The notes beneath the pieces were generated by a model. That model did no database searches and was not told the origin of the DNA. It saw only the letters and a program-made list of their open reading frames with translations. From Okamejei kenojei (Eukaryota), in the NCBI GenBank assembly GCA_035221665.1, contig CM069155.1, positions 29,388,001-29,452,000 of the forward strand: DNA of 64,000 bases. Direction: 5' to 3'. The position numbers and the translations under genes were made by a program. Position 1 is the stretch's first letter, and each line of letters opens with the position of its first letter. Positions 1 to 64,000 of this stretch are shown here, piece after piece.

Positions 1-32
1 GAGTTCCCCAGACCAGCTGCAGCATTCAGAAC
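1..32 (-). CDS. Possible next exon (GSECC...), putative start of the C-terminal Cys-containing domain, truncated by the window edge
   Basis: Strong acceptor TTTTCTGCTCTTCCAG ending at 33; phase-1 reading GSECCSWSGEL. Lies in a low-quality contig beyond a gap. Confidence 0.4.
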
Positions 33-612
33 CTGGAAGAGCAGAAAATTCATATGAAGTATATTATTAACCGCCGTTTTATTCTGTTCAGTTTAATGAG
101 CGTAAGGCGTGAGATTTACAGCTTCTATTAAGATCGTGGTGGAACCAAAATAATCTATCTCGTTCTATTCCATTTACAGTTCCCACTCAATACCAAAACT
201 CTCAAGGGACTTCTCTGATATTGCTCCAAAAAGGAGCAATATGGCTGTGATGATATCCTTGCCACACGTGATGGTTTCTTGCTTCCGACAACATTCAAGT
301 AGTCCGACCATTTTACAGGATTAAGTTTTTTATTTCAATGACATAATCCCATCCTTGTCTCTCCTTTGCTACAAGTGCAACAAGCCCACGGTCTTGTCGT
401 CTACAGAATGCAATTCTAATCGGTCCCTCTTACGTATAACCGGCAACAAAGTAGTCAACAAGGCATTCAAGAAACCAGGACACATAAATTCATAAGTTCA
501 TAAAAATTCATTGTCTATGAGCAGATTTATGCCTTCGGCCATCAAAGGCTACTCCGCCATTCTATTCGTGGGACCTATCTACCTTAACCTCCTAAACACC
601 ATTCTCATCTTA

Positions 613-1112
613 NNNNNNNNNNNNNNNNNNNNNNNNNNNNNNNNNNNNNNNNNNNNNNNNNNNNNNNNNNNNNNNNNNNNNNNNNNNNNNNNNNNNNNNN
701 NNNNNNNNNNNNNNNNNNNNNNNNNNNNNNNNNNNNNNNNNNNNNNNNNNNNNNNNNNNNNNNNNNNNNNNNNNNNNNNNNNNNNNNNNNNNNNNNNNNN
801 NNNNNNNNNNNNNNNNNNNNNNNNNNNNNNNNNNNNNNNNNNNNNNNNNNNNNNNNNNNNNNNNNNNNNNNNNNNNNNNNNNNNNNNNNNNNNNNNNNNN
901 NNNNNNNNNNNNNNNNNNNNNNNNNNNNNNNNNNNNNNNNNNNNNNNNNNNNNNNNNNNNNNNNNNNNNNNNNNNNNNNNNNNNNNNNNNNNNNNNNNNN
1001 NNNNNNNNNNNNNNNNNNNNNNNNNNNNNNNNNNNNNNNNNNNNNNNNNNNNNNNNNNNNNNNNNNNNNNNNNNNNNNNNNNNNNNNNNNNNNNNNNNNN
1101 NNNNNNNNNNNN
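613..1112. other. Assembly gap (500 N)
   Basis: N run. Confidence 1.
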
Positions 1113-1129
1113 GGCACTTCCATAGCCGG

Positions 1130-1420
1130 TAAATGTCACAAATGAATACAGCCCTTATCAGGTGCTGCTGGCACGGCCTCCCTCTAGCCGCACTTTCATA
1201 TTGAAGCAGCCCCCTGTCAGTGCTCTGGCGCAGCTGTCCCATAGACCGAACATTTACACATGAAGCAGCCCTGTCAGGCGCTGCCGCACGAGCCGTCCCC
1301 ATAGCCCAGCACATTTTACACATGAAGCAGCCCTGTCCCGGCGCGCCTGACCCCATAGCCCCACATTTGACACATGAAGCACCCTGTCAGGCGCGGCCTG
1401 TCCCATAGCCCCGCTATATT
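1130..1420. repeat. Minisatellite, ~57-60-bp unit (CACATGAAGCAGCCCTGTCAGGCGC...CCCATAGCCC)
   Basis: About 5 degenerate tandem copies are visible. Confidence 0.75.
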
Positions 1421-1749
1421 AGTGTGTAAGCTCACGTAAATCAACATTTAGTGTACAGCTTTACCTATGAACTATAAAAAAATTCATACACCCTTGCTTA
1501 AAACAATTATAACATTGTCAGAAACACATATAACAATAACTTTTTTACTTTGCCTTAGCTTTTACTTAAAGAAAACACATAAAATACATACTTGATTATA
1601 TGAGAAACCCTTTATAGCCCGACTCACGCCAAGTCCAATATAGGGGCTGAATGAGTCCCAGTAATTTCTGACGTGGGACCAACATCTGGTGACCACTGAC
1701 CCCACTGTCATGGCTCCAGCGTTTGCTTCCTGCCGTTCCAATGGCATCC

Positions 1750-2000
1750 CCACAGCTGGGAGCGCCTGACCCCCCCTGTCAGTGACTCTGCTTAAATTTC
1801 TTGCCGTTTTTACGGCAATCACGCAGGCTGGGAGCAGCTGACCCCCCCTGTCAAGCGACTTCTGCTTAAATTTCTTGCTGTTATTAGGCATTCCTGCAGG
1901 CTGGGACCGCTGACCCCCCTGTCACGCTCTGCTTAAATTTCTTGCCGTTAATATGCATTTCTCTGCAGCAGGGAGCCGCTGACTGCTCCTTATCTCTGCA
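1750..2000. repeat. Tandem repeat, ~70-bp unit (GCTGGGAGC...GACCCCCCTGTCA...TCTGCTTAAATTTCTTGC)
   Basis: 3-4 tandem copies; probably internal to an unclassified transposon. Confidence 0.75.
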
Positions 2001-3471
2001 AACGCCGATCATTTTTTGCCAGTTTATCCGCATTTTGCGGTCGACTGGAAATTTCCCCACAGTCCATGACCCGCAACTTTCAGCTGTGAAACGCAGGAAA
2101 AACCTCTGTAAAAAATGGCTCCTGCCTAAAAACACCCTGGAACATAAAAACCCAAACTTACCTTTTAAGTTTAAACTTACCACCGGCAGGAGCTCTGTCT
2201 GATCTGGACTGGTGATTGCGCATGCCTGTGACGTTCTGTGTGCGCTTGCGGCTGGGGTTGAGTTCGGTAATATTGTAAATTGTCTCTAGTGCGGGGGGGT
2301 GGTATGATAGTGTAGTGTACGGGGTGATCTCTGGTCGGCATGGACTCGGTGGGACCAAGGGCCTGTTTCCGATGCTGTTCTCTAAAGTTCTAAAGGTTAG
2401 CTAAAGTCTGTATTGTCCAAATATCATTCTTTTTAAGCTCATTTCTGTTGGAATGCAGACTGATCTTTAATTGTAGGCCTGCCATTTTACACTCGCACGC
2501 GCAATATTTCTAATAGAGGGCATTTAGGGAACAGACCATGAAGGTTCGCGCAGATGTTTACTTGTAGTGCAAGTCATCATGCTTGTGGCTCTACCTTGAA
2601 TGTCAAAGTGCGTATTCATTCCAAATAAGATGTCCTTTAGGTGGTTGGGCGTTGACGGGACATTGGTGTGTTGCTGCCATCATGTGGATTGTGGTTGGTT
2701 GAGTGATGCCACTGTGAAAGTGGGCAAGGCACTGTGTGAGGCCTGCTTTGTGGAGAATTGGATTGAGGGGGGTTTTTAAAGGTTTTTTTTTTTTTTTTTT
2801 TTTTCAAGGTCAGGGAGTCTGCCTATTTTATAATAGATTTTTCCTCCCTGTGGTTGAGAAAATTCTGGAATCCTATATCCTAGATGGGTGCGAGAGAAGG
2901 AAAGCACTACCTTGATTCAAGTTTGAAGTAAGCATTTTATTTCACTGCATGGGAGATTGAGGATTAGGGGAACAGGTAAGAAAGCAAGTGTTGTAGCAAA
3001 AGATCAGATCAACTGTTTTCTTTTACATTGTGACAATATCCAGTTGAAATTATTCTACTTGCCTATTTCTTATTTTCCCGTGTTCACTTTGCGACTCAGG
3101 AGATTTTACAACCCACCCAAATGAGTAGGCTCATTGGTTCTATACTCTCATCAAACTGACAGTGGTTGCAGGGCTCTTCAGGATTGCATGGAATATCAGC
3201 TTGGAATGTGGTGCTCAAGTGTCTGGAGTCTGATCCAAGCTTGGCAATGGATACTGCAAGAAGGAGAGAGTTTGTTTTATCATTTTTCAAGGGAGTTGGA
3301 CATTGTTGTTTAATTTCTGTATTGTCTCTGGTTTTTAAATGGGAGTTAAGAGTCAACCATATTGTGTTGGAGTCACTTAATAGGAGATGACTGAAAGATA
3401 CTGGAAGGGACTTTAAGTGAATTTCATTCTATGCCTAATTTCGATTAAATAAATGTTTACCGTTATCTTAC

Positions 3472-3531
3472 CCTTGAGCTCTAACATTGACATCAGGGTT
3501 GAGTTCAGTTCTTCCAGCTTTAGCATCTCGT
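3472..3531 (-). CDS. Neck exon (DEMLKLEELNSTLMSMLELK)
   Basis: Acceptor TTTATCAG, donor G|GTAAGA; 60 bp, phase 1-1; Leu heptads; sequon NST. The exact acceptor is uncertain because the frame stays open upstream (VANLS). Confidence 0.65.
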
Positions 3532-4590
3532 CTGATAAATTTGCCACAAATGCATTTTAAACACAAATACACAATTACATGTTTAATAAGGTGCAGACTT
3601 TTTAAAGTAATTGTTTTTTGAAATGTTACGTGTGGCAACCTTTTGTGAACAAAAATGGCTTTGTTGGGGAAGAGAAATCAGGTATAGTATAGAGTAGAGC
3701 AAATTCACCTACATTTATGATGGATGGCTGATGGATTACATTCTGGATGCCTCAGAAATTAATTTCCTATTTTTTCAGCAGGATTCTCATTATCTAAACA
3801 TTTTACTCCTACTCTCAAAATTCACCTGACCAAGCCTTTTGTCAGTTAATCAACATTCTTTATTTGTAGACAGAATAATCTTAACTGACCCCGTTTCATC
3901 TGAGACAATGCAACTTAAATGGCCAGCTTTCTCAGTCACTTAATACTTAGACCGTTCAGCAGCAATTTAACTAATTACTGATTGTTAATACTTACATGAC
4001 ATTTTATTTTCAACAAAGCAATGCCTATATCTCTTAACTAAATCTTTCTAAAATACAAATTGAGCTACAAATTATTTATTTCTAAAATACAACATTGATC
4101 AGCAGTAATATTTAATCATCATTAACTTGCATTGCACAGGGACTCCTTGAATTGTGAATGATCTGACATTAAAAAAAATCAACATTTCACACACACTCTA
4201 CTATATATATTTAAAACATTTTAAGCTGGTAATAAGAATAATAACATATTTCATGGTATTCATTAATGTCCATATGCAGTAAATGTAGGTTGATTAACGT
4301 TGGTTAACGTTGTGGCAATTATTCAATTGAATGAATTAATTATAGCAAATGTAGGTAGAGTGATATGATGTCATTAGTTGTTAAAAAATAATGTTTCTGA
4401 ATTACAGATAATTACAGAATTATGGCTTGTGGATAGTTCTCAGGAACAGAATGCTTATGTAACCCAGGGACTGCCTGTACTTGTATATTGCATATTTTAT
4501 TCTTAAATGGTTGAAATACTTTTCTGCATGAGAAATTTAAATGTTAACTGCCATCCCCAAATAGCTTTACTAATTAATTATCTTTCTTAC

Positions 4591-4688
4591 CAAGTGACTT
4601 CACTTGCTGGAGCTGCAAAGAAACGGAATCCTTGAATAACTGTATGGAATTTGAGTTCTGTTTCTTGGACTTTGAGAAAACTGCTTAT
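4591..4688 (-). CDS. Neck exon with apparent 1-bp frameshift (DKQFSQS / KKQNSNSIQLFKDSVSLQLQQVKSL)
   Basis: Strong acceptor TTTTCTCTTCCAG and donor G|GTAAGA, but 98 bp long; both ends read as neck-like peptide in different frames. An AG 8 nt downstream would give an open 90-bp exon. Confidence 0.6.
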
Positions 4689-4879
4689 CTGGAAGAGAAA
4701 ACACAAATATTCACAACACTTTAATTGGGCTGCATAAAATCGAGGCCAAATTAGTGCAAAGAAGTTGATCATTTTTTACAAAGTGGAGAGAGCGATTCTT
4801 TTGTGGCACAGGACATAACACAGTGACAGCAGTAATATTCACTCATTGTTCATGGGAGTGATTAAAACATTTTTATGGT

Positions 4880-5300
4880 GTCAAGTCAAGTCAAGAGAGT
4901 TTATTGTCATGTGTCCCAGACAGGACAATGCAATTCTTGCTTGCTGCAGTACAACAGAATATTTCCACCAATACGGACAGACTGTTGTCTGTGAATGAGG
5001 AAGTCGAGGATCCAATTGCAGATGCGCAGAGATCCATATCTGAGAGCTTGGTAACCAGCTTGGAGGAGATGATGGTATTAAATGCCGAGCTGTAGTCAAT
5101 GAACAACAGCCTGAAATATGAGTTTTTGTTGTCCAAGTGGTCCAGAGCGGAGTGGAGAGCCAGTGAGATCGCATCCACTGCTGATCTGTTGTCGTGGTAA
5201 GTGAACTGCAGTGGGTCCAGGTTTTTGTCGAGGTATGAGTTGATTTGCACCATGATCAGCCTCTCAAAGCACTTCATCACCACAGATGTTAGTGCCACTG
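4880..5300 (-). mobile_element. Rex1/Babar LINE RT fragment
   Basis: [13 protein letters not shown]...LDPLQF...[12 protein letters not shown] motifs; (CTTGA)n tail. Confidence 0.85.
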
Positions 5301-5579
5301 GTTGAATGCTGAAAGCAATTTCTCATATTGCCCCTTTTGAATGGACTCCAACTGGTTCACAGCAGGGCTGCCTTGCCTGAGTTCCTTGACTGTTGTCCCA
5401 AATAAAGAGAATAGATGACGTAACAAAGTTTAGAAGAAATAGAATTCTCATCCACAAAATGTTGCCTGTGATGCAAAAATAATCTGCTGGCAGTGTGATC
5501 TGGTAGAAATGTGATACACACTAACCATGTAGAATGTAAAAGCATTGAGACAGTGTGGGAAATATATCAGCTTGAGGTA

Positions 5580-8360
5580 TCTATATAATTAAAGCCTCAT
5601 CTTGACCACTTCCTGTCTTCGCTGTATATTGATTTTAGAAAAAATGCTACACTATATCACTATGATTTTTGGCCATCTTACTCACAGTGGTCCTCCGCTG
5701 TGGCAGCCCCAAGGATGTTTCCGATCGATAAAAATTAAAAAAAATAATGAATATTTAAAAAATCTTGAGATCAGCTGATTGGTCCTCTCGCCTGTCAATC
5801 ACCATGATGAAGGTAAAGTCCCTTCCAGGGGTGGGGGTGGGGGGCAAGGCTATAAAACCACAAATGCCTGGACGTGAGTCAGTCACTCTGGAAGATCGCG
5901 AGGGAGAGGCCACAATTGTGATTCTGCTGTGAGTCTACTGAACTGTGAGTCAACTGATCTGTGAGTCTACCCTTTATGTGCTCGATGTGGTTATGTGGTG
6001 ATGTGCTTTATGTGGTTATGTGCTTTGTGTGGTTAACCCTTAATGTGCTTGCAATAAATGATTTGTTAGCTAGCAATGTGCTTGAAGGGTCTCGACCTGA
6101 AACGTCGCCTATCTCCTTCGCTCCTTATATGCTGCTGCACCCGCTGAGTTTCTCCAGCCTTTTGTGTACCCTCGATTCTCCAGCATCTGCAGTTCCTTCT
6201 TTAACACAACTGCTTGCAATGAATGATGATTTTGTGGCGTCAACCTAAACACGGGCCGCTTATGGTCGAACCCTCGTCAGGAGATACGAGGGCGGGCACG
6301 TGACGTCATGGGCTAGAGGGAGTGTCCTGGTACTTAAGGAGTCTCACCTCGAGACCTTGGAGAGTCAACAGGTAGCTGAGCCCAAGAGTACAACCTCGCT
6401 CAGCTACAACAACATTGTAATATGGTTAGCGCACCAACTTTCCATGTCACCACTGAATAAACAACACTTTGAACCGGCCTGATGTCTCACTATTATTCAC
6501 CACGTATGGTGCCGCTACATTGGTGACCCCCGACTGTCCAAATTGAAATTTGGACTCAGATGAAGCACGCAGCCTCAGGAGACCTGATGTCTGCAGCCGG
6601 CTGCCCAGCCCTGAAGAACTACACTTCCGCCAACCAGGCCGTGCAGTAAGATATCTTCCCCGCCTCTTCCCCACCAGCTGCTGCTCACTGGAGCTGAGAA
6701 GCCACAGCTGCCACTGCTCTCCCGCTACCAGCAACGGGGCAGGCCCCGCTTCCAAACACCACACCGCTCCAGGCCTTGTGTGACGGGCGCCGAGCTCCCC
6801 TGCATGACCTGCCAGGAGCCGACCACCGGAGTGGAGAGGTTTTAGCAGCCGCCGCTGCCTCACCAGGTGCAGCAGGAGCTGCGAGAGTAGCAGCCTCCTG
6901 CCAACAGCAATGCCGACACACGCCCGACGGCCCTGGGAGCAGAGAAAGAGTACCAGCCGCTCTCCCGCTCCCGCTTCCGACAACGGACCCGGCCTCACAC
7001 CGCGAACATGGCTCCAGGCCCGGGCACTGCATCGGGCCTCAGTGCTCCAAGCCTGGCACTGCTACAGACTCGCCACGGCTCCGCGCCCTGCCCTGCACCC
7101 GCTGGCCACTGCCCAGGGCCTACCCACCCAATAGGGCGGGCTTTCCTGGGTCGCCTGCCGAAGACACGCTTCTGCTCCTCACCGGTCTTGAATCGCTGGT
7201 GAACGCCGCCTCAGCCAGCCGGCAAAATGGCCTCTAAGGCCTCCTCCAACAAGCGGCCAACCCAACTACATAAATGGCCGCCGCGGCCGGCCGGAAGAGA
7301 AGCTCGAACTTACCGTCCACAGCACCACCTTCCGGCTGGATGTCGTCCTTACAACCTGACCACCGACAACAGCGCCTCATTCAGGCCGGAGGCTGTCACT
7401 GCAACACAGCTTTCCTATCCTGCACGATGAACACTGGACAGTTTGAACTTTGGACACTGATTGCACTGTAATTTGTCTTTTTACTGTACATTTTTGTGTT
7501 CACTGCATTTCCACGCTCGGTTCAGAAATTAGTTTGCTTATTTTATTTAGTTTTTTTCCCCTCATCGTTGCTGGGGGCCGTATTTCACAGGACACTCTCC
7601 CTTAGCTGGTCAAGGAGATGCAACCGTGTCTCTTCCATCCGGCAGCTTCTGCATCGGTCTCCTCGCACCCCTTGGTACCTCGGGATCTCACACGCAGAGC
7701 GTCACTGCGCTCGTGGGGAGATCCGTCCCGACCCTCGCCAGGGGTGTCCCAGACCCCTTCCGTCCGGCGGCTTCTGCATCAGTCTCTTCGCACCCCTTGA
7801 TACCTCAGGATCGCCCACGCAGAGCGTCACTGCGCCCGTGGAGCCCTCCGTCCCAACCAACGCCCGGGGTGTCCCAGACCCACATGCAGGAGCCGCCCTT
7901 GAGCATGCTATTCCTTCCTCCCGTTCTGGGGGGGGAGGGCTGTGGGCGGGCACATGACGTCATGGGCTAGAGGGAGTGTCGTGGTACTTAAGGTCTCTCA
8001 CCTCGAGACCTTGGAGAGTCAACAGGTAGCCGAGCCGAGAGTACAACCTCCCTACAGCAACATTGTAATATGGTTAGCGCACCAACTTACCATGTCACCA
8101 CTGAGTAAACAACACTTTGAACCGGCCTGACGTCTCACCTTTATTCACCACATATGGTGCCGCTGCAATTTGTTAACCCTTAATGTGCTTGCAATAAATG
8201 ATTTGTTAGCCAGCAATGTGCTTGCAATGAATGGTGATTTGTGAAGCCTTATTGTGCTTGCAATAAATGATTTGTTAGCGCTTAATGAAATGAAATGAAT
8301 TGTTTGGCCTGCCCTGTGCTTTTGCTTTGCCTTTGCTTTGCATGACCCCACCTACTTTTA
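5580..8360 (+). mobile_element. 3'-truncated non-autonomous Helitron-like element hosting the LTR element and a PLE-derived insert
   Basis: A|TCTATATAATTAAAG...TCTTG start resembles the 5' end of the Helitron at 15176; an internal minisatellite (GTGCTTGCAATAAATGATTTGTTAG) continues on both sides of the LTR element; no CTAG end found. Confidence 0.5.
6233..8167 (+). mobile_element. Non-autonomous Gypsy-type LTR retroelement (~1.9 kb)
   Basis: TG...CA LTRs at 6233-6519 and 7941-8167 (3' LTR has a ~55-bp deletion); PBS TGGTGACCCC(C)GAC (tRNA-Trp type) at 6521; G-rich PPT before 7941; 4-bp TSD ATTT; no RT ORF. Confidence 0.88.
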
Positions 8361-8711
8361 AACAATGAGGCACGGCATTTTAACAGCTGATGGAATGGAA
8401 GCTAGGTACTCACAATCATCACAGACTCAACCTGAAGAACACATTCTCTCTTCTTGAGGGGTCAGTGTTACTCATACTGTCATCTTTGAATGCCAAGCCA
8501 CATTCTATACCAAAGTGAGCATACAAGGACCACCTCTCTGGTACAGTACTCACAGAAGAATTGGTGAGTTAAGACCTATCCATCAACAGTAATATGCCAA
8601 GGTTAGATGCCTGGTACAAAAATATCTGATTTGCAATTGAATTGACCTAACCCTGTTGAGTATATTGTTGGCAAGGTAAAAATCTCCTCCACTAAACTGT
8701 CATAGCACTAT

Positions 8712-9030
8712 TGGGTAGCACAGTGGCACAGCTTTAGCACACCCTTGCAGAGCCAGAGACCCGGGTTCAATTCTGACTTCAGGTACTGTCAGTGTGGGGT
8801 TTGCACTATGGTCTCCCCTTGGTGCGCTGGTTTTCTCCCACATCCCACAATTGCTTGGATTGGCCACAGTAAATTGCTCCTAATGTGGAGGTGAATGGTT
8901 GTTTTTGAGCGAGAATGGGAATATGGGGAAAATAAAAATGAATGTAAGGTGGTTAGTGTAAATTGTTGACGGAGTGCAGACTTGATGGGATGAAGTGCAG
9001 ACTTGATGGGCCTTAAGGCCTGTTTGTGTG
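8712..9030 (+). mobile_element. tRNA-derived SINE (HE1-like)
   Basis: A-box-like GTGGCACAG, B-box GGTTCAATTC, conserved core and LINE-like tail (GGCCTGTTT). Confidence 0.7.
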
Positions 9031-9521
9031 CTGGATAAACTAATACCGCACACAGCAAAGCAACAGGCTCTTCAGCCCATTATGATTATCAAATATCTGT
9101 ATACTTTAATTCAGTAGTAACCTCATTTTTTCCCTCAAATCCCCATCAACTCTCCATCTCCCAACCCACTCCCCCTCCCACACACCTACACTGCAGGAAA
9201 TTGTTGAACCAGCAAGCACATCTTTCGCAGGTGGGATGAAACCAGAACACCCAGATAAAGTCCACAAACTGGGGAATAGATGCAAATCTCTGCAGGCAAT
9301 ATCAGTGATCAGAATCTCTGATATTGCCTGATCTCTCGCTATGAGTCAGTAGGGCTAATTGTGCCCTTCAAATACAAGAACAGTTCTGTGTAACAACTTT
9401 CAGGCTGAATGATGAGCTATTTACGATAGAATTAGAGATCACATTCAGAACAGTCAATGTATAAATATTTGCTACACCTCGTTATTTTCTTATGATGTAA
9501 ATGGGTTTTTTTCTCTCTCAC

Positions 9522-9605
9522 CGGCTTCCTTCAGAGTCTGCACATTCAATCCGACCCGTGAGAGGGAATCTTGCATTGTTTGAATGTTGTCCAGAACTAT
9601 TACAG
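9522..9605 (-). CDS. Neck exon (AVIVLDNIQTMQDSLSRVGLNVQTLKEA)
   Basis: Acceptor CCTTTTTCAG, donor G|GTGAGA; 84 bp, phase 1-1; heptad pattern. Confidence 0.8.
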
Positions 9606-11381
9606 CTGAAAAAGGCATGTTTAAACAAAAATAAATGCATGGTACATCTTCAGTCACAGATAAACTTAGAATCAAATGAAGAGACGGTGTTGGAGTCAGT
9701 TTGTTAGAGTTATCCAATTAATTCCACTCAGCAGTTCTTCATCCAAAACTCATTTTTTTCTCCTCTCACATATTTACAACAATCTCTATTGGGGTATTAG
9801 TACTGAATCGGCTTCCTCTATCTCCTGTACCAAAATGTTTTATGGCATAATGCTTCTTCGGCTCCCTGAGCGCTGCTTTCCTAGGAACTTCTACCATTGG
9901 GAATGTGTTGGACTAGAAATTCTTACTTTTAACAAATAATGGTTTAATGTAACATCTGGACTTACTGTTTGCTGCAATGTGCGCTGGAGGAAGACTTCCT
10001 TCTGCACTCAGGTAAGTGTAAGTGTGCACTTGAGGCTCACACACCCCCTACAATTGGTCTGAAGAAGTGTCCCGACCTGAAATGTCACCTACCCATTTTC
10101 CCCGGAGATGTTGCCTGACCTGCTGCGTTCCTCCATAATTTTTTGTCTATGTTTAGTATAAACCAGTATCTGCAGTTCCTTTTTATTGCATTTTGATTCT
10201 GATTTACTTGGGTATGATCTCGTAAAACTCTGTGATATCTAGTTAAGTGTTCTAATGCATGATTTTTCTATAACATTATATCACATTCTTTTTAAATATG
10301 AAAGCTTTGACTATTATTTGTAGCTTATCATCATATTATGTTAAAATTTATCATGAAACCAGGTTGCATGTGTTGTATTTCTACAATTGCTAAATAATGT
10401 TTTATTATGAATAGAATGAAATAAAATAGTACAGCACAGAAACAGGCCCCTTCGCACACATTGTCCACCCCTTTAGCAGGTTAAGCCAAGCTTCTCTGCC
10501 ATCACGTGATCCATATCCCTCTATTCCTGGCATATCCATGTGTCAGGAAAGGAGGGATACGGGTCACATTTTGGGTTGTTTCAGGTTGTGGCCCTTCCTC
10601 GTTGTCCATTTCCTCCAAAAAATCACGGATCCACTGAAATCCTCCAGGACTTTACATTAGGCTCAAGATTCGGTGTGGAAGATTGCACCCTTCACGTTGT
10701 CCGCCCTGTTTCGACTAATGCAATCAACTCGACATGCACAAACAGAAGATCAAATGGAACAAGTTGTCCTACAACTTTAGGCTGTGCACGCCACACGAAA
10801 GAAGAAGAAGGCTCGAGATTCCAGTTCCTGCAGTTCCTTAGGATCTCCATGTTCTGATTGTATTTGTTCTGACCAAAATGTGCAATGAGTACAATTGGCA
10901 AGCACTGTGTCAATTCTAGTTTAGGAAGGGATAGTTCATCTTGAAATTAAAGTATAAAACACATGCTTTTGTGTCAGAGGTGTTCCACATGTCTTCAAAT
11001 CTCAGGAAGTTTCTACACCATTCCAAAGAAATGATTGTGCTTTTGTTATTGTTCAATGCTTATTTAAAAAAAATAATTTAATACAAATAAAACGTATGTG
11101 GGAGTTGAAGGACATGATGCAATTACAAAGGCAATTTACATTTTTATTTGACAATGTATCTGCCAGAATGACTGTGCATCAAAACTTTCCAATGACCATT
11201 TTTCTGGCAGATGCACGATTATATGCATTCCTTCCAAGATAAAGTAAGGGTGTTTTCTTCATGTGTAAATGTGAAAAAATGCATAGATTCATTTCATTGT
11301 CACAATTGTGCCATTGGAATAATTTTTGAAGCAGTTTGAATTTTTTTCTTAAGTTATTTCATAAAAAATGGAATCTCCTAC

Positions 11382-11477
11382 CTTTTTGTTCCATTCTTTG
11401 AAATTTGGATAGAAGTGAAGAATTAACATTATTTAGAGACACAGTAATCACGTTTAGGTTCTCTGATATCTGGATAC
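11382..11477 (-). CDS. Neck exon (GIQISENLNVITVSLNNVNSSLLSKFQRMEQK)
   Basis: Strong acceptor TTTTTCTTTACTGTCCAG, donor G|GTAGGA; 96 bp, phase 1-1; N-glycosylation sequon NSS. Confidence 0.8.
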
Positions 11478-12346
11478 CTGGACAGTAAAGAAAAATCACA
11501 AAATGGACACTGTTGGTCAATTGGATGGAATCTGCCATGAGGCCAGATATACCCCAGCAATTAACCCTTTGTCTCTCCCGTGTAAAATGATCAGGTTTTG
11601 ATTGGACCATTACTATAAATCCTACTTTATAATATTGCTAGGAATCTAGCTCATCTCTGGGTGTGACTGAACTGAAGTCCTCTTGTTTGGCCTCTCATCT
11701 TCCATCTCCAACATAAACTTGATTCTAGAAAGGGATCCTGATCCGAAATGTCCTCTTTCCATTCCCTCTACAAATGCTGCCCGAACCGTTGTTATTGGGC
11801 ACTTTGTCTGTCACATGAACTTGGGCTCTACTGAAACTTTACCATCTGTATTCTCATTGAAATGAAGTGCCATATATCCATTTCTACATTTTATTCCCCA
11901 TTCAACACTGCTCCATTCTGAAAATTGTCATCTTTTTATGTTGCTTAACCCCTGCCCACTTCAGAAAGTGGAAGCTGGGAGGCCACATACTGGTTTTTAT
12001 TTGTGGAGAGAGTTAGCAGCTTCAACGTCATGGGCATTGCCATCTCAGATAACCTGTCCTGGGCCCAGCACATAGATATTATTATGAAGAAGACATGCCA
12101 GCATATCTACATTTTTGGCCACTAAAACCCAGATGGATTTAACAGCATGGCATATTTAGGTCTTTAACAAAAATGGTAAAAATGCAATTGGAGCCAATGA
12201 TTTACAGTGGTTTACACCCTGAAGCAATCACTGAAAGGGGGTTCGTGCAGAAGCCCAGCAGGGCATCACCTATTTCTCAACTACCAATGGTTTGCATTCA
12301 GAGAAGGACATTATTTCTTAAAGGCATATTCCCTGTGGGAGCCGAA

Positions 12347-12790
12347 TGATAAGATTATAAGATCTCAGTGATAGGAGCAAAATTAGGCCATTTGGTTCAT
12401 CAAGTCTACTGTGCCATTCAATTATGGTTGGGTTGATCTATCTCTCCCTCCTAACCCTGTTCTCCTGCCTTCTCCTCATAACCTCTGACACCCAAGAATC
12501 TATCAATCTCTGCCTTAAATATATCTACTGACTTGGCTCCATAGATTCACCACCCTCTAACTAAATAAATTCCTCCTCGTATCATTCCTAAAAGAACGTC
12601 TTTTAATTCTGAGGCTATGACCTCTAGTCCTAGACTCTCCCACTCATGGAAACATCCTTTCCACATCCACTCTATCCAAGCCTTTCACTATTCTGTATAT
12701 TTCATTGAGGTTCCCCCTCATTCTTCTAAACTCTAGCGAGTAGAGGCCCAGTGCCATGAAATGCTCATCGTACCTTAACCTACTCATTAG
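12347..12790 (-). mobile_element. CR1 LINE 3' fragment
   Basis: Reverse complement of the CR1 ORF2 C-terminus and 3' UTR. Confidence 0.75.
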
Positions 12791-13007
12791 AAAAAATTCT
12801 ACAGCGGAGTGTGATTCAACTCCTATAATTACTTAGCAAAAATGCATGTCTTTGTCAACACAAGATCAATACAAGAAGGAAGGTCCTCTGTTTCAGTATG
12901 GGTATGTGTAGGGTTAGGGGTAGATGGTGAGATGGCAGAGAGCCATTGGAATAAGAAAGACTTGCCAGGACATGGCAATAATTTTTATTATTGATTCTAG
13001 TCTTTAC

Positions 13008-13085
13008 CTTTCAGTTGTTGCAGTTCAGAACTCAAGCGTTTGTCAGCCTCCTTTAACTGATTAACAGCCTCTGAAATCCGAATAT
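13008..13085 (-). CDS. Neck exon (DIRISEAVNQLKEADKRLSSELQQLK)
   Basis: Acceptor TCTTTTCAAG, donor G|GTAAAG; 78 bp, phase 1-1; clear heptad (coiled-coil) pattern. Confidence 0.8.
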
Positions 13086-14141
13086 CTTGAAAAGATCATC
13101 ATTGTTGATTTCAAAATTAGGATTCTTACAATTCAACCAGAGTAGATTAGTGAAAAACTATCCATTCACTTAATAATTGCAGCCAAATGACAGATTACAT
13201 CTAGTGTTTGAATTTGCATTGCAGTTTCATTTGTATGCATTGAAATCTTCAGACTGACCTGTCAGATCTTTGCAAAATTGGTCTCAAATGGCAAAGTGGG
13301 GAAGCTGTTGGCAAGATATGTTTAACACCAGGCTCCAAGTTGGGAGTGCAAAATGGTGGTCAATGGTCTGCAAAATCGATTTCAAATCCAGGAAACACTC
13401 AATCAATTATTCTTACAATGCAAATGAGCCAAATTTCGGCAGTCACCAAAAGAAATCGCCAAATTGAATAGGCCCTTTAGGTCTGAAAAAAAAAACTCTT
13501 TCATTTTGCATAGAGATTGCCTACTGCTATATGTTTCCAGCATGTAATGTTTTTATTTCAGTATTTTGGCAATTGCAGTTTTTTGATTCACCACTGCTAA
13601 TATTCTTGAAGTAATTGAAGATATGTTGGTCTGAGACAAGGCCTGAGAAACTCCAGCAGTGTTATCTTGGGATTGGGTTGATGATTTCCAACGTCCGCAA
13701 CATTTAAAAAAAAATCCACAGTTTTACCCAGTCCGTGAGATTTCTCATTCTTGGTTCTTGGTCCTCCAAAATATTCCAACTGGAATTTAAACTGGAGGTG
13801 GTGAAGGGAGGGGTTCCTATTAGTCTACTCTATATTCAAACACTACTCAGTCAAACACTGCACTTAAGATGAAGACATTCTCAATCCAGCTTTGGAATTT
13901 AGCACATTTTCCATGGAGTCAAGTGGGCTGTGGCCAAACACAAAATGAGCATTAATGAACAGGTCAGTGGTGAATGTGCAGTGGGAATGGGTTTTATGTG
14001 ATGCCGTCATGCACGACACATTTAATCACTTTATTAATGATTGTATCCTTTGCGAGGCACTACTTATAATTTTATTGAATGAAGAAGTAATTCCTTTTGT
14101 TACAAGCCCAGTGTGGCAACACAGGGCTTTTTAGTTTAAGA

Positions 14142-15176
14142 CTAGACCAAGTGCAGACCCGTTGGGTCTGCTCCCCAAATGCAAGATTCCACATCTCACT
14201 CGTTCCCCCGACGCAAGTCGTTCCCCTAATGCAATACTCCACCACTCATGCATAGCCCCCAATTGCGCAGGCGCGGCTCATTCCTCCTCATCCCCCAGCA
14301 CTCCATCCTCCTCCTCTTTTTCACCCTCCCCTCTTCAATCCCCAGAGAGGGAGGGGGGTGGAGAGGGAGAGGGGTAGAGAGGGAGGGGTAGATAGGGAGG
14401 GGGCATCTCACTCCTCCATCCCTCCCCATCTCCCTCCTCCACACACCCCCCCCTCCCTCTACCACCCCATTCTCCACCCCATCTCCCTCTTCCTCATTTC
14501 CCTCATCCTCCTCCCCTCACTCCCATTCCCTGCCCCAGGACCTACCCAGGTCGTAGAGCAGCAGCAGGTCCTGGAACTCGGCCTGGTTCTCGTACTCAGC
14601 CCAGCCCCGGCTGTAGACACCAGCTGCCAGCTCAGCCACTGCTTGGGCTATAGTGCAGGCTACGACTTCATTTCCGGGCTCGTCCCTGACCATGGACCCC
14701 AGCTCATCCTTGGTTCCAGTGGCGGCATCTTTTTTGGCCCCGGTCAAGGCCCCATCCCAAGCCCCGGGCTCGGCGCTCTCTCCAGCTCCAGCTCCAGCAC
14801 CACCCTCCCCACCAAAGATCCGACTGGGCGTCAGGCGCTTGCAGCCGTCGCCACGTGAACACTGGAGTGCCCCACCCTCCTGCCTTGTGAGTGCATTGTG
14901 ATGTCACTCGTGTTTTTTTCCGAAATAGGTGAGTTTTCGGACTGTTTTTAAAACTTCAAATTATTAAAAAGTTTGGAAATATAGGTGGGAATGCAACCAG
15001 AAAATGCTTATCGCCTCGACGGGAAAAATGTGAATGGAATGTGCGAAAATGGGAAGGCTGTGGCCCTGTGTTTGGAAGAAAATAGGAAAATTAACCAGAT
15101 TCTCACTCACACACACACACAGCCACAGCCACACACACAGCCACAAACAAGACGAAGAATTTTAGTATTATGTAGA
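14142..15176 (-). mobile_element. Non-autonomous Helitron (~1035 bp) with GC-rich cargo
   Basis: Minus strand: A|TCTACATAATACTAAAA 5' end; 3' hairpin GCAGACCC-AAC-GGGTCTGC followed by CTAG|T; inserted between A and T with no TSD. Confidence 0.85.
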
Positions 15177-15653
15177 TTAGGAAAAGAGTGCCACCTGGTG
15201 GATTCTTGGAAGTTTCGCATGCTGTGAAGACTTGCAAAGCCAATCAACGTAAGGTTTATTGAGGCACATTTAAGTCTGTAAATACGGGCCAAGAACAGTA
15301 ACAGAGTGAGCAGCATACATTTGGCCGCGGATTCAGCACCCATTCCAGTGCCACCAGAAAACCAAATGTTACCTTTTGAATACTTTAGACAAAATGCAAT
15401 GCACTTTTAATCTATCAATTCCATTAGAAAGATTGAATTTACAGAAATCACGTTCCGCATGGGGAGGTTTTCCCCAACCCTGTGTTAAAAATCAGGCTGA
15501 TTACTTCATTTCTGCAAGTCAATTCCCCATCCACTCAGACAAAATATTTAACAATTTGTAGTTTTATTCCTTGAAAAAAATATTTCTCCAGGTTCCACAG
15601 TCTAGATACTCATACTATTAACATCCCACTCTTGACATCACCTTTGGTGAATC

Positions 15654-15850
15654 CGAGACACAAGGAACTGTAGATGCTGGAAACTTGAGTAACACAGAGT
15701 GCTGGAGTAAATCAGTGCGTCGGGCAGCATCACTGGAGGACATGGATAGACGACATTTCGGGTCCGACCCCAAACGTCGCCAATCTAGGGCCCCCAGGGA
15801 TGCTGCCTGACCCGCGGAGTTACTCCAGCACTTTGAGTTTTACTTTTAGT
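15654..15850. mobile_element. Inverted pair of Penelope-like terminal-repeat fragments
   Basis: Minus and plus copies of the GAAACGTC...GATGCTGCCTGACCCGC..GAGTTACTCCAGCA motif joined at ~15760. Confidence 0.7.
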
Positions 15851-16097
15851 AAATACAGATTAGTGCCCAAAACAGACCAGACACCTAATTTTGTCCCAAT
15901 TACCTGTGACCTTATGACCTTATATCTAGTCAAACAAGCAAACGCTCCATGTATCCGTACCTCTCCTGATTGTAATGTGCTTTAGTTTCATTGACACTGA
16001 TGAGAATACATTTTAGAAAGAAGGAAAACATATGGAATAGCGAAGAGCCAGGAACGAAAGATACATTTATTGTTCCTTGTGGTAGCTACTCACTTAC

Positions 16098-16178
16098 CAT
16101 TTCCTTGGCGTGTGGTTAGTCCATTGGCGCTTTTAAATGAATCTTGAAGTTCTTTAACATCAACAGAAATCTTCATAT
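16098..16178 (-). CDS. Neck exon (YMKISVDVKELQDSFKSANGLTTRQGN)
   Basis: Acceptor TTTTCAATATGTAG, donor G|GTAAGT; 81 bp, phase 1-1, open. Confidence 0.78.
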
Positions 16179-17989
16179 CTACATATTGAAAAGTGTGTTA
16201 TATTTCAGAAACAAAACCTGCTTACAATCAGAAGTAATTAACTGGTCAGCTTTACCATTGAACGAATACAGAATGCGCAACATAGCAATTTGACAGTTCT
16301 CTGAGTGCATCCCACGAATCTGCAGCCGGTTATTATAATGAAAGCACGCAGTTTTACTGTCAGAAGAAGACTGTGGAGATGGATTTTTCCATCGAAATAA
16401 ATGGACTGGTGAGGCATTTGAAATGTCCTCTTTGCCTTCATAATAATGAAGCTGAAATTAACAGGCTTAGCCCGAACCCGTGACGGGCTAATAATAGAAT
16501 TATTTTGAAGACGGGGTTTTCTATTCTATTGACGGTTGATACAAAGGCTGGGCCGGTAGGCGTGACAGAATTCGTAAAGTGTTAAATGGAATGTGTTCTT
16601 CTTGGGTTCAATGTGGCAAAGTTCCAGCTGATGCCAAGAACAGCCACACAGGAGCCGTCATGCCCGTCCCTTCGGTCCACCAACCAACCGCTCGTTCGTA
16701 AGCACCGGCCGAGCGCTGGTGAGACGGGTATTATCGCCACCGCAGCTCCGTAAACGACGGTTTGAAAAATATCATAGCTGGCCAGAACGATCCCGAGTTA
16801 TTCTTTCACCTTGATGATATGTTATCACATGTGAAACGTTAATTCTCCACGGATGCTGCCCTGATTGGTGAGATGTCCAGCATTTTCTGCCTCTGTTCCT
16901 TGAGGTTGAATAGTGAACAAATTTACACAATGATTGCATTTAGATAGTTAAATTAAAGTGTCCACTTTCTGGTGGATGTTTATATTCGAAACAAGAGGGA
17001 AGTAGATGAAACGATTGATGTTTCAAGAAGCGGTTGGTGTTTGCTAAGTCGCAAGTATCAACTGGTACCTTTTTATTACGGGTCACACCTGAAGCTGGAT
17101 AATGGATTCTGCACAATTCATGGTATCAGGTAATGAATTAATAGATTGAATGATACAGCATGGAAACAGCCTCTTCGGCCCACCTAGCCCATGCCAATCA
17201 TCGATTACCCGTACACACAAGGTCTGTGTTATAACACTTTCTCATCCATTCCCTACCCACTAGGGGCAATTTACAGAACCCAAATGAGCGTACAATGCAG
17301 GCTGTGCAAAGAAACCGAAGCACCCAGTGTAAACCAACGCGGTTACAAGGATAACGTGCAATGTCCACATTGACAGCATCCAAGGTTATTTTGAACAAGG
17401 ATCTCTGACGTTGCGAGGCAGCAGCTCTTCCAGCTGTACAAAATATGGCAAACAAAATGGATTTTGTATTGTCCTTGATAGTGCACGTAAAATGCATAGA
17501 ACGCATCGCAGCGTTCACAAAAGCGGCTGAATTCACATTCGGGCGCAATATTCATGCGCTCGGTGAAAGCTTGCGTTAAGGAGGCGCCGATGGTTCATGA
17601 AAATTCTCGCGTTTGCCTCTGGCAAATCGATGTAATATTAAACTGCTAGCCCGTGTGTAAGGGATCGTCAGAGGCGCCGTTTGGACTGCAATGCCAATTA
17701 TGAGATGATTGGAGCAGATTGGAAAAAGCCAACATGCATGAACGTTGAAAGCCAGGGTCACCTTGAGTGAAACTAGTAACGTCTTTGCCCCGCGTCTAGT
17801 GTCACATTGACAGACACATGTAACGCCCTTGGTCTGTTGGTGCAGCTTGATTCTATCACCAGTTCTAGTGTATTAGTCCTCGCTGATGTAATATAATTGC
17901 TCCCCAAAAAACCGCGCTGAAAGCCATTCCCAACCCCACCTATTTCCCTCTCTCAGTAGAGGTGGTGGGGTGACTCAGTTGGCAAAGAA

Positions 17990-18800
17990 AAACATCAAAT
18001 CCTTAGCAAAAAAAAAAATGACACAGGATCAGAAGATGTAGAATGCCTGTGGGTAGGGTTAAGAAACTGCATGGGTAAAAAGACACTGATGGGAATTATA
18101 TCCAGGCTTCCGAATAGTAGTCACGACAAAATACGTCAGGATGTAGTAAATACATGGAAGAAGGCAATGTTACGGTGGTCATGGGGGATATCAATATGCA
18201 GGTAGAATGGGAAAGTCAGGTTCCCATTCTACCTGCATCCCAAGTCTAGATTCCAAGAGAAGGAATTTGTAGAATTGCTATGAGATGGCTTTTTAGAGCA
18301 GCTCCTGGTCGAGCCCTCCAGGGAAAAGACAATTCTGGATTTGGAGTTGTATAATGAAACAGATTTGATTAGGGATCTTAAAGTGAAGGAACCCCTAGGA
18401 GCAAGTGATCATAATTTGATAAAAATAAAACTTGTAGTTTGAGAAGGAGAAGGCAAAATCGGATGTATTGAGTAAAGGTAACTACAGAGGCATGAGAGAG
18501 GAGCTGGCTATAGTTGATTGGAAGGGGACCATCGCAGGAATGACGGTGGAGCAGCAATGGCAGGTGTTTCCGGGAACAATTCTGAAGACGTTGGATCTTT
18601 TTCATCCCAAAGAGGAATGCACATACCAAGGGGAGAATAAGACCACCATAGCTAAGAAAGGAAGTCAAAGACAGCAGAAAAGCAAAAGTGAAGGCATATA
18701 ATACAATAATGATTAGCGGGCAGCTAGAGGATTAGGTAGCCTTTAAAAACCAACAGAAGGCAACTAAAAAAGCAATAAGCAGCGAAAAGATGAAATATGA
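17990..18800 (+). mobile_element. CR1 endonuclease-region fragment
   Basis: Degenerate similarity to the APE domain of the CR1 copies elsewhere in the window. Confidence 0.75.
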
Positions 18801-18935
18801 GAAAACCCACGCGGTTCACGGGGAGAACGTACAAACTCCGTACAGACAGCCTCCGTAGTCGGGATCGAACCCGGCTCTCTGGCGCTGCAAGCGCTGTAAG
18901 GCAGGAACTCCACCGCTGCGCCACTGTGCCGCCCT
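18801..18935 (-). mobile_element. tRNA-derived SINE head (HE1-like)
   Basis: Minus strand GGGCGGCACAGTGGCGCAGCGG...GGTTCGATCCC (A and B boxes). Confidence 0.8.
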
Positions 18936-19758
18936 GATCTGACATAGCGGACTCGACGGGACGAATGGCCCAATTCTACTCCAATGCCATGGTCTACTAG
19001 AAGTCCTCTCTGAAATGTTCAGGTCAGAGTAATCACCTTATTGAAAAGGCTGGCCATGAAAGCCTCTACGCTACATGATTTTTTTCAGCAGCGCTGGACT
19101 ATGTGAGCAGCAGCTAATAATTTCCGTAGAAGTTCTCAAGCGGAGAACTGATTGAATCCACTGGAGAACGTAATGTTCCCCAAATATCCCAAACCAACAC
19201 TGTTGCAGTGCAGTATTTACTACCACATGGAAAGAGCAGAGCGTACAATTACAGACGCACAGTTTAAGAGTGGGATACCGATATCTTTGATCGCCCCGCC
19301 CATTCAAATTCTAAAGCGATTTGTCAATATTCGCTTTAAATGATCTGTATAGACAAGCTGAGCGCGTTTTCTCGTATTAGAGAGCGTGAGAGTGATTTAT
19401 CTGACAGAGAGCCTATTGCTTCCTATGTCACACCTCCCGAGAACAGAAACATTACCCATTGGAACGTGGTGAGCAGACAATTTAGATGGGTTAAATATAC
19501 CGCAGAATTCACAAACAGTGGTGGAATTTGTGCTTGGCAGAAGGTAGACTGGTAGCAAGTTATGCAGAAATATGGATAGACAATAGTTCGATGGGGTGGG
19601 GGTGTCGCCAAGCGGAAAGTGTGGTATCGGGCGCCGATTAGGGTAGGCTCTGTTGGCATCGATTAATTATTGGCGGGGCGTATAACTGATCGCACGCACC
19701 ATGCTGCCTGTTATAAATCGCAGAGGGACATGTATTCTGCCAGAAGAACAATACTTAC

Positions 19759-19872
19759 ATGCAACAATGGACAATGCTGTGAGTACTCCCAGGCCAATCA
19801 GACACAACGTGACAGTGACCTTCACAATTATTTCCCCTTGCCTCGGTTTCATCAATCGAGTCCATTCTGAGC
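19759..19872 (-). CDS. Type II membrane receptor, exon 2 (TM: GSEWTRLMKPRQGEIIVKVTVTLCLIGLGVLTALSIVA)
   Basis: Acceptor ATACATTCAG, donor T|GTAAGT; 114 bp, phase 1-1; ~22-residue hydrophobic stretch with basic residues on its N-terminal side. Confidence 0.8.
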
Positions 19873-19955
19873 CTGAATGTATATTGAAATTAATTGAAAT
19901 TAAGCAGTACATAATTTCATACTGCAAGTGTCTACACAATTGACATAATAATTAC

Positions 19956-20037
19956 CGGTCTTGAATAATACCGAGTTTTCGTTGTCACAAATGCATAAAT
20001 TCTGCAAGGCGTCGTTAGAAGGATTTTCGAGGGCCAT
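19956..20037 (-). CDS. Type II membrane receptor, exon 1 (cytoplasmic: MALENPSNDALQNLCICDNENSVLFKT)
   Basis: ATG at 20037, ~55 bp downstream of TATAA; 27 codons +1; phase-1 donor G|GTAATT; an 83-bp intron joins it in frame to the TM exon. Confidence 0.65.
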
Positions 20038-20091
20038 TCGATCTGATTGACTGGCGTGTACGAATACGAGTGCAACAGCTGAACCTTCCCG

Positions 20092-20117
20092 TTATAAGTG
20101 AAGTGAAAAGTTCCTCT
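20092..20117 (-). promoter_or_regulatory. Promoter of the type II receptor gene: Ets/PU.1 + IRF-like + TATA
   Basis: Minus strand reads AGAGGAAC-TTTTCACTTCACT-TATAA immediately upstream of exon 1. Confidence 0.45.
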
Positions 20118-20512
20118 TGCTTCTGTTTTGCTGCCATAGCGATTATAAAGTAGAAACTTTGCTGAGTGTTTCAAATCATGAACTGTAATTGAACTGAAGA
20201 AAGTACGTTGACAAGTTGCCAAGTTTTAAAAAGGAACTGAGAATGTGTGAGCAAATGCCATGCATTCGGAGGCAATCACAATAAAGCCAAAGCATAATAA
20301 GGACAAAGCAATATGACACTGTTTATGTGTTTATTGCGCTATAATTCTGAGGTCTCGACCCGAAACGTTACTTATCCAAGTTCTCCAGAGATGCTGCATG
20401 ATCCGCTGAGTAACTCCAGCACTTTGTGTATTTTTGAATAATAAACCTATCACCTCCCCCCCCCCCCCAAATAAAATCCCATAGGCAAGATTACTGCTTG
20501 GCGCATTGCACG

Positions 20513-20516
<4 letters not shown>

Positions 20517-20596
<80 letters not shown>
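20517..20596. repeat. (CA)n microsatellite
   Basis: About 40 perfect CA units. Confidence 0.98.
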
Positions 20597-20599
<3 letters not shown>

Positions 20600-21939
20600 T
20601 TCTTTTATAACACCAAGATGACTAAATCTATCTGCAAAATCCCCTTTCCTGGTTAGTCATAGCCTATATGAATGCGAGGCAGAAATAACCCGGCAGGTAA
20701 TTTTACGGAAACGACGTTTCCTTCACTTTCAAATCAGGGTGAAATGTAGAGATTTCTAAATTATGTAAAGTTGGCCGTGTGTCTGACACTGAGAAGGAAA
20801 CATTAGATTGCTGTTCTGTTAGATAGAAAAGTAGGAGATTAAATTTAAATCAGAGCCATGTAAGGCCATGTACTAGAGAAGGAAATACTCAATCTTTGTT
20901 TAAACTAGTGTGGATTGGAGGAACAAACGGATCATGTAGTGCACGTCCACAGACCATTACCGCTTTCAAGCTAAGTCACGGAGATGGCTGAAACGGAATA
21001 CGGAATGCCGTCCGTTATAAACTAGGATATAGAACATTAAAGTAAGGAATTCATATTAGACCTGTGTACTATGCGAGTTAGACCACCGTCTGGGTTATGT
21101 ATCCAGTTCTGGTCAGAACATTGCACAGGATAGTTTTACGAGCACGTTGCCACACTGGAAAATTGTAGCTGAGTGGAAAGATTGCTTGGGCTTGGGTTGT
21201 TTTATATAGAAAAAATAAGCTAAATTGGGATTGAATTGAGCTGTATTATCATTGGTAGAGTCAATCGAAAATATTTTTCAGCAGAAGATTCAAAACGGAG
21301 GGGGAATAGATCTAAGATGTTAGCAGGAGATTCAGAACATTTGTTCACCCAGTGTCGTGAAGGCATAGAGATATAGAGCCATATAGCGTGGAAACAGGTC
21401 CATCGGCGTAACTTGCCCACATCGACCAACAATGATGAATGGTTATGTTTGTGTGGCAGAGTAATAAACCCCCGTCATGCTTGCAAAATACTTGGGCATC
21501 ATTCGAAGAAGAATGACCCGCAGGGCTCTGGATCAAGCGTTGGACCGGCATAGGCATGATGGATAAATGGCCTCCTCTGCAGCAGATATTCTAAGATTCA
21601 CCATCAGTATAATAAAAAAGATGATAATTGTTTTTCTCGCTCCTAATTATACAAATAATACATGCTGGCTTGCAATATGACATTATTTATTCCTTCCATA
21701 TTCAACAATAACTTGAATAGTCAAAGTATCTTCTTTGACGTGGGGCAATATGATGAGTTGGTGGGTGCCCATCCTGATTTCTATTATATTTTTATTTCAA
21801 CAGCAACCCCCCATGTCAACATTGTCAAAAACAAATGATCGGACAGTATCTGTCTTTAGACAACTAATAATGATTTATGTGCTGCTCCAAACATGGCACA
21901 TTTACCGTCCGAGTTACAAGTGCAGTCTCTGTTGAAATT

Positions 21940-22230
21940 GGGCGGCGTAGCGCTGGCATAGTGGTGCAGGAATATAGTGCTACCTCATAGCGTCTGATCC
22001 GGGTTCGATCCTGTCAACGGTTGCTGTCTGTACGGAGTTTGTACGTGGATAGCCGCGTGGGATTTCTCCGGGTGCTCTTGTTTCCTCCCACATTTCAAGG
22101 ACGTGCAGGTTTGTAGGTTAATTGACTTCTGAAATTGTCCCTAGTGTGCAAGATAGACCTAATATACGAGCGGTCGGTGGGCCGAAGGGGCCTGTTTCCA
22201 CGCTATATTTCTAAACTAAACGAAACTATT
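21940..22230 (+). mobile_element. tRNA-derived SINE (HE1-like)
   Basis: B-box GGTTCGATCC, conserved core, tail CTAAACTAAA. Confidence 0.75.
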
Positions 22231-22916
22231 GTGTAGTTTCCCTGATGTTGTAACACTTATGGCAATTCTGTCTACGCTGGTATCGCTGATTAAAAGTAAC
22301 ACTTGGTAATATTCTTGATAACACTTGATCACACTTGGCAATATTCTTTGACTGGCAAAGAATATTGCCCCAACTAATGTGAAAGAAATGGGACGAGGTA
22401 CTTTAGATTATTACACCAACTATTCCACACAATGAGAACTTGATTGATTCTACATCCTAACCAAAAGGCTCCACATTCTTCCATAAATATAACATATCAA
22501 ATCCACACTAATCTGGTCTACCAGTTTCCACACTAATCTGGATGCAGTTATTGTGCATCAACGTTAGAAATCTGTACGGGAAATATATTTCTACTTGATA
22601 ACTTCCCTTTTAGTTTGTGATAGTCCACTTGCTATCGATATAAACAGAGGAATACTGTTAAGATGTTTCAAAGTGAAAGAAATAAATGCTTTATGTGCAT
22701 TGTCACTTAAGGACATAATTTAATTGCAAGTTGCAAAGTGATATCGGATTCAAATCGTGTAATGGAATGTATGGGTTGCATAACAATTTGTTTGCAGGCA
22801 GCTTCTTGTTCAGTGTGTAGCAAAACGATCAATTGGGGTTGTAGAGGAATAATGCCAAAGACGGGACAAATCTGCCTCATATTTCAGACTGGTTATTTGG
22901 CCCAGCTTTTCATGCA

Positions 22917-25900
22917 TAAGGTAGAAACATAGAAACATAGAAAATAGGTGCAGGAGTAGGCCATTCGGCCCTTCGAACCTGCACCGCCATTCAATATGAT
23001 CATGGCTGATCATCCAACTCAGTATCCCGTACCTGACTTCTCTCCATACCCCCCCTTTCGCCACAAGGGCCACATCTAACTCCCTCTTAAATATAGCCAA
23101 TGAACTGGCCTCAACTACCTTCTGTTGCAGAGAATTCCAGAGACTCACCACTTTCTGTGTGAAAAATGTTTTCCTCATCTCGGTCCTAAAGGAATTCCCC
23201 TTTATCCTTAGACTGTGACCCCTTGTTCTGGACCTCCCCAACATCGGGAGCAATCTACCTGAATCTAGCCTATCCAACCCGTTAAGAATGTTGTAAGTTT
23301 CTATAAGATCCCCCCTCAGTCTTCTAAATTCTAGCGAGTACAAGCCAAGTCTATCCAGTCTTTCATAGAAACATAGAACCATAGAAATAGGTTCAGTATC
23401 CCGTACCTGCCTTCTCTCCATACCCTCTGATCCCCTTAGCCACAAGGGCCACATCTAACTCCCTCTTAAATATAGCCAATGAACTGGCCTCCACTACCCT
23501 CTGTGGCAGAGAGTTCCAGAGACCCACCACTCTCTGTGTGAAAAAAGCCGTTCTCATCTCGGTCCTAAAGGATTTCCCCTTATTCTTAAACTGTGACCCC
23601 TTGTCCTGGACCTCCCCAACATCGGGAACAATCTTCCTGCATCCAGCCTATCCAACCTCTTAAGAATTTTGTAAGTTTCTATAAGATCCCCTCTCAATCT
23701 CCTAAATTCTAGAGAGTATAAACCAAGTCTATCCAGTCTTTCTTCATAAGACAGTCCTGACATCCCAGGAATCAGTCTGGTGAATCTTCTCTGCACTCCC
23801 TCTATGGCAATAATGTCCTTCCTCAGATTTGGAGACCAGAACTGTACGCAATACTCCAGGTGTGGTCTCACCATTACACTATACAACTGAAGTAGAACCT
23901 CCCTGCTCCTATATTCAAATCCTTTTGCTATGAAAGCTAACATACCATTCACTTTCTTCACTGCCTGCTGCACCTGCATGCCTACTTTCAATGACTGGTG
24001 CACCATGAAACCAGGTCTCGCTGCATCTCCCCTTTTCCTAATCGGCCACCATTTAGATAATAGTCTGCTTTCCTGTTTTTGCCACCAAAGTGGATAACCT
24101 CACATTTATCCACATTATACTGCATCTGCCAAACATTTTCCCACTCACCCAGCCTATCCAAGTCACCTTGCAGTCTCCTAGCATCCTCCTCACAGCTAAC
24201 ACTGCCCCCCAGCTTAGTGTCATCCGCAAACTTGGAGATATTCCCTCATCCAGATCATTAATATATATTGTAAATAGCTGGGGTCCCAGCACTGAGCCTT
24301 GCGGTACCCCACTAGTCACTGCCTGCCATTGTGAAAAGGACCCGTTTACTCCTACTCTTTGCTTCCTGTTTGCCAGCCAGTTCTCTATCCACATCAATAC
24401 TGAACCCCCAATGGAGTCTGCTTTAAGTTTGTATACTAATCTCTTATGTGGGACCTTGTCGAAGATTCATTAGACATGATTTACCTTTCATAAATCCATG
24501 CTGACTTTGTCCAATGATTTCACCACTTTCCAAATGTGCTGCTATCCCATCTTTAATAACTGACTCTAGCAGTTTCCCCACTACCGATGTTAGACTAACT
24601 GGTCTGTAATTCCCCATTTTCTCTCTCCCTCCCTTCTTAAAAAGAGGGGTTATGTTTGCTACCCGCCAATCCTCAGGAACTACTCCAGAATCTAAAGAGT
24701 TTTGAAAGATTATCACTAATGCATCCACTATTTCCGGAGCTACTTCCTTAAGTACTCTGGGATGCAGTCAATCTGGCCCTGGGGATTTATCGGCCTTTAA
24801 TCCATTCAATTTACCCAACACCACTTCCCGACTAACCTGGATTTCACTCAATTCCTCCTTTGACCCGCGGTCCCCTGCTATTTCCGGCAGATTATTTATG
24901 TCTTCCTTAGTGAAGATGGAACCAACGTAGTTATTCAATTGGTCTGCCATGTCCTTGTTCCCCATGATCAACTCACCTGTTTCTGACTGCAAGGGACCTA
25001 CATTTCCTCATATGAAAGTCCTGACATCCAAGGAATCAGTCTGGTGAACCTTCTCTGTACCCCCTCTATGGCAAGAATGTCTTTCCTCAGATTTGGAGAC
25101 CAAAACTGTACGCAATATTCCAGATGTGGTCTCACCAAAACCCTGTACAACTGCAGTAGAACCTCCCTGCTCCTATACTCAAATCCTTTCGCTATGAACG
25201 CTAACATACCATTTGCTTTCTTCACTGCCTGCTGCACCTGCATGCCTACTTTCAATGATTGGTGTACCATGACACCCAGGTCTCGTTGCATCTCCCCTTT
25301 TCCGAATTTGCCACCATTCAGAAAATAGTCTACCCCCCTGTTTTTGGCACCAACGTGGATAACCTCACATTTATCCACATTATACTGCATCTGCCATGCA
25401 TTTGCCCACTCATCCAACCTATCCAAGTCACCTTGCAGCCTCCTAGCATCCTTCTCACACCTAACACTATCCCCCAGCTTAGTGTCATCTGCAAACTTGG
25501 AGATGTTGCATTCAATTCCCACGTCCAAATCATTAATGTATATTGTACATAGCTGGGGCCAAAGCACTGAGCCTTGCGGTACTACACTAGTCACTGCCTG
25601 CCATTCTGAAAAGGACCTGTTTACTCTTACCCTTTGCTTCCTGTCTGTCAGCCAGTTCTCTATCCACATCAATACTGAACCCCCAATGCCGTGTGCTTTA
25701 AGTATGTATACTAATCTCTTATGTGGGACCTTGTCGAAAGCCTTCTGAGAGTCTAGATATAACACATCCACTGGTTCTCCCTTATCCACTCTACTAGTTA
25801 CATCCTCGAAAAAATCAGACATGATTTACCTTTTGTAAATCCATGCTGACTTTGTCCAATGATTTCACCACTTCCAAAATGTGCTGCTATCCCATCTTTA

Positions 25901-28900
25901 ATAACTGACTCTAGCAGTTTCCCCACTACCAATGTTAGACTAACTGGTCTGTAATTCCCCGTTTTCTCTCTCCCTCCCTTCTTAAAAAGAGGGGTTTGCT
26001 ACCGCCGCCAATCCTCAGGAACTACTCCAGAATCTAAAGCGTTTTGAAAGAATATCACTAATGCATCCACTATTTCTGTGGCTATTTCCTTGAGTACTCT
26101 GGGATACAGACTATCAAGCCCTGGGGATTTATCGGCCTTTAATCCATCCAACACCACTTCCCGGCGATCTTGGATTTCACTCAGTTCCTCCATCTTATTT
26201 GACCCCCGGTCCCCTGCTATTTCCGGCAGATTATTTATGTCTTCCTTAGTGAAGACAGAACCAAAGTAGTTATTCAATTGGTCTGCCATGTCCTTGTTCC
26301 CCATGAACAATTCACCTGTTTCTGACTGCAAGGGACCTACATTTGTTTTAACTAATCTCTTTCTCTTCACATATCTATAAAAACATTTGCAGTCAGTTTT
26401 TATGTTCCCTGCCAGTTTTCTTTCATACTCTATTTTCTCTTTCCTAATTAAGCCCTTTGTCCTCTGCTGGACTCTGAATTTCTCCCAGTCCTCTGGTAGG
26501 CTGCTTTTTCTAACTAATTTTGTATGCTTCATCTTTTGTTTTCCATGGATGCACCACCTTCCCTGATTTATTCTTTTGCCAAACTGGGATGAACAATGGT
26601 TGTAGTTCATCCATGCAGTCTTTAAATACCTTCCATTGCACATCCACTGTCAACCCCTTAAGAATCACTTGCCAGTCTATCTTGGCCAATTCACGTCTCA
26701 TACCTTCAACGTTATCTTTGTTTAAGTTCAGAACCCTTGTTTCTGACTTGATTATGTCACTCTCCATCCTAATGAAGAACTCAACCATATTATGGTCACT
26801 CTTGCCCAAGGGGCCACGCAAAACAAGACTGCTAACTAACCCTTCCTCATTACTCAATACCCAGTCTAGAAAAGCCTGCTCTCTCATTGGTTCCTCTACA
26901 TGTTGGTTTAGAAAACTATCCCGCATACATTCCAATAAAATCCTCTTCCTCAGCACCCCTGTCCATTTGATTCACCCAATCTCATTATATAGATTGAAGT
27001 CACCCATTATACCTGTTTTACCTTTGTTGCACGCATTTCTAATTTCCTGTTTTAAGCCATCCCCAATTCCACTACTACTGTTAGGTGGCCTATACACAAC
27101 TCCCACTAGCGTTTTCTGCCCCTTAGTGTTTCGCAGCTCTACCCATATTGATTCCACATCCTCCAAGCGAATATCCTTCCTTTCTATTGCATTAATCTCC
27201 TCTCTCACCAGCAACGCTACCCCACCTCCTTTTCCTTTCTGTCTATCCCTCCTGAATATTGAATATCCCTGGATGTTCAGCTCCCAGCCTTGGTCCCCCT
27301 GGAGCCATGTCTCCGTGATCCCAAATATAGCATAGTCATTAATAGCTATCTGCACATTCAACTCGTCCACCTTATTACGAATGCTCCTCGTATTGAGACT
27401 CATAGCCTTCAGGCTTGTTTTTACAACACTCTTACTCCTTATACAATTATGTTGACAAGTGGCCCCTTTTGATTTTTGCCCTGGAAACCCACCACCTCTT
27501 ATTCTCTGTTTATTATTTTTTTCTTCTTTCCCCCCTACATGTTGGGTCTGGGTGCTTCCCTTCTCTGCCTCCTGCCTCAGACCCTGTCTACTGGCGTTCT
27601 CTATTTGAGGCCCTCCCCCCAACCGTTCTAGTTTAAAGTTCCCCCAGCAGTCTTTGCAAATTTCCCAGCCAGGATACTTGTCCCCCTCGGGTTCAAGTGG
27701 AACCTGTCCTTTTTATACAGGTCATTCCTTCCCCAAAAGAGGTTCCACTGATCCAGAAACTTGAATCCCTGCCCTCTGCACACCAGTCGTTCAGCCAGGC
27801 ATTTATCCTCCACCTTGCTCCATTCCTACTCTCACTGTCACGTGGCACAGGAAGTAATCCTGAGATTGTTATCTTTGCGGTTAACCTTTTCCTTAACTCT
27901 CTTCCCAACTCCCTAAATTCAGGATCTCTTCCCTTTTTTTACCTATGTCATTGGTACCAATATGTACCATGACCTCAGGCTCCTCTCCCTCCCTTTTCAG
28001 GATATCCTGGACACGTTCAGACACATCCCGGACCTGGCACTAGGGAGGCAAACTACCATCCGGGTCTCCGGACTGCGTCCACAGAATCACCAATCTGACC
28101 CGCTAACTATAGAGTCCCCTATTACTAATGCCCTCCTGTTCTTTTCCTTACCCTTTTTAGCAACAGGGCCAGTGTCAGTACCGCAGGCCGGGTCGCTGTT
28201 GCTACCTCCAGGTAGGCTGTCCCCCCGAACAGTACTCAAACAGGAGTACTTATTTCCAAGGTGTACAGCCACTGGTGTACTCTCTAGCGCCCGCCTCTGC
28301 CCCTTGCCTCTCCTAACCGTGACCCACGTGTCTGCCTCCTGTGGTTTTGGAGAGACTACCTCCCTGTAACTCCTCTCTATGACCTCCTCACTCTCCCTGA
28401 CCAGACGGAGGTCATCGAGCTGCTGCTCCAGGTTCCTAACACACTCCTTTAGGAGCCCCATCTCGACACACCTGGCGCAGATGTGGATGTCTGGAGCGCT
28501 ACCCGACTCCATGACCTCCCACATCTGACATCCAGAACAGTAAGCTGCCCTGGCACTCATACTTCCCTTACCCTAGATACAACACAAAATACAATATACA
28601 ATACAAAAATACAATACAAAATACAAAGTACAGTACACTACAAACTGCTGGAATCTGACTGCCAATCAGCTGCATACTCAAGTCCACCAATCAGCGGCTT
28701 CCTCAAGCCCAGTTAATTGCATGGAACGTTACGGATTTAGAACGTTACGGAATTTGGTTCCTCCCTCACCAACGGCTCCTGGGCCTCTGCTAAAAACAAA
28801 GCCCCGAGCTCGGGTTTTAATCTTACCGCTCGGACGTTGCTCCTCCCTCACCAACGGCTCCTGGGCCTCTGTAAAAACAAAGTAAAAACAAAGCCCCACG

Positions 28901-28962
28901 TTGGGTTTTAAGCTTACCGCTCGGATGTCGCTCCTCCCTCACCAATGGCTCCTAGGCCTCTG
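22917..28962 (-). mobile_element. Compound near full-length CR1 LINE (ORF1 zinc finger + SGNH esterase; ORF2 APE + RT) with extra nested or duplicated 3' segments
   Basis: ORF1 CSGCQMWE..HICARC and LVIGDSIV; ORF2 GITETW, MGDFN, KFADD; (ATAGAAAC)n tails at 22917 and 23365; frameshifted. Confidence 0.95.
28760..28962 (-). repeat. Tandem ~82-91-bp monomers in the CR1 5' UTR
   Basis: CTCCCTCACCAACGGCTCCTGGGCCTCTG recurs at 28761, 28843 and 28934. Confidence 0.85.
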
Positions 28963-29574
28963 GTAGAGAAAGGATTTCATATTAATATTACATTATAAAG
29001 CTTGATACCTTCATGCACCCGCAACCTAACCGGAATAGCAAACCTTTTGTTCTGTCGATGAATCCCAATTGCCATTGGAAGAAGATTCAATGAACGTATT
29101 TTGCTCTTCAAATAAAGCAGACTGGTGACATTTATCGAAAACTTTGATCATCCTTCATGATCTACTGTGCTACTAAACTGGAACTTAATATAATATAATA
29201 TAAATACATTGAAATTATTCTCGGGATCTAGATGCCAGAAGGTTAGACCAGCATGCATTGTACATGTTTATTTATCCTGGGATAGTTTGGTCATTTTAGT
29301 GGCAACAAGTTTTGAGCTAGGATATCTGGGCTGTGAGTCACAGACCAGTTACAATAAAAACTAGTTTCCTTTCTTAAATCCATTGGTATCCCAGGTATTC
29401 AGGACAATTAAAAACTGTATTTGTCCTTTCTCCTGACACCAACTCAACACGGAAGTGTCATTTTCAGAGCGTGATAATAACATAGATTTCAACTGATCTC
29501 CAACAGCTCCGACGTTTATTTACATTGCGGTTTATTGTTAAATTAAGGATTCCTTTCCATATCAATCGATTTCC

Positions 29575-32065
29575 CTTTAGACAATAGACAATAGGTGCAG
29601 GACAATAGATAATAGACAATAGGTGCAGGAGTAGGCCATTCGGTCCTTCGAGCCAGCACCGCCATTCAATGTGATCATGGCTGATCATTCCCAATCCCAT
29701 TCCTGCCTTCTCCCCATATCTCCAGATGCCGCTATCTTTAAGAGCCCTATCTAGATCTCCCTTGAAAGTATCCAGAGAACCGGCCTTCATCGCACTCTGA
29801 GGCAGAGAATTCCACAGACTCACAACTCTGTGTGAAAAGGTGTTTCCTCGTCTCCGTTCTAAATGGCTTACCCCGTATTCTTAAAATGTGGCCCCTGGTT
29901 CTGGACTCCCCCAACATCTGGAACAAGTTTCCTGCCTCTAGCGTGTCCAAACCATTAATAATTTTATATGTTTCAATAAGATCCCCTCTCATTCTTCTAA
30001 ATTAGACTATATTATTGTTTGTTATTTGCACTATATTTGTTATTTATTGAACTTTTACTTTTTTTCCCGTTAAGTACAATGTTTACATATTCACATATTC
30101 TGTTGTGCTGCAGCAAGTAAGAATTTCATTGTCCCGTCCGGGACATATGACAATAAAACACTATTGACTTGACTCTTGACTCTTGTCTTGAATTCCAGAG
30201 TATACAAGCCCAGCCGCTCCATTCTATCAACATATCACAGTCCAGCCAACCCGAAAATTAACCTTGTGAACCTACGCTGCACTCCCTCAATAGCAAGAAT
30301 GTCCTTCCTCAACTTTGGAAACCAAAACTGCACACAATACTGCAGGCATTGTCTCGTTGGGGCCCTGCACATCTGCAGATAGACCTCTTTGCTCTTATAT
30401 TCAATTCCTCTTGTTATGAAGGCCAACATGCCATTCGCTTTCTTCACTATCTGCTGTATGTGCACGTTTACTTTCAGTAATGATGAACAAGGACTCCCCC
30501 CCCCCCCCCCCCCCCACCGATCCCATTGTACTTCCCCTTTCCCCAATTAGATAATAATATGCCTTCCTGTTTTTGCCACCAAAGTGGATAACCTCACATT
30601 TATCCACATTAAACTGCATCTGCCATGCATCTGCCCACTCACCCAACATGTCCATCACCCTGCATCCTCATATCATCCTCTTCACAGTTCGCACTGCCAC
30701 CCAGCTTTGTGTCATCTGCAAATTTGCTAATGTTACTTTGAATCCCTTCATCTAGATCACTAATGTATATTGTAAATAGCTGCGGTCCCAGCACCAAGCC
30801 TTGGGGTACAGCACTAGTCACTGCCTGCCATTCTGAAAGGGACCCGTTAATCCATACTCTTTGTTTCCTGTCTGCCAACCAATTTTCTATCCATGTCAGC
30901 ACCCTACCCCCATTACCTTGTGCTCTAATGTTGCCCACTAATCTCCTATGTGGGACCTTATCAAATGCTTTCTGAAAGTCCAGGTTAACTACATCCACTG
31001 GCTCTCCCTTGTCTATTTTCCTAGTTACATCCTCAAAGAATTCCAGAAGATTAGTCAAGCATGACTAATGGGCCTTTGTAAATCTATGCTGACTCAGACT
31101 GATCCTGCTACTGCTATCCAACTGTGCCGCTATTTCATCTTTTATAATTGACTCCAGCATCTTCCCCGCCACCGATGGCAGACTAACTGGTCTATAATTC
31201 CCTGTTTTCTCTCTCCCACCTACCTAAAAAGTGGGGTAACATTAGCTACCTTCCAATCCACAGGAACTGATCCTGAATCTATAGAACATTGGAAAATGAT
31301 CAACAATGCGTGCATGATTTCCAGAGCCACCTCCTTAAGTAACCTGGGATGCAGACCATCAGACCCTGGGATTTATCCGTCTTCAGTCCCACCAGTCCAT
31401 CCAACACCCTTTGCTGCCGAATGTGCATTACCTTCAGTTCCTCAGTCACCCTAGATCCTCTGGCCACTAGTACATCAGGGAGATTGTTTATGTCCTCCTT
31501 AGTGAAGACGGATCCAAAGTACCTGTTCAACTCGTCTGCCATTTCCTTGTTTCCCATAATAAATTCACCCTTTTCAGTCTTCAATGGTCCAATCTTTGGC
31601 CTTAACTATTTTTTAAACCTCTTCACATACCTAAAGAAGCTTTTACTATCCTCCTTTATATTCCTGGCTAGCTTACCTTCGTAATTCATCATTTCTCCCC
31701 ATATTGCCTTTTTTAGTTATCTTCTGTTGCTCTTTAAAAGCAACACAATCCTCTGGCTTCCCGCTCATCTTTGCTATGTTATACTTCTCTTTTATTTTTA
31801 TACTGCCCATGACTTCCCTTGCAGCCACGGTCGCCCCTTACTCCCCTTAGGCTCTTTCATCCTCTTTGGAATGAACTGATCCTGCAACTTCAGTTTTATT
31901 CCCAGAAATACATGCCATTATTACACTGTCACCCCTGCTAGGGTATCGTTCCAGTCAATTTTGGCCAGCTGCTCCCTCATGGCTCCAGAGTCCCCTTTGT
32001 TCAACTGTAATACTGACACCTTGGATTTACCCTTCTCCCTCTCAAATTGTAGATTGAAACTTATC
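29575..32065 (-). mobile_element. 5'-truncated CR1 LINE (different subfamily) with a Rex1 3' end inserted at ~30005-30185
   Basis: RT motifs [10 protein letters not shown] and KFADD; (ACAATAG)n tail; internal insert ends in (GACTCTT)n. Confidence 0.9.
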
Positions 32066-33765
32066 ATAAAATGAACCAGCGGGAAATAAAGTAAACTCTG
32101 GACATGTTGGGTTTTTTCCCCTCTACGATGCCGAAAAAAGGGATTGTAATAAAGTGTGCTCTACACAGATGCTGCTTGACCCACTGCGTTCCTCTTTCTA
32201 TTTTGTTTTTGTTGCTCTGGAACTGTAGTGAAACATATATTCCAGTAGATGGCGCACCAACACTACGTTAGAATAGTCTAATTTGTTTCTCCGGAAGAAA
32301 GTATAGTTATTTATCTGTAGGTAGTCCCACCACACAACTTGAATACAGGCATCTATCAAACCAGTCTTAATGCTAAAGAAATATAATATTCTATTGGTTT
32401 AAATGATTTCCATCCTAGGCTATGTAGAGTGAGGATCTAAGAGTGTTATTGATGCAACTGCAATCTTTCAATGTTATTTCAGTCTCTGCAACACATATTT
32501 CATTGGCGGAGTTGCACATGTCATTTTACTACTTTAAAAAACCTAAAAGTGGGATAGCAGTAATAGTTTGCTGAATCGTCCGAACAGCTTTCGTTTTTTT
32601 AAGTTTTAGAGATTTAAGGTGTAAATGGGCATTTCGGCCCAGGATTCCGCGCTGGCCACGTTTACCGGTACACCACTTCTATCCTACAAACTAGGGACAA
32701 TGTACAGAAGCCGATTAAACTCCAATCCTGCATATCTTTGGGATACCGGAGGACCACCGGTCACAGGGAGAATATTCAAACTCCAATACAGACAGCATCC
32801 GTAGTCAGGAATGAACACAGGTCTGGATTTAAGAGAGAATTAGATAGAGCTCTAGGGGCTAGTGGAATCAAGGCATATGGGGAGAAGGCAGGCACGGGTT
32901 TTGAGGAGAGGTGCAGGGGGTGTGGTATTGTTTAGTGGCGGCAGTTATATGAAGGGCGATTGCTAGCTGCTGTGGAGGGTAGCTACAATGATCGGAAGAA
33001 ATGCTGACGACGATATGGAGCTCTGCCTCACCAATTACTATTACAATTGAATTATACATCGCCTGTGCTTTCACCTCTTACCGTCTTCTTACCGTCCAGG
33101 GATAGTAAGACTTTACCAGTGTTGTGTTCACATTACACATTTCTTTACATACGGGGAAACAAACATGCATTGCTTAATGGACCACCTGTACTCAGCCCGT
33201 AAATTGAATCCGGAGCTTCAATTTCGGCCATTCTGTGTTGCTTTCTATGATATTTTTGATGTGGATGAGTGGATATTTTTAAGGCAGAGATGAACAAATT
33301 CTTGTTTCGAAACGTGTGTCAAAGGTTATGGGGAGAAGGCAGGGAAATGGGATCAGGAGGCATAGATCGGCGATGATTGAATGCGGTGGAGACTCGACGG
33401 ACCGAATGTGGAGCGCAGAACATGTCCCTTAGCCTCTCGATTAACAAGAAAATATATCGACAGATAAACATACGGGATGTGCTTACAACTGGCCCGTTCA
33501 CCCAGTAGGAATCTATTAGAGGAATTGTGTTCTCGACACCCCCCCCCCCCCCCCCCCCACCTATCAATTACGTGTGGCCTGGGCGTCTGTGGTCTGTCAA
33601 TGATGTGTTTTGTTTTTAAATTTCCTGTTTTGTCCATGCACTTGTTAATTTCTGTGCTTTATATTGCCCTCACCGCTTTTAACTCAACCGTACCCATTAC
33701 AATTCCTACTCTGTCCTCCCTCACCTTGCTTTCTCTTTCTTTCTGTCCCCCGCTCTATATCTCAT

Positions 33766-34138
33766 GTTAGAAACATTGAGAAAACATAGAAATTAGGTGC
33801 AGGAGTAGGCCATTCAGCCCTTCGAGCCTGCACCGCCATTCAATATGATCATGGCTGATCATCCAACTCAGTATCCCGTACCTGCCTTCTCTCCATACCC
33901 TCTGATCCCCCTTAGCCACAAGGGCCACATCCAACTCACTCTTAAATATAGCCAATGAACTGGCCTCAACTACCCTCTGTGGCAGAGAGTTCCAGAGACT
34001 CACCACTCTCTGTGTGAAGAAAGTCTTTCTCATCTCGGTCTTAAGGATTTCCCCCTTATCCTTAAGCTGTGACCCCTTGTCCTGGACTTCCCCAACATCG
34101 GGAACAATCTTCCTGCATCTAGCCTGTCCAACCCCTTA
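33766..34138 (-). mobile_element. CR1 3' fragment
   Basis: Same 3' end and tail as the 22917 element. Confidence 0.88.
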
Positions 34139-34779
34139 ATGTTCTTTCTCACCCTCATTTAGATCCTTTCTCTGTTTCTCTCCATCACTCTTTGCAATTC
34201 TGTTTGTTGGCTTCATGCACCATGAAAGAGAGATTACCCCGATGCACAGCCGAAGACCATTTGGGCAGCAATTTGCTGAAACTTGTGGACTATTCACAAG
34301 GTTGAGCCAAACAAAAATAGCAGAGGTTTCTGTAATCTTTGATATTATTTCTATTCAGTTATTTCTCAGGGGCAACGAAAATTTTACTTTTAAATAGTTT
34401 AAAAGTATATAAATATTTGTATGTCTGTGCACCTACTTCCTTGTGGCTCTCAGATGGTGCAATTATTTACAATTCGCTACCTATGTATCACCCCTATTAA
34501 AACGAAACGACAACCAGCACTACATTAAAATAAATGTATCAGTCACCACTCTGTGCTTATGTTTTCAGAATAACGCCAGTTCTCCTCACTGCATATATAT
34601 TTGAAATGTCAGGACCTCTGTAAGTGGTGTAATTGTGCCCTGAACTTCCACGATTTTGACACATATCGAAAAGGTCGGAGTACCGAATAATGAATTTGCA
34701 GAAAAAAATAGATACTTCTCTCATACAGAATAACAAACTAATACTGTCGTTTTACAAAATGTGTAGGAAGACAACAGTC

Positions 34780-37025
34780 AGTGCTGGTTTATACGGAAGA
34801 TAGATATATAAAGCTGGAATAACTAAGTGGGCCCAGGCAGCACCTCTGGAGCAAAATAATAGGTGACATTTCAGGGAGGGGGTGGGGGAGACTATAGGCA
34901 AGAAAAGGCCAGAATAAAAATAAAGGCAGGTAACAGTTATCCTCAGGAAGGATGGAGCCCAAAATGGCCCATTGTTGTGTGGGGAAGGAGTGATAACGAG
35001 CGGGATACAAGGATGCGAACAGTGGAACTGGTAGGATGACGTGGATGGGGGAGTGGGGTAGGGGGGTTATTAAGGGGGGGATAAAGCAGTTACTAGAAAT
35101 TAAGGACATTAATGTTCATGCCGCTGAGTTGTAAGCTGCCCAAGCGAAATATGAGGTGCTGTTATTCCAATGTTGGGTATGTATGTTATCACGTCTTCCT
35201 CCCCTGCCACTTTCAAATGCTCTATCCCTTACTACCAATTCCTCTGTCGCCGCTGCTGTTTCTCCCAATCTGAGATGTTCCAGACTAGAACATCGGAGAT
35301 GTCCTAATTCTTTAGGGAACTAGAGTTCCACCCTTTTATCATAAATTCGACCATCACACGTGTCACCTCTGTATCGAGCTGTTCCGCACTTGTTCACAAG
35401 CCCCACTTTTTAAGAAAGGCAGGAGAGAGAAAACAGGAAATTATAGACCAGTTAGCTTGATATCGGTGGTGGGGAAGATGCTGGAGTCAATTATAAAAAA
35501 ATGAAATACCGCACATTTGGATAACACTAACAGGATCAGTCCGAGTCAGCATGGATTTATGAAGGGGAAATCATGCTTGACTAATCTCCTGGATTTTTTG
35601 AGGAAGTAACTCGGAAAATGGACCAGTGGATGTAGTGTACCTGGACATTCAGAAAGCATTTGACAAGGTCCCACATAGGAGATTAGTTGGCAAAATGAGG
35701 GCACATGGTATTGGGCGTAGAGTGCTGACATGGATAAAAAATTGGTTGGCAGACAGGATAACAAAGAGTAGGGATTAACGGGTTCCTTTCAGAATGGCTT
35801 GCATTGTTTATTGGGGTACTGCAATGCTTAGTGCCGGGACCTCAGCTATTTACAATATACATCAATGATTTGGATGAAGGAATTCAAAGTAACAGGAGCA
35901 AATTTGCAGATGACACAAAGCTGTGTGGATGTGTGAACTGTGAGGACGATGCTATGAGAATGCAGGGTGACTTTGACAGGTTGGGGGAGTGGGCAGATGC
36001 ATGGCAGATGAAGTTTAATGTGGATAAATGTGAGGTTATCCACTTTGGTATAAAAAACAAGAAGGCAGATTACTATCTAAATGGCGTCAGCTGTACTTTA
36101 TTTCCCAAGGGGAAGTACAACGGGATCTGGGGGTCCTTGTACATCAGTCTATGAAAGTAAGCATGCAGGTACAGCAGGCAGTGAAGAAAGTGAATGGCAT
36201 GTTGGCATTTATAACGAGCGGAGTCGAGTATAGGAGCAAAGAGGTCCTTCTGCAGTTGTACAGAACCCTAGTGAGACCATATCTGGAGTATTGTGTGCAG
36301 TTTTGGTCCCCTAATTTGAGGAAGGACATTCTTGCTATTGAGGGAGTGCAGCGTAGGTTTACAAGGTTCATTCCTGGGATGGCTGGACTGTCATATGCTG
36401 AGAGAATGGACCAGCTGGGCTTGTACACTCTGGAGTTTAGAAGGATGAGAGGATATATTTTTGAAACGTATAAGATTGTTAAGGGTTTGGACACGTTAGA
36501 GGCAGGAAACATGTTCCCGATGTCGGGGGAGTCCAGAACCAGGGGCCACAGTTTAAGAATAAGGGGTAAGCCATTTAGAACGGAGACGAGGAAACACTTT
36601 TTTTGACCGAGAGTTGTGAGTCTGTGGAATTGTCTGCCTCAGGGGGCGGTGGAGGCCAGTTCTCTGCATACTTTCAAGAGAGAGCTAGAAATGGCTCTTA
36701 AAGATAGCGGAGTCAGGGGATATGGGGAGAAGGCAGGAACGGGGCACTGATTGGGGATGATCAGCCATGATCACATTGAATGGTGGTGCTGGCTCAGAGG
36801 GACGAATGGCCTACTCCTGCACCTATTGTCTATTGTCTATTGCCTATTGTCAGTCGCAACAGGGACAGTCATCATCCTCCGAAATTTTCATTACCTCCAA
36901 AGGGATCCCATCATTAGTCACATCATCCCATCTCCACGGTGACCATTCCCTCTGCAACTTTGGTTCATTCATCATTTCCCACCAAACCGCCCTCTCCCCT
37001 GGGTCTTTCCCTTGCAACTGCAGGT
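34780..37025 (+). mobile_element. Penelope-like element remnant (inverted 5' terminal repeat + RT C-terminal region) interrupted by a CR1 (35396-36850)
   Basis: Inverted pLTR-like segment ~34780-35170; degenerate SIPYSQFLR..CS-type RT-thumb coding at ~35200-35390 resumes after the CR1 tail at 36851. Confidence 0.7.
35396..36850 (+). mobile_element. CR1 RT-3' fragment
   Basis: KFADD and LEYCVQFWSP motifs; (TATTGTC)n tail. Confidence 0.92.
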
Positions 37026-37044
37026 CAATGAATTGGCCTCCACT

Positions 37045-38295
37045 GCCATATGTGATGAGCGCTTGAAAGCACTGGGCATGAATTCGCAGGAGTTTAGAAG
37101 GATGAAGGGAGACCTCATTGAAACATACCGAATTGTGAAAGGCTTGTATAGAGTAAACGTGGAGAGTTTCCACTAGTGGGAGAGTCTGGTGCCAGTGGCC
37201 ATAGACTCAGCATTAAAGGACGTATCTTTAGAAAGGAGATGAGGAGGATTTTTATAGTCAGAGGGTGTTGCCATAGATGGTCGTGGATATTTTTTAACAT
37301 AGAAACATAGAAACATAGAAAATAGGTGCAGGAGTTGGCCATTCGGCCTTTTGAGCCAGCAGCACCATTCAATATGATCATGCCTGATGATCCACAATCA
37401 GTACTCCGTTCCTGCATTTCCCCCCATATCCCTTGATTGCTTTAGTCCTAAGAGCTATATCTAACACTCTTGAAAAACATCCAATGAATTGGCCTCCACT
37501 GCCTTCTGTGGCAGAGCATTGCACAGATTCACAACTCTCTGGGTGAAAATGATTTTCCTCATCTCAGTCCTAAATGGACTACCCCTTATTCATAATCTTT
37601 GACCCCTTGGTTCCGGACACCCCCAACATCGGGATGTTTGCACCTAGCCTGTCCAATCACTTAAGAATTATGGGATATATGTTTCTATAAGATACCCTCA
37701 TCCTTCTAATTTTCAGTGAATACAAGCCCCGTCATCCCATTTTTTTCACCATACGTCAGTCCCGCCATCTCGGGGATTAACCTGTTGAACCTATGCTGCA
37801 CTCTCTCAATAGTAAGAATGTCCTTCCTCAAATTAGGAGACCAAACCTGCACACAATTCTCCAGGTGTGGTCTCATCAAGGTCCTGTACAGCCGCAGTAC
37901 GACCTCCTTGCTCCTATACCCAAATCATCACGCTATGAAGGCCAACATGCAATTTCCTTTCTTCACTGCCTGCTGTACCTGCATGCTTACATTCAGTGAC
38001 TGAGGTACAAGGACATCCAGGCCTCGCTGCACCTCACCTTTTCCTAATCTGACACAATTCAGATAATAATCTGCCTTCTTGTTCTTGCCACCAAAGTGGA
38101 TAACCTCACATTTATCCACATTATACTGCATTTGCCTTGCATTTGCCCACTCACCCAACCTATCCAAGTCACCCTATAGCCCCATACCATCCTTCTCGCA
38201 GCTCACACTGCCATCCAGCTTTGTGTCATCTGCAAACTTGGAGATGTTCCTTTTAAATCCCATATCTAGATCGTTAATATATATTGTAAATAGCT
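37045..38295 (-). mobile_element. Short + strand CR1 fragment (37045-37297) interrupted by a - strand CR1 (37298-38295)
   Basis: The (ATAGAAAC)n tail starts at 37298 right after GGATATTTTTT; RT motifs on the - strand. Confidence 0.88.
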
Positions 38296-38812
38296 TTATT
38301 ATAGAAAATATGAGAAAATATTCATAAAGCAGTAAATCTCTCGCCCTTCTGCTCCTGAAGCCTGAACTGATATAGGCAGCGATTAATAATAATGTCACAT
38401 GAATTTCTGCCCTTCCAGATTCCTGTTAGCGATGGATTGTCTGGAGAATTCGAAAATCCTGGCACCTTTCGGGATCATGATCTAATGTGAAATCTTTCTC
38501 TCTCTCTCATGAAGGTGGGTTTTGTGAGCTGGATCGAAACATTAATTTATACAATCAATAAATCTGCCCTCGAAACAAAAGTAAACTGTTTTAAAACTAG
38601 TTGTTTTTCTTTATACTCAAGTAACAGCGAGCTATTTATTAAATCAGAGGCTGAGCTAGTCTCGGATGTCTCTAAGAATGAAATTGAGATATCCCAATAT
38701 ACATCTGTAAATGCAGTGGGGTCAACACTGTTTTATTAGTACACCATGTCCACTTTCTTGACTGTTAAAGATTAAACAATCCTTCATCAATGCACTCAGC
38801 TTGATTTTTGAC

Positions 38813-40905
38813 ATGGTATTGATATGGATAGAGAATTGGTTGCGAGACAGGAAACAAAGAGTAGGAATAAACGGGTCCCTGTCAGAATGGCCGGCAGTGG
38901 CGAGTGGAGTGCCGCAAAGCTCGGTGCTGGGCCGCAACTATTTACAATAAATATTAATGATTAAGTTGATGGGATTAAATGTGACACTAGCAAATTTGCA
39001 GATGACACAAAGTTGGGTGGCAGTGTGAATTGCGAAGAGGATGCTAGGAGGTTGCAGGATGACTTGGACAGGTTGAGTGAGTGGGCAGATGCATGGAAGA
39101 CGCAGTATAATGTTGATAGATGTGAGTTCATCCACATCGGTGGCAAGAACTCGGAGGCAGATTTTATCTCAATGGTGTCAGATTAGGAAAAATGGAAGTG
39201 CAGCGAGACCTGGGTGTCTAGGTGTACACCAGTTACTGAAAGACAATATGCAGGTACAGCAGGCAGTGAAGAAAGCTAATGGCATGTTGGCCTTCCTAAC
39301 GAGAGGATTTGAGTTTAGAAGTAAAGAGGTCCTTCTGCAGTTGTACAGGGCCCTGGTGCGACCACATCTGGAGAATTGCATGGAGTTTTGGACTCCTCAT
39401 TTGAGGAAGGACATCCTTGCGATTGAGGCAGTGCAGCGTAGGTTCAAGATGGCGGGACTGTCATATGAGGAAAGATAGGAAAGACTGGGCTTGTATTCAC
39501 TGGAATTTAGAAGGATGAGAGGAAATCTTATAGAAACGTATAAAATTAAAAAATGACTGGATAAGCTAGTCACAGAAAAAATGTTCCCAATGATGGGGAA
39601 GTCCAGAACCAGAAGCCACAGTCTAAGAATGAAGGGGAGGCAAATTAAAACTGCGATGAAAGTTGTGAATTTGTGGAATACTCCGTCACAGAAGGCAGTA
39701 AAGTCCAATTCACTGGATGAACTTAAAAGAGTTAGATAGAGCTTTTGGGGCTGGCAGAATCAAGGGATATGGGGAGAAGGCAGGCAAGAGTTACTCATTG
39801 TGGATTATCAGCCATGATCACAGCGAATGGTGGTGCAGGCTCGAAGGGCCAAATGGCCTCCTTCTACACTTAATTTCTATGTTTCTATCTCACGCCACAT
39901 CTAATTGTTCAATGTTATTAATTTGTAGGATGATTGCGTCTCCGAGAATGCAGTTTTTATTGCCGATCGAAAAGTGGGAACACTGAGACACAAGGAACTG
40001 CGGATACTGGAATCATGATAAAACATAAAGTTACACGGGGTGTGCCTCAGGGTCCAGTGCTGGGCACATTAATGTTTGTCATTTATATAAATTAGATCAT
40101 ATGGTAAGATTAGCAAATTTGCAGATGATACAAACGTGGGAGGTTTTGCAGATAGTGGAGATGGTTGTGAAAATGTGCAGCAGGATCTTGATCAATTGGC
40201 CAGGTAGGCTGAGGAATAGTTGATGGCATTTAATGTAGAGAAATATGAAGTATTTCCTGGGATTTCAAGGAGTGGTCAAAAAGGCTTTTGGCTCATTGTC
40301 CTTCATCAGCCAGAGTAATTAGTATAGAAGTTGGGAGGCCTTGTTGCAGAGGTATAAGACGTTGGTGACGCCGCATTTAGTGTATTGTGTTCAATCTGGG
40401 ATTTCAACAAGCTGGAAAGAGTACAGAGAAGATTTACGAGGATGTTGCCAGGACGAGAGGGTCTGGGCCATAGGGAGAGGTTGAGTAGGCTGGGACTCTA
40501 TTCCTTGAAGCGCAGGAAGACGAGGGGAAATCTTATAGAGGTGTATAGGGTCATGAGATGAATAGATCGGGTAGATGCTCAGTCGATGCTCAGTCTCTTG
40601 CCCAGAGTAGGTGAATCGAGGACCAGGTTTATGGTGACGGAGCAAAGGTTTAATAGGAATCTGAGGGGTAACTTTTTCTCAGAGAGGGTGGTGGGGGTAT
40701 GGAACAAGCAGCCAGAGGAGGTAGTTGTGCCAGGGACTATCCCAATGTTTAAGAAACAGTTAGACAGGTACATGAATATGACAGATTTGGAGGGATATGG
40801 ACTCAACACGGGCAGCTGTGACTACTGTAGATAAGACATGTTGGCCGATGTGGAAAAGTTGGGCCGAAGGGCCTGTTAACTTTCTCTATGACTCTCTTTG
40901 ACTCT
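38813..40905 (+). mobile_element. Two consecutive CR1-clade RT/3' fragments (38813-39890, ~40030-40905)
   Basis: RT motifs and distinct microsatellite tails. Confidence 0.85.
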
Positions 40906-42269
40906 ATGGGGCATCATGTAGCATCTGCGGATCGGCATTTGGAGAGGTAATAATGAACAGCCATGAGCCAGTGCAATCTTTTGCGAGTTCATTTTCTCAC
41001 GGTATTGCACGTTGCAAAGTTGAAAACGTGCAGTAGTGAGGGAAGGATGAGAACGGTGAGATAAAATTGCTTTTCGTAGTGATATGCCTACATTCAGAGT
41101 GGCGTATGAGCGCAATTGCAGCTCATTCTGTAGATGGTACAAATTGTAGTCACTTTAGTTTAATTTGGAGATACAGCGCCCAAACAGGCCCCCCCTACCC
41201 ACTGATCAACAGTCCCCGTACATTAACACTATTCTACACACTTTAAGGACAATATATAATTTTACCAAGCCAATGAACCTACCAATCTGTCTTTGTAGTG
41301 TGGGAGGAAACCGGAGCTTCCTGGGAAATCCCAGGCAGGTCATGGGGAAAACGTAGTGGTGAAAGGATGAACGGTTAAGTTAATGGATGGCTGACCAGTC
41401 ACGTGCACTACTAAACTAATCTAGTTTAATGACAATTTAAGGAAATTGTTAATGATAATTCTTTTTCTCACCCGCTATTTCCAGAAAACCGCTCTTCGCG
41501 TTTCTCCCTTGTCAGTTTTGCCAGATAGCTGGAGTGCCCGTATTCTATTCACCTTTAATTGAATATGGATGTGCTGTGTGTAAAGTTGCTGTCGTCCTGC
41601 AGTGCTACAAAGTCGAAAGAACTCTGGAAGTGGTCGGTGAGAGCCAATATGACCCCTTTTACTTCATTCATATATGCATTAATTTTGTACAGGTAACCTT
41701 TCCACTTTGAGTCGTGGCAAGTGTTGCGATTTACTACGCATTACAATATGAGAGTATCACAGACCACTATTCCAATCACGACACACATCGGGTGGTCAAA
41801 ATTGCCTCAAAACTGCAACTTTACTGACATTTGTTGTGATGATCTGCCCCCTCAGGTCCTTTTTAAATTATCTGATACACAAGTAGAAGGGGTTTATGAT
41901 TTATAAAACTACAAAGATATCTAAATATAGATATAAAGTGATATTTAATAAAACATTGCTGAGGAGGTGACTGTCATCATATTAGATTCAGCGATTCGGA
42001 TTCAGTTGGACCGTTTAGATAAAACATTTCTATTCCATTTTCATTGGTGATTAAATAATTACCGAATATAATATTTAAAACTTGCAGACAATTTGTTTAA
42101 TATATATATGCGTTGGGGTCATACAGAAAATTATAGTTTGTTTGTTTATAAAGAAGGGGCAACTGTGACAATCCTTTTCATTCTGCTCTAGTTATGAGAA
42201 TGCATGAAGCTTTTTAGAAATACAAGTCTCTAAAATAAGACCTGCATGTTTCACAGTGGCGAATGTTTT

Positions 42270-42371
42270 GAGGAAGAATCTGGCAATTTCTGATTGGCTT
42301 CGACGAGCATACCGGTTTGATTGGTTTGGAGAGATAAACACAAGGTGAAATCTCGTCATTCCATTTATAAA
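42270..42371 (+). promoter_or_regulatory. IgL promoter: GAGGAA (Ets), two inverted CCAAT boxes, half-CRE, TATA
   Basis: GAGGAA 42270-42275; ATTGG 42293-42297 (within CTGATTGGC) and 42320-42324; CGTCA 42354-42358; TATAAA 42366-42371, ~70 bp before the ATG. No perfect octamer seen. Confidence 0.65.
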
Positions 42372-42441
42372 GAGAGCCAGAGAGCAAGATTACACGCCAC
42401 TTGTCCTGGAAACTGCCGCCCCATCGGAGCTCGGTCGGTTA

Positions 42442-42496
42442 ATGAAAATGTCTTATTGGATCCGTGTGGTCGGTGCGTTGGTTTTTTGCGCAGTTT
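42442..42496 (+). CDS. IGL: Ig light chain exon 1 (leader peptide MKMSYWIRVVGALVFCAV)
   Basis: ATG at 42442 (second in-frame ATG at 42448), hydrophobic signal peptide, phase-1 donor T|GTGAGT at 42497; 118-bp intron ending in TTCTCTTTTCTCAG at 42614. Confidence 0.92.
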
Positions 42497-42614
42497 GTGA
42501 GTATTTTACTTTTCCTGACATTATACTTATTACTGTTCACCATTATTTTGGGGTTATCTCCCATACTTCAACAAACTTAACAATTTTTTTTTTCTGATAT
42601 TTCTCTTTTCTCAG

Positions 42615-42959
42615 ACTTAAGCGCGGCAGTTACAGTAAGTCAGCCGCCGCCGATGTCCACCTCTATAGGACAGAAAATACAAATATCCTGCACCATATCG
42701 GGCTCCAGTTCAGGCGCTAACTATGTCTCCTGGTACCAACAGATTCCTGGCAAAACTCCCAAGTATCTATTCTACCATTATACCAGTGGCAGCATTTATA
42801 AAGGCACGGACATTCCAGACCGTTTTTCCATCTCGGTGTCAGGCAGTTCTGTAATATTCGCAATATCTAGCGTTCAATCGGTGGATGCTGCGGACTATTA
42901 CTGTGCCAAATGGGATAGTGGTTTATATTTCGGTAAAGGAACGAGGCTGGGTATTGGCG
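42615..42959 (+). CDS. IGL: Ig light chain exon 2: germline-joined V-J (YLSAAVTVSQPPPMSTS...ISC...WYQQ...DYYCAKWDSGLYFGKGTRLGIG)
   Basis: Canonical V motifs (ISC, WYQQ, DRFS, DYYC) run in frame directly into the J motif FGKGT with no RSS between them; phase-1 donor G|GTAAGT at 42960. Confidence 0.96.
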
Positions 42960-43580
42960 GTAAGTAAAATATGTTCTTCGGACAGCGCGCTGTTTTATTT
43001 TTATTTTAATGCAGATATTGCTTGATTTAACGTCGTGATTTCACATTATACGTGATTGAGCCAGCTGTATTTCAGTGTAGATAGTGCGGCCATGCTATAC
43101 AGATGTTCCGAGTTCACTTGGACATAACTCAGTGAAATGACTGCAAAAGCGAGCGAATGTTTTGTTTTGTGCTTTTACAGACGAACAATTTCTCAACATA
43201 AGTATTCTGTGCCCAGGGAACCTTGGGCCTTGAACTCGCTTAGGACTGTAGCTACTTGGATTCCCTTTTAGGCATTGGGGTTTGGTTGAACGGTGCCGCG
43301 ATGCGAAGGAATTATATGTTCCACGTTGTGTTGTTTAATATTGAAGCAAGTGTTACACTCTGTAGCCCATTATACTCCAGTTGAATCACGAAAATAATGT
43401 ATATAATTGTTTCACTGATCAGAGCCATATTCCACCTTTAAAGCATTTCAAAACAACCATGACCCGAGTAAGACTAACTCTTACAGTGTAATTAGAAATC
43501 TCGCAGCTGCGATTCCAAAAAATATATAATTTTACAGTTTACAGAATTACTTCGGGTCGCACTATATGAATGCACTATAA

Positions 43581-43594
43581 CATGTGATGCAAAT
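43581..43594 (+). promoter_or_regulatory. Candidate J-C intronic enhancer: E-box CATGTG abutting octamer ATGCAAAT
   Basis: CATGTG 43581-43586 is immediately followed by ATGCAAAT 43587-43594 in the J-C intron; further CAGCTG E-boxes near 43062 and 43504. Confidence 0.45.
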
Positions 43595-44438
43595 CTTCAA
43601 TTTTCCATTTTGCTTCCCATCCAATAATGTTCGCATACTTCCCAATGCGAATGGTGTCATTTCTCCCGGATTTTGAAATCGTCAATTAAATGAGGGTTGA
43701 TGTTGAATTGAAGTTGCATGGAATAGGGTTCGTTCAATACATTGCGGAAATATTCGCAGTGATTGTCCATATATGAAAGGAAATTGCTTTAGTAACGGGG
43801 GTCAGCAACGTTAATATTCAACACTGTCAAAATTCCGGTTGAGGTGTTTAACAGGGATATCAAAATGCGAAATGAGAAAGTGTCGCACATTTCTTTCAGA
43901 AATTTTGTTTAATACGTAGAGCAGCCTTTTGAACTACAATGTCATCCTTGCTTCTGAACGACGTCTGCGAATCTGTGACCGTGGCTTTCGAAAACTAGTT
44001 TCCATATATCTTTGCCGAACTTAAATAGCGCCACCCTCCATCTCAATGGTGCCGACAATTAAATAAGTTTAATCTGTTATTATAAATTTCCCGACCGCGA
44101 ATCGTTTATATATGCTGATATATTTAAATAAAGCCGGAGCTGTGTGGTAAAATGAACATTACGAAAGTTATAATAATGTATTCAGTTTTATAAAATAGTG
44201 CCGCCATGATCTATCACATATGGTTTCCCGGAGTTTATGCATATGGCAGACAGGATCTATTCCAGTTGCTTTCACGTGCTTTAAAAAAAACACACTATAA
44301 TGGTTTGAAATAGGTCGAGAATAAACGGCTTATTTCTACAAATTAATAAATTAGTGCTTCAATGAGATGTATTTTCGGCAAATAATGATATATCAACGAC
44401 AGCAATTCTCCAATTAAATGTGACTTCTTATTAAACAG

Positions 44439-44761
44439 ATCCTCAGGCACCGATCGTGACGGTCCTCCCGCCCTCAGCCGATGAAGTTACCTCAAAGGGC
44501 ACCGCCACCCTGGTTTGTTTGGTGAACGGGTTTAATCCGGGCTCGGTGGCTGTTGAGTGGACAGTCGACGGCGGTGCAAAAAATAGCGGCGTTGAGACCA
44601 GCCCGATCCAGCAGGATAAGGACAACACGTTCAGTCTCAGCAGTTACCTGACCCTGACAGCCTCAGACTGGAATTTACACGAGCTTTACTCCTGTGTGGT
44701 TAAACACCAGACTCAGGCAAACCCACTTAAGACAAATATCGTGAGATCCAGCTGTATCTGA
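44439..44761 (+). CDS. IGL: Ig light chain exon 3: constant (C1-set) domain, elasmobranch lambda/type II-like (DPQAPIVTVLPPS...ATLVCLV...YSCVVKH...RSSCI)
   Basis: Acceptor TTAAACAG at 44438; phase matches exon 2; two intradomain Cys, conserved Trp, penultimate Cys for the H-L disulfide. Exons of 55+345+323 nt give 240 aa plus stop. Confidence 0.96.
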
Positions 44762-44940
44762 TGTTTGAAGCGTGAGCTAACTTCCCAAAAGTTAGTTAAT
44801 CACCATTGGGTTCTTCCATGTGACAAAGGTAGTCTTTGTCTTTCGGAATTTTCATAAAGAAACGCCATTCATAGTTGAAACCTTGATTTTTATGACTTGT
44901 TCGCTTTAAATGTTGGTCTTTCGAAAGAATATCGTTCTTG

Positions 44941-44946
44941 AATAAA
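44941..44946 (+). terminator. IgL polyadenylation signal
   Basis: AATAAA 180 bp after the C-exon stop, followed by T/GT-rich sequence. Confidence 0.75.
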
Positions 44947-45401
44947 GCATCGTCGATTAAATTGCGTTAACTAAATGCATGTATGTTGCTATTGTATTCA
45001 AGGTATTCTTCGCAGACGTTGAGTAAAGTTTTAAAACTATTGTCAAATGCATTGTTGATTCTCTTGGATTTATTTCTGACCCCAAACGTGATGCCTGAAT
45101 ATGGATTGTGTTGTCTTGTACATTTGAGCAAGAAACACTGATTTATTTTTCCTCAATCTCGATCTCGAATTACAATCGCAGAACAGTAGTGAGTTTGTGC
45201 ACTCGTCAAGTTACAAAAAAATGCGTTCTAAACCAATCATGACAAACGTGATATCAACTCCAATAAGAATCCACAAAATTGGCAGAAAATGCTGCTAAAA
45301 CTTCAGGTTGTTCTTTTGGTCAAAAACGTCCCCACCAACGCCACACCTTCAGGGTTTAAAGGGTTTATTATTATGTTTTCGTTCGTAAGGTGCACCGTTA
45401 C

Positions 45402-48400
45402 ATAGAAACATAGTAACATAGAAATTAGGTGCAGGAGCAGGCCATTCGGCCCTTCGAGCCTGCACCGCCATTCAATATGATCATGGCTGATCATCCAACT
45501 CAGTATCCTGTACCTGCCTTCTCTCCATACCCCCTGATCCCTTCAGCCACAAGGGCCACATCCAACTCCCTCTTAAATATGGCCAACGAACTGGCCTCAA
45601 CTACCTTCTGTGGCTGAGAATTCCACCGATTCACCACTCTCTGTGTGAAAAACAATTTTCTCATCTCGGTCCTAAAAGACTTCCCCCTCATACTTAAACT
45701 GTGACCCCTTGTCCTGGACTTCTCCAACATTGGGAACAATCTTCCTGCATCTAGCCTGTCCAACCCCTTAAGAATTTTGTAAGTCTCTATGAGATCACCC
45801 CTCAATCTACTAAATTGCAGCGAGTACAAGCCGAGTCTATCCCAGTCTTTCTTTATGTGGAAGTCGTGCCATCCCAGGAATTAGTCTGGTGAACCTTCTC
45901 TGTACTCCCTCTATGGCAAGAAGGCTTTCCTCAGATTAGGAGACCAAAACTGAATGCAATACTCCAGGTGCGGCCTCACCAAGACCCTGTATAACTGCAG
46001 TAGAACCACCCTGCTCTTGTATTCAAATACTTTTGCTATGAATGCCAACATACCATTAGATTTCTTCGCAGCCTGCTGCACCTGCATGCCTACTTTCAAT
46101 GACTGGTGTACCATGACACCCAGGTCTCGCTGCATCTCCCCTTTTCCTAATCGGTCACCATTCAAATAATAGTCTACCTTCCTGTTTTTGCCACCAAAAT
46201 GGATAACCTCACATTTATCCACATTATACTGCATCTGCCACGCATTTGCCCACTCACCCAGACTATCCAAGTCATCCTACAGCCTCCTAACATCCTCCTC
46301 ACAGCTAACACTGCCCCTCCAGCTTCGTGTCATCTGCAAACTTCGAGATGTTGCATTTAATTCCCTCGTCCAAATCATTAATGTATATTGTAAATAGCTG
46401 GGGTCCCAGCACTGAGCCTTGCGGCACCCCACTAGTCACTGTGTGCCATCCTGAAAAGGACCTGTTCACTCCTACTCTTTGCTTCCAGTCTGCCAGCCAG
46501 TTCTCTATCCACATCAATACTGAACCACCAATACCGTGTGCTTTAAGTTTGTATACCAATCTCTTGTGTGGGACCTTGTCGAAAGCCTTCTGAAAATCCA
46601 GATACAACACATCCACTGCTTCTCCCTTATCCACTCTACTAGTTACATCCTCAAAAAATTCAATAAGATTCATCAGACATGATTTACCCTTCGTAAATCT
46701 ATGCTGACTTTGTCCAATGATTTCACCACTTTCCAAATGCGCTGCTATCCCATCTTTAATAATTGACTCTAGCAGTTTGCCCACTACCGATGTTAGACTA
46801 ACTGGTCTGTAATTCCCCGTTTTCTCAGTCCCTCCCTTTTTAAAAAGTGGGGTTACATTAGCTACCCTACAATCCTCAGGAATTACAAACCAGAATCTAA
46901 AGAGTTTTGAAAAATTATCACTAAGGCATCCGCTATTTCTGGGGGTACTTCCTTAAGTACCCTGGGATGCAGCCTATCTGGCCCTGGGGATTTATCGGCC
47001 TTTAATCCATTCAATTTACCTAACACCCACTTTCCCGGCTAACCTGGATTTCACTCATTTCCTCCATCTCATTTCACCCACGATCCCCTGCTATTTCCGG
47101 CCAATTATTTATGTCTTTCTTAGTGAAGACAGAACCAAAGTAGTTATTCAATTGGTCTGCCATGTCCTTGTTCCCCATGATCAATTCACCCGTTTCTGAC
47201 TGCAAGGGACCTACATTTGTTTTAAATAATCTTTTGCGCTTCACATATCGATAAAAACTTTTGCAGTCAGTTTTTATGTTTCCTGCCAGTTTTCTTTCAT
47301 ACTCCATTTTCCCTTTCCTAATTAAGCCCTTTGTCCTCCTCTGTTGGTCTCTGAATTTCTCCTAGTCCCCTGGTAGGCTGCTTTTTTGGCTAATTTGTAT
47401 GCTTCATCTTTTTCTTTGATACTATCCCTGATTTCCCTCGTTATCCACGGATGCGCCACCTTCCCTGATTTATTCTTTTGCCATACTGGGATGAACAATT
47501 GTTGTAGTTCATCCATGCAGTCTTTTAAATGCCTTCCATTGCAAATCCACCGTCAACCCTTCAAGAATCAATTGCCAATCCATCTTGGCCAATTCACGTC
47601 TCATACCCTCAAAGTTACCTTTCTTTAAGTTCAGGACCCGTGTTTCTGAATTAACAATGTCATTCTGCATCCTAATGAAGAACTCAACCATATTACGGTC
47701 ACTCTTGCCCAAGGGGCCACGTACAACCCTTCCTCATTACTCAATATCCAGTCTAGAATAGCCTGCTCTCTCGTTGGTTCCTCTACATGTTGGTTTAGAA
47801 AACTATCCCGCATACATTCCAAGAAATCCTCTTCCTCAGCACACCTGCCAATTTGATTCACCCAATCTATATGTAGATTGAAGTCACCCATTATAACGGT
47901 TTTACCTTCGTTGCAAGCATTTCTAATTTCCTCTTTGATGCCATCCCCAACTCCACTACTACTGTTAGGTGGCCTGTACACAATACCCACTAGCGTTTTC
48001 TGCCCCTTAGTGTTTAGGAGCTCCACCCATATCGATTCCACATCCTCCAAGCTAATGTCATTCCTTTCTATTGCGTTAATCTCCTCTCTAACCAGCAACG
48101 CTACCCCACCCCCTTTTTCCTCTCTGTATATCCTTCCTGAATATTGAATATCCCTGGATGTTCAGCTCCCAACCTTGGTCACCCTGGAGCCATGTGTCCG
48201 TGATCCCAACTATATCATAATTATTAATAGCTATCTGCACATTCCACTCATCCACCTTATTACGAATGCTCCTCGCATTGAGACACAAAGCCTTCAGGCT
48301 TGTTTTTACAACACTCTTGGCCCTTTTACAATTATGTTGAAAAGTGGCCCTTTTAGACTTTTGCCTTGGATTTGTTTTCCTGCCACTTTTCACCTTGCTA

Positions 48401-49795
48401 CCTATTGCTCCTATCCTCATTTTACACCCCTCTGTCTCTCTGCTCACACATTTAAGAAACCATCCACTTCTTAATCTCCGTTTGTTTATTTTTTTCTTCT
48501 TTCCTCCCTACGTGTTGCGTCTGACTGCTTCTCTTCTCTGCCTCCTGCCTCACAAATGGACTACTTGCCTTCTCTATTTGAGTCCCTCCCTCCAACCGAT
48601 CTAGTTTAAAGTCTCCCCAGTAGCCTTTGCAAATCTCGCAGCCAGGATATTGGTTCCCCTCGGGTTCAAGTGCAACCGGTCCTTTTTGTACAGGTCACAC
48701 CTTCCCCCAAAAGAGGTCCCAAAAATCCAGGAACTTGAATCTCTGCGCTCTGCACCAGTCCTTTAGCCACACATTTATCCTCCACCTTGCTCCATTCCTA
48801 CTCTCACTGTCGCGTGGCACAGGCAGTATTCCTGAGATTGTTACCTTTGCGGTCCTTCTCCTTAACACTCTTCCTAACTCCCTAAATTCTCCTTTCAGGA
48901 TCTCCTCTCTTTTTCTACCTATGTCATTGCTACCTATATATGTACCACGACCTCTGGCTCCTCTCCCTCCCATTTCAAGATATCTTGGACACGTTCAGTC
49001 ACATCCCAGACCCTGGCACCAGGGAGGCAAACTACCATCCGGGTCTCCTGACTGCGTCCACAGAATCGCCTATCTGACCCCCCAACTATAGAGTCCCCTA
49101 TTACTGCTGCCCTCCTCTTCTTTTCCTTACCCTTCTGAGCAACAGGGCCGGTCCTTGTACCGGAGGCCCGGTCGCTGTTGCTACCCCCAGGTAGGCTGTG
49201 CCCCCCAACAGTACTCAAACAGGAGTACTTATTGCCAAGGTGTACAGCCACCGGGGTATTCTCTAGTCCCTGCCTCTGCCCCTTGCTTCTCCTAACCATG
49301 ACCCACTTTTCTGCCTCCTGAGGTTTTGGAGTGACCACTTGTCTGTAGCTCCTCTCTATGGCTTCCTCACTCTCCCTGACCAGACGGAGGTCATCGAGCT
49401 GCTGCTCCAGGTACCGAATACGGTCCATTTGGAGCGCCATCTTGACGCACCTGGCGCAGATGTGGACGTCTGGAGAGCTATCTGACTGCATGACCTCCCA
49501 CATCTGACATCCAAAACAGTAAACTGCCCTGGCACTCATCCTCCCCCTTACCCTGGATACAATACAATACAATGTATAATACAATGCAAGGATTTTAGCT
49601 GAAAGAAATCAGCAAGGATCTGACTGCCAATCAGCTGCTCCCTCGAGTCGTCTTCCACCAATCAGCGGCTTCCTCAACTGCGAGCTGGGAGTTTTGAATT
49701 GCAAGCTGCGAATGGAACATTACGGATTTGGATTTTGGATCCTCCCACAGCAACCGCTCCTGGGCCTCTGTGGAAACAAGCCCCGCGATCGAGTT
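45402..49795 (-). mobile_element. Near full-length CR1 LINE
   Basis: ORF1 (zinc finger, VIGDSIV esterase), ORF2 APE and RT fragments, tail at 45402; frameshifted. Confidence 0.95.
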
Positions 49796-50049
49796 TTTTA
49801 CATACTGTAAATAAAGGCAAGACATGTGCATACCTGGCAATTTACCAGAAACGACATTAACTCCCAACATATCAGCAAGATTCTGTAAAACTGATGGTTT
49901 GTTCCCATCTCCACTTTACACTATCCACACTCTGCGCCGCACATCCATCCTTTATCACCGAAGACATTGAAGTTAACTGGTGACGGGATTTGTATTTCAA
50001 TTACACTTATGCTGTTGTTATCATGTCGTGTTCCACCACAATTACCAAT

Positions 50050-53000
50050 GTGGCCCGGGAGCTGTTGGTGAGGGAGGAACCAAAATCTGTAACGTTCCAA
50101 ATCCATAACGTTCCATTCAATAAACTGGGCTTGAGGAAGCCGCTGATTGGTGGACTTGAGTACGCAGCTGATTGGCAACCAGATTCCAGCAGTTTGTAGT
50201 GTACTGTACTTTGTATTTTGTATTGTATTTTGTATTGTATATTGTATTTTGTGTTGTATCCAGGGTAAGGGAAGTATGAGTGCCAGGGCAGCTTACTGTT
50301 CTGGATGTCAGATGTGGGAGGTCATGAAGTCGGGTAGCCCTCCAGACGTCCACATCTGCGCCAGGTGTGTCGAGATGGGGTTCCTAAAGGAGTGTGTTAG
50401 GAACCTGCAGCAGCAGCTCGATGACCTCGGTCTGGTCAGGGAGAGTGAGGAGGTCATAGAGAGGAGTTACAGGGAGGTAGTCTCTCCAAAACCACAGGAG
50501 GCAGAAAAGTGGGTCACGGTTAGGAGAGGCAAGGGGCAGAGGCGGGGGCTAGAGAGAACCCCAGTGGCTGTACACCTTGAAAATAAGTACTCCTGTTTGA
50601 GTGCTGTTGGGGGCGACAGCCTAACTGGGGGTAGCAACAGCGACCTGGCCTGCGGTACAGAGACCGGCTCTGTTGCTCAGAAGGATAAAAGGAAAAGTAG
50701 AGGAGTGTATTGGTAATAGGGGACTCTATAGTTAGGGGGTCAGATTGGCGATTCTGTGGATGCAGTCCGGAGACCCGGATGGTAGTTTGCCTCCCTGGTG
50801 CCAGGGTCCGGGATGTGTCTGAACGTGTCCAAGATATCCTGAAAAGGGAGGGAGAGGATCCTGAGGTCGTGGTACATATTGGTACCAATGACATAGGTAA
50901 AAAAAGAGAAGAGATCCTGAAAGGAGAATTTAGGGAGTTAGGTAGAGGGTTAAGGAAAAGGACCGCAAAGATAACAATCTCAGGATTACTTCCTGTGTCA
51001 CGCAACAGTGAGAGTAGGAATGGAGCAAGGTGGAGGATAAATGCCTGGCTGAAGGACTGGTGCAGAGGGCAGGGATTCAAGTTTCTGGATTAGTGGAACC
51101 TCTTTTGGGGAAGGAGTGACCTGTATAAAAAGGACGGGTTGCACTTGAACCCGAGGGGGACCAGTATCCTGGCTGGAAATTTTGCAAAGGCTACTGGGGG
51201 GACTTTAAACTAGAACAGTTGGGGGGAGGAAACTCAAATAGAGAAAGCTAGTAGACAGGGTCTGACAGGGTCTGAAGGAGGCAGAGAAGGGAAGCACTCA
51301 GACCCAACATGTAGGGGGGAAAGAAGAAAAAAATAACCATATATAACCATATAACAATTACAGCACGGAGACAGGCCCTCTCGGTCCTTCCAGTCCGTGC
51401 CGACCATTTGTTTTCCCCTAGTCCCATCTACCTGCACTCAGACCATACCCCTCCATTCCCTTCACGTCCATATACCTATCCACTTTACTTTTAAATGTTA
51501 AAATCGATCCTGCCTCCACCACCTCTGCTGGAAGCTCAATAATAAACAGAGAATAAGAGGTGGTGGGTTTCCAGGGCAAAAATCAAAAGGGGCCACTTGT
51601 CAACATAATTGTATAAGGAGTAAGAGTGTTGTAAAAACAAGCCTGAAGGCTTTGTGTCTCAATGTAAGGAGCATTCGTAATAAGGTGGACGCGTTGAATG
51701 TACAGATAGCTATTATTGACTATGCGAAAGTTGGGATCACGGAGACATGGCTCCAGGGGGACCAAGGCTGGGAGCTGAACATCCAGGGATATTCAATATT
51801 CAGGAGGGATAGACAGAAAGGAAAAGGAGGTGGGGTAGCGTTGCTGGTGAGAGAGGAGATTAATGCAATAGAAAGGAAGGACATTAGCTTGGAGGATGTG
51901 GAATCGATATGGGTAGAGCTACGAAGCTCTAAGGGGCAGAAAACGCTAGTGGGAGTTGTGTACTAACTACTAACTACTAACAGTAGTAGTGGAATTGGGG
52001 ATGGCATCAAACATGAAATTAGAAATGCGTGCAACAAGGGAAAAACAGGTATAATGGGTGACTTCAATCTACATATAGATTGGGTGAATCAAATGGGCAG
52101 GGGTGCTGAGGAAGAGGATTTCTTGGAATGTATGTGGGATAATTTTCTAAACCAACATGTAGAGGAACCAACGAGAGAGCAGGCTATTTTAGACTGGGTA
52201 TTGTGTAATGGAGAAGGGTTAGTTAGCAGTCTTGTTGTGCGTGGCCCCATGGGCAAGAGTGACCATAATATGGTTAAGTTCTTCATTAGGATGGAGAGTG
52301 ATATACTTAAGTCAGAAACAAGGGTTCTGAACTTAAACAAAGGTAATTTTGATGGTATGAGACGTGAATTGTCCAAGATAGACTGGCAAGTGATTCTTAA
52401 AGGGTTGACAGTGGATGTGCAATGGATGTTATTTAAAGACTGCATGGATGAACTACAACAATTGTTCATCCCAGTTCGGCAAAATAATAAATCAGGGAAG
52501 GTAGTGCATCCATGGATAACAAGGGAAATCAGGGATAGTATAAAAACAAAAGACAAAGCAAGAAAAAGCAGCCTACCAGAGGACTGGGAGAAATTCAGAG
52601 TCCAGCAGAGGAGGACAAATGGCTTAATTAGGAAAGGGAAAATAGATTATGAAAGAAAACTGGCAGGGAACATAAAAACTGACTGCAAACATTTTTATAG
52701 ATATGTAAAGAGAAAGAGATTTGTTAAAACAAATGTAGGTCCCTTGCAGTCAGAAACAGGTGAATTGATCATGGGGAACAAGGACATGGCAGACCAATCG
52801 AATAACTACTTTGGTTCTGTCTTCACTAAGGAAGACGTAAATAATCTGCCGGAAATAGCAGGGTACCGGGGGTCAAATGAGGTGGAGGAACTGAGTGAAA
52901 TGCAGGTTAGCCGGGAAGTGGTGTTGGGTAAATTGAAAGGATTAAAGGCCGATAAATCCCCAGGGCCAGATAGTCTGCATCCCAGAGTACTCAAGGAAGC

Positions 53001-54457
53001 AGCCACAGAAATAGTGGATGCTTTAGTGATAAGTTTTCAAAACTCCTTAGATTCTGGAGTAGTTCCTGAGGATTGGAGGGTAGCTAATGTAACCCTACTT
53101 TTTAAAAAAGGAGGGAGAGAGGAATTACAGACCATTTAGTCTAACATCGGTGGTGGGGAAACTGCTAGTCAGTTATTAAAGATGGGATAGCAGCACATTT
53201 GGAAAGTGGTGAAATCATTGGATAAAGTCAGCATGGATTTAAGAAAGGTAAATCATGTCTGACGAATCATAGAATTTTTCGAGGATGTAACTAGTAGAGT
53301 GGATAAGGGAGAACCAGTGGATGTGTTATATCTAGATTTTCAGAAGGCTTTCGACAAGGTCCCACATAAGAGATTAGTATACAAACTTAAAGCACACGGT
53401 ATTGGGGGTTCAGTATTGATGTGGATAGAGAACTGGCTGGCAGACAGGAAGCAAAGGGTAGGAGTAAACGGGTTCTTTTCAGAATGGCAGGCAGTGACTA
53501 GTGGGGTACCGCAAGGCTCAGTGCTGGGACCCCAGCTATTTACAATATATATGAATGATTTGGACGAGGGAATTGAATGCAACATCTCCTAGTTTGCGGA
53601 TGACACTAAGCTGGGGGGTAGTGTCAGGTGTGAGGAGGATGCTAGGAGGCTGCAAGATGACTTGGATAGGCTGGGTGAGTGGCAAATGCATGGCAGATGC
53701 AGTATAATGTGGATAAATGTGAGGTCATCCACTTTGGTGGCAAAAACAGGAGGGTAGACTATTATCTGAATGGTGGCAAATTAGGAAAAGGGGAGATGGA
53801 ACAAGACCTGGGTGTCATGGTACACTAATCATTGAAAGTAGGCATGCAGGTGCAGCAGGCAGTGAAGAAAGCTAATGGTATGTTAGCATTCATAGCGAAA
53901 GGATTTGGGTATAGGAGCAGGGAGGTTCTATTGCAGTTGTACAGGGTTTTGGTGAGACCACACCTGGAGTATTGCGTACAGTTTTGGTCTCCAAATCTGA
54001 AGAAAGACATTCTTGCCATAGAGGGTGTACAGAGAAGGTTCACCAGACTGATTCCTGGGATGTCAGGACTTTCATATGAGGAAAGACTGGATAGACTTGG
54101 CTTGTACAGGCTAGATGCAGGAAGATTGTTCCCGATGTTGGGGGAGTCCAGAACAAGGGGTCACAGTCTAAGGATGAGGGGGAATTCCTGTAGGACCGAC
54201 ATGAGGAAAACATTCTTTACACAGAGAGTGGTGAGTCTCTGGAATTCTCTGCCACAGAAGGTTGTTGAGGCCAGTTTCATTGGCTATATTCACGAGAGAG
54301 TTGCATGTGGCTCTTGTGGCTAAAGCGATCAGGGGGTATGGAGAGAAGGCAGGTAGGGGATACTGAGTTGGATGATCAGCCATGATCATATTGAATGGCG
54401 GTGCAGGCTCGAAGGTCTGAATGGCCTACTCCTGCACCTAATTTCTATGTTTCTATG
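50050..54457 (+). mobile_element. Near full-length CR1 LINE, with a reversed ~200-bp LINE 3' end inserted at ~51336-51537
   Basis: ORF1 from ~50277, ORF2 ~51650-54330 with stops and frameshifts, (TTTCTATG)n tail. Confidence 0.95.
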
Positions 54458-54529
54458 TGGGTTGTATTTTTTTTCTGAGGGAGTAAACAGCAAAGATTGA
54501 ATCTTCCTAGCCTTCTCAAAAACACTCAA

Positions 54530-55124
54530 AAGAAAATTGGACCCCGACACAGAATTGATTATTCTAGATACGTCAGAAGCCTGCTCTGAGATTATTTCAA
54601 AGACGTTTCCTCAATTATGGCCTGAAACGGCGAAAAAATGAATACTGAAATTTTGGAAACACACACCTGTCCCTATTCTTAAAATGTGGATTACAAACAT
54701 GTCGGAGACGCTACATCTTGAAAATATTAGACTTGTCTTAGCAGAAAAACTAGAGCATTTTTCGAAGATATGGACAACATTCATTGATTTATTACAAGGA
54801 TAGTATTGTGCAACACAATTTTGGAGTTAAATCTAATTACGGGTTGGGTGATGGGTGGGAAGGGATGAGAGGTAGGTATATCATCACTTTTTTTCTTTCT
54901 GTTTTTGTCGTTTTATTTCTCTATGTCTTCCTTATTTATTTTACTTACTCACTCTTTGGCTACACCACTTTGGTAATCTAGGGGTTCTGTCCTTGCACAT
55001 TTCACTTTTTCTCTCTCTTGCTTTCTCTCTCTTCTTTTCTCTTAACTATAGCTAAAAGTCAAAATTGAAGCTGTACAATAACTGTGTTATGTTACATGCC
55101 GCTGGTTATATTTTTGTACACTTG
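54530..55124 (+). mobile_element. L1-clade LINE 3' end
   Basis: WKHTPVPILKMWITNMSETLHLENIR...FSKIWTTFIDLL* resembles the fish L1 ORF2 C-terminus; T-rich 3' UTR. Confidence 0.7.
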
Positions 55125-55421
55125 NNNNNNNNNNNNNNNNNNNNNNNNNNNNNNNNNNNNNNNNNNNNNNNNNNNNNNNNNNNNNNNNNNNNNNNNNNNN
55201 NNNNNNNNNNNNNNNNNNNNNNNNNNNNNNNNNNNNNNNNNNNNNNNNNNNNNNNNNNNNNNNNNNNNNNNNNNNNNNNNNNNNNNNNNNNNNNNNNNNN
55301 NNNNNNNNNNNNNNNNNNNNNNNNNNNNNNNNNNNNNNNNNNNNNNNNNNNNNNNNNNNNNNNNNNNNNNNNNNNNNNNNNNNNNNNNNNNNNNNNNNNN
55401 NNNNNNNNNNNNNNNNNNNNN
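55125..55421. other. Assembly gap (297 N)
   Basis: N run. Confidence 1.
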
Positions 55422-58400
55422 CCCCTACATAGCCAGATCCAGCATGATATTAAGTCCCCACTCTGCACCGATTGCTGTGAGTGACGTCATCAGGCGCGCG
55501 ACTTACTATGTCTACACAGCGCAGCCCACCCGCGGATAAACCGAAAAGTCGGGCTACCAGGCTGTAACCTGGGGAAGGCCTGACTGAAGCTGCGGGCTCA
55601 GGTAGGACGTTATCCCAAGAAGATGTGATGAAAAAAACGACGAAAAAATTCGGAAGGTGAAGAACTTAAAACTTTTATTGCATGTGAAATTGCTGGTATA
55701 AGGGAAGAAATAAAGCTGATGAATGTTGGTGAAGAAATAAAAAAAATCAAGGAGGAAATGAAGGACTTAAAGCTTGAAATTAATACCAACATTAATACCA
55801 CGACTAAGAATACATCGGATGATTTGAAGAAAGAAATCGCAGAAATAATGATTGGACTGGCAAAGGAGACAAATGATCAAATCTCAAAAATGTGAAAACT
55901 GATTTGGAAGAAATGCTGAATCCTGTGGAACAGGCACTGAACCAACAGACGATTGTCATAAAAGACCTTGAAGAACTAGCCGAAAAAAGTGCTCAGACTA
56001 CAGCAAAGCTTATTACAGAAAATCAACGTCTAACTGAATTACTGGGCAAAATAACCGAGAAATGTACTGAATTGGAAGGTTGCCAGAGGAGACAGAACCT
56101 AAGAATTGCGGGTATTCCAGAAGGGGAAGAGAAAGATCAAGATCCCCGAGATTCACTGCAATTTACTGCAAAAAGTTTTATCTCTGGAAACAAAAGCCTT
56201 TACTAGCCGAGCAATAGAGTGATGAGACGTCAGACAAGACCAAAACGCTCCCCCAAGACAAATGATAATAAAAGTACAGTACGACCACGTCTTGGAGGAG
56301 TTAATGCAAAAAACATCAAGAAACAGAAGTCTTGAATTTAAGGATCAGTATTTATCGAGTACTATCCGGACTGGCAGAGGTTCTCTAGAAATGAAAAGCG
56401 TTTAATGAGACTAAAAACTGGTATCTATTGAGGGAAGTGGAGGTATTTGAAATATGGTACCTGATCTAATCCAGCTACCCTAAGAGTCCACTTACAACAA
56501 GAAGGAACATTTTTTCACCAATCCTGTGGAAGCATTGGACTTTGCCCAGAAGATTAAGGCTTGAGAGGATTTTGCTTGATGCCTCACGATTGAATAAACT
56601 GACTTTGCAGGACTGGATGGAATTGAAGTGGTGACTAAGGAAGCTGGAGAAAGATTTGGATTGGAAACTCTCCCATGGATACTAATAATTAGTATAACTG
56701 CATTACAAATACAAAATAACTAATAAATACTAAAATTATACCGTGGTATCTTTACTAATCAAAATTAATAATTATCACTAATGACTAATGTTGACATAAT
56801 GGTATGATTAGAGTCAAATATAGAGTTTGATTTCATTTGTCCTCTTTGGAAACATTCTTTCTTTTTTACTAGTAATTTTCATTTTTATTTTATTTTTTCC
56901 TTTCTTTTCGTGTTTTTTCTAATTAGATTTTCAAACAAGTTTTAAATATATGTATCTTCACATTTCCGACTATTTTAAAATTTAATGTCCCCGGTAAACT
57001 ATTGCTATGGAATAAAAATGCCAAGAAATAAGGAGCTGGTTAAGTTCGTAACATCAACTACGGAAGTCTTAGATGGTTAGCCACGCTAGTACGGCTAGCA
57101 CTAACTAACTAAAACATATGTAGTTTTTTCCTTTGTGCACATACTAATTTCTTACCCTACCCTCTTTTCTTCTCTATTAATATACTTTATCATTTTTTTT
57201 TCTGTTTGAATGAGTTACAAATTTGATCAAAGGAGATATACACGTGAGAGACATTCAAGGGTCTTAAAATCGTCCTATCGGAAGTTCGGTGTAAGATCGG
57301 GTCTGTCGAACTGAACCATTGCTCATTAATAGACCCCCATAGAACAAAAGATGCAAGATTTCTAAAAATTAATCGGGGATGAAAGGGATAACGTTTAGCG
57401 CTGGAACGATAAAGGTATTAATGAACCAATAAAGAGAGGTAAAGTATTAGCACGATTTAAAAAGCAATTAAAGCTGATGTGATTTTCAATTCAAGAAAAA
57501 CCATTAAAAAAAAAATGCCGACCATAGGCTGAAGCTAAATGGATAGTAAAACATTCATTCTTCTTTACACACAAATAAAAAGGCTAGCCATATTATTACG
57601 TAAAGGCACTTTATTCAAACATACATCAACTATAACTGATAATGATGGCAGATACATTATTGCAATAGGAGAACTAAATGCCCAAAAAATATTTTTGTCA
57701 ATGTATAATGGACCAAACATGATAGTCCACTGTTTTTTAAGAAAATATTTAACATCCCGAAATAGCACAACACAACTTAAACTTTAATATTGGACTGATT
57801 TTAAATTTGTACAATAGATTTTCCTATTCAGACCGATCCACAAGACAAGGAAAACCAATCCCAATCCATTTACTTATTAAATGCATATATGGATACTAGT
57901 AATATTAAAGATGTTTGGAGGAGTAGAAAATCCAACTGGACGAGAATATTCTTTTATTCACCTGTACATAAAACCTAATCAAGTATAGATTAATTTTTGG
58001 TTGACACTAAAGTTAATCTCACTCACTATAATTGAAATACCATAATATTCCAATCTCAGATCTCTTCCCCTTTAACATTATGATTAAAAAAAATGGTAAA
58101 TGGAAAAACGGGGACATGGAAAGATTTCAACCACTAATTTTAAAAAACATAGTAATTCAGAATAATTATAGAACCGATCAAGATTTTCTTTGAATTAAAT
58201 GAAAAACCGGAAAAATCCTCTTCCCTATTATGGGAAACTATTTAAAGCATAAGCCCGTGGAAATATGATTTCTTCTCAAGTCATTTTATAATAAAACGAA
58301 TCGGAGGAACAACAGGAAATTGGAAAAGGAATGAAACAATGGACACAGAGAACGCTAGCAAATCCATCCAAAACAACACAAAATAAATCGCTGCACTGAA

Positions 58401-59008
58401 ATATAAATTAAATAAAATATTCTCAGATCAAGTTGTAAAACTCTATCAATACACCATACATACAATTTGAATTGAGATAAACCCAAAATTATTGGCTCGT
58501 CAATTAAGAAAGATGGAGGGAGAAAAAAAAATAATCCATATGGACTAAAATCATATAATGGCGAACCATTAGAACAACATAAAGATATTAATAGAATTTT
58601 GCAATATTATAAAAAATTCTATTCTGCTAAAACGACAGAAAACAGGATAGGAATAGAAGCTTTAAAAAAATGTACTCTGAAATGGGTTGGATTCACAAAA
58701 ATAGAATCACTAAATGCTGAAATTTCAGTACAAGAAATTGAAGAATCTATCCGATCATTAAATAAAATGTGTAAAATACCGGGACCAGATGGTATTGGCT
58801 CGGAAATTTTTATAAAAGATTTTGATGATCTGATTGCACCACGTCTTAAATATTCTATGAATACCTTATACTCTTCAGAACCTACCCAGAAACGTTAAAT
58901 GAATCTATATAACACCTTAAACCTACATAGACACAGATCTGGATGACCCAGGATCATATAGAGCTAAAGCTCTTTATAAATACTGATCAAAAAGTAGGGG
59001 GGGGGGGG
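55422..59008 (+). mobile_element. L1-clade LINE 5' part (ORF1, spacer, ORF2 endonuclease and start of RT), indel-rich
   Basis: ORF1 motif RRQNLRIAGIPEGEE after a coiled coil; ORF2 endonuclease remnants; KIPGPDG motif. Confidence 0.85.
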
Positions 59009-59508
59009 NNNNNNNNNNNNNNNNNNNNNNNNNNNNNNNNNNNNNNNNNNNNNNNNNNNNNNNNNNNNNNNNNNNNNNNNNNNNNNNNNNNNNNNNNNNN
59101 NNNNNNNNNNNNNNNNNNNNNNNNNNNNNNNNNNNNNNNNNNNNNNNNNNNNNNNNNNNNNNNNNNNNNNNNNNNNNNNNNNNNNNNNNNNNNNNNNNNN
59201 NNNNNNNNNNNNNNNNNNNNNNNNNNNNNNNNNNNNNNNNNNNNNNNNNNNNNNNNNNNNNNNNNNNNNNNNNNNNNNNNNNNNNNNNNNNNNNNNNNNN
59301 NNNNNNNNNNNNNNNNNNNNNNNNNNNNNNNNNNNNNNNNNNNNNNNNNNNNNNNNNNNNNNNNNNNNNNNNNNNNNNNNNNNNNNNNNNNNNNNNNNNN
59401 NNNNNNNNNNNNNNNNNNNNNNNNNNNNNNNNNNNNNNNNNNNNNNNNNNNNNNNNNNNNNNNNNNNNNNNNNNNNNNNNNNNNNNNNNNNNNNNNNNNN
59501 NNNNNNNN
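59009..59508. other. Assembly gap (500 N)
   Basis: N run. Confidence 1.
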
Positions 59509-59599
59509 TAAAAGGCTCCACAGATGTGACTGTGGTTTTGTTATGGTAAGTTGGGGTGAGGGGAAGCGGTGAACGTCATCTAAAGTCTAACTATCAATT

Positions 59600-60090
59600 C
59601 CACTGTCTTAATACATTGAGCTCCCGGTTGTTCGATGCCCACCGAGCGGCCAGCTGTGTAACATGTCTGTCTATAGGCAGATTCTTCCCATCCTGGATTA
59701 GTCCAATGAAGGTTTGTGTCCGTCCGCAAAACTTGAGAAACGGAGTCAGTGGAGAAACTCGACTGAGAGAAGCTCAGTGGAAGGTGCAGATCATTGTGTA
59801 GAGAGATAAGAGAGAGGGGAGAAGCACAGCAGTCTCGGTGCTCCTGGCTGAGGGTTTGCAGGTCCAGATGGAGGCGTTCCCAGCCTCACAATGCTGCTTT
59901 CTGTCGTACGAAAGTCTGGTGTACCACCGTACAGAGAGGTTCAGAGCACAAGTCAACTCGGAAAATTTGGAGTCGTAGTACTTCTGCACTATGGTGTTGA
60001 CATGCGAGCTAAAATCAACACACACAAAATCCTCGCTTAGGTTCCCACAGAGCCGTCCCAGGATGCTGGAGGATGAAGTTCAGGTCCAGA
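59600..60090 (-). mobile_element. Rex1/Babar RT fragment
   Basis: Degenerate VDFSS..NTIV ... VLSPLL.SLYT-type motifs. Confidence 0.65.
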
Positions 60091-60098
60091 TCGGGGAT

Positions 60099-60136
<38 letters not shown>

Positions 60137-60179
60137 GGGGGGGGGGGGGGGGGGGGGGGAGGGGGGAGCGGGGGGGGGG

Positions 60180-61580
60180 GGGAATGAAGCAGTACTTGCA
60201 ATCAAATAAACATTTTCATACAACGCTGAGTTTTGTAAGACTGGCGCATCAACAAATATGAGGTGCGCTATTATTCAATTAGCGGGTGGGCACATTTTGA
60301 GCGATAAGACAGTTCAGCTCAAGCAAGGACATGGGATGGAGTTAAAATGTTTAGGTATTCATGTTATCTGCCTACACTTCTTCCTCCCCTACCACTTTCA
60401 AAATACCCTCTTCCCCTCCTAACCCTTACACGTCTGTTGCCGCCTGCTTTCTTTTCTCCAAGATGAGAGCGCTGTCCCAACTAGAACATACAGAGATGTC
60501 ACTAATTCTGTAGGGAACTAAGACTACCGCCCCCTTTTATCATAATTAACCATCAACATGTCGCATCTGGATCACTGCAAGTTCCTCCCATGATTCCCAA
60601 GCCCACACAGTTGCGACAGGACAGTATTATTATCCCCAAAATTTTCTTCTCCTCCAAACATCACAACTTCCCTTTCCACCCCCTTCCTGTGTACATGCAT
60701 AGACCAATTCCCTTGAAACTCTCTGGTTCCATCATCAGTTCCACGCCACCACCCTCACCGCCCCAGCGACTTTCCTTCGCAACCGCCAGAAGCACGTCAA
60801 TCCTGTCTCCCTTATACACTCCACCCTCGATATATCCCAGTGACCCCGACAGGCGTTTCAGGGGAAGGCAGTATTTACTTGCACCGTACTCCACCTCAGA
60901 GCTATTGTTCGGTGTGGGCTCAATAACTTAGATGGCAAGAGGAACTAGAACTTGGTGGTTCGGTTCGCTGAACACTGTGCACAGTCCGCCATGGCCAAAG
61001 GGGGTCCAATCTCTAGTTGCCGAAATATTTTCCCATCCCATTGAAGAATGGTCTCGACAAACACCGTCCACAATTCCTTCTATCCACAAGATGCTAGCCC
61101 TCACGCGAGTTTCTCCGTTTGTTCGTTTATCGACACCTTCCCGTACTGACCATATCAGTGCTATCGTTGTCAGATGAGCCACATGCAATTGAAAGAACAG
61201 CACACTCAAATCGTCGCTTGGGCAACACTTTCAAAACCCAGGATTAGTGAACTATAGATTTAGATCGTATTACTTCAAGCTACTCTTGCAACCCCCCCCC
61301 CCACCCCAGCCCCTCTCCCATCCTTGTAACCTTGGAAGGATAATCCTTCCCATTATCGCCCTTCCCCCATCCAGCCCAACAATGGTCTATTTTGGGCTCC
61401 ACCCCTTCCTGACATCTTGTGCCAGCCCTGAATATGTTCTGTGCCTTGTCATTACAAACAGTTTCCACCCCGCACCTCTTTCAGTCTGAAGAAGGCTTCC
61501 GATCCGAAATATCACCTATTAATTTTCCTCACAGAGATGCAGCATGACTCGCAGAGTAGTTATTCCAGCATTTTTGTGTT
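60180..61580 (+). mobile_element. Penelope-like element remnant ending in a hammerhead-bearing terminal repeat
   Basis: Paralogous to 35100-35400; terminal CTGAAGA..CGAAA motif at ~61486. Confidence 0.7.
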
Positions 61581-62029
61581 TCACTGTCGGATTAAAGTTT
61601 AGCTAAATTTTTCCCCTACCCTTGTATTTATTTTTGGAGGAATTAATGTATTGTGGTCAGACAATGCATCGATCGTGCCCATCCATATCTGCCATTGAGA
61701 AAGTGATGATACTAACCTTGAAGCTGGTGACCTGCTGAGCTACTTTGGGTTTTTGTGTCTATACTTCAGCAACTATAATCTTGTGTGCCATTCGTGTTAT
61801 ACATCCAAAGGTTGGATCACACGAAGTGTGAAAGATGATATCGTTCCAAGCCTGATGTGCCACATTGCTGACAAACTACATTATTATGCAGAAGATAAAC
61901 ACAAAATGCTGAAGTAAATCCAATGGCCAAGCAGAAACTCTGGACACACAGGATAGGTGCAGCTTCTCTCGCACCAAGCGCCCCAACGCAAATAAGCACC
62001 TGTAGTTCCTGGACTCTGCCGAGGGATTA

Positions 62030-64000
62030 TGGATATGTTGGTGAGAGTGAGCTGAGTAGTGGGAGATGCAATACAGCACAGGAAAGTGTGGAGTTTATAC
62101 ATTTGGGTGGCAGGAATAAAGGCATAGACTATTTTCTAAATATAGAAATAGTTTACAAATCGGAGATACAAAGGGACTTGGGAGTGTTGATGCATGGATA
62201 CCAAAAAAATGTTAAATTGCAAGTCGAAATCAGTAGGAAGGAATGTGAATGCAATGCTAGGATTATTTCGAGAGGGCTAGAATACAAAAACATGAATGTA
62301 ATGCTGAGGTTATATAAGGAACTGCTCAGGGACTGGATTTAGATTATTATGCCCAGTTTAGGCCCCGTATCAGAAGAATTATGTGTTGGCTATAGAGATG
62401 GGACAACGAGGAGGTCCGATACGAGAACATGATACCAGGAATAAATGGGTTATATGTGATGAGGGCACAGGGCTTGTACTCGCAGGAGTTTAGAAGGATG
62501 AAGGGATATCTCATTGAAACTTGCATTGTGAATGGCTTATATAGAGTAAACCCCCCACGGGGAGGATGTTTCTACTGGTGGAGATTCTGGGGCCAGTGGC
62601 CATAGACTCAGCATTAAAGGATGTACCTTTAGAAAGGAGACGAGGAGGATATGCTAATTTTATTCATGGGGATGGTGAATCTTTGGAATCAATTGCCAAT
62701 AGAGAAGGCATGGATATTTTTACAGAGAAACATAGAAACATAGAAAATGAGGAGCGTAGAAGGCCTTTCGACCCTTGGAGCCTGCACACCACCATCCAAT
62801 ATGATCATGCCTAAACAATCATCCATAATCGTACTCCGTTACCTGCATTTTACCCCCATATCCCTTGATTCCTAACTATATCTAACTCTCGTGAAAACAT
62901 CCCAATGAATTGGGCCCCCACTGCCTTCTGTGGCAGAGGATTCCACTGATTCACAACTCACTTTGTCAAACGTTTCTTCTCATCGCAGTCCAAAATGGCC
63001 TACCCCTTATCTTAATCTGTGATGCCTGGTTCTGTTCACCCCAACATCAGAATAAAATAATAATCTGCATCAAGCCTGTCCAATTCCTTCAGAATTTTAT
63101 ATGTTTCTATAAGATCTCTTCTCATCCTTCTAATTTCAGTGGAATTCAAGCCCGTTAGTCCGTCATTCTTTCATCATATGTCATTCCCACCATCCGGGGA
63201 ATTAACCTGGTGACCTTACGCTGCACTCCCTCAATAGGAAGAATGTCCTTTCCATACAATTAGGGGAAATTAAAACTGCGCACAATAGTCCAGGTGTGGT
63301 TCTCATCAGGGCCCTGTACATCTGCAGTAGATACCTCCTTGCTCCTATACTCAAATCCTCTCGCTGTGAAGGCCAACATGCCATTTCATTTCTTCACTGC
63401 CTGCTGTACCTGAATGCTTACATTCAGTGACTGATGTACAAGGACATCCAGGCCTCATTGCACCACACCCATTTTCCTAAACTGACACAATTCAGATTCA
63501 GGGGTCTGAAGAAGGGTCTCGACCGAAACGTCGCCTATCTCCTTCGCTCCTTAGATGCTGCTGCAACCCGCTGAGTTTCTCATCTTTTGTGTACCCACAA
63601 TTCAGATTATAATCTGCCTTTTTGTTCTTGCCACCAAAATGGATAACCTCACATGTAGCCACATTATACTGCATCTGCCATGCATCTGCCCACTCACCCA
63701 ACCTATCCAAGTTAACCTACACCCCATACCACCCTCCTCACACTGCCACCAGCTTTGTGTCATCCGCAAGCTTGGAGATGTTACTTTTAATTCCCTCATC
63801 TTGATCGTTAATACATATTGTAAATAACTGGGTTACAGCACTGAGCATTGCGGCACCCCACCAGTCATTGTCTGCCATTCTGAAAGGGACCGTTAATTCC
63901 TTCTTCCTTCGCTTCCTGCCTGCCAACAGGTATCCATGTCAATACCCTGCTCCCAAAACCATGTGCTCTAATTTTGCACACTAATCACTTGTGTGGGACC
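62030..64000 (-). mobile_element. + strand CR1 fragment (62030-62720) interrupted by a - strand CR1 (62721-64000)
   Basis: Same nested junction as at 37298. Confidence 0.85.
63499..63595 (+). ncRNA. 97-bp Penelope-derived insert containing a minimal type I hammerhead ribozyme motif
   Basis: CTGAAGA 63506-63512, stem II GGTC-TC-GACC, GAAAC-GTC 63525-63532; 13-bp TSD CACAATTCAGATT. Confidence 0.7.

What the first reader, a model, noticed from the sequence alone, without database searches (positions are those of the whole stretch)
1..20117. Hidden multi-exon type II membrane receptor with a modular coiled-coil neck (probable C-type-lectin-like receptor)
Seen: eight small minus-strand exons (19956-20037, 19759-19872, 16098-16178, 13008-13085, 11382-11477, 9522-9605, 4591-4688, 3472-3531), all with phase-1 GT/AG junctions. 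They splice into tail + TM + ~165 aa of heptad-rich neck with N-glycosylation sequons C-terminal to the TM. One exon (4591-4688) needs a frameshift fix. The ORF track shows only scattered pieces. Known: a tail exon, a TM exon and phase-1 neck exons followed by a Cys-initiated domain is the layout of group II/V C-type lectins (CD209, CD23, ASGR, CLEC4F, CD72). Inference: the exon starting GSECC at position 32 begins the lectin domain; a scavenger-type or other head domain is not excluded.
Basis: partly seen in the sequence, partly recalled or inferred. Interest (0 to 1): 0.85.

Follow-up and report, generated by a model that had tools for sequence, protein, structure and literature searches.

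The report
Skate hepatic-lectin-like receptor gene
The eight small minus-strand exons are real and encode the tail, membrane anchor and coiled-coil stalk of an ordinary galactose-type C-type lectin receptor already annotated in three other skates; its sugar-binding head lies outside the window, and one exon of this copy carries two extra bases that break the frame.

Summary
Observation confirmed. All eight exons sit at the stated coordinates with AG/GT borders and phase-1 junctions.

A search with the TM exon alone found XP_032899422.1, "hepatic lectin-like" of Amblyraja radiata. Its relatives are CLEC10A-like of Leucoraja erinacea and LOC144605762 of Rhinoraja longicauda. These proteins map colinearly onto all eight exons at 77-89% identity, and they match every split codon down to exon 7. 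They end in a Pfam Lectin_C domain with QPD and WND motifs.

So the family call holds, through orthologs only. No lectin-domain exon lies in the window. The "GSECC" piece at 1-32 is not supported: orthologs continue D-RNHCPEHF, and 26 equally good acceptor sites lie nearby.

Exon 7 is frameshifted relative to all three orthologs by single extra A's at 4671 and 4661. This could be assembly error, a disabling mutation, or rescue through in-frame acceptors at 4683/4680; I could not tell which.

No RNA run was available; the runs that hold the stretch are DNA of a relative about 95% alike. The assembly gap lies after exon 8, and no coding frame of the model crosses it.

The scan noted the same stretch again (s1-880171) and a similar gene 108 kb before the window (s1-880544).

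Verdict: ordinary and already known.

The parts
19956..20037 (-). Exon 1: ATG and 27 codons of the cytoplasmic tail (MALENPSND...), with a GT donor.
   Evidence: tblastn identity of 83-90% to skate orthologs, E about 1e-24 together with exon 2.
19759..19872 (-). Exon 2: the rest of the tail plus the single transmembrane signal-anchor (phase 1-1, 114 nt).
   Evidence: Kyte-Doolittle maximum of 2.39. phmmer of this exon alone found XP_032899422.1 at 86% identity, E 1.4e-11. This exon is skipped in R. longicauda isoform X3.
16098..16178 (-). Exon 3: membrane-proximal spacer and first neck unit (81 nt, phase 1-1).
   Evidence: 82-88% identity to orthologs. DNA contigs of a relative change A17V and T21S, which are the residues of the orthologous proteins.
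13008..13085 (-). Exon 4: short neck unit (78 nt, phase 1-1).
   Evidence: 89% identity to R. longicauda isoforms X1 and X3 only. It is absent from the annotated A. radiata and L. erinacea isoforms.
11382..11477 (-). Exon 5: long neck unit carrying the NSS sequon (96 nt, phase 1-1).
   Evidence: 84% identity to orthologs. It is absent from A. radiata isoform X2.
9522..9605 (-). Exon 6: neck unit (84 nt, phase 1-1) with the strongest heptad pattern.
   Evidence: The tblastn hits overrun the exon and give 77-80%; over the exon's own 27 codons 25-26 agree.
4591..4688 (-). Exon 7: neck unit of 98 nt instead of the 96 nt of the orthologs. Single extra A's sit at 4671 and 4661. In-frame alternative AG acceptors would start the exon at 4683 or 4680.
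   Evidence: With the acceptor at 4688, which the orthologs' reading D-KQFSQ implies, the frame breaks and a stop follows inside the exon.
3472..3531 (-). The orthologs' exon would span 3472-3546, but TG, not AG, precedes 3546 here.
   Evidence: tblastn 69-79%.
613..1112 (.). Assembly gap downstream of exon 8, within the intron or further downstream. No coding frame of the model crosses it. It could hide an exon.
   Evidence: The right flank (1202-1412) is a 52-62 bp tandem repeat.
1..32 (-). It is not supported as part of the gene.
   Evidence: No likeness to the orthologs' next exon. Twenty-six comparable sites lie nearby.

Best explanation
Window 3472-20037 (minus strand) holds the 5' two-thirds of a skate gene for a group II (asialoglycoprotein-receptor / macrophage-galactose-lectin type) C-type lectin receptor. 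It is the ortholog of the genes NCBI calls 'hepatic lectin-like' (Amblyraja radiata), 'C-type lectin domain family 10 member A-like' (Leucoraja erinacea) and LOC144605762 (Rhinoraja longicauda).

Shown:
- Exon 1 encodes a short cytoplasmic tail.
- Exon 2 encodes the signal-anchor.
- Exons 3-8 encode a Pro- and Cys-free heptad neck.
- All junctions are phase 1, so neck exons can be gained, lost or skipped without breaking the frame. Species and isoforms do differ in which neck exons they hold.

Inferred from orthologs and known relatives:
- The neck forms a parallel trimeric coiled coil.
- It holds up three C-terminal Ca2+-dependent carbohydrate-recognition domains with a QPD/WND (galactose/GalNAc-type) site.
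- This gives avid binding of terminal Gal/GalNAc glycans at the cell surface.

The head-domain exons lie beyond the left end of the window or in the gap.

In this assembly exon 7 carries two extra single bases, and exon 8 lacks the orthologs' acceptor. This copy is therefore mis-assembled at those points, recently disabled, or spliced differently. My rough odds are 45 : 35 : 20.
For: - Exon borders and phases.
- TM, sequons and Pro/Cys-free neck.
- Enrichment of heptad-type exons in this chain.
- phmmer of exon 2 alone against 1.84 billion representatives gives XP_032899422.1 (E 1.4e-11, 86%).
- Pfam Lectin_C at 234-337, E 5e-23.
- Family hits with PF00059 in three skates and several sharks.
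- Colinear tblastn hits of the orthologs to all eight exons, with agreeing split codons.
- The nearest solved domains are CLEC10A, SRCL, langerin and ASGR1 (E 1e-21 to 1e-26).
- The window's copy has no excess of private residue changes (6, against 4, 6 and 11 in 183 columns).
- DNA contigs of a relative are colinear through introns and exons at about 95% identity, so the locus is conserved.
- A model of three copies of L. erinacea residues 125-371 gave ipSAE 0.66, against a best control of 0.00. The tool's calibration counts are 21 of 30 solved homo-pairs and 0 of 23 single chains reaching the mark. The runs agree in at least 80% of contacts and the partner pLDDT is at least 83. Contacts are spaced 3-4 residues apart from 128 to 238.
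Against: - No RNA evidence for this species. The only holders are DNA runs.
- The lectin domain of this copy was not seen.
- Exon 7 is frameshifted and the orthologs' exon 8 acceptor is missing, so the copy may not make a receptor at all.
- Residue identity of about 89-91% at about 95% DNA identity is close to what neutral change would give. The tail and neck therefore show no clear purifying selection.
- The trimer model may pass from memory of solved langerin or MGL trimers. It was also made on the L. erinacea protein, not on this copy.
- The orthologs are automatic predictions, not studied proteins.
Confidence: 0.9

Rival explanations
1. The copy in this genome is a recently disabled gene (a unitary or duplicate pseudogene). 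The two single-base insertions in exon 7 are real. With the ancestral acceptor at 4688 they give a stop inside exon 7. The ancestral acceptor of exon 8 is also lost.
For: - All three orthologs read through two frame changes in the window's exon 7.
- TG stands in place of AG before 3546.
- A. radiata holds a second, near-identical copy with a broken lectin domain (XP_032898928.1).
- The scan noted a second such gene 108 kb away in this genome, so spare copies exist.
- Loss of a lectin by a splice-acceptor mutation is known for human CLEC4F (PMC6422238).
Against: - There is no excess of private substitutions.
- Exons 1-6 are all open with intact splice sites.
- In-frame acceptors exist for both exon 7 and exon 8.
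- Indels are common between the window and the relative's contigs, so assembly indel errors cannot be excluded.
Confidence: 0.35
2. The gene is intact and the two extra A's are assembly errors. The true exon 7 is 96 nt, as in the orthologs.
For: - Apart from the two extra bases, the exon encodes the orthologs' sequence almost residue for residue.
- Both extra bases lengthen short A runs.
- The scaffold carries estimated-length gaps.
- Many 1-nt differences in length separate the window from the relative's contigs (table 4).
Against: - Two errors within 11 bases, and none in the other 535 coding bases.
- The missing exon 8 acceptor would be a third coincidence.
- The runs are only 2-3 A's long, which is not a typical error site.
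Confidence: 0.45
3. The insertions are real but are compensated by splicing. Use of the AG that starts the exon at 4683 or 4680 keeps the whole model open (239-240 codons to the window's edge). Use of the acceptor at 3531 shortens exon 8 by 5 codons.
For: With either acceptor the spliced model has no stop. The resulting residues keep the heptad-like character.
Against: The AG that starts the exon at 4688 follows the pyrimidine tract directly. It is the one the orthologs use (D-KQFSQ), so it should win most splicing events. An in-frame AG nearby has about a one-in-three chance of occurring by accident.
Confidence: 0.2
4. The exon chain is a chance pattern, or the head domain in this species is of another kind (for example a scavenger-type SRCR or collagenous domain).
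For: The head domain is unseen in the window.
Against: Eight colinear hits to annotated lectins of three species. No Gly-X-Y run in any exon. GSECC is no better than 26 nearby chance sites.
Confidence: 0.04

Closest known systems
Predicted skate proteins: XP_032899421.1 / XP_032899422.1 (hepatic lectin-like X1/X2, Amblyraja radiata), XP_055511135.1 (CLEC10A-like X1, Leucoraja erinacea), XP_078277412.1-14.1 (LOC144605762 X1-X3, Rhinoraja longicauda)
   Same: They share the window's tail, TM and neck exons in the same order. Identity is 89-91% over 183 aligned residues, and the split codons are the same down to exon 7.
   Different: - None is identical, so the window is from another skate.
- Neck exon content differs. 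The window has exons 4 and 5. A. radiata and L. erinacea have another long unit (LQLGD...) plus exon 5. R. longicauda has exon 4, four further units and exon 5.
- The window's exon 7 has two extra bases.
- The window's exon 8 lacks their acceptor.
- Their lectin domain is not in the window.
Mammalian macrophage galactose lectin (CLEC10A/MGL) and asialoglycoprotein receptor (ASGR1/2, 'hepatic lectins')
   Same: Type II topology and a heptad neck that trimerises (PMC3671775). The C-terminal Ca2+-dependent domain of the skate orthologs matches the solved CLEC10A (6py1, E 2.7e-26) and ASGR1 (E about 1e-21) domains. The QPD...WND motif is present in the orthologs.
   Different: The window's tail has no tyrosine, so the YxxØ-type uptake signal of ASGR1/MGL (my own knowledge) is not seen. 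The neck is split over six small exons. Sugar binding is untested.
CD23 (FCER2)
   Same: Its neck is made of repeated heptad units, each encoded by its own small exon, with unit number differing between species (my own knowledge, not checked here).
   Different: The CD23 units are 21 residues. Here there are two unit kinds of about 25 and about 31 residues. The CD23 head is a weaker match (E about 1e-17).
CLEC4F (Kupffer cell receptor) and langerin
   Same: Both are trimeric coiled-coil-neck lectins, galactose-type in the case of CLEC4F. Tail, TM and neck lie in separate exons and the domain in three exons. Human CLEC4F was lost through a splice-acceptor mutation (PMC6422238).
   Different: There the whole neck is one exon. 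Here it is six.

Membership tests
Group II C-type lectin receptors (ASGR / CLEC10A / CLEC4 / CD23 type) | Type II topology: N-terminal cytoplasmic tail and a single signal-anchor, with no signal peptide. | tested here: met
   One hydrophobic segment at about aa 39-65 (Kyte-Doolittle 2.39). R/K/R/K lie on its N-terminal side, and the sequons lie only C-terminal to it.
Group II C-type lectin receptors (ASGR / CLEC10A / CLEC4 / CD23 type) | Extracellular alpha-helical heptad neck that oligomerises. | tested here: met
   Heptad pattern with no Pro or Cys over about 164 residues. The trimer model of the L. erinacea ortholog gave 0.66 against a best control of 0.00; calibration 21 of 30 solved homo-pairs and 0 of 23 single chains reached the mark; runs agree in at least 80% of contacts, partner pLDDT at least 83. 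This is in silico only.
Group II C-type lectin receptors (ASGR / CLEC10A / CLEC4 / CD23 type) | C-terminal C-type lectin-like domain (Pfam PF00059). | tested here: inconclusive
   Not present in the window: tblastn of orthologs gave no hit, and an HMM of 13 domains against all open pieces gave a best E of 2.1. It is present in every ortholog. The exons must lie left of position 1 or in the gap.
Group II C-type lectin receptors (ASGR / CLEC10A / CLEC4 / CD23 type) | Ca2+/sugar site motifs (QPD or EPN, plus WND). | not testable with these tools
   Seen only in the orthologs (GQPDN ... LWNDN). This copy's domain is outside the window.
Group II C-type lectin receptors (ASGR / CLEC10A / CLEC4 / CD23 type) | Gene layout: separate tail, TM and neck exons, with the domain in three exons. 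| tested here: inconclusive
   The first part is met.
Orthology with the skate 'hepatic lectin-like' genes | Colinear exon-by-exon likeness on one strand, with a conserved locus. | tested here: met
   The relative's DNA contigs are colinear through the introns at about 95% identity.
Class A scavenger receptors (collagenous / SRCR head) | Gly-X-Y collagenous run after the coiled coil. | tested here: not met
   No such run in exons 1-8, which hold only 10 Gly residues, all scattered. The orthologs go straight from the neck to Lectin_C.

The most novel reading that the evidence does not exclude
In this skate the receptor gene has taken two real frameshifting insertions and lost an acceptor, yet stays open through shifted acceptors (4683/4680 and 3531). 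This would be a live example of splice-site compensation. Alongside it, the number of symmetric neck exons differs between skate species (2 versus 6 middle units), tuning how far the lectin head stands from the membrane. The gene also sits next to germline-joined Ig light-chain clusters.
Probability: 0.15. Interest if true: 0.35.

Novelty: already known. Interest (0 to 1): 0.15.

Why it matters
The main value is for annotation. The scattered small ORFs in 3.4-20 kb belong to one ordinary lectin receptor gene whose orthologs NCBI has already predicted in three skates.

Three minor points may interest a comparative immunologist:
- The neck is built from two kinds of symmetric exons whose number differs between species and isoforms.
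- This copy has frame-breaking differences that need resequencing.
- The gene lies beside an Ig light-chain cluster.

None of this opens a long-standing question.

Tried and rejected
- **RNA evidence.** The look-up of sequencing runs found no RNA holder. The two holders, laid on 15400-20300, proved to be DNA contigs of a relative about 95% alike that cover introns as well. The other two runs held only repeats. Splicing in this species is therefore untested, and both caps are spent.
The orthologs' genomic DNA, and so their exon 7 and exon 8 borders, could not be read.
- **Joined spliced model.** Searches were made exon by exon, by reference. The join was computed only inside scripts, for frame, hydropathy and heptad counts.
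- **Pfam on the single exons** gave nothing, as expected for 25-37 residues.
- **My first idea about exon 7.** I thought it needed no fix because in-frame acceptors exist at 4683/4680. I revised this once the orthologs showed that the ancestral reading uses 4688 and that two bases are extra.
- **Paralogous exons elsewhere in the window.** tblastn found none.
- **Separate copies of the R. longicauda extra neck units.** None was found; they match only exons 4 and 5 themselves, at about chance level for two of the four.
- **P0002** (a bacterial repeat protein, E 8e-7 to the TM exon) is a composition match and was ignored.
Full report
**What is in the sequence.** Apart from exon 1, which starts at the ATG, each is preceded by AG, and all eight are followed by GT. 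The lengths are 82, 114, 81, 78, 96, 84, 98 and 60 nt, so every junction falls after the first base of a codon.

Joined inside a script only, they give the following:
- a 40-residue tail;
- one hydrophobic segment (best 19-residue Kyte-Doolittle mean 2.39, about residues 39-65) with Arg/Lys on its N-terminal side;
- about 164 residues without Pro or Cys that carry a hydrophobic 3-4 pattern;
- two sequons (NSS in exon 5, NST in exon 8).

The chain is not a chance pattern. Among about 2,970 candidate symmetric phase-1 exons on both strands of the whole window, seven pass a filter for splice signals, heptad pattern and absence of Pro. Five of these (four distinct exons) belong to the chain.

The TM exon alone (window:19760-19870:-) was scored against 1.84 billion representative proteins. 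It found one meaningful hit at 86% identity over all 37 residues, E 1.4e-11, at the same offset from the N-terminus. That protein is XP_032899422.1, "hepatic lectin-like isoform X2" of the thorny skate Amblyraja radiata. It carries Pfam Lectin_C at 234-337 (E 5e-23).

A search with it brought these relatives, all with PF00059:
- XP_055511135.1, CLEC10A-like of Leucoraja erinacea;
- three isoforms of LOC144605762 of Rhinoraja longicauda;
- the A. radiata isoform X1;
- weaker shark and bony-fish relatives named CD209-like, ASGR-like and CLEC10A-like.

Laid on the window by tblastn, the skate proteins hit exons 1, 2, 3, 5, 6, 7 and 8 in order on the minus strand at 69-90% identity. Exon 4 is hit at 89% by R. 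longicauda isoforms X1 and X3. The residues at the six split codons down to exon 7 (G, Y, D, G, A, D) are those of the orthologs, which confirms the exon borders that far.

DNA contigs of a relative (runs X1 and X2) lie colinearly over 15400-20300 at about 95% identity, introns included. Their two differences in exon 3 produce the very residues (V and S) that the orthologous proteins have. The window therefore holds the orthologous locus of a fourth skate.

**The head domain.** The orthologs go from exon 8 into D-RNHCPEHF... and a typical long-form C-type lectin domain with WIGL, QPD and WND motifs. Its nearest solved relatives are CLEC10A, SRCL, langerin and ASGR1.

None of it is in the window. 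tblastn gives no hit, and an HMM built from 13 of the retrieved domains scores nothing better than E 2.1 on any open piece of either strand.

Twenty-six other sites in the 3.4 kb after exon 8 have as good an acceptor context and ten open phase-1 codons. I therefore treat it as unsupported.

The head exons must lie to the left of the window or in the gap at 613-1112. The gap sits after exon 8, so no coding frame of the model crosses it. Its right flank is a 52-62 bp tandem repeat. I could not test continuity across it.

**The defects of this copy.** All three orthologs read exon 7 as D-KQFSQ-VQE-QNSNSIQ.... In the window these three pieces lie in frames 2, 0 and 1, at 4686-4672, 4670-4662 and 4660-4592. 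One extra A therefore sits at 4671 and another at 4661, and the exon is 98 nt instead of 96.

With the acceptor that the orthologs' reading implies (exon start at 4688), the frame breaks and a stop follows within the exon. Two further AGs, which would start the exon at 4683 or 4680, would keep the whole model open for 239-240 codons.

The orthologs' exon 8 starts fifteen bases earlier (V-ANLS...). There the window has TG, not AG.

The window's copy has no more private residue changes than the others: 6, against 4, 6 and 11 in 183 columns. If it is disabled, that happened recently.

I cannot decide between assembly error, a real lesion and rescue by shifted acceptors without reads of this species.

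**How it most likely works.**

*Shown:* the gene layout, the topology signals and the heptad neck.

*Inferred:* the neck forms a parallel three-stranded coiled coil, as in the macrophage galactose lectin (PMC3671775) and in CLEC4F and langerin (PMC6422238).

A model of three copies of L. erinacea residues 125-371 supports the inferred trimer:
- The score was 0.66 in all three runs, against 0.00 for the best of three controls.
- The mark was reached by 21 of 30 solved homo-pairs and 0 of 23 single chains in the tool's calibration.
- The runs agree in at least 80% of contacts, and the partner pLDDT is at least 83.
- Contacts are spaced 3-4 residues apart from 128 to 238, across the exon junctions.
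- The pass may come from memory of solved relatives, and it concerns the ortholog, not this copy.

The QPD/WND site of the orthologs predicts Ca2+-dependent binding of galactose or GalNAc (rule from my own knowledge of C-type lectins; not tested). The tail has no tyrosine, so I infer no uptake or signalling motif.

**The modular neck.** The middle of the neck is built from two unit kinds: a short one like exon 4 and a long one like exon 5, which carries an N-x-S sequon. Content differs as follows:
- the window has one of each;
- A. radiata and L. erinacea have two long units;
- R. longicauda has six units;
- annotated isoforms drop exon 4, exon 5 or the TM exon.

All these exons are symmetric in phase 1, which allows such changes. 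This agrees with the scan's own note on duplicated neck exons (s1-880171).

**Comparison and novelty.** This is a standard group II C-type lectin receptor gene, and its direct orthologs are already in NCBI's annotation of three skates. What differs from the mammalian relatives is only the split of the neck over six small exons, which recalls CD23 (my own knowledge). The family call for this copy rests on orthology, because its own head domain is outside the window. I rate it already known and of low interest.

**Limits.**
- No RNA run of this species was on offer.

Noticed in passing
window 42653-42967 (+): An open frame of 104 codons reads as a germline-joined Ig light-chain V-J (...DAADYYC AKWDSGLY FGKGTRL...), as the scan's notes s1-880119 and s1-880155 say. 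The lectin gene therefore lies about 22 kb from an Ig light-chain cluster, on the opposite strand.
   Followed up: partly
window 4894-5298 (-): Reverse-transcriptase fragment (Pfam RVT_1, E 7e-8) of a LINE, lying in the intron between exons 6 and 7 on the same strand as the gene.
   Followed up: partly
window 15564-15891, 17040-17531, 18024-19007: Very high-copy repeats in introns 2 and 3. Summed contig depth reaches 1e5-4e6 in all four runs laid, including the two small runs that hold nothing else of the stretch. These are interspersed elements shared between species.
   Followed up: no
window 6300-6482 and 7942-8130 (+), around the GC-rich stretch 6447-7970: Two near-identical open pieces (MTSWARGSV..LETLESQQVAEP...) flank a GC-rich block in the intron between exons 6 and 7. 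They look like the direct terminal repeats of an inserted element.
   Followed up: no
window 23010, 33829, 36778, 37370, 45473, 54405 (both strands): A recurring short element whose translation reads EW(R/C)C(R/W)L.GPNGLLLHL... turned up as chance hits to the TM exon. It is probably a SINE-like repeat family.
   Followed up: no
window 20450-20597: A long (CA)n microsatellite about 400 bp upstream of the gene's start codon.
   Followed up: no
P0019 = XP_032898928.1 (Amblyraja radiata LOC116987161): A second A. radiata gene on the same scaffold is identical to the hepatic lectin-like protein over the first 243 residues except for one. It then reads through the exon 8 donor and keeps only a fragment of the lectin domain. 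It is a recent duplicate that is broken or mis-assembled. The scan also notes a second such gene 108 kb before this window (s1-880544).
   Followed up: partly
window 1202-1412 and 1755-1983: Tandem repeats of 52-72 bp directly right of the assembly gap at 613-1112. They are a likely reason for the gap.
   Followed up: no
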